A stretch of DNA of 64,000 bases from Macrostomum lignano (Eukaryota). A model generated the notes under the pieces. That model had not been told where the DNA came from, did not search any database, and was given only the letters and a program-made list of their open reading frames with translations. The DNA lies in assembly GCA_002269645.1 (NCBI GenBank), contig NIVC01002171.1, positions 1 through 64,000 of the forward strand. The letters run 5' to 3'. The position numbers were made by a program, and so were the translations under genes. This document shows positions 1-64,000 of the stretch, piece by piece; position 1 is the first letter of the stretch, and each line of letters opens with the position of its first letter.

Positions 1-391
1 AGTGAAATTTTTATGTGAAAAAAATATTTAAAAAATGAACTATTATTCTATAACAGGAAACGACATTTATTGTGAAAAATATATATAAAAAAAATGAAGG
101 TAAACTATTCCTACATCGGAAATGGCCGATTAATGAACTTAATGAAAATTTAAGTTTGATAACAGTTGAACAAATGTCAATAATAATATTAGTAACAATT
201 ATAGTAATAATATTGTTTTTGTTTGTTATAAAAATTTACTACCATGTTGTCTCAAGTAATTGTTCGAACTTAGTTCGCTGATATTAGTTGGTTCTCATAA
301 AACGAACCCAATATTTCTTCACCGTCCTTATCAGCAATTATATAGGTTGTAGGATTGGTATTTAAAACTTTACTGATAGTAAATTTCTCAC

Positions 392-1171
392 TTATCTTCC
401 AATATCCTTTTCTTCCTTTTTCAAACTTATCTTTCCATTTATAGATATAAACAGAATCACCAACCTTAAAAGATTTCTTTTATTTTTTTCAAATTTTCCA
501 AAAGTAACTTTAACGTTTTCAGGATTGTTATAAGCTTGTTGAGGAGTCATCTTTATAGCTGAATGATATGAATTGTTATAATCTTTCACTACGTCTGGTA
601 ATATTTTTACCCACTTTTGGTTACCATTAAGACTAAACTGAAACCATAATTTCTTACCTAAAGTTCGATTAAATCTTTCTATTAATGCGTTTTTACTCTC
701 TCCATAAATAGAATAAATTTTATTAATATACTCCCCATTCGCGTCTTTTTTCCTTTCTTTTCCTTTTTCAAAATGATACAATTTATACATATGAGGATTG
801 TAAAATTCTTTTCCTTCATCAACACACAATCTTTCGCTTTTTTCTCCAAGACTTCTAAAAGCAGCAGCAACCTCCTCTCCCTTTTTGGATTTTAAAGGAA
901 CAGCCCACGCGTATCGAGTAAAACCATCTAATATGGTTAAGATATATTTATATCCTCTTTCGTTCGGCATCGACATTAAATCAGCATACCAAATTTCATT
1001 CTTTTTGAAGTTCATGATTTTTCTATAAAATTTAGGTTTTCGATATTCTTTATGAAGAATCTTTGCCTCATCAGAACTTAACCCACCACCACTTAATAAT
1101 AAACACTCGACACAATTATTTCCATGTTGATTATAATTAATTCCCAAACCAAATTTAACTTTAGACTGCAA
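392..1171 (-). pseudogene. Polinton retroviral-like (rve/DDE) integrase; C-terminus frameshifted, continuing to about 255
   Basis: WYADLMSM...YKYILTILDGFTRYAWAVPLKSK, DEGKEFYN, IERFNRTL and YNNSYHSAIKMTP motifs. The typical C-terminal tail (PTTY..D.DGEEILG.FYE) is in another frame near 290-470. Confidence 0.9.
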
Positions 1172-1909
1172 AATCTTTTAACCATCCACCTAGTTAATCT
1201 TTGCCCTACCGATAATCCCTGCAAGTTATCTAATCCTTGAATCATTTTTTGATCGCGCTTCATGTTTTAATCTTAATGCTTCCTCGGGCGGGTTCTTGTC
1301 AGCATCTCTATATGCTAAGTCGTGATAGTATGCTAACCAATCAATCCCATTTATTGGAATTGAATCAGATTTTGGAGTATTGTCAGGATTTAATCTCAAA
1401 TCTAAGCGAGTGCCGGGTAGTTTACCCTCAATCTTTCGAAAGAGGCTGGAGCACACCTTAAGCGGCGATAATTACCGCCCATCTCCGTCTGCTCTCTGAA
1501 CCTTCTCCTTATATTTAAAATACTTAGGAGCTTGGCTGCGCATTGCCACCATGTCTTCAAGCTTTTTACCTTTGGGAAGAGGAGTTACCTCTGTTCCTTC
1601 AAAAGATTTCTCAATTGAAGTGGTACTTGAAGCTGTATGACGGGTTTCACGCAATTTGGAGATGTCGCCACAAATAGTGACTAGCAAGGACATTGCCTTC
1701 CTCACTCAGGCCACGGGATAACCTGTGAAGTTCATTGATGGTAGGTGTAGCTCACCCGTATACCTCCCAGTAGTAAATATTGGTGGTAAGCTTGTTAATC
1801 CTTTTTGAACATCTAAAAATCCTCCTTCAAATACTAATTGATCGTTCCGAAGGAACGCGGACTTCGCCCGATCGAACCTTTGGTTCGCATGCGTCGCATG
1901 ATTGCTCAT
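1140..1909 (-). CDS. Parvovirus-type phospholipase A2 domain protein, split by a group I intron (exon 1 1909-1721, exon 2 from 1417); two frameshifts near 1255 and 1175
   Basis: Joining the exons gives GELHLPSMNFTG|PGTRLDLRL...IDWLAYYHDLAY, which restores the YxGxG-type Ca loop and the DxxAxxHDxxY catalytic motif. The downstream ...ILQSKVKFGLG is recovered across the frameshifts. Confidence 0.88.
1418..1720 (-). ncRNA. Group I self-splicing intron, IC1-like, 303 nt, no internal endonuclease ORF
   Basis: P1: exon CAGGU with IGS GCCUG (1711-1707), U.G pair at the splice site. P3: CAUCUCC (1664-1658)/GGAGAUG (1486-1480). P4: UGCGUG/UGCGCA. P5abc has an A-rich bulge and a GAAA loop. P6 has CCUAAG..UAAGG. 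P7: G-A(bulge)-GAGCA (1496-1490)/UGCUCC (1453-1448). P8, P9 and P9.0 (AG/CU) are also present. Confidence 0.9.
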
Positions 1910-2309
1910 TTTTTATAGCCTTAAAAATACATGATAGCACCAATTGTTTTGCAAATTCTTCAATTGTTGGTTGTTTAACAAATTTAGTTTTATTATCAAT
2001 AGCAGCTAAGTATCTTTTATTTGTCCAATGTTCAGACTTTTTCATATGATCTTCGTCTTTGTAATTAAATGAAGAAGCAGGAATAAAATGATCAATATGT
2101 AAAGCACCACCATAGTCTTTTGGAACATAATAATGTTTTGTGAAATTTAACCAATCAATAAAGAATTCAATTGAGCAACCAAGGTAATCAATAGTATGAT
2201 TATTTTTTCGAGCATTATTTGATTTTAATAGTTGATTTATTCTATTTCGTGAGGTGATAATAAGTTTGTAATTTTCATCAGTGACTTTTTCAATATTGGA
2301 TTTGGAAGC
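1827..2309 (-). pseudogene. HNH (beta-beta-alpha-Me) homing-type endonuclease, N-terminus disrupted
   Basis: The frame of ORF 1827-2045 stays open upstream to a stop at 2310-2312. It reads ...SRNRINQLLK...TIDYLGCSIEFFIDWL...LHIDHFIPASSF...HWTNKRYLAAIDNKTK, matching the HIDH..P..F...H..N..L...N.K pattern of viral and phage HNH nucleases. Confidence 0.75.
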
Positions 2310-2533
2310 TTATCAATGTTATGTGTAATCGTTTTAGGTATTTTACAATCTATTCCAACTCTTAATTTATCTCAATTATTTTTAGGTATTTCAATTGGCT
2401 CAATATCAGGTTTTGAATTGATCAGGAACTTATCAATACTTTTAGCAATTAAATTATATCTTAAAAAAGAAAGGAAAAATATAAATCTTTAAGAGATGTT
2501 GCAAAACAATATAAAAATCAATTATATTTATAT

Positions 2534-2791
2534 GTGCAAAAAATATTGGATGACGGAGAGATAACGATTCATGAATTATCAACCGCGGTTGAATTATATG
2601 AAAAATATTTAAAAGATAGAAATAGAATTTTAGATGTTGAAACTTTTACCGATATGGAATTAAAAGAGTTGAGACTCGATAAACCCAAAGCTCCACCTAT
2701 AGATACATTAGGTATTTACGAACCTGAAACTATTGCTACTGGGGCACAAAGCCCGCGGTCAGGAAGTGCGGTAGAACTTCAGGTTGTTTAG
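2534..2791 (+). CDS. Small Polinton hypothetical protein
   Basis: 85-aa ORF; the ILDDGEIT..E motif resembles small ORFs I recall from Polintons. Confidence 0.45.
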   Translation: MQKILDDGEITIHELSTAVELYEKYLKDRNRILDVETFTDMELKELRLDKPKAPPIDTLGIYEPETIATGAQSPRSGSAVELQVV

Positions 2792-3271
2792 TTTTTCTAA
2801 TGCATATGTTATATATTCTTCCCAAAGTGGTAACTCTCTTCTGATCCTAGGTTTAAATTTTTTATCAATACATAAAAATTCCAATGACTTTTTCAATAAC
2901 ATTTCGTTAGGTATGTTACCTATCCTTATAAACTTTGTATTCTCTCGAATAAGAAAATTGAAATAATATCCAACTAAAATTAAAATCCTTTCGGAGTCTT
3001 TCGAACTTAATCCCTTTCCTTTATTTAAATGGAAAAAGTTATTATATAAATAAACATTATTTCCGGGAATTAAAATTGGATCAGAAATGTCTCTTGTAAG
3101 ATTTCTTAAAATTGTGTTTTTAAAATAGTAATATGAGTTTTCAATCTTTTTTGTTTTTTCAAATTGATATATTTTAGAACATGAATAACACATATGATAT
3201 ATATCTCCGTTTGCTGTTTGCCCTCTGTGCATAGTCACGTTACATTTATTACAAACATAAATGTCTTTCAT
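2759..3271 (-). CDS. Polinton hypothetical protein with N-terminal CxxC...CxxC zinc ribbon
   Basis: 170-aa ORF with CNKC...CYSC; AT-rich codon usage like its neighbours. Confidence 0.55.
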   Translation of the reverse strand: MKDIYVCNKCNVTMHRGQTANGDIYHMCYSCSKIYQFEKTKKIENSYYYFKNTILRNLTRDISDPILIPGNNVYLYNNFFHLNKGKGLSSKDSERILILVGYYFNFLIRENTKFIRIGNIPNEMLLKKSLEFLCIDKKFKPRIRRELPLWEEYITYALEKLNNLKFYRTS

Positions 3272-3297
3272 TTTTTTGTTATTTTTTTAGATTAAAA

Positions 3298-3627
3298 ATG
3301 GAGAGCTGGTTCAAAACCGATTCTAATGTGATTAATTATCTCACACCCAATATGTTGGAGAATAAAGAATATAATATTGTATGTTTGAGACAGGTTAAAT
3401 TTATTGGGCTTCAATCAATATTTTTACAATTAGATGGGCAAAAAATTTTATGTCTAAGCGGAGATGATGTTAAAAATTTTCCTGTTTTAGTTATTAATAA
3501 ACCTAAAGCGTTTGTTATGAAATACTGCAACGAGGGTGGATTGCAATTTAAACTAAAACAAACAAATAATAAAAAGAGTGATAGGACTGTAAAATTGGCG
3601 GCTGTTTGGGAGGATGACCCCGAATAA
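3298..3627 (+). CDS. Polinton hypothetical protein
   Basis: 109-aa ORF, tightly packed, with an A-rich AAAAATG start context. Confidence 0.55.
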   Translation: MESWFKTDSNVINYLTPNMLENKEYNIVCLRQVKFIGLQSIFLQLDGQKILCLSGDDVKNFPVLVINKPKAFVMKYCNEGGLQFKLKQTNNKKSDRTVKLAAVWEDDPE

Positions 3628-3648
3628 GTTTAAATTTTTTATAAGAAA

Positions 3649-4038
3649 ATGGATACGATAAAAATCCTTATCACTAAAGAGCGTGAACTTAATGATATTA
3701 ATAAAAAAATAAATATAATTATATCTCAGAAATATCATGAGTATGGGGACGATATGTTTCCCATCCGATATGAGATAGATAAAAGAAAACGTTTTTTAAG
3801 ACAAGATATTGTTTATGCTGAAATAGTAATTGAAATTGAAATAGATAGATTGGTTAGAAAAATAAAAAAACTTAGGAAAAAAATAAAGGATTGTTTAAGT
3901 TACCCTGCCGACTGTGAGGATAATTGGTGCTCAATAATATCGAACGAAGTTCGCGACCCTGTGGGTCGATATGAAATTGAAGTTAATGATTTGCTCAAAC
4001 AATTACATGCTTTAGTTTTTTACAGACCCGATAAGTAA
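3649..4038 (+). CDS. Polinton hypothetical coiled-coil protein containing one 28-bp hairpin insert
   Basis: 129-aa ORF with an AAAATG start. Confidence 0.55.
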   Translation: MDTIKILITKERELNDINKKINIIISQKYHEYGDDMFPIRYEIDKRKRFLRQDIVYAEIVIEIEIDRLVRKIKKLRKKIKDCLSYPADCEDNWCSIISNEVRDPVGRYEIEVNDLLKQLHALVFYRPDK

Positions 4039-7000
4039 TTTTTCTGTTAATCTCTTCCAGTTATTCAAGACTTTTTCCTTATTTAATTTTTTAAGTTCTT
4101 TTGGAAATGTTGAATAATAATTATCTATATCTTTTTCATATTCTAGAAATGTATTATATTCACAATCACATTCGGATTCACAATCACAATCGTAATAATA
4201 ATTATTTATTGCCGCCTTGTATTCATTATATTTGCTTATTATATCTTCTTTTTGTTTTTTATCTTTTATCATATTTTTTATCTCTTCTTTTAAACCATAT
4301 GGATATGTTTTAATTTTATCATCTAAATACCTTTTATCATCAAATGGACTTAATGTTTTTTTATCTGTCTCGATGACAAACATCTGATGCTTATCTGAAT
4401 TTAATCGATATTGTGGAGCATGATAATTTTCAATTGTATTAAGGTAATCTAAAAGTACGTTTTTATAATCATCAAATGTTATCTTTTTTACTGCTGCTCT
4501 TGATACCCCTTTTATTTTTTTTACCTCTCCCTCCTGTCCTAAAACCTTAAATGCATAGCATTTTGATCTTATTGCTATAAACTCGGTTATGATTTTGCTA
4601 TTTAATTCATCTTTCATTTTAAGTACAACTTTTTTATTTTGATCTGATTTTAAAGGATGGTTATCCGGATAGTCTGATGTGTCCAATGTATCCTTAATTT
4701 TTTCCATATCTTTATAGACATCGAACCTTTGGTTCATGGACTCCGTCCGATCATCTGTTTCAACCTTAAATACCAAACTGTCGGTGTCTGCATATATTGG
4801 ATAGTTATCTGGCCATGTTTTATTTATAACATCATAATAATATTCATACATTACCAGCTTTGCATAATCTAAAACAACCATTCCAATAAATATTGGTTTA
4901 AGAAATTTTGTTGTTTTATTTCTCATATGAATACCCATAAAGTTATCATCAAATTTTATAAAGTCTTTAAAGTTAGGTTTTGAGAAATATTTCTTTGCTT
5001 TATCAATATCCTTTTCTAAATGGAATTGGGTTCTATCTCTAATATTTTCAACCGTTTTTCCATAAAAAGCATTATTCATTAATTTCCAATAATCTTTCTC
5101 AAAATTTGTTTTTGACATCTGTCTCTGATTTGAATTAAAGTCAATATATTTAGCTAACCAATCTTCCTCAATAAACGATATTGTTCGATGTACTTTAGAC
5201 ACTTTTAATCCCTGCTTTTCATAAAATTGTAGAAGCTTATAATGCACTACATAGTTTTTCTTATCATGTAAATTTAATATTAATTTTTTTGTTGCTAGAT
5301 GTTTTGTATTATCTACTTTAAGATAATCTTTTTGTGTTTGTGATAAATCATCTTCATTAACTGAACAATGCTCTGGAGCTAAAGGATATTTATATGTTTT
5401 TGCTTTTGCTTCTCGAGTATATTGCAAATCCACCTCTACAATACAGCCCCTTCCTTCGGGAATATTTTTGTAATAATCGGGGTCATCTTCCCATTGGAAA
5501 TCAGCTATTGGTAATTTTTGTTTCATACAACCACCGTATAAATTGTTTGCATCTAGATATAATACATATGATGATTTTTCTTTTTTATTATAATTTGGAA
5601 GATACTTATTATTTACTTTAGTATATCTATCTCCTAGTACACCCGAGAATCCACCGCGAATTCCTCTCTCAATCATTAACAACATATCATGATCAGTTAG
5701 TAAATCAATCTTAACATCTGTATGTTTCAAACCACAAGCCCATGTTAATCCCGGTGCACTGAAACAATATGCGGGATCAATTTTAAAATTCTCATATGTA
5801 TGATTCCTAAAGTTTTCAAATGCATCAGCTAATAGGAGAACATCTGCTTTAAGATATAGATTATGATAATCTTTAAATGTTTTACAATTAAAGTATTTCC
5901 ATACTTTTTGAGCGTGTTCATAATCCGATTCACTTATGTTTGTTTGTGATAATGTTGAATAAAACTTTTCAATTGGGGGTAATTCGGTATGAAAAAATAC
6001 GTCTTCAGATGTTACATATTCATATGGATAGATGCCCTTACGAGTTAATAGCATTAGTTCTTCCTCGGATAGTTTTTCTTTTTTGAAACGATTCAATAGT
6101 ATTGGAAAGTTTTTCTTTACTATTTCTAAATCCCATGGTTTTGGAACTAATGATGAAACAACATTTGCTAAAGATGTTGATAAGAATCTCAAGGAATCTA
6201 GAAAAACTAGATGGGAGTATTTCTTACCATATGTTATTGATATGTAATTTTCTGATGTTTTAGGTAATATATTTATTTCATATTCATCCTTTCCTAAATG
6301 AAGCAATTCTCGAACTAAGAAATGAAAATCATATCCGGAACCATTATGAAAAAATACTGGTATTTCCTTACATCCTTTTCCTTCTTTTGCATTACATGAT
6401 CTACATGCTGCCCCTCGATAATTTCCTGTTAGATGACAATGTTCTCGTATCTTATTTTTCTTACTTAAATATCTTTTGCACATAAAACAATTTGTTGCAT
6501 TTTTATAATTGTCTCTATCCTTATTTGTCATATTAATATTTTTTGATAATTTATCATATTGATTTTGAATATATTCAAATACATTTACTAATGATTCTGC
6601 CATGTGCTTAGCTGCATCATTACCGTGGTAAGTAATCATCCTTGATTTAAATATATGATCAGCTACGGAGTGTACATATAAACAATAACTATTAGGAAAC
6701 TGTTGTGCTAATTTTTTTGTGCATTCACCGTCCCGTAGGGTCGCATGCTTTGCATGACCGTCATCAGATACTGTTTGTGGTTCTTTTAAGGGAACATTTG
6801 TTGCTTCAAAATCAGCATATATTACTATTGGTTTTTTAACTGCCATATAATGTTGTTGGAACTTTAGGGTTGCATCTTCAGATGCTGGCATTATAGCATT
6901 AGTAAATTTGTGATCTAAACAAAATCGTTGGTGGTTTTTAAGAGCTGTTTCATCCTTTTTAAATGTAAAACAATTTCTACATAGTGGATATCTATTTCTA

Positions 7001-7767
7001 TTTTCTCTTAAAAAAGAACTAATATCTTTTATGTATATATAATGTGTTTCATTTTCGCGCTGCATGTACAAAAGATCGATTTGATCTGGTGCTGTTATAT
7101 CAGTTGCTGGCTTAACAAGATAACACCTTTTCTTATACCATTCTGGATCGACCTGCTGAATTTCTTCTAGATCTTCTGGTTCTTCAATTGTAAAAACATT
7201 AATATTTAAACCATTCATTTTTTCAATCTTATATATATCATCTATTGCTACTGGGTATGAGATGTTTTTCATTATTATTTCATCCTCATATTGTCTATAA
7301 TTATATATTTTATTAATGTGTGATTCTACTTGATTGTGATATTTATGAATTAATAAACACCATAATAAACATTTATTATCTTTATTGTCTGGATTTATAA
7401 TCATAGGTGATTTAAATTTGAGCTTCATATGTGATCGTCCTTTAAGAATTTCTATAGGTGCAATCTTTACTATTGCTGAATTACATGAAACAAATATAAA
7501 CCCAGATCCGTTTTCTGTCATCTTATCTATCCATTCATCAAACTCAGCTTCTATTTGATCGAATTGATTGTTGTAATTTCCCATTGATAATAATGTTTTA
7601 TATGATTCTTGTGAAAAGTTATTTATTACTTCAATTTCTGAATTTGCATTAAGAATATTTGGTTTTTTAAATTCTGTTTCAACTTCTATTTTATACTTAA
7701 TTGGCTGTCGTTTGTTATTTGGCCTTATAGTATAATTGTTTAATATGGTCTTTAATTTATCTTTCAT
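4012..7767 (-). CDS. polB: Protein-primed family B DNA polymerase (pPolB), intact
   Basis: 1251 aa. Motifs: YADFEA, HCHLTGNYRGAAC, FHNGSGYDFHF, KGIYPYEY, YLKADVLLLADAFE, YLDANNLYG, KLMNNAFYGK, YADTDS, KIKGV. Confidence 0.97.
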   Translation of the reverse strand: MKDKLKTILNNYTIRPNNKRQPIKYKIEVETEFKKPNILNANSEIEVINNFSQESYKTLLSMGNYNNQFDQIEAEFDEWIDKMTENGSGFIFVSCNSAIVKIAPIEILKGRSHMKLKFKSPMIINPDNKDNKCLLWCLLIHKYHNQVESHINKIYNYRQYEDEIIMKNISYPVAIDDIYKIEKMNGLNINVFTIEEPEDLEEIQQVDPEWYKKRCYLVKPATDITAPDQIDLLYMQRENETHYIYIKDISSFLRENRNRYPLCRNCFTFKKDETALKNHQRFCLDHKFTNAIMPASEDATLKFQQHYMAVKKPIVIYADFEATNVPLKEPQTVSDDGHAKHATLRDGECTKKLAQQFPNSYCLYVHSVADHIFKSRMITYHGNDAAKHMAESLVNVFEYIQNQYDKLSKNINMTNKDRDNYKNATNCFMCKRYLSKKNKIREHCHLTGNYRGAACRSCNAKEGKGCKEIPVFFHNGSGYDFHFLVRELLHLGKDEYEINILPKTSENYISITYGKKYSHLVFLDSLRFLSTSLANVVSSLVPKPWDLEIVKKNFPILLNRFKKEKLSEEELMLLTRKGIYPYEYVTSEDVFFHTELPPIEKFYSTLSQTNISESDYEHAQKVWKYFNCKTFKDYHNLYLKADVLLLADAFENFRNHTYENFKIDPAYCFSAPGLTWACGLKHTDVKIDLLTDHDMLLMIERGIRGGFSGVLGDRYTKVNNKYLPNYNKKEKSSYVLYLDANNLYGGCMKQKLPIADFQWEDDPDYYKNIPEGRGCIVEVDLQYTREAKAKTYKYPLAPEHCSVNEDDLSQTQKDYLKVDNTKHLATKKLILNLHDKKNYVVHYKLLQFYEKQGLKVSKVHRTISFIEEDWLAKYIDFNSNQRQMSKTNFEKDYWKLMNNAFYGKTVENIRDRTQFHLEKDIDKAKKYFSKPNFKDFIKFDDNFMGIHMRNKTTKFLKPIFIGMVVLDYAKLVMYEYYYDVINKTWPDNYPIYADTDSLVFKVETDDRTESMNQRFDVYKDMEKIKDTLDTSDYPDNHPLKSDQNKKVVLKMKDELNSKIITEFIAIRSKCYAFKVLGQEGEVKKIKGVSRAAVKKITFDDYKNVLLDYLNTIENYHAPQYRLNSDKHQMFVIETDKKTLSPFDDKRYLDDKIKTYPYGLKEEIKNMIKDKKQKEDIISKYNEYKAAINNYYYDCDCESECDCEYNTFLEYEKDIDNYYSTFPKELKKLNKEKVLNNWKRLTEKLLIGSVKN

Positions 7768-7817
7768 TTGTTTAAAATATTCTTTATAATTTGTATTTAT
7801 ATCTATATCTATATATA

Positions 7818-8009
7818 TTACTTCAGCTCCATTTTGTCCTTGTGGTTGGGGTTATTAATATCATTTAATTGTCTTTCTAAACGTATCTCATTTTCTGCCC
7901 TAATTCTTGCTTCTATTTCAGCCCTATCGGCAATTCGTTGTGCATCGATTTGAGCTATTAATTGTGCTCTAAGTTCAGGGTTGTCGATTTGAGCTAAAAT
8001 TGCTTCCAT
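7818..8009 (-). CDS. Small coiled-coil hypothetical protein
   Basis: 63-aa ORF with an A-rich start context. Confidence 0.4.
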   Translation of the reverse strand: MEAILAQIDNPELRAQLIAQIDAQRIADRAEIEARIRAENEIRLERQLNDINNPNHKDKMELK

Positions 8010-8093
8010 TTTATAGAATAAAATTTATATAATGTTTGAATTATTGATTTTTTAATTTTGTGTTTTTGGTGTCCAGACCCTCCCCCCAGGAGC

Positions 8094-9080
8094 CTATTCG
8101 AGATCTGCTTTTGGTAATAGCAATCCATTGCCCATAACGTTTGAATTTAAGAAAATTCCTGAACCTGCTTTTGGTCTCATTTCGAGATATAATCCGCTTC
8201 CGTCGTGTTTTTCAATGATATTAAAATCTTTTCCTAATTTATTAAAAATTTTCTGAACAGCTGGTCTAAAATTGGATCCAATATTGTCAAAAAATCCTTT
8301 AGCTTTCTCACCCGTTTTTTCTAAAGTTTGACCAAATTCATGTAGTTTATCTGCTACAACTCCACTTCCTTGGGTTGTTCCTTTTAGTACCAAACCATTC
8401 CCGTGATTTGTTCCTTGCAAGAGTAAACCTTTTCCGGCTGCTAACCTAGCTTCTGCATTTCTTTTTTGCTCTGCTGTTGCTGAACTACTATTAATGGTAT
8501 CAATAAGTTTCTGTTTGAATTGTGCGTCCTGCGTTATTTGCTGTCTTTGAAATTCTGCATCTCGTTTGGCTTTTTCGTCCGCAGCTTTTTTGTCATTTAC
8601 TGCTTTTGCAATTCCAGCTGCTCCGCCAGCAACTCCTCCAGCTGCTCCAATTCCTGCAAAAATTATTGGGAGCAAAGCTGCAAGGGGTAAGATTCCCCCC
8701 TGTTTCGCTCTTAACTCTCCTAGCTGTTTTACATTATCATGAATTCTTTTTCCGGCTAAACCGACTGCTCCAGCTGCACCAAGTCCTAAAAGAAGCGGTA
8801 GAATGGGTAGTAATCCGCCGTCCTTTTTAGTGTGAGTCTCCATTAAAAATTTCACATCGGAGTCTGTCAACCTATAATTTCTGCCGCGATTCTTAAAGGA
8901 TATTGGCCTTCCTTCTTGTGCATATTTTGCTGCGAGTTTAAATGTATCGATGTCGTAGTCAAACTTTTTACCTAATCGATCCAATCTTTTTAACATTGTG
9001 TGGCTATGTTTATTATCATCTAGATCTAAAGTATCTACAATTTCTCCTATAAAATATAAGCGGTCGTTATCTGTGTCCAT
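8094..9080 (-). CDS. Polinton Gly/Ala-rich putative core or membrane-active structural protein
   Basis: 328 aa with repeated GG-hydrophobic segments (DGGLLPILPLLLGLG, QGGILPLAALLP..GIGAAGG), resembling adenain-processed core proteins of Polintons. Confidence 0.55.
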   Translation of the reverse strand: MDTDNDRLYFIGEIVDTLDLDDNKHSHTMLKRLDRLGKKFDYDIDTFKLAAKYAQEGRPISFKNRGRNYRLTDSDVKFLMETHTKKDGGLLPILPLLLGLGAAGAVGLAGKRIHDNVKQLGELRAKQGGILPLAALLPIIFAGIGAAGGVAGGAAGIAKAVNDKKAADEKAKRDAEFQRQQITQDAQFKQKLIDTINSSSATAEQKRNAEARLAAGKGLLLQGTNHGNGLVLKGTTQGSGVVADKLHEFGQTLEKTGEKAKGFFDNIGSNFRPAVQKIFNKLGKDFNIIEKHDGSGLYLEMRPKAGSGIFLNSNVMGNGLLLPKADLE

Positions 9081-9164
9081 TTTTATATTGTTAAAATTTC
9101 TTTAATCCTTTTCCACCTTTAATAGTATTTAACATTTTATTAAAATCCTGAATATCTTTATTAC

Positions 9165-9488
9165 TTATTGGTGCGCTTTTCGTGGGGTTTCTGTTGGTTG
9201 TGCGGCTTGTGCCAGCTTTAAATCTTTTATTGCATTTATTTGTGAGAGGGTGTCGTTAAAATCTCTCAATTTCTTTAGTTCTTCTGCCGCTCTAGCTGCT
9301 TCAATTCCTCCTTTTACAGCATTTGTTATAGAGCCTGCTGCAGAGCCAGCTTGCCCTATAAGCCCCATATTGTCTTTAACAAAATTTGCTGCTGTTCCAA
9401 CCACATCAAAAAGCCCCTCACCTCGGTATTCAACTGGGTCTCCTACCTGCATTTCATTCAGATTTTGCAAATGAGTAACGTGTGTCAT
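9165..9488 (-). CDS. Polinton small Gly/Ala-rich protein
   Basis: 107 aa with GEGLFDVVG...AGSAAG amphipathic segment. Confidence 0.5.
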   Translation of the reverse strand: MTHVTHLQNLNEMQVGDPVEYRGEGLFDVVGTAANFVKDNMGLIGQAGSAAGSITNAVKGGIEAARAAEELKKLRDFNDTLSQINAIKDLKLAQAAQPTETPRKAHQ

Positions 9489-9526
9489 TTTTTGTTCTAT
9501 TTTTAGTAACAGAAAAAGATTGTCTG

Positions 9527-9624
9527 CATTCCATTTAGACCAGATTTTAGACCAAACAAAACTAGACTATCGTTTTGGTTTTCGTTTTCAAAAATTTGGT
9601 CTAAAATCTGGTCTAAATGGAATG
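9527..9624. repeat. Perfect 30-bp inverted repeat with 38-nt spacer
   Basis: cattccatttagaccagattttagaccaaa (9527-9556) and its exact reverse complement (9595-9624). Confidence 0.95.
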
Positions 9625-9710
9625 TTGGGTGGGTAGGTGAGCTGACTATAAATAGCTTCTATTCTTTCCGACCCTTCGCGCCTGCGGCGCGGGCAAGGGG
9701 GTTATAGAGT

Positions 9711-9976
9711 AGTAGTATATAAAAAGACGCTTCTAGATCAGACCTTATTTTAATGGCCGTTTGTAAGGTCTTAAGAGGGGGACGCGAGGGGGTGTTGGGG
9801 AGTGTTTGGAAGTGTTGGGAAGTGATTTTTATTGTTAGGGGTGATTATGGGTGATTAGATGTATTAATGGTGTTTAGATGTGTTTTTTTATTTACCCCCC
9901 GTGTCCCCCCTCTAGACCCTTAAAACGGTCATTAAAAAAGTGCTCTGGGTCTAGAAGCGTCTTTTTATATACTACT
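9711..9976. repeat. Polinton terminus with an internal inverted copy of itself
   Basis: agtagtatataaaaagacgcttctaga (9711-9737) is the exact reverse complement of 9950-9976; imperfect similarity extends to about 85 bp. Confidence 0.9.
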
Positions 9977-12929
9977 CAGCTGCACTTTTGCAACTCGCAC
10001 CCGTCTCTCCGCTGCAGCCAGCAGATGATGGTCGCGAATCGAGCTGTCTCGCCTTGCATGCAGATGCGCCGCTTTGAGCTCAAGAACCTGGTCGCCATGG
10101 TCGGGTCTAATCGTCTGACCGCCGATCGTTCCTCATTCATGCTAACGACTGTGCTCCGACCAGTCACCCTTTGTCCATGCCACCAGCTGTCAACCTCCGT
10201 CAGCTGCTGCGCTGAAGTTCCTCGAGACAACGCGTCGACTGGATTGAATTCGGTCGTGACACACCTCCACTGGTCCGGATCTGTGACAAACTTGGTCTCT
10301 CCAATGCGGTTCGCACCAAACGGCTGGTCAAATTTAAAGGTGCACTCTTTCCGATCGCTTCTTAATTCTACACCAAGCGTCTTGATGGATGGCATCGGTG
10401 TCCCTTCCAATGTTACTTCGGCTACTCGATCTTCTGGTGGCACTCTGCCCAACAGTTCTCGCGAATTGGACATCCATTTCCTGGGGTGCATCCCTGCACG
10501 CTCCCAGCGAGTCTTCAACTCTTGAAACAGCTGGATCGCCTCAGCCTCTGACCCGACCGAATCTAAACAATCGTCCATATAGGTGGAGTTGAGAACAGCG
10601 TCTGCAGCTAATGGCAGCTCTTCTTTCAGGCGTTCCGCATGCTCACGAACTACGAACTGTGCAAGAAACGGCGAGCTCGAGTTGCCGAAAACGATGCGGT
10701 TGGTCTCAAATATTTCAACAGGCTTGCTGGAGTCCATCTCACGGCGTAGAAAGCTATGCGTCGGCCTGTCCTCTGGCGCCATTTCGATCTGGAGGTACAT
10801 CTCGGACACATCACAAGCCCCAGCCACCGCATCTCTCCGGAAGCGAAGCAGAACGTCAAACAATTCTCGCTGAAGCTTCGGCCCTGGGAAGACCAGAGTT
10901 TAACGACTTTTCGTTTCCGCCCGCCGAGGCATCGAAGACGATCCGAACCTTTGTCGTCAGCTTGTCGAATCGAATAATCGGGAAATGCGGTAGAAAACAC
11001 CTTCTGGCCGAGAACTCTTCTACTGCAACGCGCCGGATGTAGCCTAGCTGCTCATATCGCTCTATACATGCTTGGTATTGCTTTGCCACCTCCAGATCCT
11101 TCTTCAACCGGGTCTCCGTGTTGCAAAGCCGTTTGATCGCCATCTCATAGTTATTCGAGCGAACTTTCGCCTCTGGCTTCCACGGAATTCCCACCTGGTA
11201 TCGGCCGTTTGTTAGCTTTAATGAAGACTTGGCTTGCTCGACTGCAGCTTGCTCATCCGCTGTCCAATTTTGATCTTGAGCTGGCCGGATTTCTTCGACC
11301 TCCCAGAACTTGCGCAGCACTGGTGACAGCATCTCCTCGCTGGTGACACAGAAAAAGGTGCTGGCCAAGTTTGTCTGATGCTGAATCTGTTCTACTGGAC
11401 CCACACCTGTCCATCCAAGGGGAGTCAAACGTGCTTGTGGCTCCCCAGGGCCACCGCGAACTTCTCGGTAGGACACGTGTAACTCCGCATGATCTACTCC
11501 TATCAGCAGGTCTATGAGATGCGGCGCGTGGAGCTGAGGAAATGGAATGCGCTCCAGATGTTTCCAATCTGCTGCCGTCGTCTGCCAATCCGTAGCCTTC
11601 AACTTCCCGGTGACGCTGTCTGTCGTGAATGCCGTGATCGGACGACTCAGACTTCCATCTACACTTTCGAGCGTCATCGTAACCGGAGCTGTCAACAATG
11701 TCTCTGTCTGTCCGTCCAAAACGTTCACTTTCACTTGCTCCACATTGCCCTCCAGTCCCAGAGCTTCAGCAATCTCCGCATTCACATACGTCCTTGTACT
11801 CGCGTCGTCCAACAGTGCGTTCACCTTCACTACACGGCCGCCTGCCTTGAGAACTACTGGAACTGTTCGCAGCGACGTTGCACTTCCACTTCCTGCCATC
11901 ATAGTTACGGCGGCTCCTTTGCGACCCGACTCAGCGCTCTTTTTGCCTCCTTCGGCCGGAGAATTCTTCCTCGACTCAGTTTTTGCAGCCTCGTCTGAGT
12001 GCAGCAAGCGGTGGTGAAACTTGTTGCATTCACCTATTCCACATCGGCGTCCATGACGGCATATCCGAGCAGCATGACCGCGAGCTAAGCAGCAAAAGCA
12101 TGATTTCGAATCTTGCGCAGCCTTCCACCGATTTTCAATTGACAGCTGTCTAAATGTTGGACACTTCCACAGCTCATGTTGATCTTGACACAGCATACAA
12201 GATTTTGACGGAGATCCTTGTTGATGATCTGCAAGAAACGTTTTGGACCGCGTCTCCTTCTTAACCTTCTCTTCACTCGTCACACCGTGCACAATCTCCA
12301 TGGCTTCTGTCTGGAAAGCGGCCTCCATCAGCACCCACTCACGTAACATCTTTACGTTCTCCTGCCTATGTCCTTCGAATAGCCAACGCCGGTAACGCGC
12401 CACCATCTGCTCAGGGAGCTTCTTCTGCAACTTTGCGTACAACAACCCGTCAGTCAATTCTGAGACCTTAACAGACTCTTCGAGATTTACAACTGCGACA
12501 TCTAACAGATTAGAGAATTGCTTGAGCTCTTTTGCATTGGTGGAGCGGATGGGTGGAAAGTTATCGAGCTCTTCAAGATACATAGCGATACGTCGGCGGC
12601 TGCCCCCGAATTCGCGTTCCAATCTGTCTTTGGCAGCCTCGTAAGCAGCGGCAGAGTGACCCAGATGTTCGACTAATTTCAAAGCCGGCCCTTGAAGATA
12701 TTGACGGAGTTGAAGCAATTTGAACTCCGGCGTGGCAGGAGCTCTATCAATACAAGCAGTAAAGGCGGCTTTCCAAGATTCGTACTGCTGCTTTTCGCCG
12801 CCGAACTTTGGGATCTCTACACGCCGAAGCATCTTCCAAAGATCCTTTGCTAACTCGGCTTCACCGCTGCTAGTCTGAGAATGGCCCGCCTCACTTACAG
12901 AGTCATCAATACTACTGGCACTCACAACC

Positions 12930-13260
12930 GGCATTGCCGTAGCCGCAGTCGCCATCGTCGTCGCCGTCGTTGCAGTCGTCGCAGTCGCGGCAGTTGCGGC
13001 AGTCGCGGCAGTCGCCGCAGTCGCGGCCGCAGTCGCCGCAGTGGCCGCAGTCGCCGCAGTGGCCGCAGTCGTCACAGTCGCGGCAGTTACGGCAGTCGTG
13101 GCAGTCGCCGCAGTCGCGGCAGTCGCCGCAGTCGTCGCAGTCGCGGCAGTCGCCGCAGTCGCGGCAGTCGCGGCAGTCGCCGCAGTCGCGGCAGTCGCGG
13201 CAGTCGCCGCAGTCGCGGCAGTCGCCGCAGTCGCTGCAGTCGCGGCAGTCGCCGCAGGCG
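12930..13260 (-). repeat. 9-bp coding minisatellite in BEL gag, encoding (ATA)n
   Basis: (gcagtcgcg/gcagtcgcc)n on the plus strand; the reading frame is kept. Confidence 0.9.
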
Positions 13261-13668
13261 CAGCTGTCCCGGCAGTCTGATGAGCAGTGATGAACTGAGT
13301 GACACATTTCATAGTGTCTTGAAACTGCTGCTCCACGTGATCCAGCTCGTCCAGAAGTTTGTCTCGAGCTTCTTCTGTGGCTTCTTGCTGAAGGAGCTCA
13401 TCATAGAATTCGTCAAGCAGCTTCACGCACTCTTCGTGTGCTGCAGTGGCTGCATCGCACGCTTGCTGGATCGCTCCATGATCGGTGTCGCTCTGTAGCA
13501 GCAGTACCAGACGGTTTCGACTCCTAGGTTGCTGCAGACTTCGTTCTTGCCTTCACTCGTCGAAACTGTTCGATGCGAAGCCGCTCCTCAGTGCTGATCT
13601 CTTTTTCTTCTTCATCTTCTGAGCAGCCAGTCTGCTGCTGATTCGAATCGTGGCTGGCCATTTACCTG

Positions 13669-13686
13669 AACCACGCTCTGCTACCA
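13669..13686 (-). promoter_or_regulatory. Primer-binding site of the BEL element, complementary to initiator tRNA-Met
   Basis: Minus strand TGGTAGCAGAGCGTGGTT, 4 nt after the LTR-end AACA. Confidence 0.8.
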
Positions 13687-14065
13687 AAAATGTTAACAAG
13701 AGATTCTTAAGAACTGAGAACTCAGCACTTGGCGGCTAGCCTCGCAATTGACAATCGTAGCAGACAACAAAATCACCAAGGGGGTAAGCGCAGTCTACTC
13801 TTGAGCTAGGTATATTTATTCTCAATATAATATGGCGGAGTTGACACAGGCTTTAGCGGGGGGGGGTTGTAAGTGTGCATGACTTACTATGTACTCGTAC
13901 GTTTAACCAAATCAGAATGGGGGGGGTGAGAAAGTGGCGTGAGGCGCGGAGGGGGGCAGGTAAATTAGCTAGGCAAATGATGAGTAATAGTACAGAAGTA
14001 CAATGAAACAAGCAAAACCTTTACTCTTCAATCCAGCTTTATTTTCCAGCAGCCGAGTCTTGACA

Positions 14066-16450
14066 GCCTTAAGACGCTCGTCCAAGGCGGAAGAATTTTC
14101 AGCGAAAACTACCTTAACTGAGGTAAAACGTCGTCCTGGTAAATTAGGATGCCTTTGGGATCGGCCAAAATGCTCTCCATCGCTCTTTGAAATATAAAGG
14201 AGACATTTTTCATCCCCATTTGAAGATGCGTGACGCGATATAGTCCCCGGGATGTGTTGATGTTGGACAATTCCTGTGCCTCCTTATCCAGAGCGATTTG
14301 CCAGTATGCCGATCTCAGATCTATGTTTGCAAACTTTTTTGCATTTTTTAGTTTAGAGAACAGGTGCTCGATTGACGGTATAGGGTGAGACTCTGACTTG
14401 ATCTTTCCGTTTAAATGTACTTTATAGTCCGCACACATGCGGAGCGAACCGTCTGATTTTTTCACCCAAACTACCGGCGAAGCGTTACTCACAGGACCTT
14501 TGATAGGCTCGATGACGCCCAGCTGTTGTAGCCGGTCGAGCTCCGCGTTAATCTTCTCCTCCAGCACAAGTGGCACAGGCCGAGCTCTGCAGAACCGGGG
14601 TTGCACTCCGTCAATCAGCTCCATCCGCGCCGTGATGCCTTTGATGGTAGGCAGGGGCTCCACAGAAGGCAAATACGATTTCGAATTTGTATGAAAAGCT
14701 GCGTCTGCATCAAGCAGGTCTCGTCCTAATAGACCAAAAGGCTTCCCAGATGAAACGACAATAAGCTCCGCATGTTGCAGCCGGCCTCTCATTTCGACGG
14801 TCGCGGAAAGCTTCCCGAGCGTTTTCATTGTGTGTCCGTCATAGGCCTCGAGCGTGCGATGACATGCAGTAAGAACAGGACAATCGAGAGACTTCCAGAT
14901 TTTGCTTGAAAGCACGGAGACGGAAGCCCCAGTGTCGAGCTACATGGGTGGGCACTTTAGTACCATTGACTACGATGTCCTCCGATGCTTCAGCTATAGC
15001 GTGAACGCTGTTCGTGTCCGTAAGGTGAAGAACTTCGGATTTATCGTCATCACAGGCATCCGAGTGATGCACTGGTTTCACCCCAGCCGAGCGGCAAACT
15101 GGGGCAAAATGATTGCGCTTTCCGCATTTTGAGCAGCTTTTGCCGTAAGCCGGGCATCTGCCGAACGGATGAGACTTGCCACAAATCTTACAGTTTCTCG
15201 CAATAGAGTTGCCTCTAGATGATTGACTTTCTTTGGCATAATGAACAAGAACACCATCTACCTGGAGCTGCTGCATCTTCGCCGTAGCTCCCTCATGTTG
15301 AACAAACGACGATACCTGCTCAATGTTCCTAACGAGGTCGACAATATTCGAGATTGGCAGTTCCTTCGTTTGCCTTTGTCCTTCTTCTCCAGAAACGCCA
15401 GTCGAGGTCTGAATTGCACCCAGCACGCGCCTCTGAACTTCTGGATTGCTGATTCCCGCGATGAGCGCCAATCTCACCATCTCGTCCTCTGGGCTTGAGC
15501 AAGTCTTCAGGTTGTCAAAGGCGCAGCGAGAGGCTGCCTTGCGCAGGCGGGATAGAAAATCCGTGATGGACTCACCAGCTGCCTGGCGAAGACAAAAAAC
15601 CTCGTGCGCTCAGCTATTATAAAAGACTTCTTGGGCTTTAAATAGTTTATCGCAGTTTCAATCTCTTGGAAGAGCAGCGTCTTGATTTCCTTCGGCGCAA
15701 CAATATGAGTTAACTTCTCAAGTGTGTCCAGTCCACACAAGGCCAGAAAGTTGTCGGCAATCGTTTTAGACGATTCTGAATCTTCCCACTTCTTCGAGCG
15801 AGCAAGAGCTTTGAAAGCTTTCAGCCAGGTTAAGGCGCAGTCTGCCTCCGCGAGGTTTAAGGTTTCGAGCTGCGACGCCATTGTGATGACTCGCTTGAAG
15901 CAGTTACATGCGATGAGGCCAAGAACGAGCCCAGAATTCAGATTTATTTCAATTAAGCCCAAAAGTTGTCTCACACTCCTGTCTACTAACTTGGGTACTT
16001 TTAATCGCTGCAATACTTTAGCACATAGACAGAATTACGAAAACATACGATTGTAGAAACACAAACAGAAAAAATAGCATAGCCGATCTATGTCAACGAC
16101 GTCCCCGTCTCAATAAATCACGTCCCCCTTTTCAGGGACCACGCCGTCGGCGACCTCGTCCCCGTCCTCGGGAACTAAATCCTCGCCTTCTGTGATAATG
16201 TCACCTGCCTTCTGTGACCACGTCCTGCCTTCGGAGACCACGTCCCCTGCCTTCGGAGACCACGTCCCCTGCTTTCGGGGACCACGTCCTGGCCCTCGGG
16301 AACTACGTCCCCTGAAACGGAACCACGTCCCCACCTTCTGGGATGACGTCACCGCTCTTGTGGACCACGACCCCTGCCTTCTGGGATCACGTCACCGCCT
16401 TTGGGTACCATGTCCCTGCCCTAAGAGATCACGCCCCGCCGTTGACATTG
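14066..16450 (-). mobile_element. Gypsy (Mag-like) retrotransposon fragment: gag, protease, partial RT; frameshifted
   Basis: gag at 15507-16013 and 14839-15480 (CKIC..H..C, CSKCGKRNHFAPVC). ORF 14109-14915 carries RT (CADYK, DLRSAYWQ, YQDD). Degenerate ~21-bp gaccacgtcccc repeats lie upstream at 16110-16440. Confidence 0.85.
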
Positions 16451-16641
16451 ATATTTGACATTGTGAAATTTTGGCGTCGTCAAGTCTGCAATCCCAAATT
16501 CCCTAATTGAAAACCCAAGAGCTCGATAGTAAGACAGACTGGCATGATAAGCCAGAGCTGCACCAAATATATATTACTTCAGCACTCATTGCCAAACAGT
16601 TGCTTTCCTCGCCTTCCTAACGCTGACCTGAGCTCCAACAA

Positions 16642-16694
16642 TGGCGACGAGGATGGGATTCGAACCCACGTGGGGAAACCCCAATGGATTAGCA
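16642..16694 (-). tRNA. Antisense copy of the 3' 53 nt of mature tRNA-Ser(GCT), including CCA (extended PBS; not a gene)
   Basis: Minus strand TGCTAATCCATTGGGGTTTCCCCACGTGGGTTCGAATCCCATCCTCGTCGCCA contains the anticodon GCT, a long variable arm, the T-loop GTTCGAATCC and CCA. Confidence 0.88.
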
Positions 16695-19600
16695 ATTGAT
16701 TCGCCAATTAACAATGGCGACGAGTTCAAGGGAGTTCATTGCACCCCTGAAGCGAGGAGACGATGCGACCCGGTGGCTCCTTCAATTTGAGGCAGTAGCT
16801 GCTTGGCAAGAAATATCCGAAGAGAACCACCGGCAGAAGAATGCACTCCTGGCCATGATGGGCACCGAGGCGTTCAACATGGTCGCCGACGCGATTGTGC
16901 CGAAGAAGCCGGTGGAAATACCTCTCAAGGAGCTGAAACAAGTCCTTCTGGGGCAGTTTCAGCCCAAGTAGCTTCCAATAGCAGCGAGATTCGAATTCTC
17001 AAAGCTCAGGCAAGGCGAGGATGATATTCCTACATATGTGCGCAAGTTGCGAGCGGCAACGGACGATTGCGAGTTCGGACAGGAACTCGAGAGCCGACTG
17101 CGCGACCAGTTCGTATTCGGAATCGCAAACACGGACGCATGGAGGAAAATGCTTACTGAGAAGCTATCAGACCTAACGCTGAAGAAGGCGATCGAGATAG
17201 CTACAGCACATGAAGCGATTAAGAAATCGCAGAAGAACTGGCAGAATGAGCCCTCTGTTTGCAACGTGGCCGCGCAGGAGAAGCGCAGGTCAGGATTCGG
17301 TAAGAAAACTGCCAGCTCATTCAAACTGCCTTACGAGCCAAAGAAAGGCCTGAAGGGCAGAGCCCCGACAGACAGTGAAAACTGCAGGTGCTGTGGAAAA
17401 AGAGGACATCAAAAGCAATCGTGCAGATTTCGCAACGAATCGTGCAGGGTGTGCCACAAGGTTGGTCATCTGGAAGCTGTTTGCCGACACAGGCATAGGC
17501 AAAACCAAGTCAGAATGGTCGAAAGTTCTACAGACCGGACAAAGGAGACGGTAAAGTTCATCTTCACTACAGGCACTCAGGATCGGGACAACTACATTGT
17601 GCATCTCAACGTCAACGGCAAAAAAGTAAAGATGAAGTTCGACACCGCAGCAGACATCACTCTACTTGGATGGAGAGACTTCAATGGTTTCACCGACCAG
17701 GTAGCGCCTTAGCCATGCAGTACGAGCATACGGGATTACAATGGAAATGTGATTGCAGTTAAGGGACGGTGTCAAGTACAAGTGGACCATCCAAATTTCA
17801 GCGGTAACCTGGTGGCATATGTCGTAGATCCTGAGAAGCAGAACATCATGGGAAGAGACTGGATTCTGACAATATTTCCTGGAATAGACCAGCAGATAAG
17901 TGGAGTTTTCCATCTAGTAGTGAACTTTCAGGCTCATCTCACTTTGAAGGAGGGGGCCAAGGCGGTCTTTCAGAAGCCAAGATCTATTACCTATGGATTA
18001 CGTGAGGCTGTTAAGTCAGAGCTCGATCGACTGGTGAACGATGGGATCCTCCAGAGCGTCCAGGAAAGCGAATGGGTGACTCCGATAGTGCCAATACGCA
18101 AGCCTGATGGGAGAATAAGGATCTGTGGTGATTATAAGGCTACAGTCAACCCACAGCTAATGGACATAGTGTCGACAACACCAGCAATGGAGGACATTCT
18201 CAACAACCTCCATGGAGCCAGATACTTCACCACGTTGGATTTGACAAACGCATACCATCAGCTTCCCTTGGATGAGCAGTCAGCTAAGCTCACCACCATT
18301 TCAACACCATTCGGACTGTACGAATACAATAGTTTACCTTTTGGAATCAAGCAATGCCCATCGATCTTTCAAAGCTACTTGGACAAAACGCTGTTTGGTC
18401 TCAACAATGTCCAGAGCTACCAAGACGATGTAATAGTGCACACGACATCAAAGGCCGAGCATGGGGAGGCTATGCAAGCCGTAAAGGCTAGACTGAAGAA
18501 CAATGGACTTCAGCTCAACGAAGCTAAATGTGTGTATTGCCAAGAAGAGGTAAAGATACTAGGCCTTATTGTTAGTGCCAAGGGTATCAGACCAGACCCA
18601 CAAAAGATAAGGTCAATGAAAGGATTCCAAAGTCCAAAGAATGTAAGTGAATTACGTAGTTTCCTAGGAATGCTAGAATTCTACGGAAGATTCATAAATG
18701 ACCTGTCCGCAATTCGAGCGCCACTGAACCAACTGCTAAAAGCCAACGCACAATGGCATTGGGATAAAAACCACGAACATGCATTTCAAAGACTAAAAGA
18801 TGCCCTAACACAGGATTCGGTTCTGGCAACCTTCGATCCATCGGTGGAGGTCACGCTTACGACGGATGCATCTCCACATGGAATCGGAGCGGTGCTGGAG
18901 CAGAGAGGCAGACCAGTGCTTTACGTCTCTAAGAGTCTATCCAAGGCAGGGATGAACTATGCTCAAATCGAACGCGAGGCCCTGGCTGTCATCTGGGCAG
19001 TCAAGCGGTTGCATAAGTTTTTGTATGGACGGAAATTCAAGCTTGTCACAGACAACAAACCTATACATTACGTTTTTAACCAGAACAAGACTCTTTCATC
19101 AGTAACGGCAGCAAGATTACAGCGCTGGGCAGTGACATTGATGGCGTACAACTACGAGATCGTACACAAGGCTACGAGCGAGATACCTGTTCCTGACGCT
19201 CTATCGCGTTGTGCCTCTTCCGGATCCGAAGCTGGACACTTCAAAGTCGACGCAATGCAAGACTGTACCAGCGATCCACCCGTGTCAAAGGACGTCATTC
19301 GCGAACAGTCGAAGCGAGATCCAGTAATGAAGCGGCTTTTCAAACAAGTACGTCACGGATGGAAAAGATCTACCAGGGGTCCACTGCAACAGTATGCCAA
19401 AGTACGGAACGACTTGGTCATAGATAATGGCCTAATCTTTAAGGAAAATCGTTTGGTGATCCCGTCAAGCCTGCGCAAGAGCGTGCTTGAGGAGCTTCAC
19501 AACGGACATATGGGCAAAGAATCCATGAAGTCATTTGCCCGACAGTCTGTTTGGTGGAGCAATATTGACAAGGACATCGAACATTTTGCGAAGGCATGTG

Positions 19601-20478
19601 AGCAATGTTCCAAAGGAAAGGATTACAGCAGACCACAGTGGCAATCGTGGCTGGATGAAATCGATCGCTGGAATCGAGTGCACATAGATTTCGCCGGCCC
19701 GTTAAGTACTGGTGCTTACGCGTTGGTGCTTGTGGACGCCTATTCAAAGTGGCCGGAATTACATTTGATGCAGAAAATAACATCTGAAGAGACTATTCGA
19801 AGGCTGAGTCGAACGTTTGCCCAGGAGGGAGTTCCACACACGCTTGTTTCAGATAATGGACCGCAATTCACGTCACACGAGTTCACGGAATGGCTAAATA
19901 ACATTGGCTGCAAGCATGTCAAGACACCACCATATCACCCAAAGTCAAACGGAATCGCCGAAAGATATGTTAGGACTCTGAAAAATCACCTGAGAGCTTC
20001 AGCGTCGAATGACTTGCAAGCTGATGTTGATAGATTCTTACTTCAGTACGGAAACCGAGAGCATCCGACTACAGGTCTAGCCCCAGCTCAAATCATGAAG
20101 GGTGGACTACTCAAATCACCGATTGTAAATCTTCAACGAGAAAATGTCAGGATCAGAAACTATTCTGACAAGGAAATTCTGTATGAGCCAGGTAACATCT
20201 GCGAACGGTTCCCCAATTCTGAGACTACAGTCATGGTCAGGACAGAACAGGGAAGGCAGAAGCTTTGTCACAGAGAGCAACTGAAGGAACGACTTGTTGC
20301 CGACGACACACAGGAAATCCCTACAAGCACATCGGAACTGGGTAACCTGGATGATGCAACCAAGGAGGGGCGTGCGCCCAGTCCAAGAAGCAAAAAGACC
20401 GACACTGACAGCACTCCAACAAACCCGACTATGGCTGAACGACCCAAGCGAGAGCGGAAGCCGCCGGAGAGACTTTAA
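16642..20478 (+). mobile_element. Gypsy (Mag-like) LTR retrotransposon; single gag-pol frame with two in-frame TAG stops; 3' LTR not found
   Basis: ORFs 16696-16971, 17038-17712 and 17749-20478 share one frame. They carry two CCHC knuckles, protease FDTAA, RT (YQDD), RNase H (TDAS..GIGAVL) and integrase (H..H..C..C, HIDFAGP, SDNGPQF, ERYV). PBS is TGGCGACGAG. Confidence 0.92.
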
Positions 20479-20662
20479 TTTAAAACGCTGGGGGATTCCA
20501 AGCTAGCTTGGCAAATATAATCGATTTTAGGCTAAACAACCACCACCGCACACGAAGGTCGTACATATGCACTAAATGAATGAGTAAATGAAGGAATTCC
20601 GCGACATTGAGATAAATAAAGCGTTAAAATGAGAGTTCGTTTCTCTTCTTCTGCTAAACGCA

Positions 20663-21382
20663 TCAGTCATCTATGCTGAGGATGACGACATAGACAGGAA
20701 GCACTTGCTCGGCTTCAAATACAGAAAGCTCAGAAAATGCGAATCCAGGTTTGTTCGCTGTCACCTGCTGTCCCTGCACTGAGTAGAATCCGATGCGGTG
20801 CAGCTTGGCAGCATCCAGTTCGCGCATTTCATGACGCTGTTGCAATATGCTGCCGAGCCTGACGGGGCAGGCAAGAGTATACTTTTCTTTTTCTCGGCAG
20901 TACCTAACTACCTTGGCCGCAGAGTCGGTGAAATATATTGCTTTGCCGAAAGATCCAGCCCTCTCACCAATTTTGAATCCACTTTTTAGAATCAGTTCGG
21001 CATTATTCCTTGTCGTGCTGTGAAAGAGAAGAACAGGCGCAGTAGTTTTAAACATTTGAAGCTTCACCAGACGGAAGTTCATGAGCAGTTGTTGATTACG
21101 AAGCAAATACAATTTTCGCACTGAAATACTTATGCCGCTGGCCTTTAGCGATTCTGATACTCTTGACAACAAGGGCTGCAGCACTGGATCCTCCAGACTC
21201 ATTACCAATGTGCTGTTCTCACTGGTGTCATTCGCCAGCTTGTCGAGGTTGACAGGATCATCGTCACATTCGTCCTCTTTAGCCTCTTTGAAAAGCTTAT
21301 TGGGGCAATACAAAGCTTTCTTCTCTTTTAGCTTGAAGCATTTCTTCTTTAGCACTTCATGTGACAAATCAAAACCTGTCAA
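20663..21382 (-). CDS. Intronless PARP-family ADP-ribosyltransferase catalytic domain protein
   Basis: 239 aa with an H-Y-E-type triad: LFHSTT, FGKAIYFT, FSELSVFEAEQVLPVYVV. Confidence 0.75.
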   Translation of the reverse strand: MTGFDLSHEVLKKKCFKLKEKKALYCPNKLFKEAKEDECDDDPVNLDKLANDTSENSTLVMSLEDPVLQPLLSRVSESLKASGISISVRKLYLLRNQQLLMNFRLVKLQMFKTTAPVLLFHSTTRNNAELILKSGFKIGERAGSFGKAIYFTDSAAKVVRYCREKEKYTLACPVRLGSILQQRHEMRELDAAKLHRIGFYSVQGQQVTANKPGFAFSELSVFEAEQVLPVYVVILSIDD

Positions 21383-21489
21383 TTGCTTTAACTCCTAGCG
21401 GACTCGCTCCCAAGCAACTTTCGGAGCCAAATATGTTAACAGACTTGCGGACGAGAATGCGCGGCTATAAAAGATTCGGCAGTATTTAT

Positions 21490-24400
21490 TTAGGTGATAT
21501 CAGATCACGGCTTAAACTGTGATTATTGATAGGTTCTAAACACCACACCCCAAGGGAAAGGAAGGCGGACGCGAGTGTTTGCGAGAATCGAGTACAGTGC
21601 GAGTGGATAAGACGGTCCTCTGTACAGCAAGTTTATTTGTGCAGTACAGAAAATATAAAAGCAAAGAAAGCAAAAAAATTTCATGCAGCGCGAGAAAGGT
21701 GAGGCAGGCTGAGTAAAAGCTAGGTGATATAAACCTCACGGCGGAGGGGTGCAGTGCAGAGGGGGGTTGACTTGGGGTGGGTGTTTACAACCAATCAGCA
21801 AACGCCGATTGGACACTAAACACCACACCCCAAGGGAAAGGAAGGCGGACGCGAGTGTTTGCGAGAATTGAGTACAGTGCGAGTGGATACGACGGTCCAA
21901 AATCCGAAAAAAGATGGGAAAATAGTGAAAGAAAAACGGGGGGCACGCAGAATGCTGGACACGCTTGCAGGCAAAATAAAGTAAAACAGTCATTAAAACA
22001 GCACTTAATCGATAAAACAACAGTCATCATTGCAAAAAATATAAAATACAAAATTAGAAAAGTGCACGAGTTGAGAAGAAAAAAAAATCTGAGCATTTGA
22101 GTCCAAGCCAGAGGAAAAAGAAAGCAGACAGCACACCAGCTTCTACCCAGAGCAGGCAAACGAAAAATTATAGGCATTTAGACAGTTTGCGAACAGCCGC
22201 CAGCTGGAGGTCGAAGCCCCTCACCAGCCCCAGGTACACCTCAACCGCCGAGCTCCGCCAGTCGCCCAGGGCCTTGACGACCGGCAGCGGCACACCGGCG
22301 CGGAACGCCAGCGAGGCGCCGCCACGTCGAAGGCTGTGAGGAGACAGAGACCGGTCTGCCAGGCCGGCACATTGGACGACGTGCTGAAACAGGCGACAGA
22401 ACCGGGTGCCGGTCAGGCGTCAGGCCGCCGCTGCTTCGGTAGGCGAAGAGGTGGGCGGCAGCGGCGCGGTCGGGCTGGCTGATGCGCAGGTGGTGAAGCA
22501 GCGCTGCCACCGGGCAGAGCGGGTGCTGCGCCGCGTGCCGGAGGCGCGGCAGGACAACGCGGTGCACTCGCTGGCGGAACTGGTTCGTCTTGGAGCGCCG
22601 AATGTGCAGGATGGCCAGATCCGGTAATACTTGCAGGTCGCCGCAGGTGACCGCTTCGCCGGCTGGTGGGAACGACTTCGAGCAGCACAGATTGGCGCGG
22701 CACAGGAGGCCCCAGAATCCGACCAGGACCGCCGCCCAGAAGGCTGCATCTTGAGGCTGCTGCAGGCGCAGGGTTCCTCGCAGTTTGAGGAGGTCACCCA
22801 GAGTGATGGGCGCCTTGCGCACCGGCGGCTTGGCGAGTTTGCGCTGCACACAGCGGAGGAGCAGGTCGATGCGGGGGTCGCGAGGAAGGCCGCGGCTGGT
22901 CTTGAGCTTGCAGTGCAGGTCTGCGGCGTTAATGTACGCACCAACGCTGGCATGCGAGGAGAGGCAGTCGGACAGCGCGATGATGTAGTGCGCGACCTGC
23001 TGCAGAGACGGTCTGATGCTGTCGATGCGCATCTGCTTGCAGAACCGCTTCCATGAGTCGATCTGGCAGCGGTAAGAGCGCGCGGTTGTCTCAGCGAAGG
23101 CCAGGTGGCAGAGCTCGCGGTAGCGCTTGCTGAAGTTCGCGCTCGGGACTTGAGTCGGGCGATCTGTAGGGCGAGAAATTCGCAGGTGGCTGGCGAGAGG
23201 GTGTGCCCTCTAAGGTTGCTAAGGTCAGCGTGAACAGAGCCAAAGAGCCGGAGCAGGAAGTTTGTCAGCTCGCTGATGTCATCGGCTCGGCTGCCACTAT
23301 CAGCAAAGATCTGGAATGTCCCGGGGACGTGGAAGGCCTGGACGGAGAGGTCGCGGTGCGCAGCGAGGAGCATCAGCTGTTGCAGAGCCGAGTTGACGAC
23401 CCGATTTGGCGACGAGCCCTTGTTGATGGCGCCGACTGCGGCGGTGCTGTCAGAGTAGATCACAAGCTGGCTGCCCGGTTGCAGCTGCTGCTGGAAATGC
23501 AGAGCCGTAAGCACTGGCGCGAGACTTTCCTTGAAGTTGATGTGCAGCGGCTCGATCTCGGTTGAGTCGCGGTGCCAGTCCATGATGAGCCAGCTGGTGA
23601 TGCGTGGGCCGCGGATGATGCCGCAGCCGCCCCAATTGGACGCGTCGGACTCGATGGCCCAGCTGGGCCCGTGGGAACGCCAGATTTTGCAGCTGGGGGA
23701 GGCGGCCAGGCAGGCGTCCCACCAGCTAAGGATCTCGCGGAGATCATTGTGCACGCGCAGTTTGTGCCGCTGCTTCTTCAGGTCGCTGAGCTCGAGCAGG
23801 AGTGGTCTCAGGAAGCACCTCCCAATGCGGACCACCTGGCAGACCCAGTTGATGCGGCCACAGAGCGATTGGAGTTGGCGCTTGGTGATGCGCTTGCGAG
23901 AGAGCGCGGACTGCAGCTGAGACTTGGTGGCGTCGAGCTTGTCCTTCGGAAGCTCCAGCAGGCCGCTGACGGTGTCGATGAGGATGCCCAGGTAGACCAG
24001 TCTGGTGCACGGTGCCACCACCTTGCTCCAGTTGATGGAGAAGCCAAGCTTCCGCAGCAGATTGAGCAGGGTGTCGAGAGCGAGCTGGCAGTCGTCCTTG
24101 CTGGAGGCTGCTATGGCGAAGTCGTCGAGATAACTGCCGATATCGTTGAAGCCCCGTCTCTGCATCATGCGCTTGACGGCCTGACTCAGGCGGTGGAAAA
24201 CTTCCACGGAGGCAGCAGCGCCAAAGGGGAGCCGCGTGTCGCAGATGTACGAATCGCTGCGCTGGTCGCTAAATTTCCACTTCAAGCCGGTGAGCCGAAA
24301 ATCGTGCGGGCTGATGCCGACACTGCGGTAGGCATTGGCGAGGTCGACTTTGGCCATGAACCAACCGGGCTGCAGCTTGGCGGTGAAGTGACTGACGGTC

Positions 24401-25800
24401 TCGAACTTGATTCTGTAGTCGGAAGAAAATCGGCTGTTTAGGGAGAGACCCGGAGGGTTAGAGCAGTCGTGGATGAGTCGAATCTTGTTGTTGCCCTTCG
24501 GAATGGCGCCAAGGGCGCTGATGACCTCCGGTTTGTCACTGACTTGAACGTAGCGGCCATTAAGGATTTCCTCTCGCACCTGCTGCTCGACCAGCTGCCG
24601 GTAACTGTTGACTGATAGGTAGTTCTGGATTTCTGACATAGTTGAGGCTCTTTCTGACGGGTCAGGGCAGGTGAGTTGGAAACCGTTGCGGATGCCATTC
24701 AGCAGGAATTCGCGGTCAGGGTCGTCAGTCAGCTCAGCTTCCCAGGAGGCTGTGGCGAGGTCGGATGAGAAAAAGGTGTCCTTAATCCCCTGGTGCCACC
24801 TGTTGAAGGTGCCGACGGCGTCGGGGTGATGGCTGAATGCTTGACTGACTAGCTGAGGATGTCCAGCAGTTGATTTTTGCCCACTATCGAGGCTTGATCG
24901 GCGAAACTAGGGAAATTCTTATCAGGCTGTCCATAGTCACCTGGTGTAATCTGTTGAAGGAGCCGACGGCGTCGGGATGATGGTTGAATGCTTGACTGAC
25001 TAGCTGAGGATGTCCAGCAGTAGAGGTTTGCTCATTATTGAAGCTTGATAAGAAAAACCTGACATATTTGCAACAGGCTGTCCATAGTCACCTGGTGTAA
25101 TCTGTTGAAGGAGCTGACGGCGTCGGGATGATGACGGAAGGCTTGAGAGACTAGCTGAGAATGTCCAGCAGTTGATTTTTGCCCACTGTCGAGGCTTGAT
25201 CGGCGAAACTAGAGAAATCAGCATCAAGGTGTTCATAGTCATCTGGTGTCATTTGTTGAAGGTGCCGACGTCATCGGGGTGATGACGGAATGCTCGAGAG
25301 ACTAGCTGAAAATGTCCGTCGGTTGAGGTTTGCCCATTATTGAAGCTTGATAAGAAAAACCTGACATAGTTGCAAAAGGACGTCCATAGTCACCTGATGC
25401 CACCTGTTGAAGGTGCTGACGGTGTCAGGATGATGACGGAATGCTCAGGAGACTAGCTGAGGGTGTCCGGCAGTTGAGGCTTGCCTACTGTCGAGGCTTG
25501 ATCGGCGAAACTCGAGAAATTCGCATCAAGGTGTCTATAGTCACCTGGTGCCACCTGTTGAAGGTCTAGAAGCTCTGTCTCGCTGAAGGCCAGTAACCAA
25601 CGAAGTCAGAGCTGATGCAGACACATTTGGTCGACGTGCTGATGAAATTTGGAGACCTGGCAAGGCTGCACTGAGGCGCAGTGCTATTTGGCGCACAGGG
25701 GTGTACTGAATACACTAGCGCTTATGGGAAAAATCCGACCTTCTGGCAGAATCGTCGAATATCTCGACGGTCCGGAGGGCTGGCGACTTGATTCTTGTTT
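21490..25800 (-). mobile_element. Ngaro/DIRS-type tyrosine-recombinase retrotransposon, copy 1 (degenerate)
   Basis: RT-RNase H ORF 22420-24639 (DLANAYR, YLDDF, ESDAS) overlaps the YR ORF 22241-23032. An 83-bp direct repeat at 21536-21618 and 21816-21898 matches the split 3' terminal repeats of Ngaro elements. Confidence 0.88.
24785..25565. repeat. 151-bp tandem repeat (about 5 units, alternating A/B variants)
   Basis: The gtcacctggtg anchor recurs at 24936, 25087, 25238, 25389 and 25540. Confidence 0.9.
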
Positions 25801-26675
25801 GAGAAGGTGCGCAACAAAAAGTTAGCCCGTGTTCTTGAATTTCGTGTGCCTGCGTTGCTCCGTTCCGGCGCAGCAGAAAAATTGTCAGGGGGGGGGGGAA
25901 TTCCCCCCCCCTCTTGGTACGAGCGTAGTTCTACTGTTAATGTTCCCTAGGGATCTGTCTCAGGTCCTACCCAAATTCTTACTTTTTATAAATGACCTTC
26001 TTGAAGCTCAGAAAGTCTTCAGATGATACCACTCTACATGCCTCTTTTAAATTTTGCCACCCACCTCTTCAGGCCTTACAAAATTGTAGAACTGATGTTG
26101 CATCTTATTTGAGCACAGATCTTTAAAAGATTTCACATCGGGGTTCTGACTTGAATGTCAAGTTTGATTCTAATAAATTTGAGTAAATAATCATTAGCAG
26201 CAAGAAGGATTTCTGTGATTTCCACCTGCTTTTTGAAAACTCAGTCTTCAATATTTCTAATCAGGGACAACTAAAACCCTCGGGACACGAAACGAGCCAA
26301 TTCATGGCAAAAAATCTGAGGGGCTCGCTTAAAAGTATTGTTCTATGGCTTTTTCAAGTCTTCTCTGCTATTAGGCATTAACGGTTAGATTAAAAATTAA
26401 AGCGAGGCAATGTCGAGTATTTAATTTAAAGAATAGGAACCAGTGATATAATTACAATGTATTTACAATAAAGTAACCGCCATATCACCAAAAAACTCCA
26501 ACGACAAGAAGATAAAAGATGAAAGCAAAGATATAACTCCAACGGCAAGAAGATAAAGGATGAAAGCGAAGATAAAACTCCAACGGCAAGAAGATAGAAG
26601 CAAATACGGAACTCCAAGGACAAGACGACACAAGCAGTCAGTAGCTCGTACATAAAGGAAACGCTGGAACTTCAT

Positions 26676-27930
26676 CTACTGAGCATCTACATGTAACTTC
26701 CGAAGCTTTCTATCATGGGATGTCGTCGGTATTGGTGGGAGTTTTGACGAGCGTCTTACTAGTCCTTTGAAAAAAACGTTGGCTAGCCGACGGGACACAC
26801 TGTCCATGCTGAACTGTGTCTTTTTTGGAAAGTAAAAGTCCTTAATAACATAAAACAGCTTCTGCACGCGAGTTGCGCACGTAGGAGAGTGCAGAATAAA
26901 ACTGCTGTAGCAGAGACAGGATAAGTCTAACAGCCATTGTGGAGGATGACAAAGCTTTCCGCGAGATAACTCTTCAGTGAATTCGCTGGCTGGAATGCTC
27001 GTCTCTGATATCAAATCTGTTCCTTTGATGCCTTCTCTAGTCGCTGTATAACCTGTCAATTTCCAATAAAGCACGGTTTCAATTGTTTTTATGAGATTGT
27101 GTAAAACCTCGTTGTGAATTAAATTTTAATTAATATCCAGCTTACCTGCGATATAGTAGAGCGAAGCCATCTCCGAAATGGAAAGCTCCTCTGATTTAGC
27201 AGCACAATTATCAATGGTCGCCAGTTCAATTTCATTCAGCTGTTCATTGCAACATTTGCTCCGATCGTGCTTGTAGTCTGCTAATTCAAGGGATGCGAAT
27301 AATTTCATTCGTCGGAGTCGAGCACTGAGCAGCACTTGCTCCACAGTGGTACATAGTAGTTGCCGCCGCTCATTTGGCGATACACGCCAAACTCAGCCTC
27401 AAGTGGATCACTGTGAAAGTCAGCCAGCAGAACGTAGCTGATTCGTGGGTCGGACAAAAGAACCTCACACATCTCACAGGCTCCGCGCAGTGAGTTTACT
27501 AGCTCTGACTTGGTCTCGGGCGTCAATGAATGATGGCGAGCTCGGCCTTTTCCACAATGTGTCGAATCAAACGAATCCGCGAGCGCGCTAAGAAATTGTA
27601 TGCTTTCATCTTGAACGGAATAGACTGATCATTTAGCGGATATCTGTCTGTCAGCGCCAGGAGGTTGAATGCTTAGAATTCCATTCGCTTCCATTTGCAA
27701 ATTGTTGCGAATGCATTTGATAATGTGAACGAAATCGAACAGCATGAAGAATTCCGACTCCTGTGCAGCATCCGTTCCAATCCATGGCTTCTCTCTTCCA
27801 TCGCTAAATAAAGCAAAACACTTGCGGTTGGTAGGGTGATTGTCGCTGACGAGAGCAACGACACGGCCACCATTGTTGTTAATTGCTTTAATATCGCTTT
27901 TGACGCTCTAGATAAGACTTTAGACATTCA
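26676..27930 (-). pseudogene. P-element/THAP9-like transposase, C-terminal remnant
   Basis: YVLLADFHSDPLEAEFGVYRQMSGGNYY and LSRGKLCHPPQW motifs; several frameshifts. Confidence 0.75.
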
Positions 27931-28043
27931 AAATAAGACTGCATAGGATCGCAAGCAAGGCCAGGCTAGCCACGGCCAGAGCATGCCCAGTCTTGGCGGC
28001 AGGAATGGCTTGGCCATAGACTAAAAAATGGGATATCAAAATG

Positions 28044-28714
28044 AGAATAAGACGCTCAATATGAGACTGAGTGTGAAAGCCTTCAGATATCGCTCTAACC
28101 CTCTGACCCTCAGCCAGCTCTCCTTCTTCACCCCTTGGGTTGCATCTGACCCTTTGGATTTCACTGTGATGGCACCATCGATTCCTGCAGCAGACCGTCA
28201 GCGTCTGATCGACGCAGTAAACAATGGATCAACCATCCTAGCTGCCGCTCAAATTCTCAAGATCAAGAGAGCGTCCGCCTTTAGGATCGCTGCGGAGTTC
28301 CGCCTCCATGGCAGAGTTGAATCCCTACCTCGTGGCGGTCGGAGAGAAGAAAATTGCAAGGCTGACAACGAGATGAGAGACGCTGGAGGAAAATCCCTTC
28401 CTCACACTCAAGGAAATGTCCTCACGTCTGGCTACGCAGTTTCCGGAAAAGCCGCAAGTCAGCTACAAGTGCGTGGACCGAATGCTGCACGGTCTGCTAT
28501 ACACCGTGAAGCTGGCTGTCAAAGGCACTGACGCGAGGATGAGGACAAATTCTGAGGCAAATATCGAAGCCAGGAACAAATACGCCATGTTCATGCTTAA
28601 TTTGGCTCAAGAGACTCGCACTGTCTTCTTGGACGAGACCGGGTTCAATCTCTGGACTGCCAAAAAGAAAATAAATTACGTTCACTCCCGGTCTCATATT
28701 GAGCGTCTTATTCT
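28044..28714 (+). mobile_element. Internally deleted IS630/Tc1-like element
   Basis: Perfect 24-bp TIRs (28044-28067 and 28691-28714), an HTH region and a VFLDETGFNLWT catalytic fragment. Confidence 0.82.
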
Positions 28715-31630
28715 TATTGTCGTCGCCGGACCGTAAGGAGTTGCGCCGTTCCACAAATGGTTTGAGCCGGTCGTGGTGCGCCACCTGCCTGCGTCGCATT
28801 TTTTTCTATGCCACTTACTGGCTCATCGTTGTATATTCTGTGGTCACAGATGCTCAGCACGTAACTGTTGCCTCGTCGTGTCCTTAGCAGCGGACCCTTG
28901 ATATCGATCTGGACCATCTCCCATGGCCTCGACGGCAGTGGAGTCGCTTGCAGTGGTGCTCGCTGCGGCCGACTGCTGTTCTTCCGCCGAAGATAAGCGG
29001 CGCAGCTGGCGACCCAGTTCTTGACGTCGTTGTGCATGCCCGGCCACCAGCAGCGGTCGGCGAGCTTGTCCAGCGTTCGGTCTGTGCCGAGGTGACCGCT
29101 GCAGGCGGCGTTGTGCACGTCAGCCAGGAACTGCGCACGCAGGTGACTGGGCACCACCGGTTTGCCCTGCCGGACCAGCTCACCGTGTTGCCCGATCTGG
29201 ATGTCGCCATTTGCTAGGAATTCTTCGACTCGCTGCCGACAGCCTTTGGACAGGTGGACGAAGCCGTCACTGATCGCCTTGAAGACATTCTGCAGAAGGC
29301 TGTCTCGGAGCTGCTCTGCCAGGAAGTCATCGCGATTTGCAAGTTGAGTGACAGCCGTCCGACTGAGCACGTCTGGCACCACGTTCTCCCTCCCTGGCCG
29401 ATAGCAGAGCGCGAAATTGAACTGCTGGATAGTGTCGAGCCAACGTGCCAGCCGACCCTCTTGCTCCTTGGTCTGCAGCAGGCCCTTGAGCGGCTGGTGA
29501 TCGGTAAACACAGTGAAGTCTTTCACGTTGCACAGGTAGGCTCTGAAGTGCTTGAGACTCCAAACCAAGGCGAGCAGTTCCCTGTCAGTGGCCGAGTAAT
29601 TTCGTTCCGCCTTGTTGAGGTTCCTGGAGGCAAATGCCACTGGAAGCTCCGCGTCTCCGTAACGCTGGCATAGAACCGCACCCACTGCGAAGGCGCTGGC
29701 GTTGCAGCTCAGGACAAATGGTCGGCGGAAGTCCGGCAGGCGAAGCACAGGTGCTCGCCCAGTTGCTCCTTGAGCGTCTGGAAGGCCGTCTCGCACTCGT
29801 CTGTCCAGGTGAAGCCCGTCTTCTGTGTTGCGGCATGCAGTGGTGCCGCTGTCTTGCTGAAGTCCCTGATGAATCTGCGATAGAAGCACAACATGCCGAT
29901 GAATCGTCGCACCTCCTCGGCAGAATTTGGTGACTGAATCTTGACCAGGGCCTCCACTTTGTCCGGATCCGGCCGAATTCCTTCCCGGCTGACGATGTGG
30001 CCCAGGTACTTCACGCTCCTGTGAGCAAACACGACTTGTCCTTGTTGAGCTTCAGTCCCGCAGCTCGCAGCCGGTCGAAAACTTTGCGCAGGCTGGCCAG
30101 ATGCTCTTCGAAGCTCCGACTGAACACGATCAAGTCGTCCACGTAGACTAGCATCTCCTCCCAGGTCAGGCCGGACATAACGAGCTCCATTAGCCTCTGG
30201 AAGGTCGCAGGAGAGTTGCACATACCGAAGCCCATCTTCTTGAACTGCATAAGGCCTCGTGTGGAATAGAAAGCAGTCTTGTAGCGGTCCGCCTCGTCGA
30301 CCACGACCTGGTTGAACCCCTGCTTGCAGTCGATGGTGGTAAACCAAGAGCAGCCCGCCAGAGCATCCAAGTCAGGGTTGACATCCCAGCAGTCCGACTG
30401 TTTGACTGTGCCAGCGCTGTTGTTGATCAGGTCGGCAGCTTCAAAAGAGCCGACGGCCTTGTTGGCGTAGAGTAGCACCTCCTCGGAGCCTAAATTGCAC
30501 ACCCGGACAGGAATCTTCTGATCAGCTGAAACGGTCAAAACTCTCGAGACAAGCAAACCAGTCGCTTGGGTAAAGTTGGCGTCAGGCTCGAAGATGCCTT
30601 GCTCGTCTTCCGACTTGACGCGGAGCCACACCAGCTTTTCGCTTCGTGCTGGAACCCTTGTTTTGCTTTCCACTCGAGCAACGAGGGTGCCGGTCACCAT
30701 TCGGACGCTTGAGCTGCTGTTGAAGAACGGGACTTTCTCTCCGTTGAGGCATACGGTCCTACCAACGATGTCGATCTGAAGCTCTCGGGTGGTTCGGGTG
30801 ATGAAGTCCATGCCGAGGATGAGATCCAGACTGATGTTCTCCACCACGTTGAGCTCATGGACAACCTTGACTGACTGGCCGACTTGAATTGTGGTTCGGG
30901 CAATCCCGATGCAACCCAGGCGGCCACCATCGACCGAAGTCGGGCAGCAGCTTCCACCGGGCTCGATCTGAAGGCCGCAGACTTGCGCGAGGCTGCGGCT
31001 GATCAAGGATGTCTGTGCGCCAGTGTCGAGCAGGAAACTGACCTCCTTGCCTTGCAGAAGCGCACGCACGAAGATTGAGAGTGCAGATTGGGCACTTGAT
31101 TGACGGGTTGGAGCTAGCCCTTCGCTGCCAACCCTCAGAAGTTTCCCGACGGCCAAGCCTTTGACGGACAGACAGCCGCGCCGTGGCCCCAGCGGGAGCA
31201 GTTGAAGCAGCGACCTTGGCCCTGAGATCCGCCAGCAGGGCACCGGCGGGCGATGTGGCCTTCCTTACCGCACCGAAAGCAACCTGATGACCGCTGCTGC
31301 TGATCTCTCGGCCTGCCGCCACCGCGTCCTCTCGCGCTGCCGCCCCTCGTCACCGCAGCCGTCAGGATCTCCAGCTGCTGCTCCAGCCGTGCCAGTCGAT
31401 CGTCAACCATCGCCACTGCGGGCGAGTTGCCTGGTTTGCATTTGCTCGCGATTTGCTCCAGCCTCGTGGCCCGCTCGACCAGCTCCTCCAGCGTGCAGGA
31501 GTCCAGGTCCCTGTCCTTGACCAGGGTGTCACGTATGTCCGCAGTCATCAGCTGAATTATTCGAAATTTCACCTCACGATCTCGCAGCGCCGAGGAGTCA
31601 TCAGGCCGTGCTGTCATGTACAGAATGCTC
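28715..31630 (-). mobile_element. Gypsy internal fragment (gag end, PR, RT, RNase H, IN start), no LTRs
   Basis: Two CCHC knuckles, LLDTGA, YVDD, TDHQPL and H..H..C integrase zinc motif; internal deletions. Confidence 0.9.
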
Positions 31631-32899
31631 ACAATACTTTTAAGCGAGCCCCTCAGATTTTTTGCCATGAATTGGCTCGTTTCGCGTCCCGAGAGTTTTA
31701 GTTGTCCCTGTTTCTAATAAAGTCACACTTCTTGGTGTCATAATTGACAATGGACTTACATTGTATGAGCACCTTATAACCCAAAGAAAAAAAGCAGATT
31801 CTATACTCGGTTGGACTACTAGAGCTAAACATCCTATTCCTTAAACTCATTTGGCTACCCTACGAGTATAAAGGTAAAATTAGACCACTTGTTGTCACCC
31901 GGGTCGGTTTGATCTGCCAGCGAGTCCCCATCTTACTTTATTGGACCGTGTCGAGCTGAAGGCTGCCAGGATCATTGGTGACTCCTTCGAGGTTCCATAT
32001 AGCCTTAGGGCTCGCTGAACTGTTGGTGGACTGTTGGTGGGTCGAGGCTCCAGCGAACTTCAGCAGCACCTGCCCCCTTTTGCTCCACAGTCACACTTTG
32101 GTCTCCGCTGTAGCAGCAAACAGCACGACTTCTCCCTTCAGATTCCTTTGTCTAAAACTGGCAATGCAATCGGTGCTTCATTCCCACTTACTGTAAATTA
32201 TGGAACTCTAACCTGCATCATTAGCTATCCTGGCATCCAGCCATCCATTTTCAAGAGCCAGGTGTCTCAAAGACCATCTTGATCAGTTTTTAGTCTACTC
32301 TTTTGTCTTGTTCTTCTTCCATTCTCCGTTTGTCTTCTTTCGCTTCCGCCTTTCCTTTCCGCCTTTCCTTTTCGTAGCCATGGGGCATTTTCATTGCAGC
32401 TAGCATAAAGTTTGCCAAGTGACATCGATAAGATGATCATGAAAAGTTCAAACACTATCTATTTATTGACCGCAATAGATACTAAGATGGAGCATTCTAA
32501 AGCTACTACTGAGTAGTATTAAGTTGCTATGAAGCTGTTGGTTTCAATCCTAGCGATAGGATAGGATTGAGTTTTAGTGATATTCCACAAGGCAACCGGC
32601 ATAAAGGCGGCACCCTTCGGGCAATCGCCACTCTGGACAAAGAAATCCCCTGAGCGTTGCCGTTTTCTGGAGCCACAGGTAAGTGAGCGACGCAGTTTTA
32701 GTCTGCGTTTGCCGCGTCTGCGTCCTGTGGTGTCGTTGTCTACCCCACCCCCGCGGAGGCGCAGGACACGATGGAGGCTGTCTGGCTCGGCGGGCGGCGT
32801 GTCTCCGGAAGGTCTGTGCTGGTGCGGGCCATTTGTCGTTCCCAGGTCGAGGCCTGGGTCCACGGGCCCCCCGGGGCTCCGACTGATTGCGTAGTAAGT

Positions 32900-33440
32900 A
32901 AGTAAGTGGAGTCCCTTCTTGGATGGTGTCCGCAAGCCCCGTTGCATAAGCTGCTGGTGCTGCTGCATCATCGCGGTCATGTAGTCGAGGAGGGCGTTGA
33001 CATCAATACCAGGTGTAACAGAAGAGGCGGCAGAAATCGGTGCAGCGGCCTGAGCAACGGGAGGAGCCATTGTCCCGGTTTAAGTAGCCGGTGAAGCCCC
33101 ACTGAGGTCGAAAGGCGGTTGCTTAGTTCCGTCATAGCCGCTCTGATTGCTTTTCTCCACGGATGGCGTGGAAGGCAGGAATGACCAGGTGGGGCTGGGG
33201 AGAAGGGTGCGGCACCCTCAGCCTGAGCTGGCCTCGTTGATGTGCAGGTAGCTTTGGGACTGACCCCTCATTATCCAGGTAGCTTAGGAGGGACTGACCC
33301 CCCATTATCCAGGTAGCTTAGGGTGACTGACCCCTCATTATTCAGGCAGCTTAGGGTGACTGGCCCTTCATTATCCAGGTAGCTTAGGTGGACTGACCCC
33401 TCATTATCCAGGTGATTTGTAGGGGGACGGACCCCATCAT
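32900..33440 (-). other. Possible retroelement gag N-terminus with ~32-bp tandem repeats
   Basis: MAPP...LLDYMTAMMQQHQQLMQ resembles a gag start; gactgacccctcattatccaggtagcttagg repeats at 33255-33440. Confidence 0.35.
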
Positions 33441-33924
33441 TGTCCTGGCTACTCGGGGTGTTAAAAGGGGGCGAGGGCCGCTAGTCACTGCACATGTCAC
33501 AACCAGTCTCAACCAAAACCCTCCGAGCTCAGGTAGCCACGGATATCCGCCTGTGGCTCATGGACTACTTATCGGATGAGCTGCTGCCCCAGCTGCGCCG
33601 CCTCATCAACACCCTGGTGAGCCGGGCGGAGTCGGAGACCGGCGTGCTCATGCCGGGCTACACCCACCTGCAGCGGGCCCAGCCGGTGCGCTGGTCCCAT
33701 TGGCTGCTCAGCTACGCCTCCATGCTGCGCAGGGACTGCCAGAGACTGGCCGACTGCCGGGCCGCCCTGGCCGGGAATCCCTTCGGGGTGGACAGGCAGG
33801 CGTTGGCCGGTAGGGCGAGGGAATCGGAGCTGGGGAATCGGGGTTTGGGGAATTCGGGTGTGGGGGATTAAGGCGTGCGGAATTGGGAATAGGGAAATTG
33901 GGAATTGGGTATTGTCTGTAATTC

Positions 33925-34197
33925 TTAGATTCGTGAACAGGTATTCCCAGAATCGTGAGCAGGTATTCCTAGGATCGTGAACAGGTATTCTTAGAATCGA
34001 GAACAGGGTATTCCTGAAATCGTGAACTGGTATTCTTAGAATAGTGAATAGGTATTCTTGGAATCGTGAACAAGTATTCTTATAATCGTGAACAGGTATT
34101 CTTAGAATCGTTAGCAGGTATTCTCAGAATCGTCAACAGGTATTCTCAGAATCGTCAACAGGTATTTTTAGAATCGTGAACAGGTATTCTTAGAATC
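33925..34197. repeat. 22-bp minisatellite in the ASL intron
   Basis: (gaatcgtgaacaggtattctta)n. Confidence 0.9.
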
Positions 34198-34893
34198 AAA
34201 TAAATAAAGCTTAAGATCAACATTTATGGCGAAAACCAACGCGTTTCAACCCACTAGGGCGGTCGTCAGGGTATATTTTATCACTGAACGAAACACTCAA
34301 TATAAATAAGCAAACGATTGTACTATCTCAAGTGTCAAATTGAAAACGGGAGGGTAACCAATTTACGAAAAACATAAAAAACTGGGGGTTGGAGTTAAGC
34401 GAGAATAATGAGGGAGAGAGAGAGAGAGAGAGAGCAAACAGATGTAAAAAAACAAAATGTACGCGCAAAAAAAACTAGTCAAACTCAAAACACCCTAAGA
34501 AGGTGGCCCGCACCACTATGTAGCAACTGCATATTGAGACTGGGATTTTGAGCTTTGATGTGCAGCGCTTCAAGAATGCTAAGCTTGAATTCAGAGTTAG
34601 CACGGTCGATAATTTTAAACAATTCAATCTGTTCTCTGTCACAGCAGCCCTTGCATTCCAGAAGGTGGTCCTGGATAGCAGATTTTTTCAGCCAATGCTC
34701 CCTAACTCTGGTGTGCAGGTGTCTTTTGGTTTTTCCCACGTAAGAGATATTCTGATCTTAAGAACAACAAAATTTATAGACGACACCTGCATCTAGAAAA
34801 AACTGGTCTTTCGTTCAGTGATAAAATATACCCTGACGACGGCCCTAGTGGGTTGAAACGCGTTGGTTTTCGCCATAAATGTTGATCTTAAGC
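34198..34893 (-). mobile_element. 5'-truncated Penelope-like element with GIY-YIG C-terminus and inverted pLTR
   Basis: ORF 34485-34739 (GKTKRHLHTRVREH...ILEALHIK..NPSLN); ~95-bp inverted repeat at 34198-34293 and 34808-34903. Confidence 0.85.
34828..34868 (+). ncRNA. Minimal hammerhead-like ribozyme motif (second copy at 34233-34273, minus strand)
   Basis: CTGACGA-c-(g/c)gccc tagt gggtt-GAAAC GC GTT; minimal hammerheads are known from Penelope pLTRs. Confidence 0.55.
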
Positions 34894-35168
34894 TTTATTT
34901 ATTTGCTATTAATTAAGCGAGCAACTCTACCACAATTCTTAGAATCGTTAACAGGTATTAACCAGCCCCATCAAAAATCCCAGACGCCCTCGGCTTCACC
35001 TCTGGGGTCACCTGGAACAGTCTGGACGCCGTGGCGGACCGCGACTTCGCCTCGGAGTTCCAGTTCGCAGCCGCCATGCTTGGCAACCACCTGAGCCGCC
35101 TCGCCGAGGACCTGATCCTCTTCTGCAGCAAGGAGTTCGGCTTCGTCACGCTGTCGGACGCGTACAGC

Positions 35169-35200
<32 letters not shown>

Positions 35201-35572
35201 CGCGGACAGTCTGGAGCTCATCCGCGGCAAAACCGGACGGCTGTGCGGCCACCTGGTGTCCCTGCTCATGGTGCAGAAGTCCCTGCCCAGCGCCTTCAAC
35301 AAGGACCTGCAGGAGGACAAGGAGGGCTTGTTCGACTCAGCTGACACCGTGTCAGCCGTGGTTCGAATCGCCGACGGTGCACCCGGAGGCCTGCGCCGGC
35401 GCCCTCAGCTGCGACGTGCTGGCCACCGACCTGGCCTACTATTTGGTGCGCCGCGGGGTGCCGTTCAGGGAGGCCCACGCCGCCTCCGGGCGTTGCGTGG
35501 CGCTGGCCGAAGCCAAGGCGTGTCAGCTGCACCAGCTGACCTTTGAGGACTTCCGGACTGTCAGGTGAGCAG

Positions 35573-35751
35573 CTGACTGACTGACTGACTGACTGACTGA
35601 CTGACTGACTGACTGACTGACTGACTGACTGACTGACTGACTGACTGACTGACTGACTGACTGACTGACTGACTGACTGACTGACTGACTGACTGACTGA
35701 CTGACTGACTGACTGACTGACTGACTGACTGACTGACTGACTGACTGACTG
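35573..35751. repeat. (CTGA)n microsatellite
   Basis: Pure tetranucleotide array. Confidence 0.98.
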
Positions 35752-38700
35752 TCCCCAATCGTCCCGCAGCGACACATTCGGCGAAGAAGTCACCCAGCTG
35801 TGGGACTTTGAGACAAGCGTTGAGCAGTACGGCGCCTTCGGCGGCACCGCCCTGGAGTCCGTTCGCCAGCAGGTGGCTGCCTTCAGGCGGTGGCTGGGGA
35901 CGAGCAGAAGTGACGAACGAGATGATTGAAACAGAAACTTTCTGACAACTGCAATATTTAGCTGAATTAGGCAAATCACTGCAGGTATCATCGCGTTTCT
36001 GCTAGCTCTATGAGTACTAATAAAATTGCATGCAGTTCATCACGATTCACTGGCATGATAAATGCGAATCTTCAGGCCAACTGGTATGCGGAATTCTGCT
36101 TTATTCTTAGGTTCAACCATTTTCTGCTGAAATTTTCTAATCATTTTTTATGGTGTGCGATTCTTATTGCTGATTTCGAATGGTTATATGACCTTAATTG
36201 TTCACCTGATTTACAACTCCTAACCTTTATCTTCATTGAGACGAGAAGAGATTTTAAGAGTGAAAACATAAGATATGGATGAACCGCCTCACTGACTGAC
36301 AGACCGAAAGACAGACAGGCAGACACTGGGACAGGCAGGGACAGGCAGGGCCAGGCAGAGACTGGGACAGGCAGACACTGGGACTGGCAGACACTGGGAC
36401 TGGCAGACACTGCGACAGACAGACACAAACAGAAACACAGCCAGCTTTGCAAAGACAAGCGATTGCCTGTCGTCTGTCACCATTGATTGCCTTATGAATC
36501 GCAGTGTTCGAGCTCGAATGTGCAATTCCAATCATCCATATTTACCATAGCGCAGCGAATTCTGAATTGCTGATTTAATTTTGCTTAATAATCTCTTATT
36601 CTACACGCTGTTTACAGATCAGTTTGCCAGCAGTTGACTTGGATCGATGCCTCAGGCTCTCTTGAGTCAATCCTGCCCATTTCGCGGACTCCTTGGTCAC
36701 ACCAATACTGTACGCAAGCACACACAGGATGTACAGCGGCCCTGACTTTCTGATCGTCAGGCTTGTACACTCGGCGAATCGCACGACAATAATTGGGCGA
36801 GTTGCGTCGTTGGACGCAACTCCGACATTTTGCGGGCTGTTAGTTCGATTTCGGGCCAAAATTCATGAAATGCACTTTCGGTCCGACTTTGAACCGTTTA
36901 GGACATGATTTTCACCCTAGAAAGTCGGCTGGCTGTCTGAGACTTTTGTACCAATCTGTACCAATTTGTACCAATGCCAAGTATAGAATGAGTATCAGAA
37001 TAGGGTGCACTTTCGGATCATTTCAAGAATTTGGGGACAGGCCAATGGCGTAAGGGTGACTAGTATCGTAGTATCGTAGCAAAGATAAGTTTGCAGAGAG
37101 CGCAACTGACAGTGCATGGTGGAATGACACCATTGCCAACAATCGGGATTGCCTCCAGAGGGACTGTCTGTCCTTAAATTTGAAAAATTAAATTCTCTGC
37201 AACACTAGCACAGCATGTTATGTTTCCCCCGCTATCCCATAACAGCAGCACCAAGACCATTGCGGCTCAAGTCTATGCCCCACCAAAATAATGTTTTCGA
37301 CAAACTTGCGATTTCTTAAATCTCTTGAATTTTTGCACCATTCTTTTAGTTGCTTTTCTTACAGCGACTTGAAAAATCTTAAATACCTCTACCTCAGTGC
37401 TTTTCACATTCTCCGTTGTTCGTTCTCCGGAATTCGTGCCGAAGTCGGTCCTACTGATACAGTTGAATGTCGATGAAAATCGGAGAGAAAAGTTTGTGCA
37501 TGATTCGTGCTATTTTTTCGTTTAAAATCGACCCGACGATACCGACCATAAAAAAGATGGTCTCGGCCTGATTTTCCGTCTCTTGTGTCGGTCAGTCAAA
37601 AAATTAAAGTCGGAGTTGCGCCCCAATGGAGCGTCTGTGAACTTTTGTCGCACAAGCCTCAACCTTATATGACCGCGCACAAGGGGGTGTTTCTCGAAAC
37701 TCACGTAAATTATATGGTAAGTTAGATCGTAAGAAAGAAATTTACGTGTAGCGTAAGTTTGCTCGTAAGACGCTTTCTCAAAACTCACTTAGACTTTGCG
37801 TGGCTTACGCTGTTCGTAAGTCGTATCTGAAACGAAAAGTTGCATGTCTATGGTCATAAATCTGTAAATATCTTTACTTTGTCTATCGTAAGTTGCTTTC
37901 GAGAAAGACCCACCTTCGATAAAGTTTAACTTGACTTGGCTTGACTAAAGCTTCACGTACTATGCGATTAGTGCTTAAGTGCGTCTTACGACTGATACCG
38001 AGCAGTCGTAGGGTTAAGATCAACCTTACGAAAGACCATAGACATACGAACGTTTCGAGAAACAGTCTTTTGCGCAAAGTTACGAACTCGTAAAGTTGCG
38101 ATCAATCTTACGCATAGCTAACTTGCGAGCCCTTCGAGCAACCCGTAAGTGTAGCTTACCCAACTTACGTCTATGGTCGATCGTAAGTTGCTTTCGAGAA
38201 AGACACCCCAGAATGGAAGCAAGGCTCGTGGTGTGAGAGCCTGACACGCCCGGTGGCTGCAGCAGCTCCTGCTCTGCTCTGCTGGTGGGCAGCAAAACTC
38301 GGTCCGGAAGATGCAGAGCTGGAAGCCCTGTAAAAAGTCCTCAATTTATTTCGGTTAAAAAATCACAGAAAACTTCAAGTCATGTTACACACGCTGGAGA
38401 AGAATTGTCATCAGCCTGATGAGCCGCCAGGATCACTCTCGGGCTCCGCTCTCCGCTCAGGCGGTAACAAGCGTATTTGATGCCTCTGGGCCTTTTGATG
38501 CGGCACAGCAGAGTTTGGAATATTTTATTGAACAAAATTGATCAGTAAGCCTGTGTTTCCTTCGTGCAACTGGGCATCCCTCGACTCCCAGTGTTGCATG
38601 CACCTGACTCTTCGGGACGTTTCATTAAAAAATAATTGCTTTGTTCTACATTCCGTTAAGCAACACCATTGCGCAGTGGGCGAATGCTGCTTACATTTGA

Positions 38701-39235
38701 CTAACTGAGTCCCAAGCTTTTTAGCTGATAAAAAAATTTTTTTCTCATTTATTTCTTCCGAAAAATTTTAAAATCTTCAGAGCTTCAGTCTGTCCTATTC
38801 ATGCATCGCCACTCTGCTCTATCATCTCTAACTCACGAACTGAGCGCTGCAGTAGAATTAAATTCATTTATTGATGCAAACTGACGGTGGGCCTTGTGGC
38901 TTCGACAACACCTGCGCAACCGATAATAGATCTCGACTAAAGCTCATGCATCTGTGAGCAGCTGCTGCAAGCTTGATGTTGCAGTGAAAAAGCAATTTGA
39001 GGCTCCGAATGATCTCACAGCTCACTGATTCTGAATAATCACAGAGTTAATGTATGGAGCTGATGGATTTCAATCCGACTAATGCATCATCTGACAGAGC
39101 TCTGTTTACCGATATGCAAGCCGCTGCCTGCTGAGAGTCTCCATGGCAACGCATCAATAAGGCTGCTGTTATTTAGCCTCTCTCTCGCACAGAGATTCGG
39201 CAATCTTCTGCCAAACTGACAAACCCAGCCTGGCC

Positions 39236-40063
39236 ATGCCTCTCTGCCGGATCCTCTGCGCTGCTCCGATCCTGAGCTGCCTGATCTGCGCCGCTCTCTG
39301 CCGGGAGTTCCAGATCTCGGACCTCGGCTGCTTCGTTGACGGCACGAATGGCGTGAGAGACGTCGGTGGCATGAAGAACATCGGCCTCACACGGATCGGC
39401 AGCTCCGAGGTATCTCAGATATACGATTCTATCAACTGCGGTCAGATGACTCGCGAGGTGTGCAGCAGCGCCTGCGCTCTGGGCGGCTTCCAGTTCGCGG
39501 CTCTGCAGGCCGCGTACTGGTGCCACTGCGGCAACTCCTACGGGTCGCAGGGCGCTGCTCCTTACTGGGAGTGCAGCGATACCTGCAGTGGAAACTGGGG
39601 CCAGAACTGCGGAGGTATGTGGCGAAACCGGGTGCTCCGGCTGAGCTACACCAACGGTGAGTTGCTGCTGCTGGTGGCCACTTGTTTAATTTTTGGTCTT
39701 CGTATGTTGCTGCATTGGATTTTGGCGACAGACAAACAAACTTTTAAGCAGACAATCAGATGCCTTTCAGTGTGGCTCAACTCAACTCAACTTCAAATTA
39801 TTTCATTGCAAATCGAAGGTAATGACTTCTTTGTTCGCGGCAACCGGAATTTCGTCGAACTCAACAACCCTGATGCGCCGAACTTTACGACTGTGAGCGC
39901 TCCGAGTCGGATCCAGTGCGTGTCTCTGTGCTCCAGTAAAAGTTCCGGTTGCCAGGCGGTGATCTTCAGCCAGCAGCAGCGCCTGTGCCACCTGCTGGAG
40001 TATGCTGCGGTCCCGGCCGCCTTCAGCAGCGAAAGCAGCGGCGACTTCTTTGTCCGTGGCTGA
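39236..40063 (+). CDS. Secreted WSC + PAN/apple domain protein, copy 1 (intron 39657-39818)
   Basis: Hydrophobic leader; WSC pattern CSSAC..GFQFAALQ..YWCHCGN...C...CSGN..QNCGG..RN; PAN pattern C...C...CQAV.F...RLCHL; GT-AG intron in phase. Confidence 0.8.
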   Translation: MPLCRILCAAPILSCLICAALCREFQISDLGCFVDGTNGVRDVGGMKNIGLTRIGSSEVSQIYDSINCGQMTREVCSSACALGGFQFAALQAAYWCHCGNSYGSQGAAPYWECSDTCSGNWGQNCGGMWRNRVLRLSYTNGELLLLVATCLIFGLRMLLHWILATDKQTFKQTIRCLSVWLNSTQLQIISLQIEGNDFFVRGNRNFVELNNPDAPNFTTVSAPSRIQCVSLCSSKSSGCQAVIFSQQQRLCHLLEYAAVPAAFSSESSGDFFVRG

Positions 40064-41084
40064 GTGCGAATGAAGCGGATGCTGGTGCAGCTGAGCAGAG
40101 CAGACGAGCTGTAAGAACCGAAATTTAGAGGCAAATCAAAACAAACAGTGTCAACTAGCAAGCATACCTAAGCCTACTCAAAGACTTTAAAGTACTCAAA
40201 AGTACTCAAAGTACTAACAGCTGTAGACGTCTGCGTCTGAAATCAACTGGCCGAAATTGAACGCAAACCTATTTTTGCTTCTCATCCGAAAATGCTAAAC
40301 CTTTTTTACTTTTACCAAAATGTTTCAATGTACTTTCCTTTATAATCTTTGCGAATGCACTTCTGTGTGTTAGGCATTCGATTTCTGCTTTTGTTCTGTT
40401 AATTGTTGATTAGAACAGAGTAGTTTTGCGTGCAATCGGATACTTTTTGTCAGGATTCAAAACCAGAGAAATTGATTGGCGTGTTATAGTTATTTATTGC
40501 CTTTGGTTCCCTCTCAAACAGCAGCTTTGTAATCTTTTGAAGACTCAACTGTCCTGCTACTCGGATACAAGCGGCTGGCCGCCGAATTCTGCACACCTTC
40601 AGTTTTTTGCAAAGGACACAGGATTTTACATTTCTTTTTTGAAGCCCGAAACTTACGAGTACTCACCTTTCAATGCACTTTTTGATTCAATTTAATTTAG
40701 TGGTTCGTACTGGTGAAATTTATTTAGTCAAGACAGAATTGCGAACTTATTATTTGAAGTACTTTTTGTATCAATATAATTCCTCAGTTCATTGCAATGA
40801 AAGTTTTTAGTCATTTGCGGACTTCCTCCTATTGTTTTTCTGACACTGAGAGTTGATATTTTAACATAATCGCTAATCATCAATCACTAAACTACCAGGT
40901 AATTCTACTCCTGCAAGCTTTGCAAGCGCTACTAACTACAGTAGCTTCACACAGTTATTAGAAGAAAAATTCTGTAAATCGATAAGGACAGCGAGGACAA
41001 AAGAGCTGAGGCTGGGGTGCCGCATGCAACGTGGCGATGAAGGTAACAGAAGTACTCGACAGTGAGTCATGAAATGGAGCAGCC

Positions 41085-41275
41085 GTTCGCCAGAGCAGCC
41101 GTTCGCTAGAGCAGCCGTTCGCCAGAGCAGCCGTTCGCCAGAGCAGCCGTTCGCTAGAGCAGCCGTTCGCCAGAGCAGCCGTTCGCTAGAGCAGCCGTTC
41201 GCCAGAGCAGCCGTTCGCTAGAGCAGCCGTTCGCTAGAGTAGCCGTTCGATAGAGCAGCCGTTCGCTAGAGTAGC
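41085..41275. repeat. 16-bp minisatellite
   Basis: (gagcagccgttcgc[c/t]a)n. Confidence 0.9.
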
Positions 41276-41351
41276 GAGGGCCAACTTACTCCAGCCAGGA
41301 TTGGGAACTCATTTAGTCAAATGTAAGAAACAGTCCACCACTGCGCAATGC

Positions 41352-42002
<651 letters not shown>

Positions 42003-43610
42003 TAAAAATAGCAAAAATGTCAGAATAGAATATATATATTAACATAGAATACGCATCATAAAGTTCGACTTAATCAGCAACGAGAACCTGCAGCGGACCA
42101 ACCCAAAGCCCAGCAGGCCAAAGCAGCCATCCAGCTTCGTCGGCCCAATCGATACGGAAGAGCGGGAGCTTCAGCCACATCGGCTGCATTTGGCGCGGCT
42201 GCAAGTTCCGACATGTCTGCTCCTTCTGCTACGAGTCCACCAGCGCCAGATCTGCTCGTCAAAAACTAAATTGTTGCTGACTGAGGCTTTCAACTCGCAG
42301 CGCAGCTCGGCTGGCTGACGATAAAGTCAAACTCCCACCACTCTCCAACTGGCCCTTTTCAATGCCCCTCGAGTACATCGCCTTTTCTACTGACCTCGCT
42401 AAAGCTACTTGGAAAGATTAACTGACTGCTGAATAGCATCCGCTACGACTTCCGACTCCGCAACCTGATATGCTGGACACAGCTGCAGCAACGTCGGAAT
42501 TTCATAACTATTCCTCAGCGAACACCCAACGTAAAGCTGGTTGAGTATCAGGTGCGGCAGCAGTTGCTTTATGTGACCGCGCACGGAATGGAAGCAGGGC
42601 TCGTGGTGTGAGAGCCTGACACGCCCGGTGGCTGCAGCAGCTCCTGCTCTGCTCTGCTGGTGGGCAGCAAAACTCGGTCCGGAAGATGCAGAGCTGGAAG
42701 CCCTGTAAAAAGTCCTCAATTTATTTCGGTTAAAAAATCACAGAAAACTTCAAGTCATGTTACACACGCTGGAGAAGAATTGTCATCAGCCTGATGAGCC
42801 GCCAGGATCACTCTCGGGCTCCGCTCTCCGCTCAGGCGGTAACAAGCGTATTTGATGCCTCTGGGCCTTTTGATGCGGCACAGCAGAGTTTGGAATATTT
42901 TATTGAACAAAATTGATCAGTAAGCCTGTGTTTCCTTCGTGCAACTGGGCATCCCTCGACTCCCAGTGTTGCATGCACCTGACTCTTCGGGACGTTTCAT
43001 TAAAAAATAATTGCTTTGTTCTACATTCCGTTAAGCAACACCATTGCGCAGTGGGCGAATGCTGCTTACATTTGACTAACTGAGTCCCAAGCTTTTTAGC
43101 TGATAAAAAAATTTTTTTCTCATTTATTTCTTCCGAAAAATTTTAAAATCTTCAGAGCTTCAGTCTGTCCTATTCATGCATCGCCACTCTGCTCTATCAT
43201 CTCTAACTCACGAACTGAGCGCTGCAGTAGAATTAAATTCATTTATTGATGCAAACTGACGGTGGGCCTTGTGGCTTCGACAACACCTGCGCAACCGATA
43301 ATAGATCTCGACTAAAGCTCATGCATCTGTGAGCAGCTGCTGCAAGCTTGATGTTGCAGTGAAAAAGCAATTTGAGGCTCCGAATGATCTCACAGCTCAC
43401 TGATTCTGAATAATCACAGAGTTAATGTATGGAGCTGATGGATTTCAATCCGACTAATGCATCATCTGACAGAGCTCTGTTTACCGATATGCAAGCCGCT
43501 GCCTGCTGAGAGTCTCCATGGCAACGCATCAATAAGGCTGCTGTTATTTAGCCTCTCTCTCGCACAGAGATTCGGCAATCTTCTGCCAAACTGACAAACC
43601 CAGCCTGGCC

Positions 43611-44438
43611 ATGCCTCTCTGCCGGATCCTCTGCGCTGCTCCGATCCTGAGCTGCCTGATCTGCGCCGCTCTCTGCCGGGAGTTCCAGATCTCGGACCTC
43701 GGCTGCTTCGTTGACGGCACGAATGGCGTGAGAGACGTCGGTGGCATGAAGAACATCGGCCTCACACGGATCGGCAGCTCCGAGGTATCTCAGATATACG
43801 ATTCTATCAACTGCGGTCAGATGACTCGCGAGGTGTGCAGCAGCGCCTGCGCTCTGGGCGGCTTCCAGTTCGCGGCTCTGCAGGCCGCGTACTGGTGCCA
43901 CTGCGGCAACTCCTACGGGTCGCAGGGCGCTGCTCCTTACTGGGAGTGCAGCGATACCTGCAGTGGAAACTGGGGCCAGAACTGCGGAGGTATGTGGCGA
44001 AACCGGGTGCTCCGGCTGAGCTACACCAACGGTGAGTTGCTGCTGCTGGTGGCCACTTGTTTAATTTTTGGTCTTCGTATGTTGCTGCATTGGATTTTGG
44101 CGACAGACAAACAAACTTTTAAGCAGACAATCAGATGCCTTTCAGTGTGGCTCAACTCAACTCAACTTCAAATTATTTCATTGCAAATCGAAGGTAATGA
44201 CTTCTTTGTTCGCGGCAACCGGAATTTCGTCGAACTCAACAACCCTGATGCGCCGAACTTTACGACTGTGAGCGCTCCGAGTCGGATCCAGTGCGTGTCT
44301 CTGTGCTCCAGTAAAAGTTCCGGTTGCCAGGCGGTGATCTTCAGCCAGCAGCAGCGCCTGTGCCACCTGCTGGAGTATGCTGCGGTCCCGGCCGCCTTCA
44401 GCAGCGAAAGCAGCGGCGACTTCTTTGTCCGTGGCTGA
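43611..44438 (+). CDS. Secreted WSC + PAN/apple domain protein, copy 2 (intron 44032-44193)
   Basis: Same ORF translation as copy 1. Confidence 0.8.
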   Translation: MPLCRILCAAPILSCLICAALCREFQISDLGCFVDGTNGVRDVGGMKNIGLTRIGSSEVSQIYDSINCGQMTREVCSSACALGGFQFAALQAAYWCHCGNSYGSQGAAPYWECSDTCSGNWGQNCGGMWRNRVLRLSYTNGELLLLVATCLIFGLRMLLHWILATDKQTFKQTIRCLSVWLNSTQLQIISLQIEGNDFFVRGNRNFVELNNPDAPNFTTVSAPSRIQCVSLCSSKSSGCQAVIFSQQQRLCHLLEYAAVPAAFSSESSGDFFVRG

Positions 44439-47400
44439 GTGCGAATGAAGCGGATGCTGGTGCAGCTGAGCAGAGCAGACGAGCTGTAAGAACCGAAATT
44501 TAGAGGCAAATCAAAACAAACAGTGTCAACTAGCAAGCATACCTAAGCCTACTCAAAGACTTTAAAGTACTCAAAAGTACTCAAAGTACTAACAGCTGTA
44601 GACGTCTGCGTCTGAAATCAACTGGCCGAAATTGAACGCAAACCTATTTTTGCTTCTCATCCGAAAATGCTAAACCTTTTTTACTTTTACCAAAATGTTT
44701 TAATGTACTTTCCTTTATAATCTTTGCGAATGCACTTCTGTGTGTTAGGCATTCGATTTCTGCTTTTGTTCTGTTAATTGTTGATTAGAACAGAGTAGTT
44801 TTGCGTGCAATCGGATACTTTTTGTCAGGATTCAAAACCAGAGAAATTGATTGGCGTGTTATAGTTATTTATTGCCTTTGGTTCCCTCTCAAACAGCAGC
44901 TTTGTAATCTTTTGAAGACTCAACTGTCCTGCTACTCGGATACAAGCGGCTGGCCGCCGAATTCTGCACACCTTCAGTTTTTTGCAAAGGACACAGGATT
45001 TTACATTTCTTTTTTGAAGCCCGAAACTTACGAGTACTCACCTTTCAATGCACTTTTTGATTCAATTTAATTTAGTGGTTCGTACTGGTGAAATTTATTT
45101 AGTCAAGACAGAATTGCGAACTTATTATTTGAAGTACTTTTTGTATCAATATAATTCCTCAGTTCATTGCAATGAAAGTTTTTAGTCATTTGCGGACTTC
45201 CTCCTATTGTTTTCTGACACTGAGAGTTGATATTTTAACATAATCGATAATCAGCAATCACTAAACTAATTCTACTCCTGCAAGCTTTGCAAGCGCTGTT
45301 TCATTAACTGGTTACTAACTCTTTTAAGGCTTATTAAGCCGTTAATACCCATGTGAATGTTACAGTAACTATATTTTTTTACGTTTTAATTACAAAGTTT
45401 AGCCTTTCAACAACAACGCTTAATCTGTTTTGCATACTTGTCCTGTTCATTTACTACAATGAACAACTGTATCTGCTTGTAACTATCTATACTTCGAGAT
45501 TTGTGTGTCGTCTGAAACGAAAGAGTTGATAGTTTTAGCGCGAGTTACAAACGTACAAATATTACAAACTCAATAAAAGTTTACAACCGCAACAAATTCA
45601 CGGGGCGCTTTCATTAGGCAAAAATTTCACTTTGCTGAAAAGCACTCTCTTTCACTAGGCCGAAACTTCACATTGCCAAAAAACCATTTTAGCAGCCCCT
45701 TTCAATACGCCGAACCTTATGGAAGAGCGTGCTCGGCAATGTGAAGTTCCTCTGTCCTCTCTACATTCCTCTATACCCTCTATCCTCTCTAGCCTCTCCT
45801 CTCTACCCTCTCCTCTCTACCCTCTCTTCTCTACCCTCTCTCTTCTCTAGCCTCTCCTCTCTACCCTCTCTCCTCTCTCCCTACTTCCTTTTTCTCTTCC
45901 TTCTCTCCTCTCCTCCCTCTCTCCCTTCTCTCGTCTTTTCCCTCTTTTCTCCTCTTGTCTTCTTTCTTATCTCATCTCTCTCTGTCTCTCATGTTTCATG
46001 AGCTTGCGCTGAATTTTTCATCTGGCCCTTGAGGAAAAAAGTTTGCCAGCCTCTGGGTTAAAGCTTTGAGTCAGCTTTGCTTCTCGCAGCGCAGCACAGC
46101 GAGCCAATAGGTCGGATTCCCTGGCTCTTACTTCCCTGGCTAATTTAGACTGCCATAACTTTGCCCCAAATAAATATATTTATTTCAAACTTGAGTCGAT
46201 TGCGCCTTGATATGTTTTCTGTCCTAACATGGAGTCTCAGCTTCATAACTCAATCAGGACAGGACAGAAACTATGAGCATGTGAAGTTTGCCTGATTTTT
46301 ATCTATTCTTTCGCTTGTGGAGCAGTAGAGCAGTTAGAGAAAACAGGGAAACAGAGAAAGCTATAGAAAACAGGGAGAGAGGAGAGATGAAAAAGGCAGT
46401 AGACAAGAAGACAGATAGAGCAGCAGAGAGGACAGATGAAAGGGATGCAGGGCAGATGCAAGAGAGGGAGGATGAAAAAAGGGTACAGCGGAAGAGAAGA
46501 CAGGGATAACAGAGTGAGAGTATAGACAGATCGAAGGGGGGGAGGGAGATCAGTGTGAACAAAGGGAGAGAGGGAGAGTAGACAGATAGAAGGGACTGTG
46601 GGCAATAGGGTGGAGAGGACAGATGGAGAGAAAAAGAGACAGTAGAATCCTGCTGAAATAAACCGACGGAATCGAACTGGTAGACCTTGTTTGGTTTTTC
46701 CTAACTTCTGTTGCATTAGCTATTTAAATATTTTTTGTTAGATTTTAAATCAAAGAAGCAAAAGAGATACAGGGTCCAAATTCTGTGGGTTTAAATTCCA
46801 GCTGTTAAAACAGCGTGTTTTCACCAAAACAAAATATCTAAACAATCAATAGTTAGTTTTGCCTGCAGAGAAATATCCAAGCTGCGCAACGGCATCCTGG
46901 AATAAAAAATCTGCGATTTTAGTGGGCACTACTCAAAGCTGTAACAGCTGCTGCAGCATTTTTCAGATCATTGATTATGGATTTCTGGCCAACAGCATGA
47001 AGTCAAGCATTGCAGACACTGCTTGTAGTTTCACCCAGTGAGGAGCCCTTAATTCTACTGCTAAGGGGCATTTTAAGCCGGCATGTTCGATCAGCAGGTT
47101 TAGCAGCAATTTAAAATAGATGGCAAAGACAAGCCCGCTTTTCGGGAATGTGGAGTGAATTTACAATTAATTGCATTTAGAATAGTCGAGAAGTTTCAAT
47201 TTATGAGTTGTTCTAAAGAGGACATTTGTACAACTTTCCGAGTAGAGAAGGATTTCTTAAGTTGCGAAGTGAAGTCTGCCTTAGAGTAACTGGCTTGTAT
47301 TTCCTTGCTCCCTGTCTGGGGATGGACGTGCAATGAATTTGACATTAATAACTTATTATTGGCAGATTTAAATTATTCGCACTTCGTGCAAGTGAATGCC

Positions 47401-47697
47401 GCGTCCTCCAGGTGGTCAAGACGGTGAGCCGTTCTTCACTTCTGCGGCGTGATGTGTAATTTACATTTACACAAACAGACGGGGGCCTGTTGGCTTTGAC
47501 GCAATGGCGGCAGCCAACGGATTCCAATCAGGAATCATGCAACTGTGCAAATCCGTCACGGGTTCTGTATTGAAGGCCCATTGTCTCTGTGTTAGCAAAT
47601 ATAATGCGCTTCACACAGCTGTGATAAGGCCTCTCGCTGCGAATCCGCTCTCTCTCTCTCTCTACTCTGAGTCCGAACTCCGCCAATTTCTCTGAAA

Positions 47698-48476
47698 ATG
47701 CAGCCTACCATGCCGGCTCTGTACAGGACCGGCATGCCGATCCTGAGCTGCCTGATCTGCGCCGCTCTCTGCCGCCAGTTCCAGATCTCGGACCTCGGCT
47801 GCTTCGTTGACGACGCGAATGGCGTGAGAGACGTCAATGACATGAAGCACATTGGCCTCATACGGATCGGAAGCTCCGAGGTATCTCCGATAAACGATGC
47901 CAGTGGCGCTTTTGTCGGCAGCTACTCGATAATGACTCACGAGCTGTGCAGCAGCGTCTGCGCTCTGGGCGGCTTCCAGTTCGCGGCTCTGCAGGCCATA
48001 TACTGGTGCTTCTGCGGCAACTCCTACGGGTCGCTGGGCGCTGCTTCTGACTCGGAATGCAATCTCGCTTGCAGTGGAAACTCGGGCCAGAACTGCGGAG
48101 GCGACTACCGAAACCGGGTGCTCCGGCTGAGCTACACGGGCAGTTTGGAAGACGCTTGCATGAGTTGGTTAAAAGTACAAATCTCTTTCTATGTAGAAAG
48201 GCTTGGTATTAATGCAACTGGCGCTCATTTTAAACTGCAGACCGGAACGTGTTCGTTCCCGGTAACCGGACCTTCGTTGAGCTGAGCGTCCCGGATGCGC
48301 CCGCCTTCAGAACACTGCAGTGTGCCGGGCTGCCCGAGTGCCTGTACCGGTGCCGCTCCGGTTGCCAGGCGGTGATCTTCAGCCAGCAGCAGCGCCTGTG
48401 CCACCTGCTGGAGTTTGCTGCGGTCCCGGCCGCGCTCAGCAGCGCCAGCAGCGGCGACTTCTTTGTCCGCCGCTGA
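47698..48476 (+). CDS. WSC + PAN/apple domain protein, diverged paralog 3 (intron 48140-48240, GC donor)
   Basis: WSC ORF 47698-48285 and PAN ORF 48249-48476 are joined in frame by a GC-AG intron at the same position as in copies 1 and 2. Confidence 0.75.
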
Positions 48477-49829
48477 GTGCGAATGCGACAGGTGCTGCTG
48501 CGACTGTGCAGAGCAGACGAACTTTACGAACCGCAATTTAGAGGTAGATCATGTCACATAATTTCAACTTTTTTTGCTTCAATTTTTGTCCCGAAATTTA
48601 ACAACGTTGTATTTTTATCACAACGCTTCAATTTGCTTTCCTTGATAGTCTTTGCGAATGCGCTTCTGTGTGCAAGACATTCGGTTTCTGCTTTTGTTCC
48701 GTTAACAATAGAAAGACCACGCTATTTTTCCCATGGGGAAAGACCACGGGGGTATATTGCAAATGCACACAACCCATTTCACGATTTCTCGCAAACCGAA
48801 TTACCGATTTTCCTAAAAGTCCACCATATGGATCAAACTTTTCTGCCCTTTCCGACGAACTGACTTTCAAAGTCATCCTACGTCAACATCGTCGAGATAT
48901 TCAACGATTCTCCTCGGGGTGGCCGCGTGGTGGCACTCCATTGAAGGTCCCGAAGGTCGCCTTTATGTCTACAGGTCAGCCTAGAGGGTCACCATCGTCC
49001 ATTTTAGTCACCGATTGTGTCTACTGACTGAATTCTGCATGCAGAAGAGGATTCTTCCATTTCAGTTTTGGGAACGCAGCCGTCTCTGAGATACCGACGG
49101 GTGCTTTTGTTGAAGGTGCCGACGGTCGCCGCCGATGCTTCAGACGGTGCTGAAGGGGACCCTGGTGCCTGGGATGCTGAGAACAAAGGCCTCACGACTA
49201 GTTTGTTGAGCCGACGTGGAAAATTTTTTGCCAATGTTGGTGATTTTTGCCACAAGGCACCCCTAATCGTTGAATATCTCGACGATGCCAATTTTTCCTG
49301 ATTCTCGAAGTTGCTCCATCGAATAGAGCGGAAAATTTTCATGGCAATTGGTTGAATATTTTTGGAGATCCAGACAAAGGAAAATGTGTGTATTTGAAAT
49401 ACAGCCCCCCCCCTAGTCTTTCTGCTGTTAATTGCCGTTGAGAAGAAAAGAGTAACCGTTTTGAGTGCGATCGGATGTTTTCATAATCTCTGTATTAAGC
49501 GGAAGTCATCACGATGCGTCATAATTATTTATTCCCTTCTTTTTTTCCTCCCCAAACAGCAGCTATATGATTTGTCCGGGACTCAAATTTCATGCTGTCC
49601 AGATTAAAGCGGCTTGCCTTATGCTGCGCAAGTTGAAGTTTTGGCAAACCACACAGTTCTCTCTTTGAATTTTGGATTTTTTTAATCTAATAATCCTGTT
49701 CTCTGACAATGGAAACTGGTTTAGCAGCGCCGGCAGCGGTGACTTCTTTGTCCGCAGCTGAGTGCGAATGAAGCCGAGTTATACATTTAGATAAGATGCG
49801 GCTTACTCATGTAAATTTAGTGTAGATTG

Positions 49830-52800
49830 GCTGGCCAATCGCTGTTAGCGGGGCCGGGGGGCTTTTCGTCGCCCGTGTTTGGGGGTGCTTGGTCCGGGGG
49901 TGGGTGCGCCGCCCCCGGGGCGGGGGTGGGTGTCTGTGGGGCCTTTTTAGCCCCGTGCGTTGGGCCCGCCTCAGCCTATCTCTCCTCGCCAGCTTGCATG
50001 CGATTTTTTTGCGATTTTTGGCTAGCCCAACTTAATTACTCAACTTACTCTGGGTACTATGAGTTTGCGTAGGATGACTGTAAATCAGCTACGTGAAGAA
50101 TTGAGTGATAGGGGCCTGAGCACGCACGGCTACAAGAAAGACCTGGTCAGCAGACTCTCCACTGCGATGAACCAGAGCGAAGCAGCTAGTCGGCGGGAAC
50201 AAGCGGCGTCAAACTCCGCGGAGACCGACAGCGAAGGTCGGCGGCAGCAGCAGCAACAACGGCTGGAGGCAGGGGAGGCGCTGGACCTAGCAGAGCTCCG
50301 GCGGAAGATAGCTAGCCTGGAATCGGAGACGGCAGCAATGCGCCAGCAGCTGGAAGGCCGATTTAGACCAGGTGAGGTGGACCAACAGCTTCTTAATGAG
50401 CCCTCTGATTTTAGTAGCGACATGAATATCCCGAGTATGCTCAGAGGTCCCGGGTTCGAGACCAGGCTCGAGCCCTCAGTAGCTCAACTAGGGCTACGGG
50501 CGGCACCACTCGTCGTTGCCGATTTCTGCGGTTGCGACCCTCGGACGGCGTCGGCGAGTCGTAGGGAAAAGGTGCTGCATCCAACCGCCAATCAGCCTAA
50601 ACCCGAATCGCTGGGAATCGGTCAGTGGATAGTCGGCAACGCGCGCATCCTCGACGCCCTGATCTCTAGAGGACAGCTCGACCTGGAAGGCGTTCGGCAG
50701 TGCTTGCAGTACAATGTGCAGATCGGTGAGCTAGTCGAGGCAGGTTACGACACCACCAGGATCATGCGGTTCGACGACGCATTTAGAAGAGAGCAGCAGG
50801 CGGGCATGCAAGACTGGGCGCGACCGAGTTTCTCGCTGGTAGCACGGCACCTCATCGCCCCGCAGCAGACTCTACAACATGCCCGTTCTCGCATGGATAG
50901 GAAGATTCCGGTGATCCAAGGTGCGCCCGTGTGCCTCAAGTTCAATACCCGTGGTGGCTGCAAGTTCCAGAATTGCAAGTACACTCATGCGTGCCGGGTC
51001 TGCTTGCGCTCGGACCACGGCGAGACGCAACACGCGGCAAAAAACGAATAGCCGCGGCTCCAGTGGCCCCGGCAAGCTGGCAGCCGCAAATTTTAATCCC
51101 AAGTTTTTACTCCATTCGCGACATCAATTTCAATCCGAGTGGCTCCCTTGACGCAAATGCCTGGGCGAAGGAGCTGGACGGCGACCCCGACGGGCCTTTT
51201 TTAATTGACGGAGTCCAAAACGGCTTCGCGCTCACTACTGAAACAGATTTTAAGCCTTCCGAAGTTGATAACTACTCGTCCGCCATTGAGTACAAGACGC
51301 TGGTTGAAGAGCAATTGCAGCGTGAGATCGCCAGCGGGCGGTATGTGTCAGTCAGCCGACGTCCGTGCAAGATCTCCGCGCTTGGTGCCATCCCGAAAGA
51401 GGACGGTGGAGTCCGTATCATCCACGACTGCAGTCGTCCGGAAGGCTGTGCGGTCAACGACCACTTTATCGCAGACCACAAGATTAAGTTTGAAACGGTT
51501 AGCGGCCTCTGCTCACAACTCAAGCCCGGTCAAGATCGATCTCAAGGAGGCGTATCGCTCAGTAGGTGTTCATCCTTCTTCTCTCGACGCTCTGGGCATC
51601 AAATGGCAATTTAGCGGCGACAGCGAGCCTACCTACCTGGTCGACACCCGGCTGAGCTTCGGCGCTGCGACCTCGGTGTACCATTTCAACAGGCTGTCTA
51701 AGGCGGTGGTGCGCATGATGCAACAGCGCGGGTTCACCTGCGTTGGCTACCTCGACGACTTCGCTGTGGCCGGGAGCACCTACGAGTCCTGTGTCGAGGC
51801 TTACGAGAGCTTGAGGAGCCTGGCGACGAGCCTCGGTTTCACCATCAACGAAAAGAAGTCTAGCGGGCCGTCGCGGCGCACAGTTTTCCTGGGCGTCCTG
51901 ATTGACACAGAGTCGGGGATGCTGAGCATCCCACCGGCCAAGCTCAGTGCACTCGAAGACGCACTTGGGAGCTGCTTGCATCGACGCGGTGCCATCAGCA
52001 AGCGCGACCTTCAGCGGATCTGCGGCAAGCTGTCCTGGGTGAGCAGCGTGACCAGGAAAGGCCGAGCTTCCATCCGCCCTCTACTGATGCTGGCGAGCCG
52101 GGCGACTAGACCTGGGGACAAATTGCGGCTGACCCCGCACCTCACTGAGCTGCTGCACTGGTGGAGGAGAAGCCTTCAGTCCGTTGGCTGCGCGCCCATC
52201 TGGCCTCGCTACGCTCGAAGGATCGTCATCGAGACTGACGCCTGCAACTCGGGTGGTGCCTGCATTGTTCGGGAGGCCAATAAATCCGACTGGCTCTACA
52301 TCAACTGGAAGAACGACGCTGGTGGCCGTTTTGCTTCGGCCCACATCAACGTTAAGGAGACCATCACGCCTGTCCTTAGCATCCTCGCGGCCCCGGGCCG
52401 CTTCGCCGGTGCGGACATCGTCGTGTACAGCGACAGCTCAGCGGCTGTCGGTGCGCTGAACAAGCTCAGCTCGCCATGTAACGACGTCAACCGGCTCCTG
52501 CACACGCTGTCGCTTGCCTGCGACGCGTGGGGTCTGCGGCTGCGGGCCTTTCACGTTCCAGGCGCCTTCCAGGTCCTGGCGGACCCGGCCTCTCGCCTTG
52601 CTTCTAGAAGCGGGGCGCAGAATTTCTTTCTCCGCTTCTACCGTAGCCTGCATGATTTAGCTGCTGAATCTTGCTGCATCTCGCGCCACGCACTCTGCCC
52701 TGCCTCCGCCTCCCTTTTGCTTTTGCAGGTCCACGCCTCCTGCCTCCCGCCTACCCGGGCCGCTCCTTCGCTTTCTCGCCGACGCCTGGGCTCCTAGTAC

Positions 52801-54050
52801 GAGGGCATCGTACGCTTCAAACCTCGAACAGATGCAGCGCTTCTGCAACCTCGAAGGTGTTCAGCCACTAGCGGCGTCCCCGGTGCACTTGGTCGAGTAC
52901 GTGCGACGCCTGGCTAAGCGCGGCGTGGCACCCGGTAGCCTCGGTGGACACCTGGCGGCCATCAGCTGGAGCTTCAAGCTGGCGCAACTCCCCGACATCA
53001 CCAAGTCCGGCCTGATCGATCTGGCAGTTAAGAGCGCCAAACGGACAAGCGGCCATTCAGTCAAGCAGAAAGACCCCATCACCCCGGCTGTTCTGCTTTC
53101 ACTGGCAAACCAGGTGAACCCAAGAGATCCTGCAGACGCCGCCTTTTGGGCGGCCGTGCTCTGCTGCTTCTGGGCGCTTCTCAGGAAAGCAAATGTCTGC
53201 GGGCGCCACTCCATTCTCGTCGGCGACACTCAGGCCGATAGTCAGTGCTGGAGACTCCGAGTTCGACAGTCGAAGACCAACCAATGCGGACAAGACTACT
53301 AAGAGGCGGTGCTGCCAGCGCTCGGAAGCCACCCACTATGCCCTGTCCAAGCCCTGCGGCGGCATTTTCAGACTAACAAGCTGCGGTCTGCGCCGGCGCT
53401 CACTCGGCTGTTTTGCGTCCACATCACCGGAAGCTGGTGCCCGATGTCATCGCGTCAATTCGACCGCCGCCTCGCTCGGGCTCTGACAGATGCGGGTTGG
53501 GCGGCGACAGCTTTCTCAGGCCACTATCTACGACGGGGTGGCGCCTGTCTGGCGTTCGACAGCGGCCTCGACGTGGAGCAGATCAAGCGGCTGGGCGGCT
53601 GGCGCAGCGGCGCCGTTTCACGCTACCTGCCGCAGTCGGGAGGTTGCCTCCGTCTCCTGCGCCCAATGGGCAACCGTGTGCTGTCGGCACCTCCTAGCGC
53701 TCGCCTGACTCGCCCCGTCGCCGTGTACCCTACTTTTTAATCCCTTTGTTCGGGTTTTTGGGATGTTTTGCTCGTGCTCTCCAATCCTTGCCTTTGCTCT
53801 CTCCCTCCGGCCGTTCCGCTAAATAAAAATTTATCGCAGAATTTTTTACGCTTAGATTCATTTTTTTGTTTTTTTTTGAGTGAAATTAATAATTATCGAG
53901 ATTTAACGGTAGCCGTGATTTTTCCCTTTTACTCTTTAACCTACGAGCGTACTGTAGTGAATAAAATGAGTTTGTGTTTTTTAGTACACTGTCGTTTCTA
54001 TAATGGGGTAACTTCAATTTTGCGTAGATTAGTTCGATCATAAACCATTT
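49830..54050 (+). mobile_element. Ngaro/DIRS-type tyrosine-recombinase retrotransposon, copy 2
   Basis: gag 50059-51051 with an N-terminal SAP-like motif and C-terminal CCCH/CCHC; RT-RNase H 50931-52797 (YLDDF, ETDAC); YR 52832-53740 (RKANV, H.LRRGGA, GGWRS.A..RY). Frameshifted; ends approximate. Confidence 0.9.
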
Positions 54051-55026
54051 AGTAGTGTACTATATATGTAAAACCGAGGTCCTGTTTCACTATCCTGCGC
54101 CGACGGTGACTTCTACAGGTGGGAAGCGTCATCTGACGGACCTTGATCGCATGAGTTGATTTGTTTGGGTTGCGTTTTTTACTTTGCTTTTGTCGTTGCT
54201 GTATTTTACTTGATTATTCGAATTGAGCTGGCTTTGTCTAAACTGATAATAGTAAGTTGAATTTTAAATAAACTCATTTCAAATGCGGGCGCGAACTCGC
54301 CACGAGTGCTCTGATCAGTTATATCTTCTTGATCCCTCAATGCTAATGTTGTTTGAGAAGCTGTTTTGCAGTCAGGATGCGGAACAAGTACTCACTGAAA
54401 TGAAATTGATCTGATGCAGCTCGGCAGCACACCGAGATCTTGGCAATTTGCATCGGAAACTTTTTGAGTTGCTACTGAAGGAAAACGCCGAGTGTAATGT
54501 ACAGACAGACGACTTTGAGATGACTTTGAGACGAAGTCAATTAGCAATCGACATAAAGCATGAACCGTTTTTTTATAATTTATCCTAACTTTATTATTTA
54601 CAATTTATCGATTTTTCGAGCCCAGAAGGCTGCAGGCTGAAGCTCAGGTGAAGCAGAATCTGGCACGGGAATAATCCGATTAGATTCACCATGCTCCATG
54701 ATTCACTCTAGCAGAGCTGCTTCGCTTCGCTGCCTGTGTGAGCCAGCTCGAGCTGAGACTCACTCGCTAGCAGATTGGCAGCGGGCCGTCACAGCTGGAT
54801 TGCCCTGGATGAAATCCATCAGCTGCATCCACTGCCGGCTTTGGAGTCACTGCTGCTGTAGGTAAAGCCGTTGTTTGTCACCTACCTTAAATCTCTCGAT
54901 TAAAGGCATTATTACGATCTGCAAAGCTGATATTTGAGTCATTGCACAGTCATTTGCCGGTCATAGTCTGAGCATAGCTTACACCTTGGATTCTGAGCAG
55001 TCTGAGCTATTGTTAACTCTTGCCTG

Positions 55027-58000
55027 TTGACTTGACTTACTTGACTTAGCTGCAGGGCTGTCCCGGAGGGGACACAGCGGGAAGGCGCGGGCGCCCATTC
55101 CGCTAGTCCCTGAACGGCCGACGCGTCGCTGGACGGAGGGTTGGCGCCGCCCAGGGAGGTCCCCCAGTGTCGCCAGCAGCTATAGTGCTCTCTGGAAAGG
55201 AGAGTTCAGCCCTGCGGGTGGCCCGAAGGTAGCGCATGAGCTGATTAAAGTTTTCGGGTTTGCACGCTTCAGTAATAGATGTGTGTGGCCCGAGGTAAGT
55301 GAGTCTGGCCCGCGTGAAGGCGGGACAGATGCTGACGAAATGCTCAGCGGTTTCGTCACCTGAGTTGCAGAAACTACAGGTGGCGTTGGTGGCGTTGCCC
55401 TGCAGGTACTGGTGCCTGGAGAAGCAGCCGTGACCAGAGAGGGTCATGGTGGCAGCCCGGATGTCTCTGCGCGAGAGGCGCAAGAGGAGCTTCCGGAGCT
55501 GGTGAGAGGGCTGAGAGGGCTGAGGGCTGAGGGATTGCCTGCAGGTAGTGCAGTTCGCCCAAGTCGAGCGATGCTGGGTCCTGATCCACACTTTGATGCG
55601 CGAGTCGATGACACAGCCAGGAATCGGGACAAGGGGTTCGGGACCGAGAGAGGAGCCGGAGGCACCAACTTTTGCAAGGGTGTCAGCCAACTCATTTCCT
55701 CGGATCCCCACATGCCCCGGAACCCACTTAAGGGTAATTTTGTTGGTGGAACCCAACACGTTGAGGAGTTTGATACAGTCAAGGACTGTAGCAGAGTTGG
55801 TGCTGCAGCCACTGATGGCGTGCAAGGCAGCTTGGCTGTCCGAATGGAAAATGATGTTCTTACCAGTAACGCCAGTGGCGAGAAGCTCTGCAGTGCAGGA
55901 GCTGATGGCCAGAACTTCATTTTGGAAAACACTGGAGTTGACCCCAGTGTATTGAGCGTGGGTAGCGATGACCCTCCCGTTCAGAAAGATTCCAACACCA
56001 AAGCCGGTGTTGGCTGACTGCTTAGAACCGTCGGTGTAGCAATGAAGCTCACCAAGGTTCCATTGGTCATTGATGTTATCGCGCGAGTCGATAGCTACGC
56101 AGTAGCGCTGTCTCAGGTTGAGCGTTGAGGCAATGCCATCGGTGAAGACGCGATTGGCCTGACACTCGTTGAGAAAGTTGAGGCACAGGTCGCTATGCGG
56201 GACAAGGTTCCGCTTAGCAGGTGCTCTCATGTAAATGAATTTGACGCCGGCATCAATTAGACGCCGCGTCGTTCTAGCCGCCTCACCCCTGACGAAGAGG
56301 TCAAGAGGCGGTAGATTAAGGAAGGCCCCCATGCCAGCCAAGTGCTCGTCGGAGCTGGGCCAGGATGGCTGAGGCACGCTTGGCTTTTGCTTTCACGTGG
56401 AAGGACCAGTTGAGCCTGTGGTCAAGTGTGACCCCGAGACATCTGGTCTGGTGCGCGAAGGCAATATCTCTGCCGTAGAGCTGCAGAGGACGTATGTTCC
56501 AGCGTAGTCTGCTGGTAAAGATAATGGCAACGGTTTTGGGCTCAGAGAGTTCCAGACCATTGTCATTGGCCCAGGATTCTGCTTTGCGGATAAAGCTCTG
56601 CATCAGATCCCTGAGCGTGCTGGGAGACGGTCCTGCCACAATGGCCGTGACGTCATCAGCATACCCGACTTTGAAGACGGGGTCGGGTCGGGAGTCACTC
56701 AGAAGAGCGTCCATGACCAGGTTCCAGAGCGTCGAGGTGAGGACTCCGCCTTGGGGTCCACCCTTACAGACTCTGGTGGAGGCAGTTTGCCCAAGAAGTT
56801 GGGCAGTGACCGTACGGTTGGAGATCATGTACATGATCCACCGTATGAGGGTAGCATGAGCTTTGCGATTTTGAAGGGCCCTCTGAAACGCTTCAAAGAT
56901 AACGTTGTCGAAGGCGCCAACAATGTCAAGAAAGAGAGCCAGGGCGTAACCGTCACCCAGTACCGCCCGTTCAATCTTCTCGACAATCGCATGCAGGGCG
57001 CTGTCAGTCGACCTCCCGGTACGGAAGGCGTGCTGATTATTGCTGAGGGGCATCGCTGTCAGCTCGCAGGATAGCAGCCGCCAGAGAATAAGCCTCTCAG
57101 TGAGCTTAAGCATTGCTGACGTTAAGCTAATAGGCCGGAAGGCCTTGACGCTTTGGTAGTCACCCTTCCCACGTTTGGGAATAAAGACTACCCGAGCTTC
57201 AGTCCAGCATTTGGAAACGTATCCCAGCTGGATAGAGGCCCGCATAAGATTGCGGGTGAGTCTCAGGAACGAGGGTATCTTGGCTGCTTCACGAAGGAGA
57301 ACAGGGTAGATACTATCAGGTCCAGGAGATTTGAAGGGTTTGAAGGTTCTGACCGCACGAGCGATTAGGTCTTCAGTAACAATGCCCGCCGCTAGGGTGG
57401 CTCCATCCATCGAATGGTTGGGCTCCGGTCTAGCAGTAGGTACCCTCGGGAAGAATGTGCTAAGCATATGCTGAAGCACTTCTTCAGGGTCTTTAGTAAG
57501 AGAGCCATCATCTTTTTTGATCATGGCTAATTTGGATATTTTGTCCATTGTAAGGGCCTTGACAAGCCTAGAAGTAGGTCTGTCTTGATCCAATTCATTG
57601 CAGAATTGGCGCTACTTACATTCCTTGGCCTTGCGCACTTCAGATTTGAAATTGCGGGAGGCTTGCCGGAAAAGCTCCATGTCCTCCGGGTTTCCGGTCT
57701 TCATGGCACGGCGATGAAGGCTTTTGGCCTTCCGCCTGAGTTTCCCCAGCTCCGGGTTCCACCACGGCGCCGAGGTCTTGCCTTTGTAGGCGCGAGCAGG
57801 ACAAGCCGCTTCGTAGGCTGCAATAATGCAACCTGTCAGCGTCTCAGCCATATGATCCACATCCTCGCAGGTCTCAATCGGTCGTAAGTCCGTGAGTTCC
57901 TGCAGGTTCAGATCAAGGGCAGCCTTGTAGGCCGCCCAATCAGTGTTGCGGATATTGCGTCTCCAAGTGATCGGAGACTGGGTTTTAGTGTCCGCGATGT

Positions 58001-59420
58001 TAAAGGCGATAAAGCAGTGGTCGGACAGGGAGGGCTCCTCAGACCAGACTCTCCACTCCTCAACTCTGTCAAAGAGTCTTGGGGTAACGAGTGTGGCGTC
58101 GAGGACCTCGGTCCATCTGCCATTATTAAAGGTAGGAGTGCTGCCGCGGTTGCAGAGCATGAGGTTTGTGTTAGAGATGAGGGCCAGAAGCTCCTCTCTA
58201 GTGTTGGTATCTTTGCTGCCCCAGTGCTTGTGGTGCGCGTTAAGGTCGCCCCCTAAGCACAGCTCAGCGTTCTGGGACTCGCAGTACTGCGCAAGGCGCA
58301 GTAAACTCTCAGGAGCAGGGTCTCTGTCGCCTGGGATATAAACCGAGGCAACAAGACACGTACGCGGAGAGAAATGATTAGATTGGATGACGCAAAGCTC
58401 TCCATCAGAGAGATCAGTCCTCAGCCAAGCCTGGAGATGGCTAGCAGCGAGGATAGCCGCTCTAGGGCGGCTGTTCCCCGGGCCACACACATAAAAATCA
58501 GAGTAGCCAGAGGGAATGTTGGGCAACTTACCGTTGCGCATCCAGGGTTCCTGGATCAGGATGAGGCCTGGCCTGTACAGCTCAGCAATCTTCATCAGAT
58601 TTACTGACGCAGATACGCAATGCTGTAAATTAATTTGCAGACAGAATGTCGCTCCTTTGGCAGCGTGGAGCTTAGTCATACTGTATTAAATGCAATGTCT
58701 GGCTAGAGCCCAGGGCCATCAAGGAGACTTGGACAACAGATCGTCCTCGTCCCAGGCCGCTGGGGCTTGACTGGGAGATGGGAGTTGGTCGACGTCCATG
58801 GCCTCCTCACCCCCACCGGCCCCCCAGCAGAGTCCTCAGGCTCCGATGACAGGATGGAGGAAGCTTCCTCCCCTGCATCTTTACCTTCAGACCCCACCAG
58901 GGTGGCCGAGGAGAGCTCGGATTCCGAAGACCCGGCCTCGTCCTCAACTCCTTCTCCGACTGGCAGGTTTGGTTCCCGGGGCTTGGCCGGAGCCGTTACC
59001 GCGGTCGCCGAACTGCTGCTAGCAGAGGGGCGAGATGCAGCTTTGGCTTTGGGATCGGCTTGCGCCTTTCCTTGGGCCTTAGACTGCGCCCCGCTCTTGC
59101 CGGAGATGCCGGGGTTGGCAGTAGCCTTCCCTTTGGCAGACTTTCCTCGGCGCATCTTGAGCTTGAGGGCACCCAGCTGGAAAGAGGATCCATTAGGGTA
59201 CCGACTCGCCCAAGTGCTGGAAAGGCCGAGGACAATTGAGTTGCCCGTCTACCCCCTGCGGACTCGGCGGTGATACACCAGTCCACTAGCAGGGAGGTCG
59301 GGGTTCAGACGCAGTAGGACCCGGCGGATAACGTCTGGTCCAGCTGCGGTGCTCTTAGCAGGGACGAAAACCACATAGGGTATCGTCTTTGGACGCTGGC
59401 CCTCGCGAAGAAAAAGAGCT
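55027..59420 (-). mobile_element. Non-LTR retrotransposon with APE, RT and RNase H (LOA/R1-like), frameshifted, 5'-truncated
   Basis: APE 57612-58679 (QINLQH, IQEPW, GGDLNAHH, SDH); RT 56316-57593 (QGGVL, YADD); RNase H 55103-56377 (YTDGSK, SDSQAA, WVPGH.GI.GNE.AD); 3' tail TAAGTCAAGTAAGTCAAGTCAA. Confidence 0.93.
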
Positions 59421-59711
59421 CCGCCAAGGTCAGCATCCAAGGAGATCTTGCCTGTTTCTGCAGATCCCAATATTTCATTAAAATCATTCAGATTGCTTTC
59501 CGTTTCGCAAATGTTCGAAGTGTCAAATTGTTTGTTATGTTTATGTTTCAATTCTGCACTGTGGAGTGTCTCTGCAGAAACGTTGGAAGGAACGCTCACA
59601 AAACAGAAGACAACAGATGAGAAAAGGAGACAATTTCTTTTGGCGAAGTTAAGTTTTTTCCTGCCAGGCGCTACTGCTAGTCAGTAGAAAGTAACGTTCT
59701 TCTTCTTCTCT

Positions 59712-60720
59712 CAGTGGCGTCGCCAACGGGGGGACAGGGGGGACAGGTCCCCTCCAGTAAAAGATCTGGGGGGACATACCAATGCTTTGTCCCCCTCACC
59801 CCCACCTTGTGGCCCGTTGTGAAAATCAATAACTTTTGGTGCCTGTGGCGCTAAAATGAGTGCCTGCGGCGCTAAAATGGTGCCTGTGGCGCTAAAATGA
59901 GTGCCTGTGGCGCTAAAATGAGTGCCTGCGGCGCTAAAATGGTGCCTATGGCGCTAAAATGAGTGCCTGCGGCGCTAAAATGGTGGTGTGGCGCTAAAAT
60001 GAGTGCTTGCGGCGCTGAAATGAGTGCCTGTGGCGCTGAAATGAGTGCCTGTGGCGCTGAAATGAGTGCCTGTGGCGCTGAAATGAGTGCCTGCGGCGCT
60101 AAAATGAGTGCCTGCGGCGCTAAAATGAGTGCCTGCGGCGCTGAAATGAGTGCCTGCGGTGCTGAAATGAGTGCCTGCGGCGCTAAAATGGTGGTGTGGC
60201 GCTGAAATGAGTGCCTGCGGCGCTGAAATGAGTGCCTGTGGCGCTAAAATGAGTGCCTGCGGCGCTAAAATGAGTGCCTGCGGCGCTAAAATGAGTGCCT
60301 GCGGCGCTAAAATGAGTGCCTGCGGCGCTAAAATGAGTGCCTGCGGCGCTAAAATGAGTGCCTGCAGTGCTATAATGAGTGCCTGCGGCGCTAAAATGAG
60401 TGCCTGCGGTGCTGAAATGAGTGCCTGCGGCGCTAAAATGAGTGCCTGCAGTGCTATAATGAGTGCCTGCGGCGCTAAAATGAGTGCCTGCGGCGCTAAA
60501 ATGAGTGCCTGCGGCGCTAAAATGAGTGCCTGCGGCGCTAAAATGAGTGCCTGCGGCGCTAAATGAGTGCCTGCGGCGCTAAAATGAGTGCCTGCAGTGC
60601 TATAATGAGTGCTGAAAACACCGATTATGAAAATAATGTACATGTAGGAATTTCGTCGCGTACATGTACATCTAGAATTCTTGGCTTTGTCCCCCCCCCA
60701 CCATAAAATCCGTGGCGACG
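59712..60720. mobile_element. Non-autonomous hAT-like element filled with a 21-bp satellite
   Basis: Left end cagtggcgtcgcca; right-end remnant tggcgacgc; internal (aaaatgagtgcctgcggcgct)n at 59840-60610. Confidence 0.6.
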
Positions 60721-61806
60721 CTTTCGTATTCTCTTATTTGAGGTAGAGCAGCTCAGGGGTAAACGAGTCTAGCTCCCGAGCCACCCGCGGCCACCTGGTT
60801 CGCTTCAGTGCGCGCGGCCTCATTCATTCAGTTTGAGGGCCAGCTTCCAAGGCACAGAGAGTGCACATGCAGCTGTACACCCTGTTAGACCGTTGTGTGA
60901 ATGCGAGCCTGCGTACAGCATTGGTGCGCTTGTGTGTTGAGCAGGAGCTTCAATTCTGGTTGAGTAGGAAGTGAAGACTGCATCAGCAGGTGTCAAGAGT
61001 TTTCAATCATGTGCTGAGATTTCATTATTAAACAACAGGACACGCTGCAAAAGAAGAAGCTATGCAGTGTTTTTAATCATCAAGTTTGCTGAATAGACAC
61101 CTGACAATAAGCTTCGACATCTGAACACGAGAATAATCATCATCTGAGCGATTTGTGAGGCTTGTGAAGCTGAAGGTGAAAATCCAAGAGGTCCGCACAG
61201 CTTGTACTGTCGTGGCTACAGCTAATACAGCCTGACTTCAGCTTGAGAATACATTGCATTATAGCCTGCCTATAGATCCGTGCCGATCCCATTCAGTGAA
61301 TTGGAGAAGGGCATTGAGAAGTGTATTCTATGTACCTTCAGCTCAGACAGTGAGACTGTCTTCGGCCTGCCCCCAGCCCGCCCTAATAAATAATAAACTG
61401 ACAAGTCGTGTCAAGCCTGCACGGAAGAGCTGAGCAGTTCAGATGCAGCTGGAAGCGGCATCAACTCCAGTCTGTTTCTATGGCACTGGGGGTCTTGGAG
61501 TTAATCACAGCTTTTAGCCCCGAATAAGCACCGCCTGACATCTCAGTGGGGGTGACGCCATTAGACCATTTGGTTGGCCTGCCCGGGGCTGGGTCAGGAA
61601 CGCAGCTGACGGGAAACTCCTTAGCTGCCTCTCAAGTTATATCTGTGTATTAATGCTTGTTTTTTTGCGACAGGCTTCCGTGCTGGCTTCAGTTCCCTGC
61701 CAGCATGAATAATTAGACAGTTGAGTCCCGGTGCACGTGCCTTGGGCCTCACTGGCTTTGAGGGGCTCCAGGCCTGGGGCAAAACTCTTTTCATGACTTG
61801 CCGACG

Positions 61807-62152
<346 letters not shown>

Positions 62153-62514
62153 TCTCACAATCCGTTCTACTCATTCCTCATTGGCTGCTCACTTTTCCCA
62201 GACAGTCGCTGAGTGGCTAAAACTCTCTGTTAGCTTGCAGAAGATCCACTTTGCTCAAGGTTGTAGTTGACCCTACTCAGGGCCAAGCATCCGGATATGA
62301 AGGCATCCGGAGCTGCTATGTGTTTTTAATCTAATAATTTGAGTTTCGACTGACTTCCCGATGTTGAGCAAGTGGCTGATTCCTGTACTTTGCTGGATGT
62401 CGGTGAGGTGAGCGGAGAAATCCTTTACTCACTCCTCACTGCTAACATTTCAGACTTTTGGGACTTTGTAGTCTTCACTATTTCCTTTTTCCTACTTTAT
62501 TTCTCCTATATCTC

Positions 62515-62870
62515 CCCTCTCCCTCTCGCCAGTCCCACTCTCCCTCTCGCCAGTCCCACTCTACCTCTCGCCAGTCCCACTCTACCTCTCGCCAGTCCCA
62601 CTCTACCTCTCGCCAGTCCCACTCTACTCCTATCCACTCCCACTCTACCTCTCGCCAGTCCCACTCTACCTCTCGCCAGTCCCACTCTACTCCTCTCCAC
62701 TCCCACTCTACCTCTCTCCACTCCCACTCTACCCCTCTCCACTCCCACTCTACCCCTCTCCACTCCCACTCTACCCCTCTCCAGTCCCACTCTACCTCTC
62801 GCCAGTCCCACTCTACCTCTCGCCAGTCCCACTCTACTCCTCTCCACTCCCACTCTACCTCTCTCCACTC
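62515..62870. repeat. 21-bp minisatellite
   Basis: (ccactctacctctcgccagtc)n. Confidence 0.9.
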
Positions 62871-63046
62871 GAAAATTTCTGGAATGTGAAAAAAAATGGA
62901 ATTAGGATACCAATTTTTTGTTTGACCGGATCAGATTACGGAACTCTCCGTTGTTTTGTACATCAGTCGTGTGATTTGATGGCTGACGTAAAGGCGTTTG
63001 GAACGAGTTTCAAACAGCAGATTTTTTTCAACGCTAATGCTTGCAG

Positions 63047-63841
63047 GCTCACGGTCAAGGCAGTTTGCTACATGGACTTCAGGAAATTCCCTGTTGACCG
63101 GCAGACATGTCCGCTGTTCATTGGCAGCTGTGAGTCAAGAGCTCAGTTCGGAATGTGGTACAAAGACCTCTGATTATCCAATGTCTAGCTGGATTCAACT
63201 AAAAACGCATTCCAGTCGCGTACGACTCGCACAACTTGGTGTACCTGTGGTGGGAGGAGGCCAGAGCCGGCCCGCACCTGCATTACATTCCCGACACGGT
63301 GGTCAATTCAACTAACAAAAATCTGGGCGTAGAGGTGACCGCCATGGCGCAGTTTCTGTTCCGTCAGGAGAGGGTGCTGTTCTCGCATCAGCATACCCGG
63401 TTAGGGAAAGGTGAGTCTGGCAAAAACCCTCCGCATCCTGAAAGACATAAGTCACCTCTGGAGTTTGATAGTCCACTCAGCCATGTCTTCTAGGGTAGCT
63501 TGAAGAAATATCAACCAGATTGAATTATCGTTGACCATTTTTTAAACGAAGGAGTTTAATCCGTTTATCCTGTGTTTCCCAACCTGTGTAAGTTCAGCTG
63601 ATGGGGCGGTCCCAACTTTGCATTAGTTGAACTAATTTTACTGCTTAAACAAAAAGCTGGATACGATAGAGGAAACGATACTTTTCAGAGTATCGAAACC
63701 TGCTCAGCATGACCATTCCGCTGGAGAGGATGATCGGATTCTATGTACTGCAGATCTACCTGCCCTCCTACATGACTGTGGCGATCTCCTGGGTCAGCTT
63801 CTGGATCAACAGGGAGGCGACCCCGGCCCGTGTGACTCTCT
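63047..63841 (+). CDS. Cys-loop ligand-gated anion channel subunit (GABA/Gly/GluCl family), internal exons 63047-63129, 63216-63410, 63689-63841
   Basis: Cys loop [15 protein letters not shown]; spliced [14 protein letters not shown]; M1 [25 protein letters not shown] followed by the PAR anion-selectivity motif; GT-AG junctions in phase. Confidence 0.9.
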
Positions 63842-64000
63842 GTGCGTTTCTCAGCCTTCATTGTGTACTTTAGCATTCTTTGCTTTTGAAGTGTGCTGAG
63901 TTGCTTGCAAATTGATTTTTGATTGATTTTTGTGTGTTTGTGAATTAGTGAGAATCTCAATTAGTGTGCTTATGGATTTGTGTGCCTGTGAATTGGTGTG

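Follow-up and report, generated by a model that had tools for sequence, protein, structure and literature searches.

A real group I intron was found in a new setting, a protein gene of a Polinton element in the animal Macrostomum lignano, where it is part of a larger intron-nuclease system whose splicing and cleavage are predicted activities. The window, by which we mean the full 64,000-nt stretch of contig NIVC01002171.1 that was analyzed, carries both the intron and its host gene on the minus strand. The original prediction, that an animal-integrated Polinton carries a group I intron within a protein-coding gene, was supported, with corrections; for example, the host is not a stand-alone PLA2 gene. 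The intron is made up of the following features.

1418..1720, minus strand: group I intron of type A (ORF-less, IC1-like core, terminal A), from an RF00028 score of 64.2 bits, comparison with intron-less alleles, and the register of P1 and P9.0
1707..1725, minus strand: P1, exon positions 1725-1721 with guide 1711-1707 and a U.G pair at the 5' splice site (pairing check)
1480..1664, minus strand: P3 (1664-1658 with 1486-1480), enclosing P4 (1653-1648 with 1542-1537) and P6 (pairing; covariation with types B and C and metagenome locus L105)
1555..1632, minus strand: P5abc extension, comprising P5a, an A-rich bulge, GAAA-capped P5b, and P5c (folding and pairing check)
1449..1494, minus strand: P7 (1494-1490 with 1453-1449), with the guanosine-binding G-C pair kept and P8 between the strands (RF00028 alignment and pairing)
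1418..1418, minus strand: omega position, A in the window copy (comparison of copies)

As had been predicted, the 303-nt insert (minus-strand positions 1720-1418) is richer in GC than its flanks, with 45.5% compared to 33.4%, and it separates the codons of ...FTG from those of PGTRLD.... Stops are present within it as well, although there are two in the exon frame and not the one that had been noted. The suggested covariance-model check yielded an RF00028 match spanning 1427-1730 on the minus strand, above the cut-off of 50 bits (E 4e-16). An RF00028 scan of the whole window under default filters had missed the intron. P1 with its terminal U.G pair, P3 (7/7 Watson-Crick pairs), P4, P5, P5a, P5c, and P7 (5/5) all pair as claimed. 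The sequence also shows P8, P9, and P9.0, together with the GAAA loop of P5b, the A-rich bulge, and a receptor of near-canonical form. The minimum free energy fold of the intron was modest (z -2.33), being equaled by 2 of 100 shuffled sequences. From these results, the insert was confirmed to be a group I intron.

Its description as IC1-like applies to the core. Features of subgroup IC1 that are present include P2/P2.1, P5abc with an A-rich bulge, a GNRA loop L5b, and the receptor. Since just 31 nt lie between P7 and omega, the intron has no P9.1, P9.2, or P13, and the missing P9.1/P13 periphery makes it IC1-like rather than IC1. In the available text of one source, P13 is described as common but weakly conserved in group IC1 (PMC9223047).

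The gene that is interrupted by the intron, together with the ORF upstream of it, comprises three features.

1721..1909, minus strand: exon 1 of a PLA2-like/integrase fusion gene, 63 codons, ending in F-T-G (reading frame; intron-less alleles)
270..1417, minus strand: exon 2, encoding the rest of the PLA2-like domain and an rve integrase, frameshifted in the window copy (rve match at 392-1015, 33.4 bits)
1827..2300, minus strand: upstream ORF with what we take to be an HNH-like motif (no Pfam match; start position uncertain)

The host had been identified as a PLA2 gene. A PLA2-like domain is indeed there, fused to an rve integrase, and because the PLA2 frame runs on into the integrase, it is a PLA2-integrase fusion that the intron interrupts. 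The PLA2-like family PF08398 scored over its cut-off on both intron-less alleles that were scored, as did the rve integrase PF00665 in the fusion gene. This fusion form is common to many outside proteins. The intron is inserted in the YxGPG motif, where it separates the codons of the Gly-Pro pair; four natural intron-less alleles (L089, L090, L092, and L094) read straight through this motif. In the window copy, exon 2 is broken. The first stop occurs after 63 codons, and the stop-to-stop open frame measures 81 codons, compared to approximately 400 in most copies. This break may be private to the window copy or contig, since four public runs differ there.

The ORF with the HNH-like motif fills the slot that is held in other copies by a free-standing endonuclease of the Eco47II family, and among family-A elements HNH-like and Eco47II-like ORFs alternate at this position before exon 1. 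A role of the HNH-like ORF as the collaborating nuclease was rejected, as this ORF has no Pfam match and also precedes two intron-less family-A alleles.

A survey for intron-plus and intron-minus alleles, which had been proposed to follow up the prediction, found both. It made use of 145 of the 150 exon-1 matches listed, leaving out five that were truncated, and 138 of the 150 exon-2 matches listed, leaving out twelve without a usable partner; the resulting figures are figures among the matches listed and are biased to the window's family. Among the matches listed, the 138 exon pairs comprised 125 with a gap of 297 to 338 nt, 10 without a gap, and 3 with a longer one. The gapless, that is, intron-less pairs belonged to family A in three cases and to family B in seven, again among the matches listed. 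On the same basis, empty alleles accounted for 3 of 130 family-A pairs.

Three intron types, A, B, and C, occupy this one site. Type A introns are 297 to 307 nt long, or approximately 333 nt where P5 carries a 30-nt insertion (two such loci were read). Type B introns, found at 28 places, are 836 to 895 nt long and score 72 to 91 bits with RF00028. Type C introns are approximately 325 nt long (23 pairs by gap, two read) and score 30 to 32 bits, against the cut-off of 50. The type C core differs from those of types A and B and presumably resembles subgroup IE. The P7 variant of the window intron had been interpreted as a compensatory change, and the comparison of types bears this out. P7 is GAGCA/UGCUC in type A, GACUU/AAGUC in type B, GACUG/CAGUC in type C, and GACUA/UAGUC in the metagenome locus L105, with each of the four variants paired at 5/5 positions. 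The guanosine-binding G-C pair in P7 is kept in all four, and changes in P3 and P4 across the intron types maintain pairing. P2.1 and P5abc are common to types C and A (L091, 82-410 in minus-strand numbering; L093, 110-435). The combination of these A-like elements with a different core suggests recombination between introns at one site. We also observed that the 30-nt, hairpin-like P5 insertion is common to some type A and type B introns (L066, L067, and L032), and that a similar sequence lies upstream of the free-standing nuclease in L086 (540-560).

The element around the host gene is a Polinton, in which the window contains one further large ORF.

4012..7767, minus strand: putative protein-primed PolB ORF of the window Polinton, 1251 aa, its polymerase motifs being what we take to be those of PolB (Pfam match to Endonuclease_7 only)

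A double jelly-roll capsid gene and an A32 ATPase gene were found in a family-B element, L185. Neither is found in the window, the contig of which begins partway through the element. One terminus was recognized in 16 of 22 family-B loci. These 16 loci showed 14 different flanks, and their sequences were 94 to 99.7% identical to L032. Because of these distinct flanks at such high identity, the type-B carriers must have transposed recently. Inverted AGTAGT-type terminal sequence recurs some 100 to 240 nt inward of the ends (L031, 373-480; L032, 352-460; window, 9711-9737 and 9950-9976) and could form a terminal hairpin. Beyond the element, at 9900-64000, the window holds what we presume to be BEL/Pao-like, Gypsy-like, tyrosine-recombinase, and non-LTR retroelements. 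We also take approximately 34960-35550 to be an argininosuccinate-lyase-like exon and 39161-48285 to contain tandem WSC-like ORFs.

Microbial eukaryotes and their viruses are the usual carriers of group I introns, as would be expected if the elements were a contaminant or a free virus of a protist or fungus that had been sequenced along with the animal. We regard this explanation as highly improbable. The assembly is that of an animal, with 86 Wnt matches, and contigs C506, C952, and C67 each hold both Wnt exons and intron-bearing elements. The 14 distinct host flanks also speak against contamination, as do the more than 100 copies on many contigs and the presence of the stretch in 19 runs of one organism from 7 studies. 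These data support the conclusion that the intron-bearing elements are integrated in the animal genome.

The last base of the window intron (position 1418) is A instead of the canonical omega-G, a point that the original prediction had not raised. The register of this terminal A is fixed, since P9.0 and the intron-less alleles L092 and L094 set the intron ends. An upstream G, which would give an in-frame, G-ended junction, was considered as an alternative 3' splice site; it lies inside the P9 stem and was ruled out by the structural register. After 15 duplicate fetches were removed from 60 loci, 45 distinct type-A places remained, a sample biased to the window's family, with A at omega in 32 and G in 13. 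Omega is G in types B and C and in metagenome locus L105.

For the window's type only, the terminal A might mark a dead or nearly dead ribozyme, whose carriers would be non-autonomous or would use a downstream integrase start, and would spread with help from other copies. Besides the replacement of omega-G, the broken exon 2 of the window copy and a Met between the PLA2 part and the integrase core speak for such a reading. So do contigs from two runs guessed to be RNA, in which the unspliced 3' junction is bridged (X2, 1205-1662; X6, 1383-1570), although these may represent DNA or precursor. A joint skipping 1418-1720 was not found in the contigs of four runs, three guessed to be RNA and one of unknown kind, none of the runs being recorded as RNA. 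Since contigs drop rare forms, the lack of a spliced joint in them is not evidence of its absence. Loss of activity is harder to reconcile with the omega-A copies themselves. Their core helices are all intact, many keep approximately 400 open codons downstream, and the terminal A is found with several P2 and exon variants. According to the available text on the hexacoral ND5-717 intron, which has no omega-G, exons are ligated exactly, yet more than 70% remains unspliced (PMC6545197). Weighing these points, we consider a dead or nearly dead ribozyme possible, at somewhat less than an even chance. The window's omega-A form probably splices poorly or not at all, a judgment that is close to evenly balanced, and the particular copy in the window is broken in any case. 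Natural omega-A and omega-G sister introns, 99% alike, offer a ready comparison for 3' splice-site choice.

Type B introns contain an ORF of 228 to 233 codons, located in the P2.1 loop and reading on into the intron core. The window's type A intron has no nuclease ORF. Three copies of the encoded protein scored 28.8, 25.2, and 21.7 bits against PF09553 (RE_Eco47II), one of the three exceeding the cut-off of 25.9. In the predicted structural model, pLDDT was approximately 90 or more over most of residues 1 to 160, followed by a disordered tail. The best fold match of this model was EcoO109I (Foldseek, E 6e-5). EcoO109I was likewise best in VIA-align, with a Z score of 9.7 and an rmsd of 4.0 over 168 aligned residues; the next structure reached a Z score of 7.8 and AvaII scored lower. 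Identity to solved restriction enzymes was 13 to 14%. The type B ORF is therefore predicted to encode a PD-(D/E)XK endonuclease of the Eco47II family with an EcoO109I-like fold. A His-Cys box motif was not found in the nuclease alignment, in which the PD-(D/E)XK fold is predicted instead. The nuclease frame is open in 15 of 28 type-B loci. In the ORF-less window intron, approximately 77 codons are open in the frame of the nuclease tail (1418-1705, minus strand), possibly a trace of a lost ORF.

In family A, a free-standing paralog with approximately 65% identity to the type-B ORF is located directly upstream of exon 1. Many carriers of type A or type C introns have it there. Its matches fell within 200 nt of exon 1 in 36 of 40 cases, and all 32 with a measurable gap, that is, at least 32 copies, carry an ORF-less intron. 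The link between the nuclease and an occupied site rests on only three empty family-A alleles and is not significant. Many copies keep the frame of the paralog open outside the intron.

Relatives of this arrangement were found in other data. The metagenome locus L105 shares the host gene, the insertion site, the ORF position, and omega-G, with a nuclease that is 49% identical and an RF00028 score of 80.6 bits. Profile scans returned 10 viral and 80 metagenome loci; only L105 among them has the intron, the others being free-standing relatives with approximately 26 to 40% identity. The translated intron core was matched by 26 of 179 relatives, one match being spurious and 25 resulting from the C-terminal tail, many of these from one cluster. 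Two proteins, P0180 and P0182, begin with the 3' end of the intron read as protein. In a nuclease tree of 39 sequences, rooted at the midpoint only, 11 of 12 intron-associated rows grouped with the free-standing copy and one untailed row (support, 97/93). Scans of IMG/VR with a single nuclease, a PLA2 alignment, and a 17-nt intron stretch found no relative; the 17-nt stretch gave 13 matches, none extending beyond approximately 26 nt. Phage records gave no match, and an Atlas search returned viral clusters and restriction-enzyme families only. A cognate methyltransferase was not recognized in the partial element stretches that were read. Two side observations concern possible relatives of the introns. 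The protein P0209 starts with Met-Pro-Gly-Thr exactly at the 3' splice site, as would be expected if an ATG-ended intron occupied the site in another lineage. On a 79-kb metagenome contig, L145 668-760 weakly resembles the 3' portion of type C at the nucleotide level but has no RF00028 match.

Among the relatives of the predicted nuclease, EcoO109I recognizes RGGNCCY and AvaII recognizes GGWCC. The available text of one source ties Eco47II homologues to GGNCC (PMC10305163). Any Gly-Pro codon pair spells GGNCC, as the pair at the intron position does. Depletion of GGNCC was predicted from the Pfam family before any counting, and a second-order Markov model provided the expected counts for one stretch of the window.

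1..9500, no strand assigned: Polinton stretch without GGNCC (0 observed, 6.7 expected)

Of 136 words of the form abNcd, GGNCC was the only one absent from this stretch. Codon shuffling of its ORFs gave an expectation of 4.7 for the observed count of 0 (P = 0.01). GGNCC was also absent from two family-B stretches, for which 4.3 and 3.5 were expected, so that the three stretches, which are partly homologous, sum to 0 against approximately 14.5. Across 60 related loci, the bases aligned to the element, 134 kb in all, contained no GGNCC. Depletion was not seen in the part of the window that belongs to the host (155 observed, 170 expected). Each of four intron-less fragments of 600 to 700 nt contains exactly one GGNCC, at the insertion site. 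Carriers of type C encode an extra residue and lack Pro after the splice site, so that they would be free of GGNCC even once spliced.

The absence of GGNCC and the nuclease might both be unrelated to the intron site, the former reflecting low GC content, dipeptide bias, or a third-party restriction enzyme and the ORF being a passenger. The specificity of the nuclease is deduced from family and fold only, and CCNGG is low in the window as well (4 in 1-9500 versus 9.9 expected). Integrases show a generic deficit of Gly-Pro. Away from the insertion site, 21 outside PLA2-integrases whose motif is intact had Gly-Pro 2 times against 20.8 expected; in unrelated integrases, it occurred 16 times against 33.6, about half. 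Yet CCNGG is normal in family B (5 versus 3.3 and 7 versus 4.2 expected), where GGNCC is wholly absent as it is from the window stretch, the motif was named from Pfam ahead of counting, and the ORF position and site recur in L105. We thus hold an unrelated avoidance to be improbable. Around distant free-standing relatives of the nuclease (56 loci), avoidance was not consistent, with 324 GGNCC against 443 expected and 283 CCNGG against 572. These loci and the integrase controls weaken the generality of GGNCC avoidance, not the local result. Individual loci with a distant free-standing nuclease differ, L151, L164, L138, and L165 being almost without both GGNCC and CCNGG and L106, L119, and L145 without CCNGG only. 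The motif Gly-Pro is replaced in four outside PLA2-integrases (P0186, P0188, P0192, and P0210) by Gly-Ala-Gln or Ser-Ser-Gly, and these may be escape alleles.

We favor, with moderate confidence, a mobile group I intron system that parasitizes the PLA2-integrase gene of Polintons and would be driven by a short-site nuclease of restriction type. The nuclease would cut GGNCC in the manner of a restriction enzyme. The elements would have purged every avoidable GGNCC, leaving the one that is forced by the Gly-Pro codons. A cut at an intron-less element, repaired from an intron-bearing one, would amount to homing, and the ORF-less types A and C would rely on collaborative homing. Insertion of the intron would split GGNCC and so render the carrier immune. 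The intron RNA would then remove itself by guanosine-dependent transesterification to yield the PLA2-integrase mRNA, and the type-B ORF could be expressed from unspliced RNA. Several observations count against this scheme. Among them, intron-less alleles persist (10 of 138 pairs among the matches listed), and the host, in which GGNCC is not depleted, would offer millions of targets to a 5-bp cutter. Nuclear homing endonucleases require sites of 15 to 20 bp according to the accessible part of one source (PMC3679873). Since a 5-bp cutter would be toxic to the host, we favor expression of the nuclease limited to a viral phase or compartment.

The same host toxicity keeps alive another explanation, in which the nuclease would be mainly the element's weapon, aimed at rival Polintons, at a large virus infecting the same cell, or, during a lytic phase, at host DNA. 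The intron would then be retained as an immunity cassette that does the work of a methyltransferase, and homing would be a side effect. This explanation is compatible with most of the mobile-intron scheme and differs in the target of selection. Removal of GGNCC across the whole element is more in keeping with a restriction enzyme than with a homing enzyme of the classical kind, and many copies retain an open frame for the free-standing paralog, outside the intron. Gly-Ala-Gln for Gly-Pro in P0186, P0188, and P0192 looks like escape, and the available text of one report describes an intron endonuclease in interference competition in phage (PMC12908238). Nevertheless, the 11 intron-associated nucleases form one clade with the free-standing copy (97/93), which suggests long residence in introns, and no competitor was identified. 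We consider a role mainly as a weapon unlikely and continue to prefer the mobile intron system.

Nuclear group I introns are stated to be confined to the rDNA of microbial eukaryotes in the available text of two sources (PMC3679873 and PMC9223047), in which the rDNA introns have His-Cys nucleases with sites of 15 to 20 bp. In the available text of a third, group I introns are absent from animals save basal lineages and five sharks (PMC10964413). In a further source, as far as its available text goes, the sole reference to a group I intron is as the potential origin of an HNH domain (PMC10748475). A literature search, in which subscription journals are poorly covered, found no intron in an animal Polinton and no intron nuclease of the Eco47II family. 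The original prediction knew of no prior description, which holds for animals as far as this search reached. In protists, RF00028 introns of Polinton-like viruses were reported in 2025 (PMC12220804, available text), and the novelty is therefore narrower than first claimed. Those introns, in Rhodomonas lacustris, Paulinella, and Desmodesmus, are similar in lying in a protein gene of an integrated element and in their length of approximately 300 to 380 nt. According to the accessible portion of that report, their host gene lies upstream of the capsid gene and codes for a short protein, and the introns have no annotated nuclease (PMC12220804). Here, by comparison, the host is an animal, the gene is the PLA2-integrase, three intron types share one site, and the nuclease is of the Eco47II family.

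The IC1 and IE introns of nuclear rDNA, as far as described in the available text of PMC3679873 and PMC9223047, resemble those described here in the IC1-like core, P2/P2.1, P5abc, an ORF in the P2 region, and the presence of two subgroups at one site (S516). They differ in being limited to the rRNA genes of microbial eukaryotes and in having P13 and nucleases of the His-Cys type, whereas an mRNA gene, a PD-(D/E)XK nuclease, and the lack of P9.1/P13 characterize the present system. Homing enzymes with a restriction fold have been described from other families (PMC3424549, available text). I-Ssp6803I (PD-(D/E)XK) and I-Bth0305I (Vsr-like) are likewise restriction-fold nucleases in group I introns, although they are bacterial or phage enzymes of other families with a long target, 17 bp for I-Ssp6803I (PMC3424549 and PMC3239194, available text). 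Eco47II itself is listed solely as a bacterial type II restriction family in the accessible part of PMC3424549. The Polinton nuclease resembles Eco47II, EcoO109I, and AvaII in its Pfam family (above the cut-off in one of three copies), in its predicted fold, and presumably in a GGNCC-type site. It differs in that no methyltransferase was seen in the stretches read, protection apparently being afforded by site loss and intron insertion. Collaborative homing in phage, as outlined in the available text of PMC11296320, similarly pairs a free-standing nuclease with an ORF-less intron in the gene that is presumably cut. The system described here belongs to a eukaryotic integrating element, and its free-standing copy nests among intron-borne ones (midpoint root only), the reverse of the route proposed for phage. 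The hexacoral ND5-717 intron is likewise an animal group I intron without omega-G; it is mitochondrial, giant, back-spliced, and fixed in an essential host gene, unlike the window intron (PMC6545197, available text).

Well over 100 intron copies reside in a protein-coding gene within the chromosomes of an animal, on an element that moved recently. Whether animal cells splice a group I intron out of what is presumably a Pol II mRNA thus becomes a testable question. With its Eco47II-family affinity, the linked ORF would represent a new family of intron-borne nuclease. Tentatively, and at a little under even probability, we envisage a lineage of animal-integrating DNA viruses that practices restriction without modification. 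An enzyme that cuts GGNCC would be tolerated there, the site having been purged except at the Gly-Pro codons, where interchangeable ribozyme introns would confer immunity, and synthesis of the integrase would depend on self-splicing, including that of the A-ended form. If true, a short-site cutter combined with the purging of its sites and with immunity through introns would form a link between restriction and homing.

Follow-up and report, generated by a model that had tools for sequence, protein, structure and literature searches.

The DNA analyzed here, which we call the window, is a 64,000-nt stretch of the Macrostomum lignano genome (764 Mb; contig NIVC01002171.1). Its first ~10 kb are an AT-rich portion of a Polinton element, and the remainder is host DNA rich in retroelements. 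As read from sequence, the locus of interest consists of a nuclease slot and a group I intron that interrupts the PLA2-integrase gene in one family of integrated Polintons, here called family A (Table 1).

Table 1. Features of the Polinton element portion of the window
Feature	Positions	Strand	Remarks
Whole element portion	1..9980	.	GGNCC 0 vs 9.9 expected
Exon 2: remaining PLA2 domain into rve integrase	392..1417	-	
ORF-less group I intron, 303 nt	1418..1720	-	between Gly (GGT) and Pro (CCC) codons
Exon 1 of PLA2-integrase ORF	1721..1909	-	ATG 1909; ends ...TTC ACA GGT
Two tandem 30-nt double-hairpin in-frame inserts, exon 1	1841..1900	-	
Double-hairpin copies	1900-1871 and 1870-1841 (-); 3941-3970 (+)		pattern scan
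Surviving 3' part of free-standing HNH (beta-beta-alpha-metal) nuclease gene	1827..2283	-	
HNH active-site codons	D73/H74 2093-2088; N97 2021-2019; N106 1994-1992	-	
Deletion junction	2283..2309	-	junction at 2283; frame's first ~9 codons derive from deletion's far side
pPolB-like ORF with Endonuclease_7-type insert	4012..7767	-	Pfam matches insert only
Terminal repeat of the element	9670..9982	.	96-97% match to repeat just past integrase end of sister copies

By its predicted gene content, the element belongs to the Polintons/adintoviruses: Pfam matches an rve integrase in the window element, A32 ATPases are found in sister elements of family A and of family B (a second Polinton family in the same genome), and family B carries a DJR capsid and PF08398. 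The window copy lacks the ATPase/structural block, and we infer that it is a non-autonomous deletion derivative. We take the ORF at 4012-7767 to be pPolB on the strength of polymerase motifs read by eye; Pfam matches no polymerase domain in it, and an Endonuclease_7 domain (PF02945) is inserted at residues 411-473. This insert recalls the HNH insert of nematode and oomycete pPolB2, as far as the available text of that report describes it (PMC10748475). A perfect 30-bp inverted repeat lies at 9527-9624, just inside the terminal repeat, and its hairpin accounts for weak microRNA-family matches there. In the host DNA, two ORFs of 275 aa each, arranged in tandem (39236-40063 and 43611-44438), encode WSC and PAN domains.

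A sequence-only reading of this DNA had proposed a free-standing HNH endonuclease with a disrupted N-terminus, whose 3' end overlaps the PLA2 start, as the partner of the intron. The structural part of that description holds. The minus-strand frame from 2309 to 1827 is open for 160 aa without an ATG ahead of the active site, contains the motif HIDH..P..F..HWTN..L...N.K and overlaps the PLA2 ATG by 83 nt. Near-identical complete sisters (97-99% identity) have an ATG and an N-terminal CxxC..CxxC segment, and the window copy departs from them at 2283. At this point a ~7.2-kb internal deletion (distance measured in C1116) joined two distant parts of the element, removing the HNH N-terminus, its upstream gene and the ATPase/protease/structural-gene block. 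Contigs C2974 and C5098 have the identical junction, and contigs of other sequencing runs branch at the same position. Because no start codon precedes the active site, the window HNH gene is, on its sequence, a pseudogene; being dead, it cannot be the active nuclease of the pair. A position of the HNH frame within a larger intron was rejected, as exon 1, which is homologous to intron-less alleles, separates the two. The tandem inserts of exon 1 also extend the HNH tail. They belong to a family of 30-nt inserts (a 13-nt hairpin, a 15-nt hairpin and AT, with varying stems) that sit in frame in genes and also in the intron (P5 region of L072, L110 and others). The pattern had no matches in shuffled controls, and the insert looks like a tiny mobile element.

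Conservation and viral models bear out the assignment of the protein to the HNH nucleases. In a 102-row alignment (101 relatives), H74, N97, N106 and K109 are invariant and D73 is conserved in at least 90% of rows, preserving the DH...N...N motif. Among the viral models of BFVD, the HNH model (pLDDT 88) has 25 matches at E ≤ 0.001, several of them named HNH, with an 'Intron encoded endonuclease [Bodo saltans virus]' at rank 2 (E = 2e-7). Fold matches in the PDB are weak: Foldseek gave none at E ≤ 0.001 (best E = 0.046, top rows mostly Cas9 HNH), and in the VIA fold comparison HNH folds reached Z 3.7-4.3, with unrelated chains scoring higher. A sequence search of solved structures returned one match at E ≤ 0.001, to Hpy99I and confined to the zinc-binding stretch. 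The protein matched no HNH model in Pfam or NCBIfam, and only the complete sisters matched PHROG 1035. The window ORF found nothing among the 28 candidates of a word-seeded protein search, the complete sister found three matches, and the HNH alignment found no relatives among 600 stretches of viral sequence. A profile built from nine natural copies matched 15,182 clusters at E ≤ 0.001. From sequence and modeled fold, the protein is a predicted nuclease of the HNH type. Its family is common in giant viruses and phages, and in giant viruses introns encode it. The gene is under purifying selection (dN/dS 0.47), as estimated from 42 alleles drawn from the 63 complete frames among 103; the filter for these alleles required the catalytic residues, so their invariance in this set carries no weight.

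The interrupted gene had been described as a PLA2 gene. It does encode a PLA2 domain, but not that alone: it is a PLA2-integrase fusion, as is the intron-less homologue L227 (PF08398 plus rve). The two domains share one ORF in the window (1909-392), in L227 (9084-9998) and in L220 (684-1658). Expression of the integrase would therefore need splicing of the intron, unless an internal start is used. Exon-2 matches across the genome have frames of ~400 aa after the intron; the window frame is broken near 1256 and again near the integrase end. The intron matches Rfam RF00028 with 64.2 bits (gathering score 50), the U at its 5' splice site pairs with G in P1 (U.G), and the ORFs in 1720-1418 include no nuclease, in agreement with the earlier claim that the intron encodes none. 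Its last base (1418) is A rather than the canonical G. The same holds for 85 of 115 type-1 introns, the other 30 ending in G. The 5' strand of P7 does not differ between A and G alleles, and purifying selection acts on exon 2 whichever base ends the intron (pN 0.031 and pS 0.375 in A alleles). A natural intron without a terminal G has reportedly been described. No intron-skipping joint was listed in the contigs of four sequencing runs, whose status as RNA is a guess; none of the datasets listed as carrying the sequence is recorded as RNA, so that this result speaks neither for nor against splicing. A second intron type with a different core follows the same Gly codon at 24 of 142 loci (L018-L020, L098-L101 and others), and had no Rfam match at E ≤ 0.001.

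To place the window copy among its relatives, we turn to the genome-wide census. Searches yielded 118 HNH matches (123 of 123 candidates scored) and at least 150 exon-2 matches (150 of 444 candidates scored). Classification covered 142 family-A loci, leaving out seven stretches without exon 2, one duplicate and one family-B locus; these copies are not independent events, and assembly duplicates may be among them. The slot holds the HNH gene at 103 of the 142 loci, an Eco47II-like PD-(D/E)xK nuclease (hereafter PD) at 37, and no nuclease that we could see at two, both rearranged. HNH occurs with the type-1 intron at 83 loci, with the type-2 intron at 17 and without an intron at 3; the corresponding numbers for PD are 30, 7 and 0. 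The intron is present at 139 of 142 loci. The predicted co-occurrence of HNH gene and intron did not emerge, the intron being found at 100/103 HNH and 37/37 PD loci (Fisher p = 0.57), although the test has low power with the intron near-fixed; the absence of intron-less PD copies is likewise not significant alone (p = 0.57). A genome-wide pattern for the intron-less family-A junction had three matches, all of them the HNH intron-less loci, and the two of these carriers with complete frames form their own sequence clusters.

The HNH gene behaves as a unit of its own. Across 78 distinct haplotypes it forms a linkage block, with rho 0.53-0.83 inside the gene against 0.15-0.31 to PLA2 and the intron. 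It is an optional cassette beside the host gene of the intron, with PD in its place at 37 of the 140 nuclease-bearing loci. The flanks of the slot are conserved (the final ~56 upstream columns of the alignment have a diversity of 0.024-0.029), and diversity peaks around the insertion site (p 0.005-0.03). Junction haplotypes are common to the HNH clusters and also to PD, and no self-protection linkage of HNH clusters to junction haplotypes was seen. With the intron in place, haplotype-specific immunity would not be needed.

Several comparisons identify the second occupant of the slot. The family-B PD exceeds the Pfam cut-off for Eco47II (30.1 bits; cut-off 25.9), the free-standing family-A PD falls below it (20.6), the ESM Atlas places PD with Eco47II/EcoO109I clusters, and the fold matches EcoO109I with a TM score of 0.68. 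On sequence and model, PD is a putative PD-(D/E)xK nuclease of the Eco47II/EcoO109I group. Its dN/dS of 0.23 indicates purifying selection. Searches with the PD alignment found no relatives in viral sequences and genomes, and none in plasmids. No methylase was found among 22 sister-element ORFs or the ORFs of the window element, several of which are unannotated.

In family B, a homologous intron interrupts the PLA2 gene at the same codon and carries PD within it. All 28 of 28 family-B intron loci scored, the best by Rfam among 29,353 first-look candidates, have PD, which lies between P1 and P4 in 23 of 23 measurable introns, where the P1-P4 distance is 544-590 nt vs 55 in the window; sister introns have their nuclease ORF between P1/P2 and P3. 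No free-standing nuclease occurs at the equivalent place in family B, and neither nuclease was found within ~1.5 kb of the 23 intron-less PLA2 loci outside family A. In a midpoint-rooted tree, the free-standing PD genes are one clade among intron-encoded forms. Exon 1 of family B ends in Phe-Ala-Gly where the intron is present (L068-L095) and in Phe-Thr-Gly where it is absent (L041-L067), a co-conversion-like split. A third PLA2 type (L046, L049, L052; L237-L238) is intron-less, lies in GC-rich DNA with many GGNCC sites and matches neither Polinton family.

At the level of sequence, nucleases of both types are seen within the homologous intron where it interrupts PLA2 at this codon. Beyond this genome, the tails of outside PD homologues match the intron core in five of nine cases by tblastn and in a sixth by eye. 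For HNH, the third-best profile match (P0006) runs into a homologous intron core, with 58% identity between its last 48 residues and the translation of the window intron (E = 8e-15), and it falls in the sister subclade to the family-A HNH; metagenome and viral locus searches returned no relatives of it. A metagenome pattern scan returned two contigs. In one, L232, a homologous intron (101 bits) interrupts the PLA2 gene at the same codon and contains an HNH gene of the window family with one in-frame stop; this HNH is distant from family A (38% over 87 aa) and not its sister in the tree. On the other, L231:1-1195, the gene for a giant-virus-like RNA polymerase large subunit is interrupted twice by introns that lack ORFs and are homologous to the one in the Polinton. 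These two closely spaced introns presumably lie at the NADFDGD motif. A locus search for relatives of the L232 PLA2 exon found none, and the intron pattern was not found in viral contigs. As for the idea of an intron-plus-nuclease module spreading among Polintons, the part that stands is that HNH relatives are intron-encoded, one of them at the same codon; the part that does not is the correlation of HNH with the intron, and the haplotypes of the two show weak linkage (rho 0.2-0.3).

One link between PD and the insertion site is a short word. EcoO109I and AvaII have GGNCC-type sites. Homologues of Eco47II have been assigned the site GGNCC in the accessible part of one report (PMC10305163). Any Gly-Pro codon pair spells GGNCC, and therefore the insertion site must be GGNCC. 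This word is absent from the window element (0 observed, 9.9 expected), from C1116 (0/14.2) and C2120 (0/15.5), from the PD-bearing family-A element C4175 (0/21) and from the intron-bearing family-B element (0/13.2). Two intron-less family-B elements have one site each (11.5 and 15.8 expected), in both cases the insertion junction itself, and two HNH-only intron-less elements have two each (18.8 and 20.5 expected), namely the junction and one extra. Host DNA contains 155 (169.6 expected). Among all words tested, none is as depleted as GGNCC in either family (p 7e-10), and no second purged word stands out that might be assigned to HNH (next best p 4e-6; host best 2e-5). The avoidance reaches into the proteins: Gly-Pro dipeptides number 0 in 4172 aa and 0 in 2809 aa, compared with 5 and 9 Pro-Gly, and only 1/200 and 0/200 synonymous shuffles reached zero. 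In 248 kb around the 142 loci, GGNCC occurs only at the three intron-less junctions and 12 times in four loci, where position and rearrangements lead us to read the sites as foreign inserts.

These results favor PD over HNH as the partner of the intron, because GGNCC, the site predicted for PD, coincides with the insertion site and has been purged elsewhere in the elements. Elements would survive by losing every GGNCC, down to avoidance of the Gly-Pro dipeptide. The sole retained Gly-Pro, in the conserved PLA2 G-P-G motif, would be split by the intron. An intron-less relative would carry one or two cuttable GGNCC sites, one exactly at the insertion point; PD would cut it there, and repair would copy the intron in. 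A 5-bp restriction enzyme would in this way behave as a homing endonuclease, with a free-standing PD gene amounting to collaborative homing and a PD gene inside the intron to classical homing. We consider it probable that PD cuts GGNCC, that carriers are immune through purge and intron, and that cleavage of intron-less relatives at the insertion site drives homing. The best explanation as a whole would add that HNH, a rival cassette that moves on its own, has taken the place of PD in most copies, and toward this fuller account, with homing driven by PD via the last GGNCC, we lean modestly. On a wording of the system as a methylase-free restriction system in Polintons, with an intron plug at the last Gly-Pro and an HNH competing for both slot and site, we are evenly divided.

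Most probably HNH is a homing nuclease with a long recognition site. That it is directed at or near the same junction and has displaced PD in most copies is a view that we hold with somewhat more doubt than belief. The intron-encoded relatives L232 and P0006, the diversity peak around the insertion site and the dispensability of haplotype-specific immunity in the presence of the intron speak for such a target, and the three intron-less carriers, the weak linkage and the scarcity of targets speak against it; with the intron at 139 of 142 loci, few targets remain that could sustain an HNH cutting at the junction. The family is large, moreover (15,182 clusters), and its members need not have a common target. 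The main alternative, though unlikely, is that HNH is not aimed at the intron site at all, cutting instead the PD allele or the slot flanks and replacing PD by intronless homing, so that PD alone maintains the intron and HNH is a free rider. This would fit the exact exchange within conserved slot flanks, the HNH linkage block, the excess of HNH over PD (103 vs 37), the three intron-less HNH carriers, and the junction haplotypes shared by HNH clusters and PD. It fits less well with the HNH relatives that the homologous intron encodes, in one case at the same codon, and with the diversity peak at the intron junction, and nothing in the PD gene directly marks it as a target.

The purge itself could have another source. 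Elements without PD are also free of GGNCC, so an outside nuclease, from a co-infecting giant virus or other competitor, could drive it; the intron would then hide the last site, and the resident nucleases would be passengers or general interference weapons. Eco47II-like clusters are indeed common in Nucleocytoviricota, and homologous introns interrupt the giant-virus-like RNA polymerase gene of L231. We nonetheless judge this improbable, given that the element itself encodes the matching enzyme family under selection (dN/dS 0.23), that the family-B PD lies inside the intron at that very site, and that PD was never found with an intron-less junction (0/37 in family A and 0/23 at intron-less non-A loci, within ~1.5 kb). 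More improbable still, in our estimation, is that the nucleases are accessory viral enzymes for packaging, recombination or breakdown of host DNA, their adjacency to the intron being a relic of an ORF that moved out of it. Such a role would fit with both genes being under purifying selection though the intron is near-fixed, and it accords with the free-standing PD being one clade among intron-encoded forms and with the discussion of HNH proteins as packaging factors of Polinton-like viruses (PLVs) in the available text of one paper (PMC12220804). However, the slot is occupied by either of two unrelated folds, the corresponding place in family B contains no free-standing nuclease, and the GGNCC purge would be left unexplained.

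The model of PD-driven homing can be set beside known systems, here as presented in the accessible portions of the papers cited. In cyanophage S-PM2, the free-standing endonuclease F-CphI and an ORF-less psbA intron exemplify collaborative homing (PMC6083498, PMC3984707, PMC2988022). The Polinton host is instead an integrated eukaryotic DNA virus whose slot holds one or the other of two unrelated nucleases. A single genome contains both the free-standing and the intron-embedded state, and the better-supported partner is a restriction-type enzyme with a short predicted site that is purged genome-wide; cleavage by F-CphI has been demonstrated, whereas cleavage by the Polinton nucleases is a prediction. 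Phage T4 has free-standing mob/seg endonucleases, with trans homing by mobE and SegH/Hef in place of mobC/mobE (PMC2988022, partly from a reference title). Like these, the Polinton nucleases are optional cassettes between conserved genes, overlap neighboring ORFs and have been exchanged for an unrelated nuclease at the same locus; in the phage, however, targets have been mapped, and the target of the Polinton HNH is a prediction.

Bodo saltans virus (BsV) has group I introns with HNH/GIY-YIG endonucleases together with ORF-less offspring introns, and both trans-homing and interference between related viruses have been proposed for it, as the available text reports (PMC5871332). Our HNH model matches a BsV intron-encoded endonuclease, and L231 has the homologous intron in a giant-virus-like polymerase gene. 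The BsV nucleases lie inside RNA polymerase gene introns, and that text describes no short-site enzyme or purge (PMC5871332). PD shares fold and family with Eco47II, EcoO109I and AvaII (PF09553; PMC3424549, PMC10305163), whose GGNCC-type site is the purged word. It differs from them in having no methyltransferase among the ORFs scanned, with protection apparently provided by site loss and intron, and in sitting in and beside a group I intron. Protist PLVs have ORF-less group I introns of 309-376 nt in their genes; the parts of that report available place these introns in protist PLVs only and in an unannotated short gene, and name no nuclease partner (PMC12220804). Two PLV papers, in the sections available, mention collaborative homing, but solely to draw an analogy with helicase or replicase genes. 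Within the titles and abstract beginnings covered, we found no description of an intron-nuclease pair in animal Polintons, nor of an intron occupying the one site left after a purge of restriction sites. Set beside this literature, the Polinton system would, as we read it, amount to collaborative homing by an uncommon short-site mechanism.

If this model is correct, it would have several implications. It would outline a route by which a restriction enzyme becomes a homing endonuclease through purging of its site, with no long recognition site, and would give a group I intron a concrete selective benefit in the form of immunity. Both proposed stages of mobile-intron formation would stand side by side among ~140 natural alleles, and a majority intron ending in A under apparent selection is a further oddity of the system. 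Finally, intron homing and collaborative homing, known from phages and protist viruses, would be extended to Polintons integrated in the nuclear genome of an animal-like host. Because homing needs two elements in one cell, it would imply that the elements replicate together and recombine, a point relevant to the question whether Polintons of this kind act as viruses.
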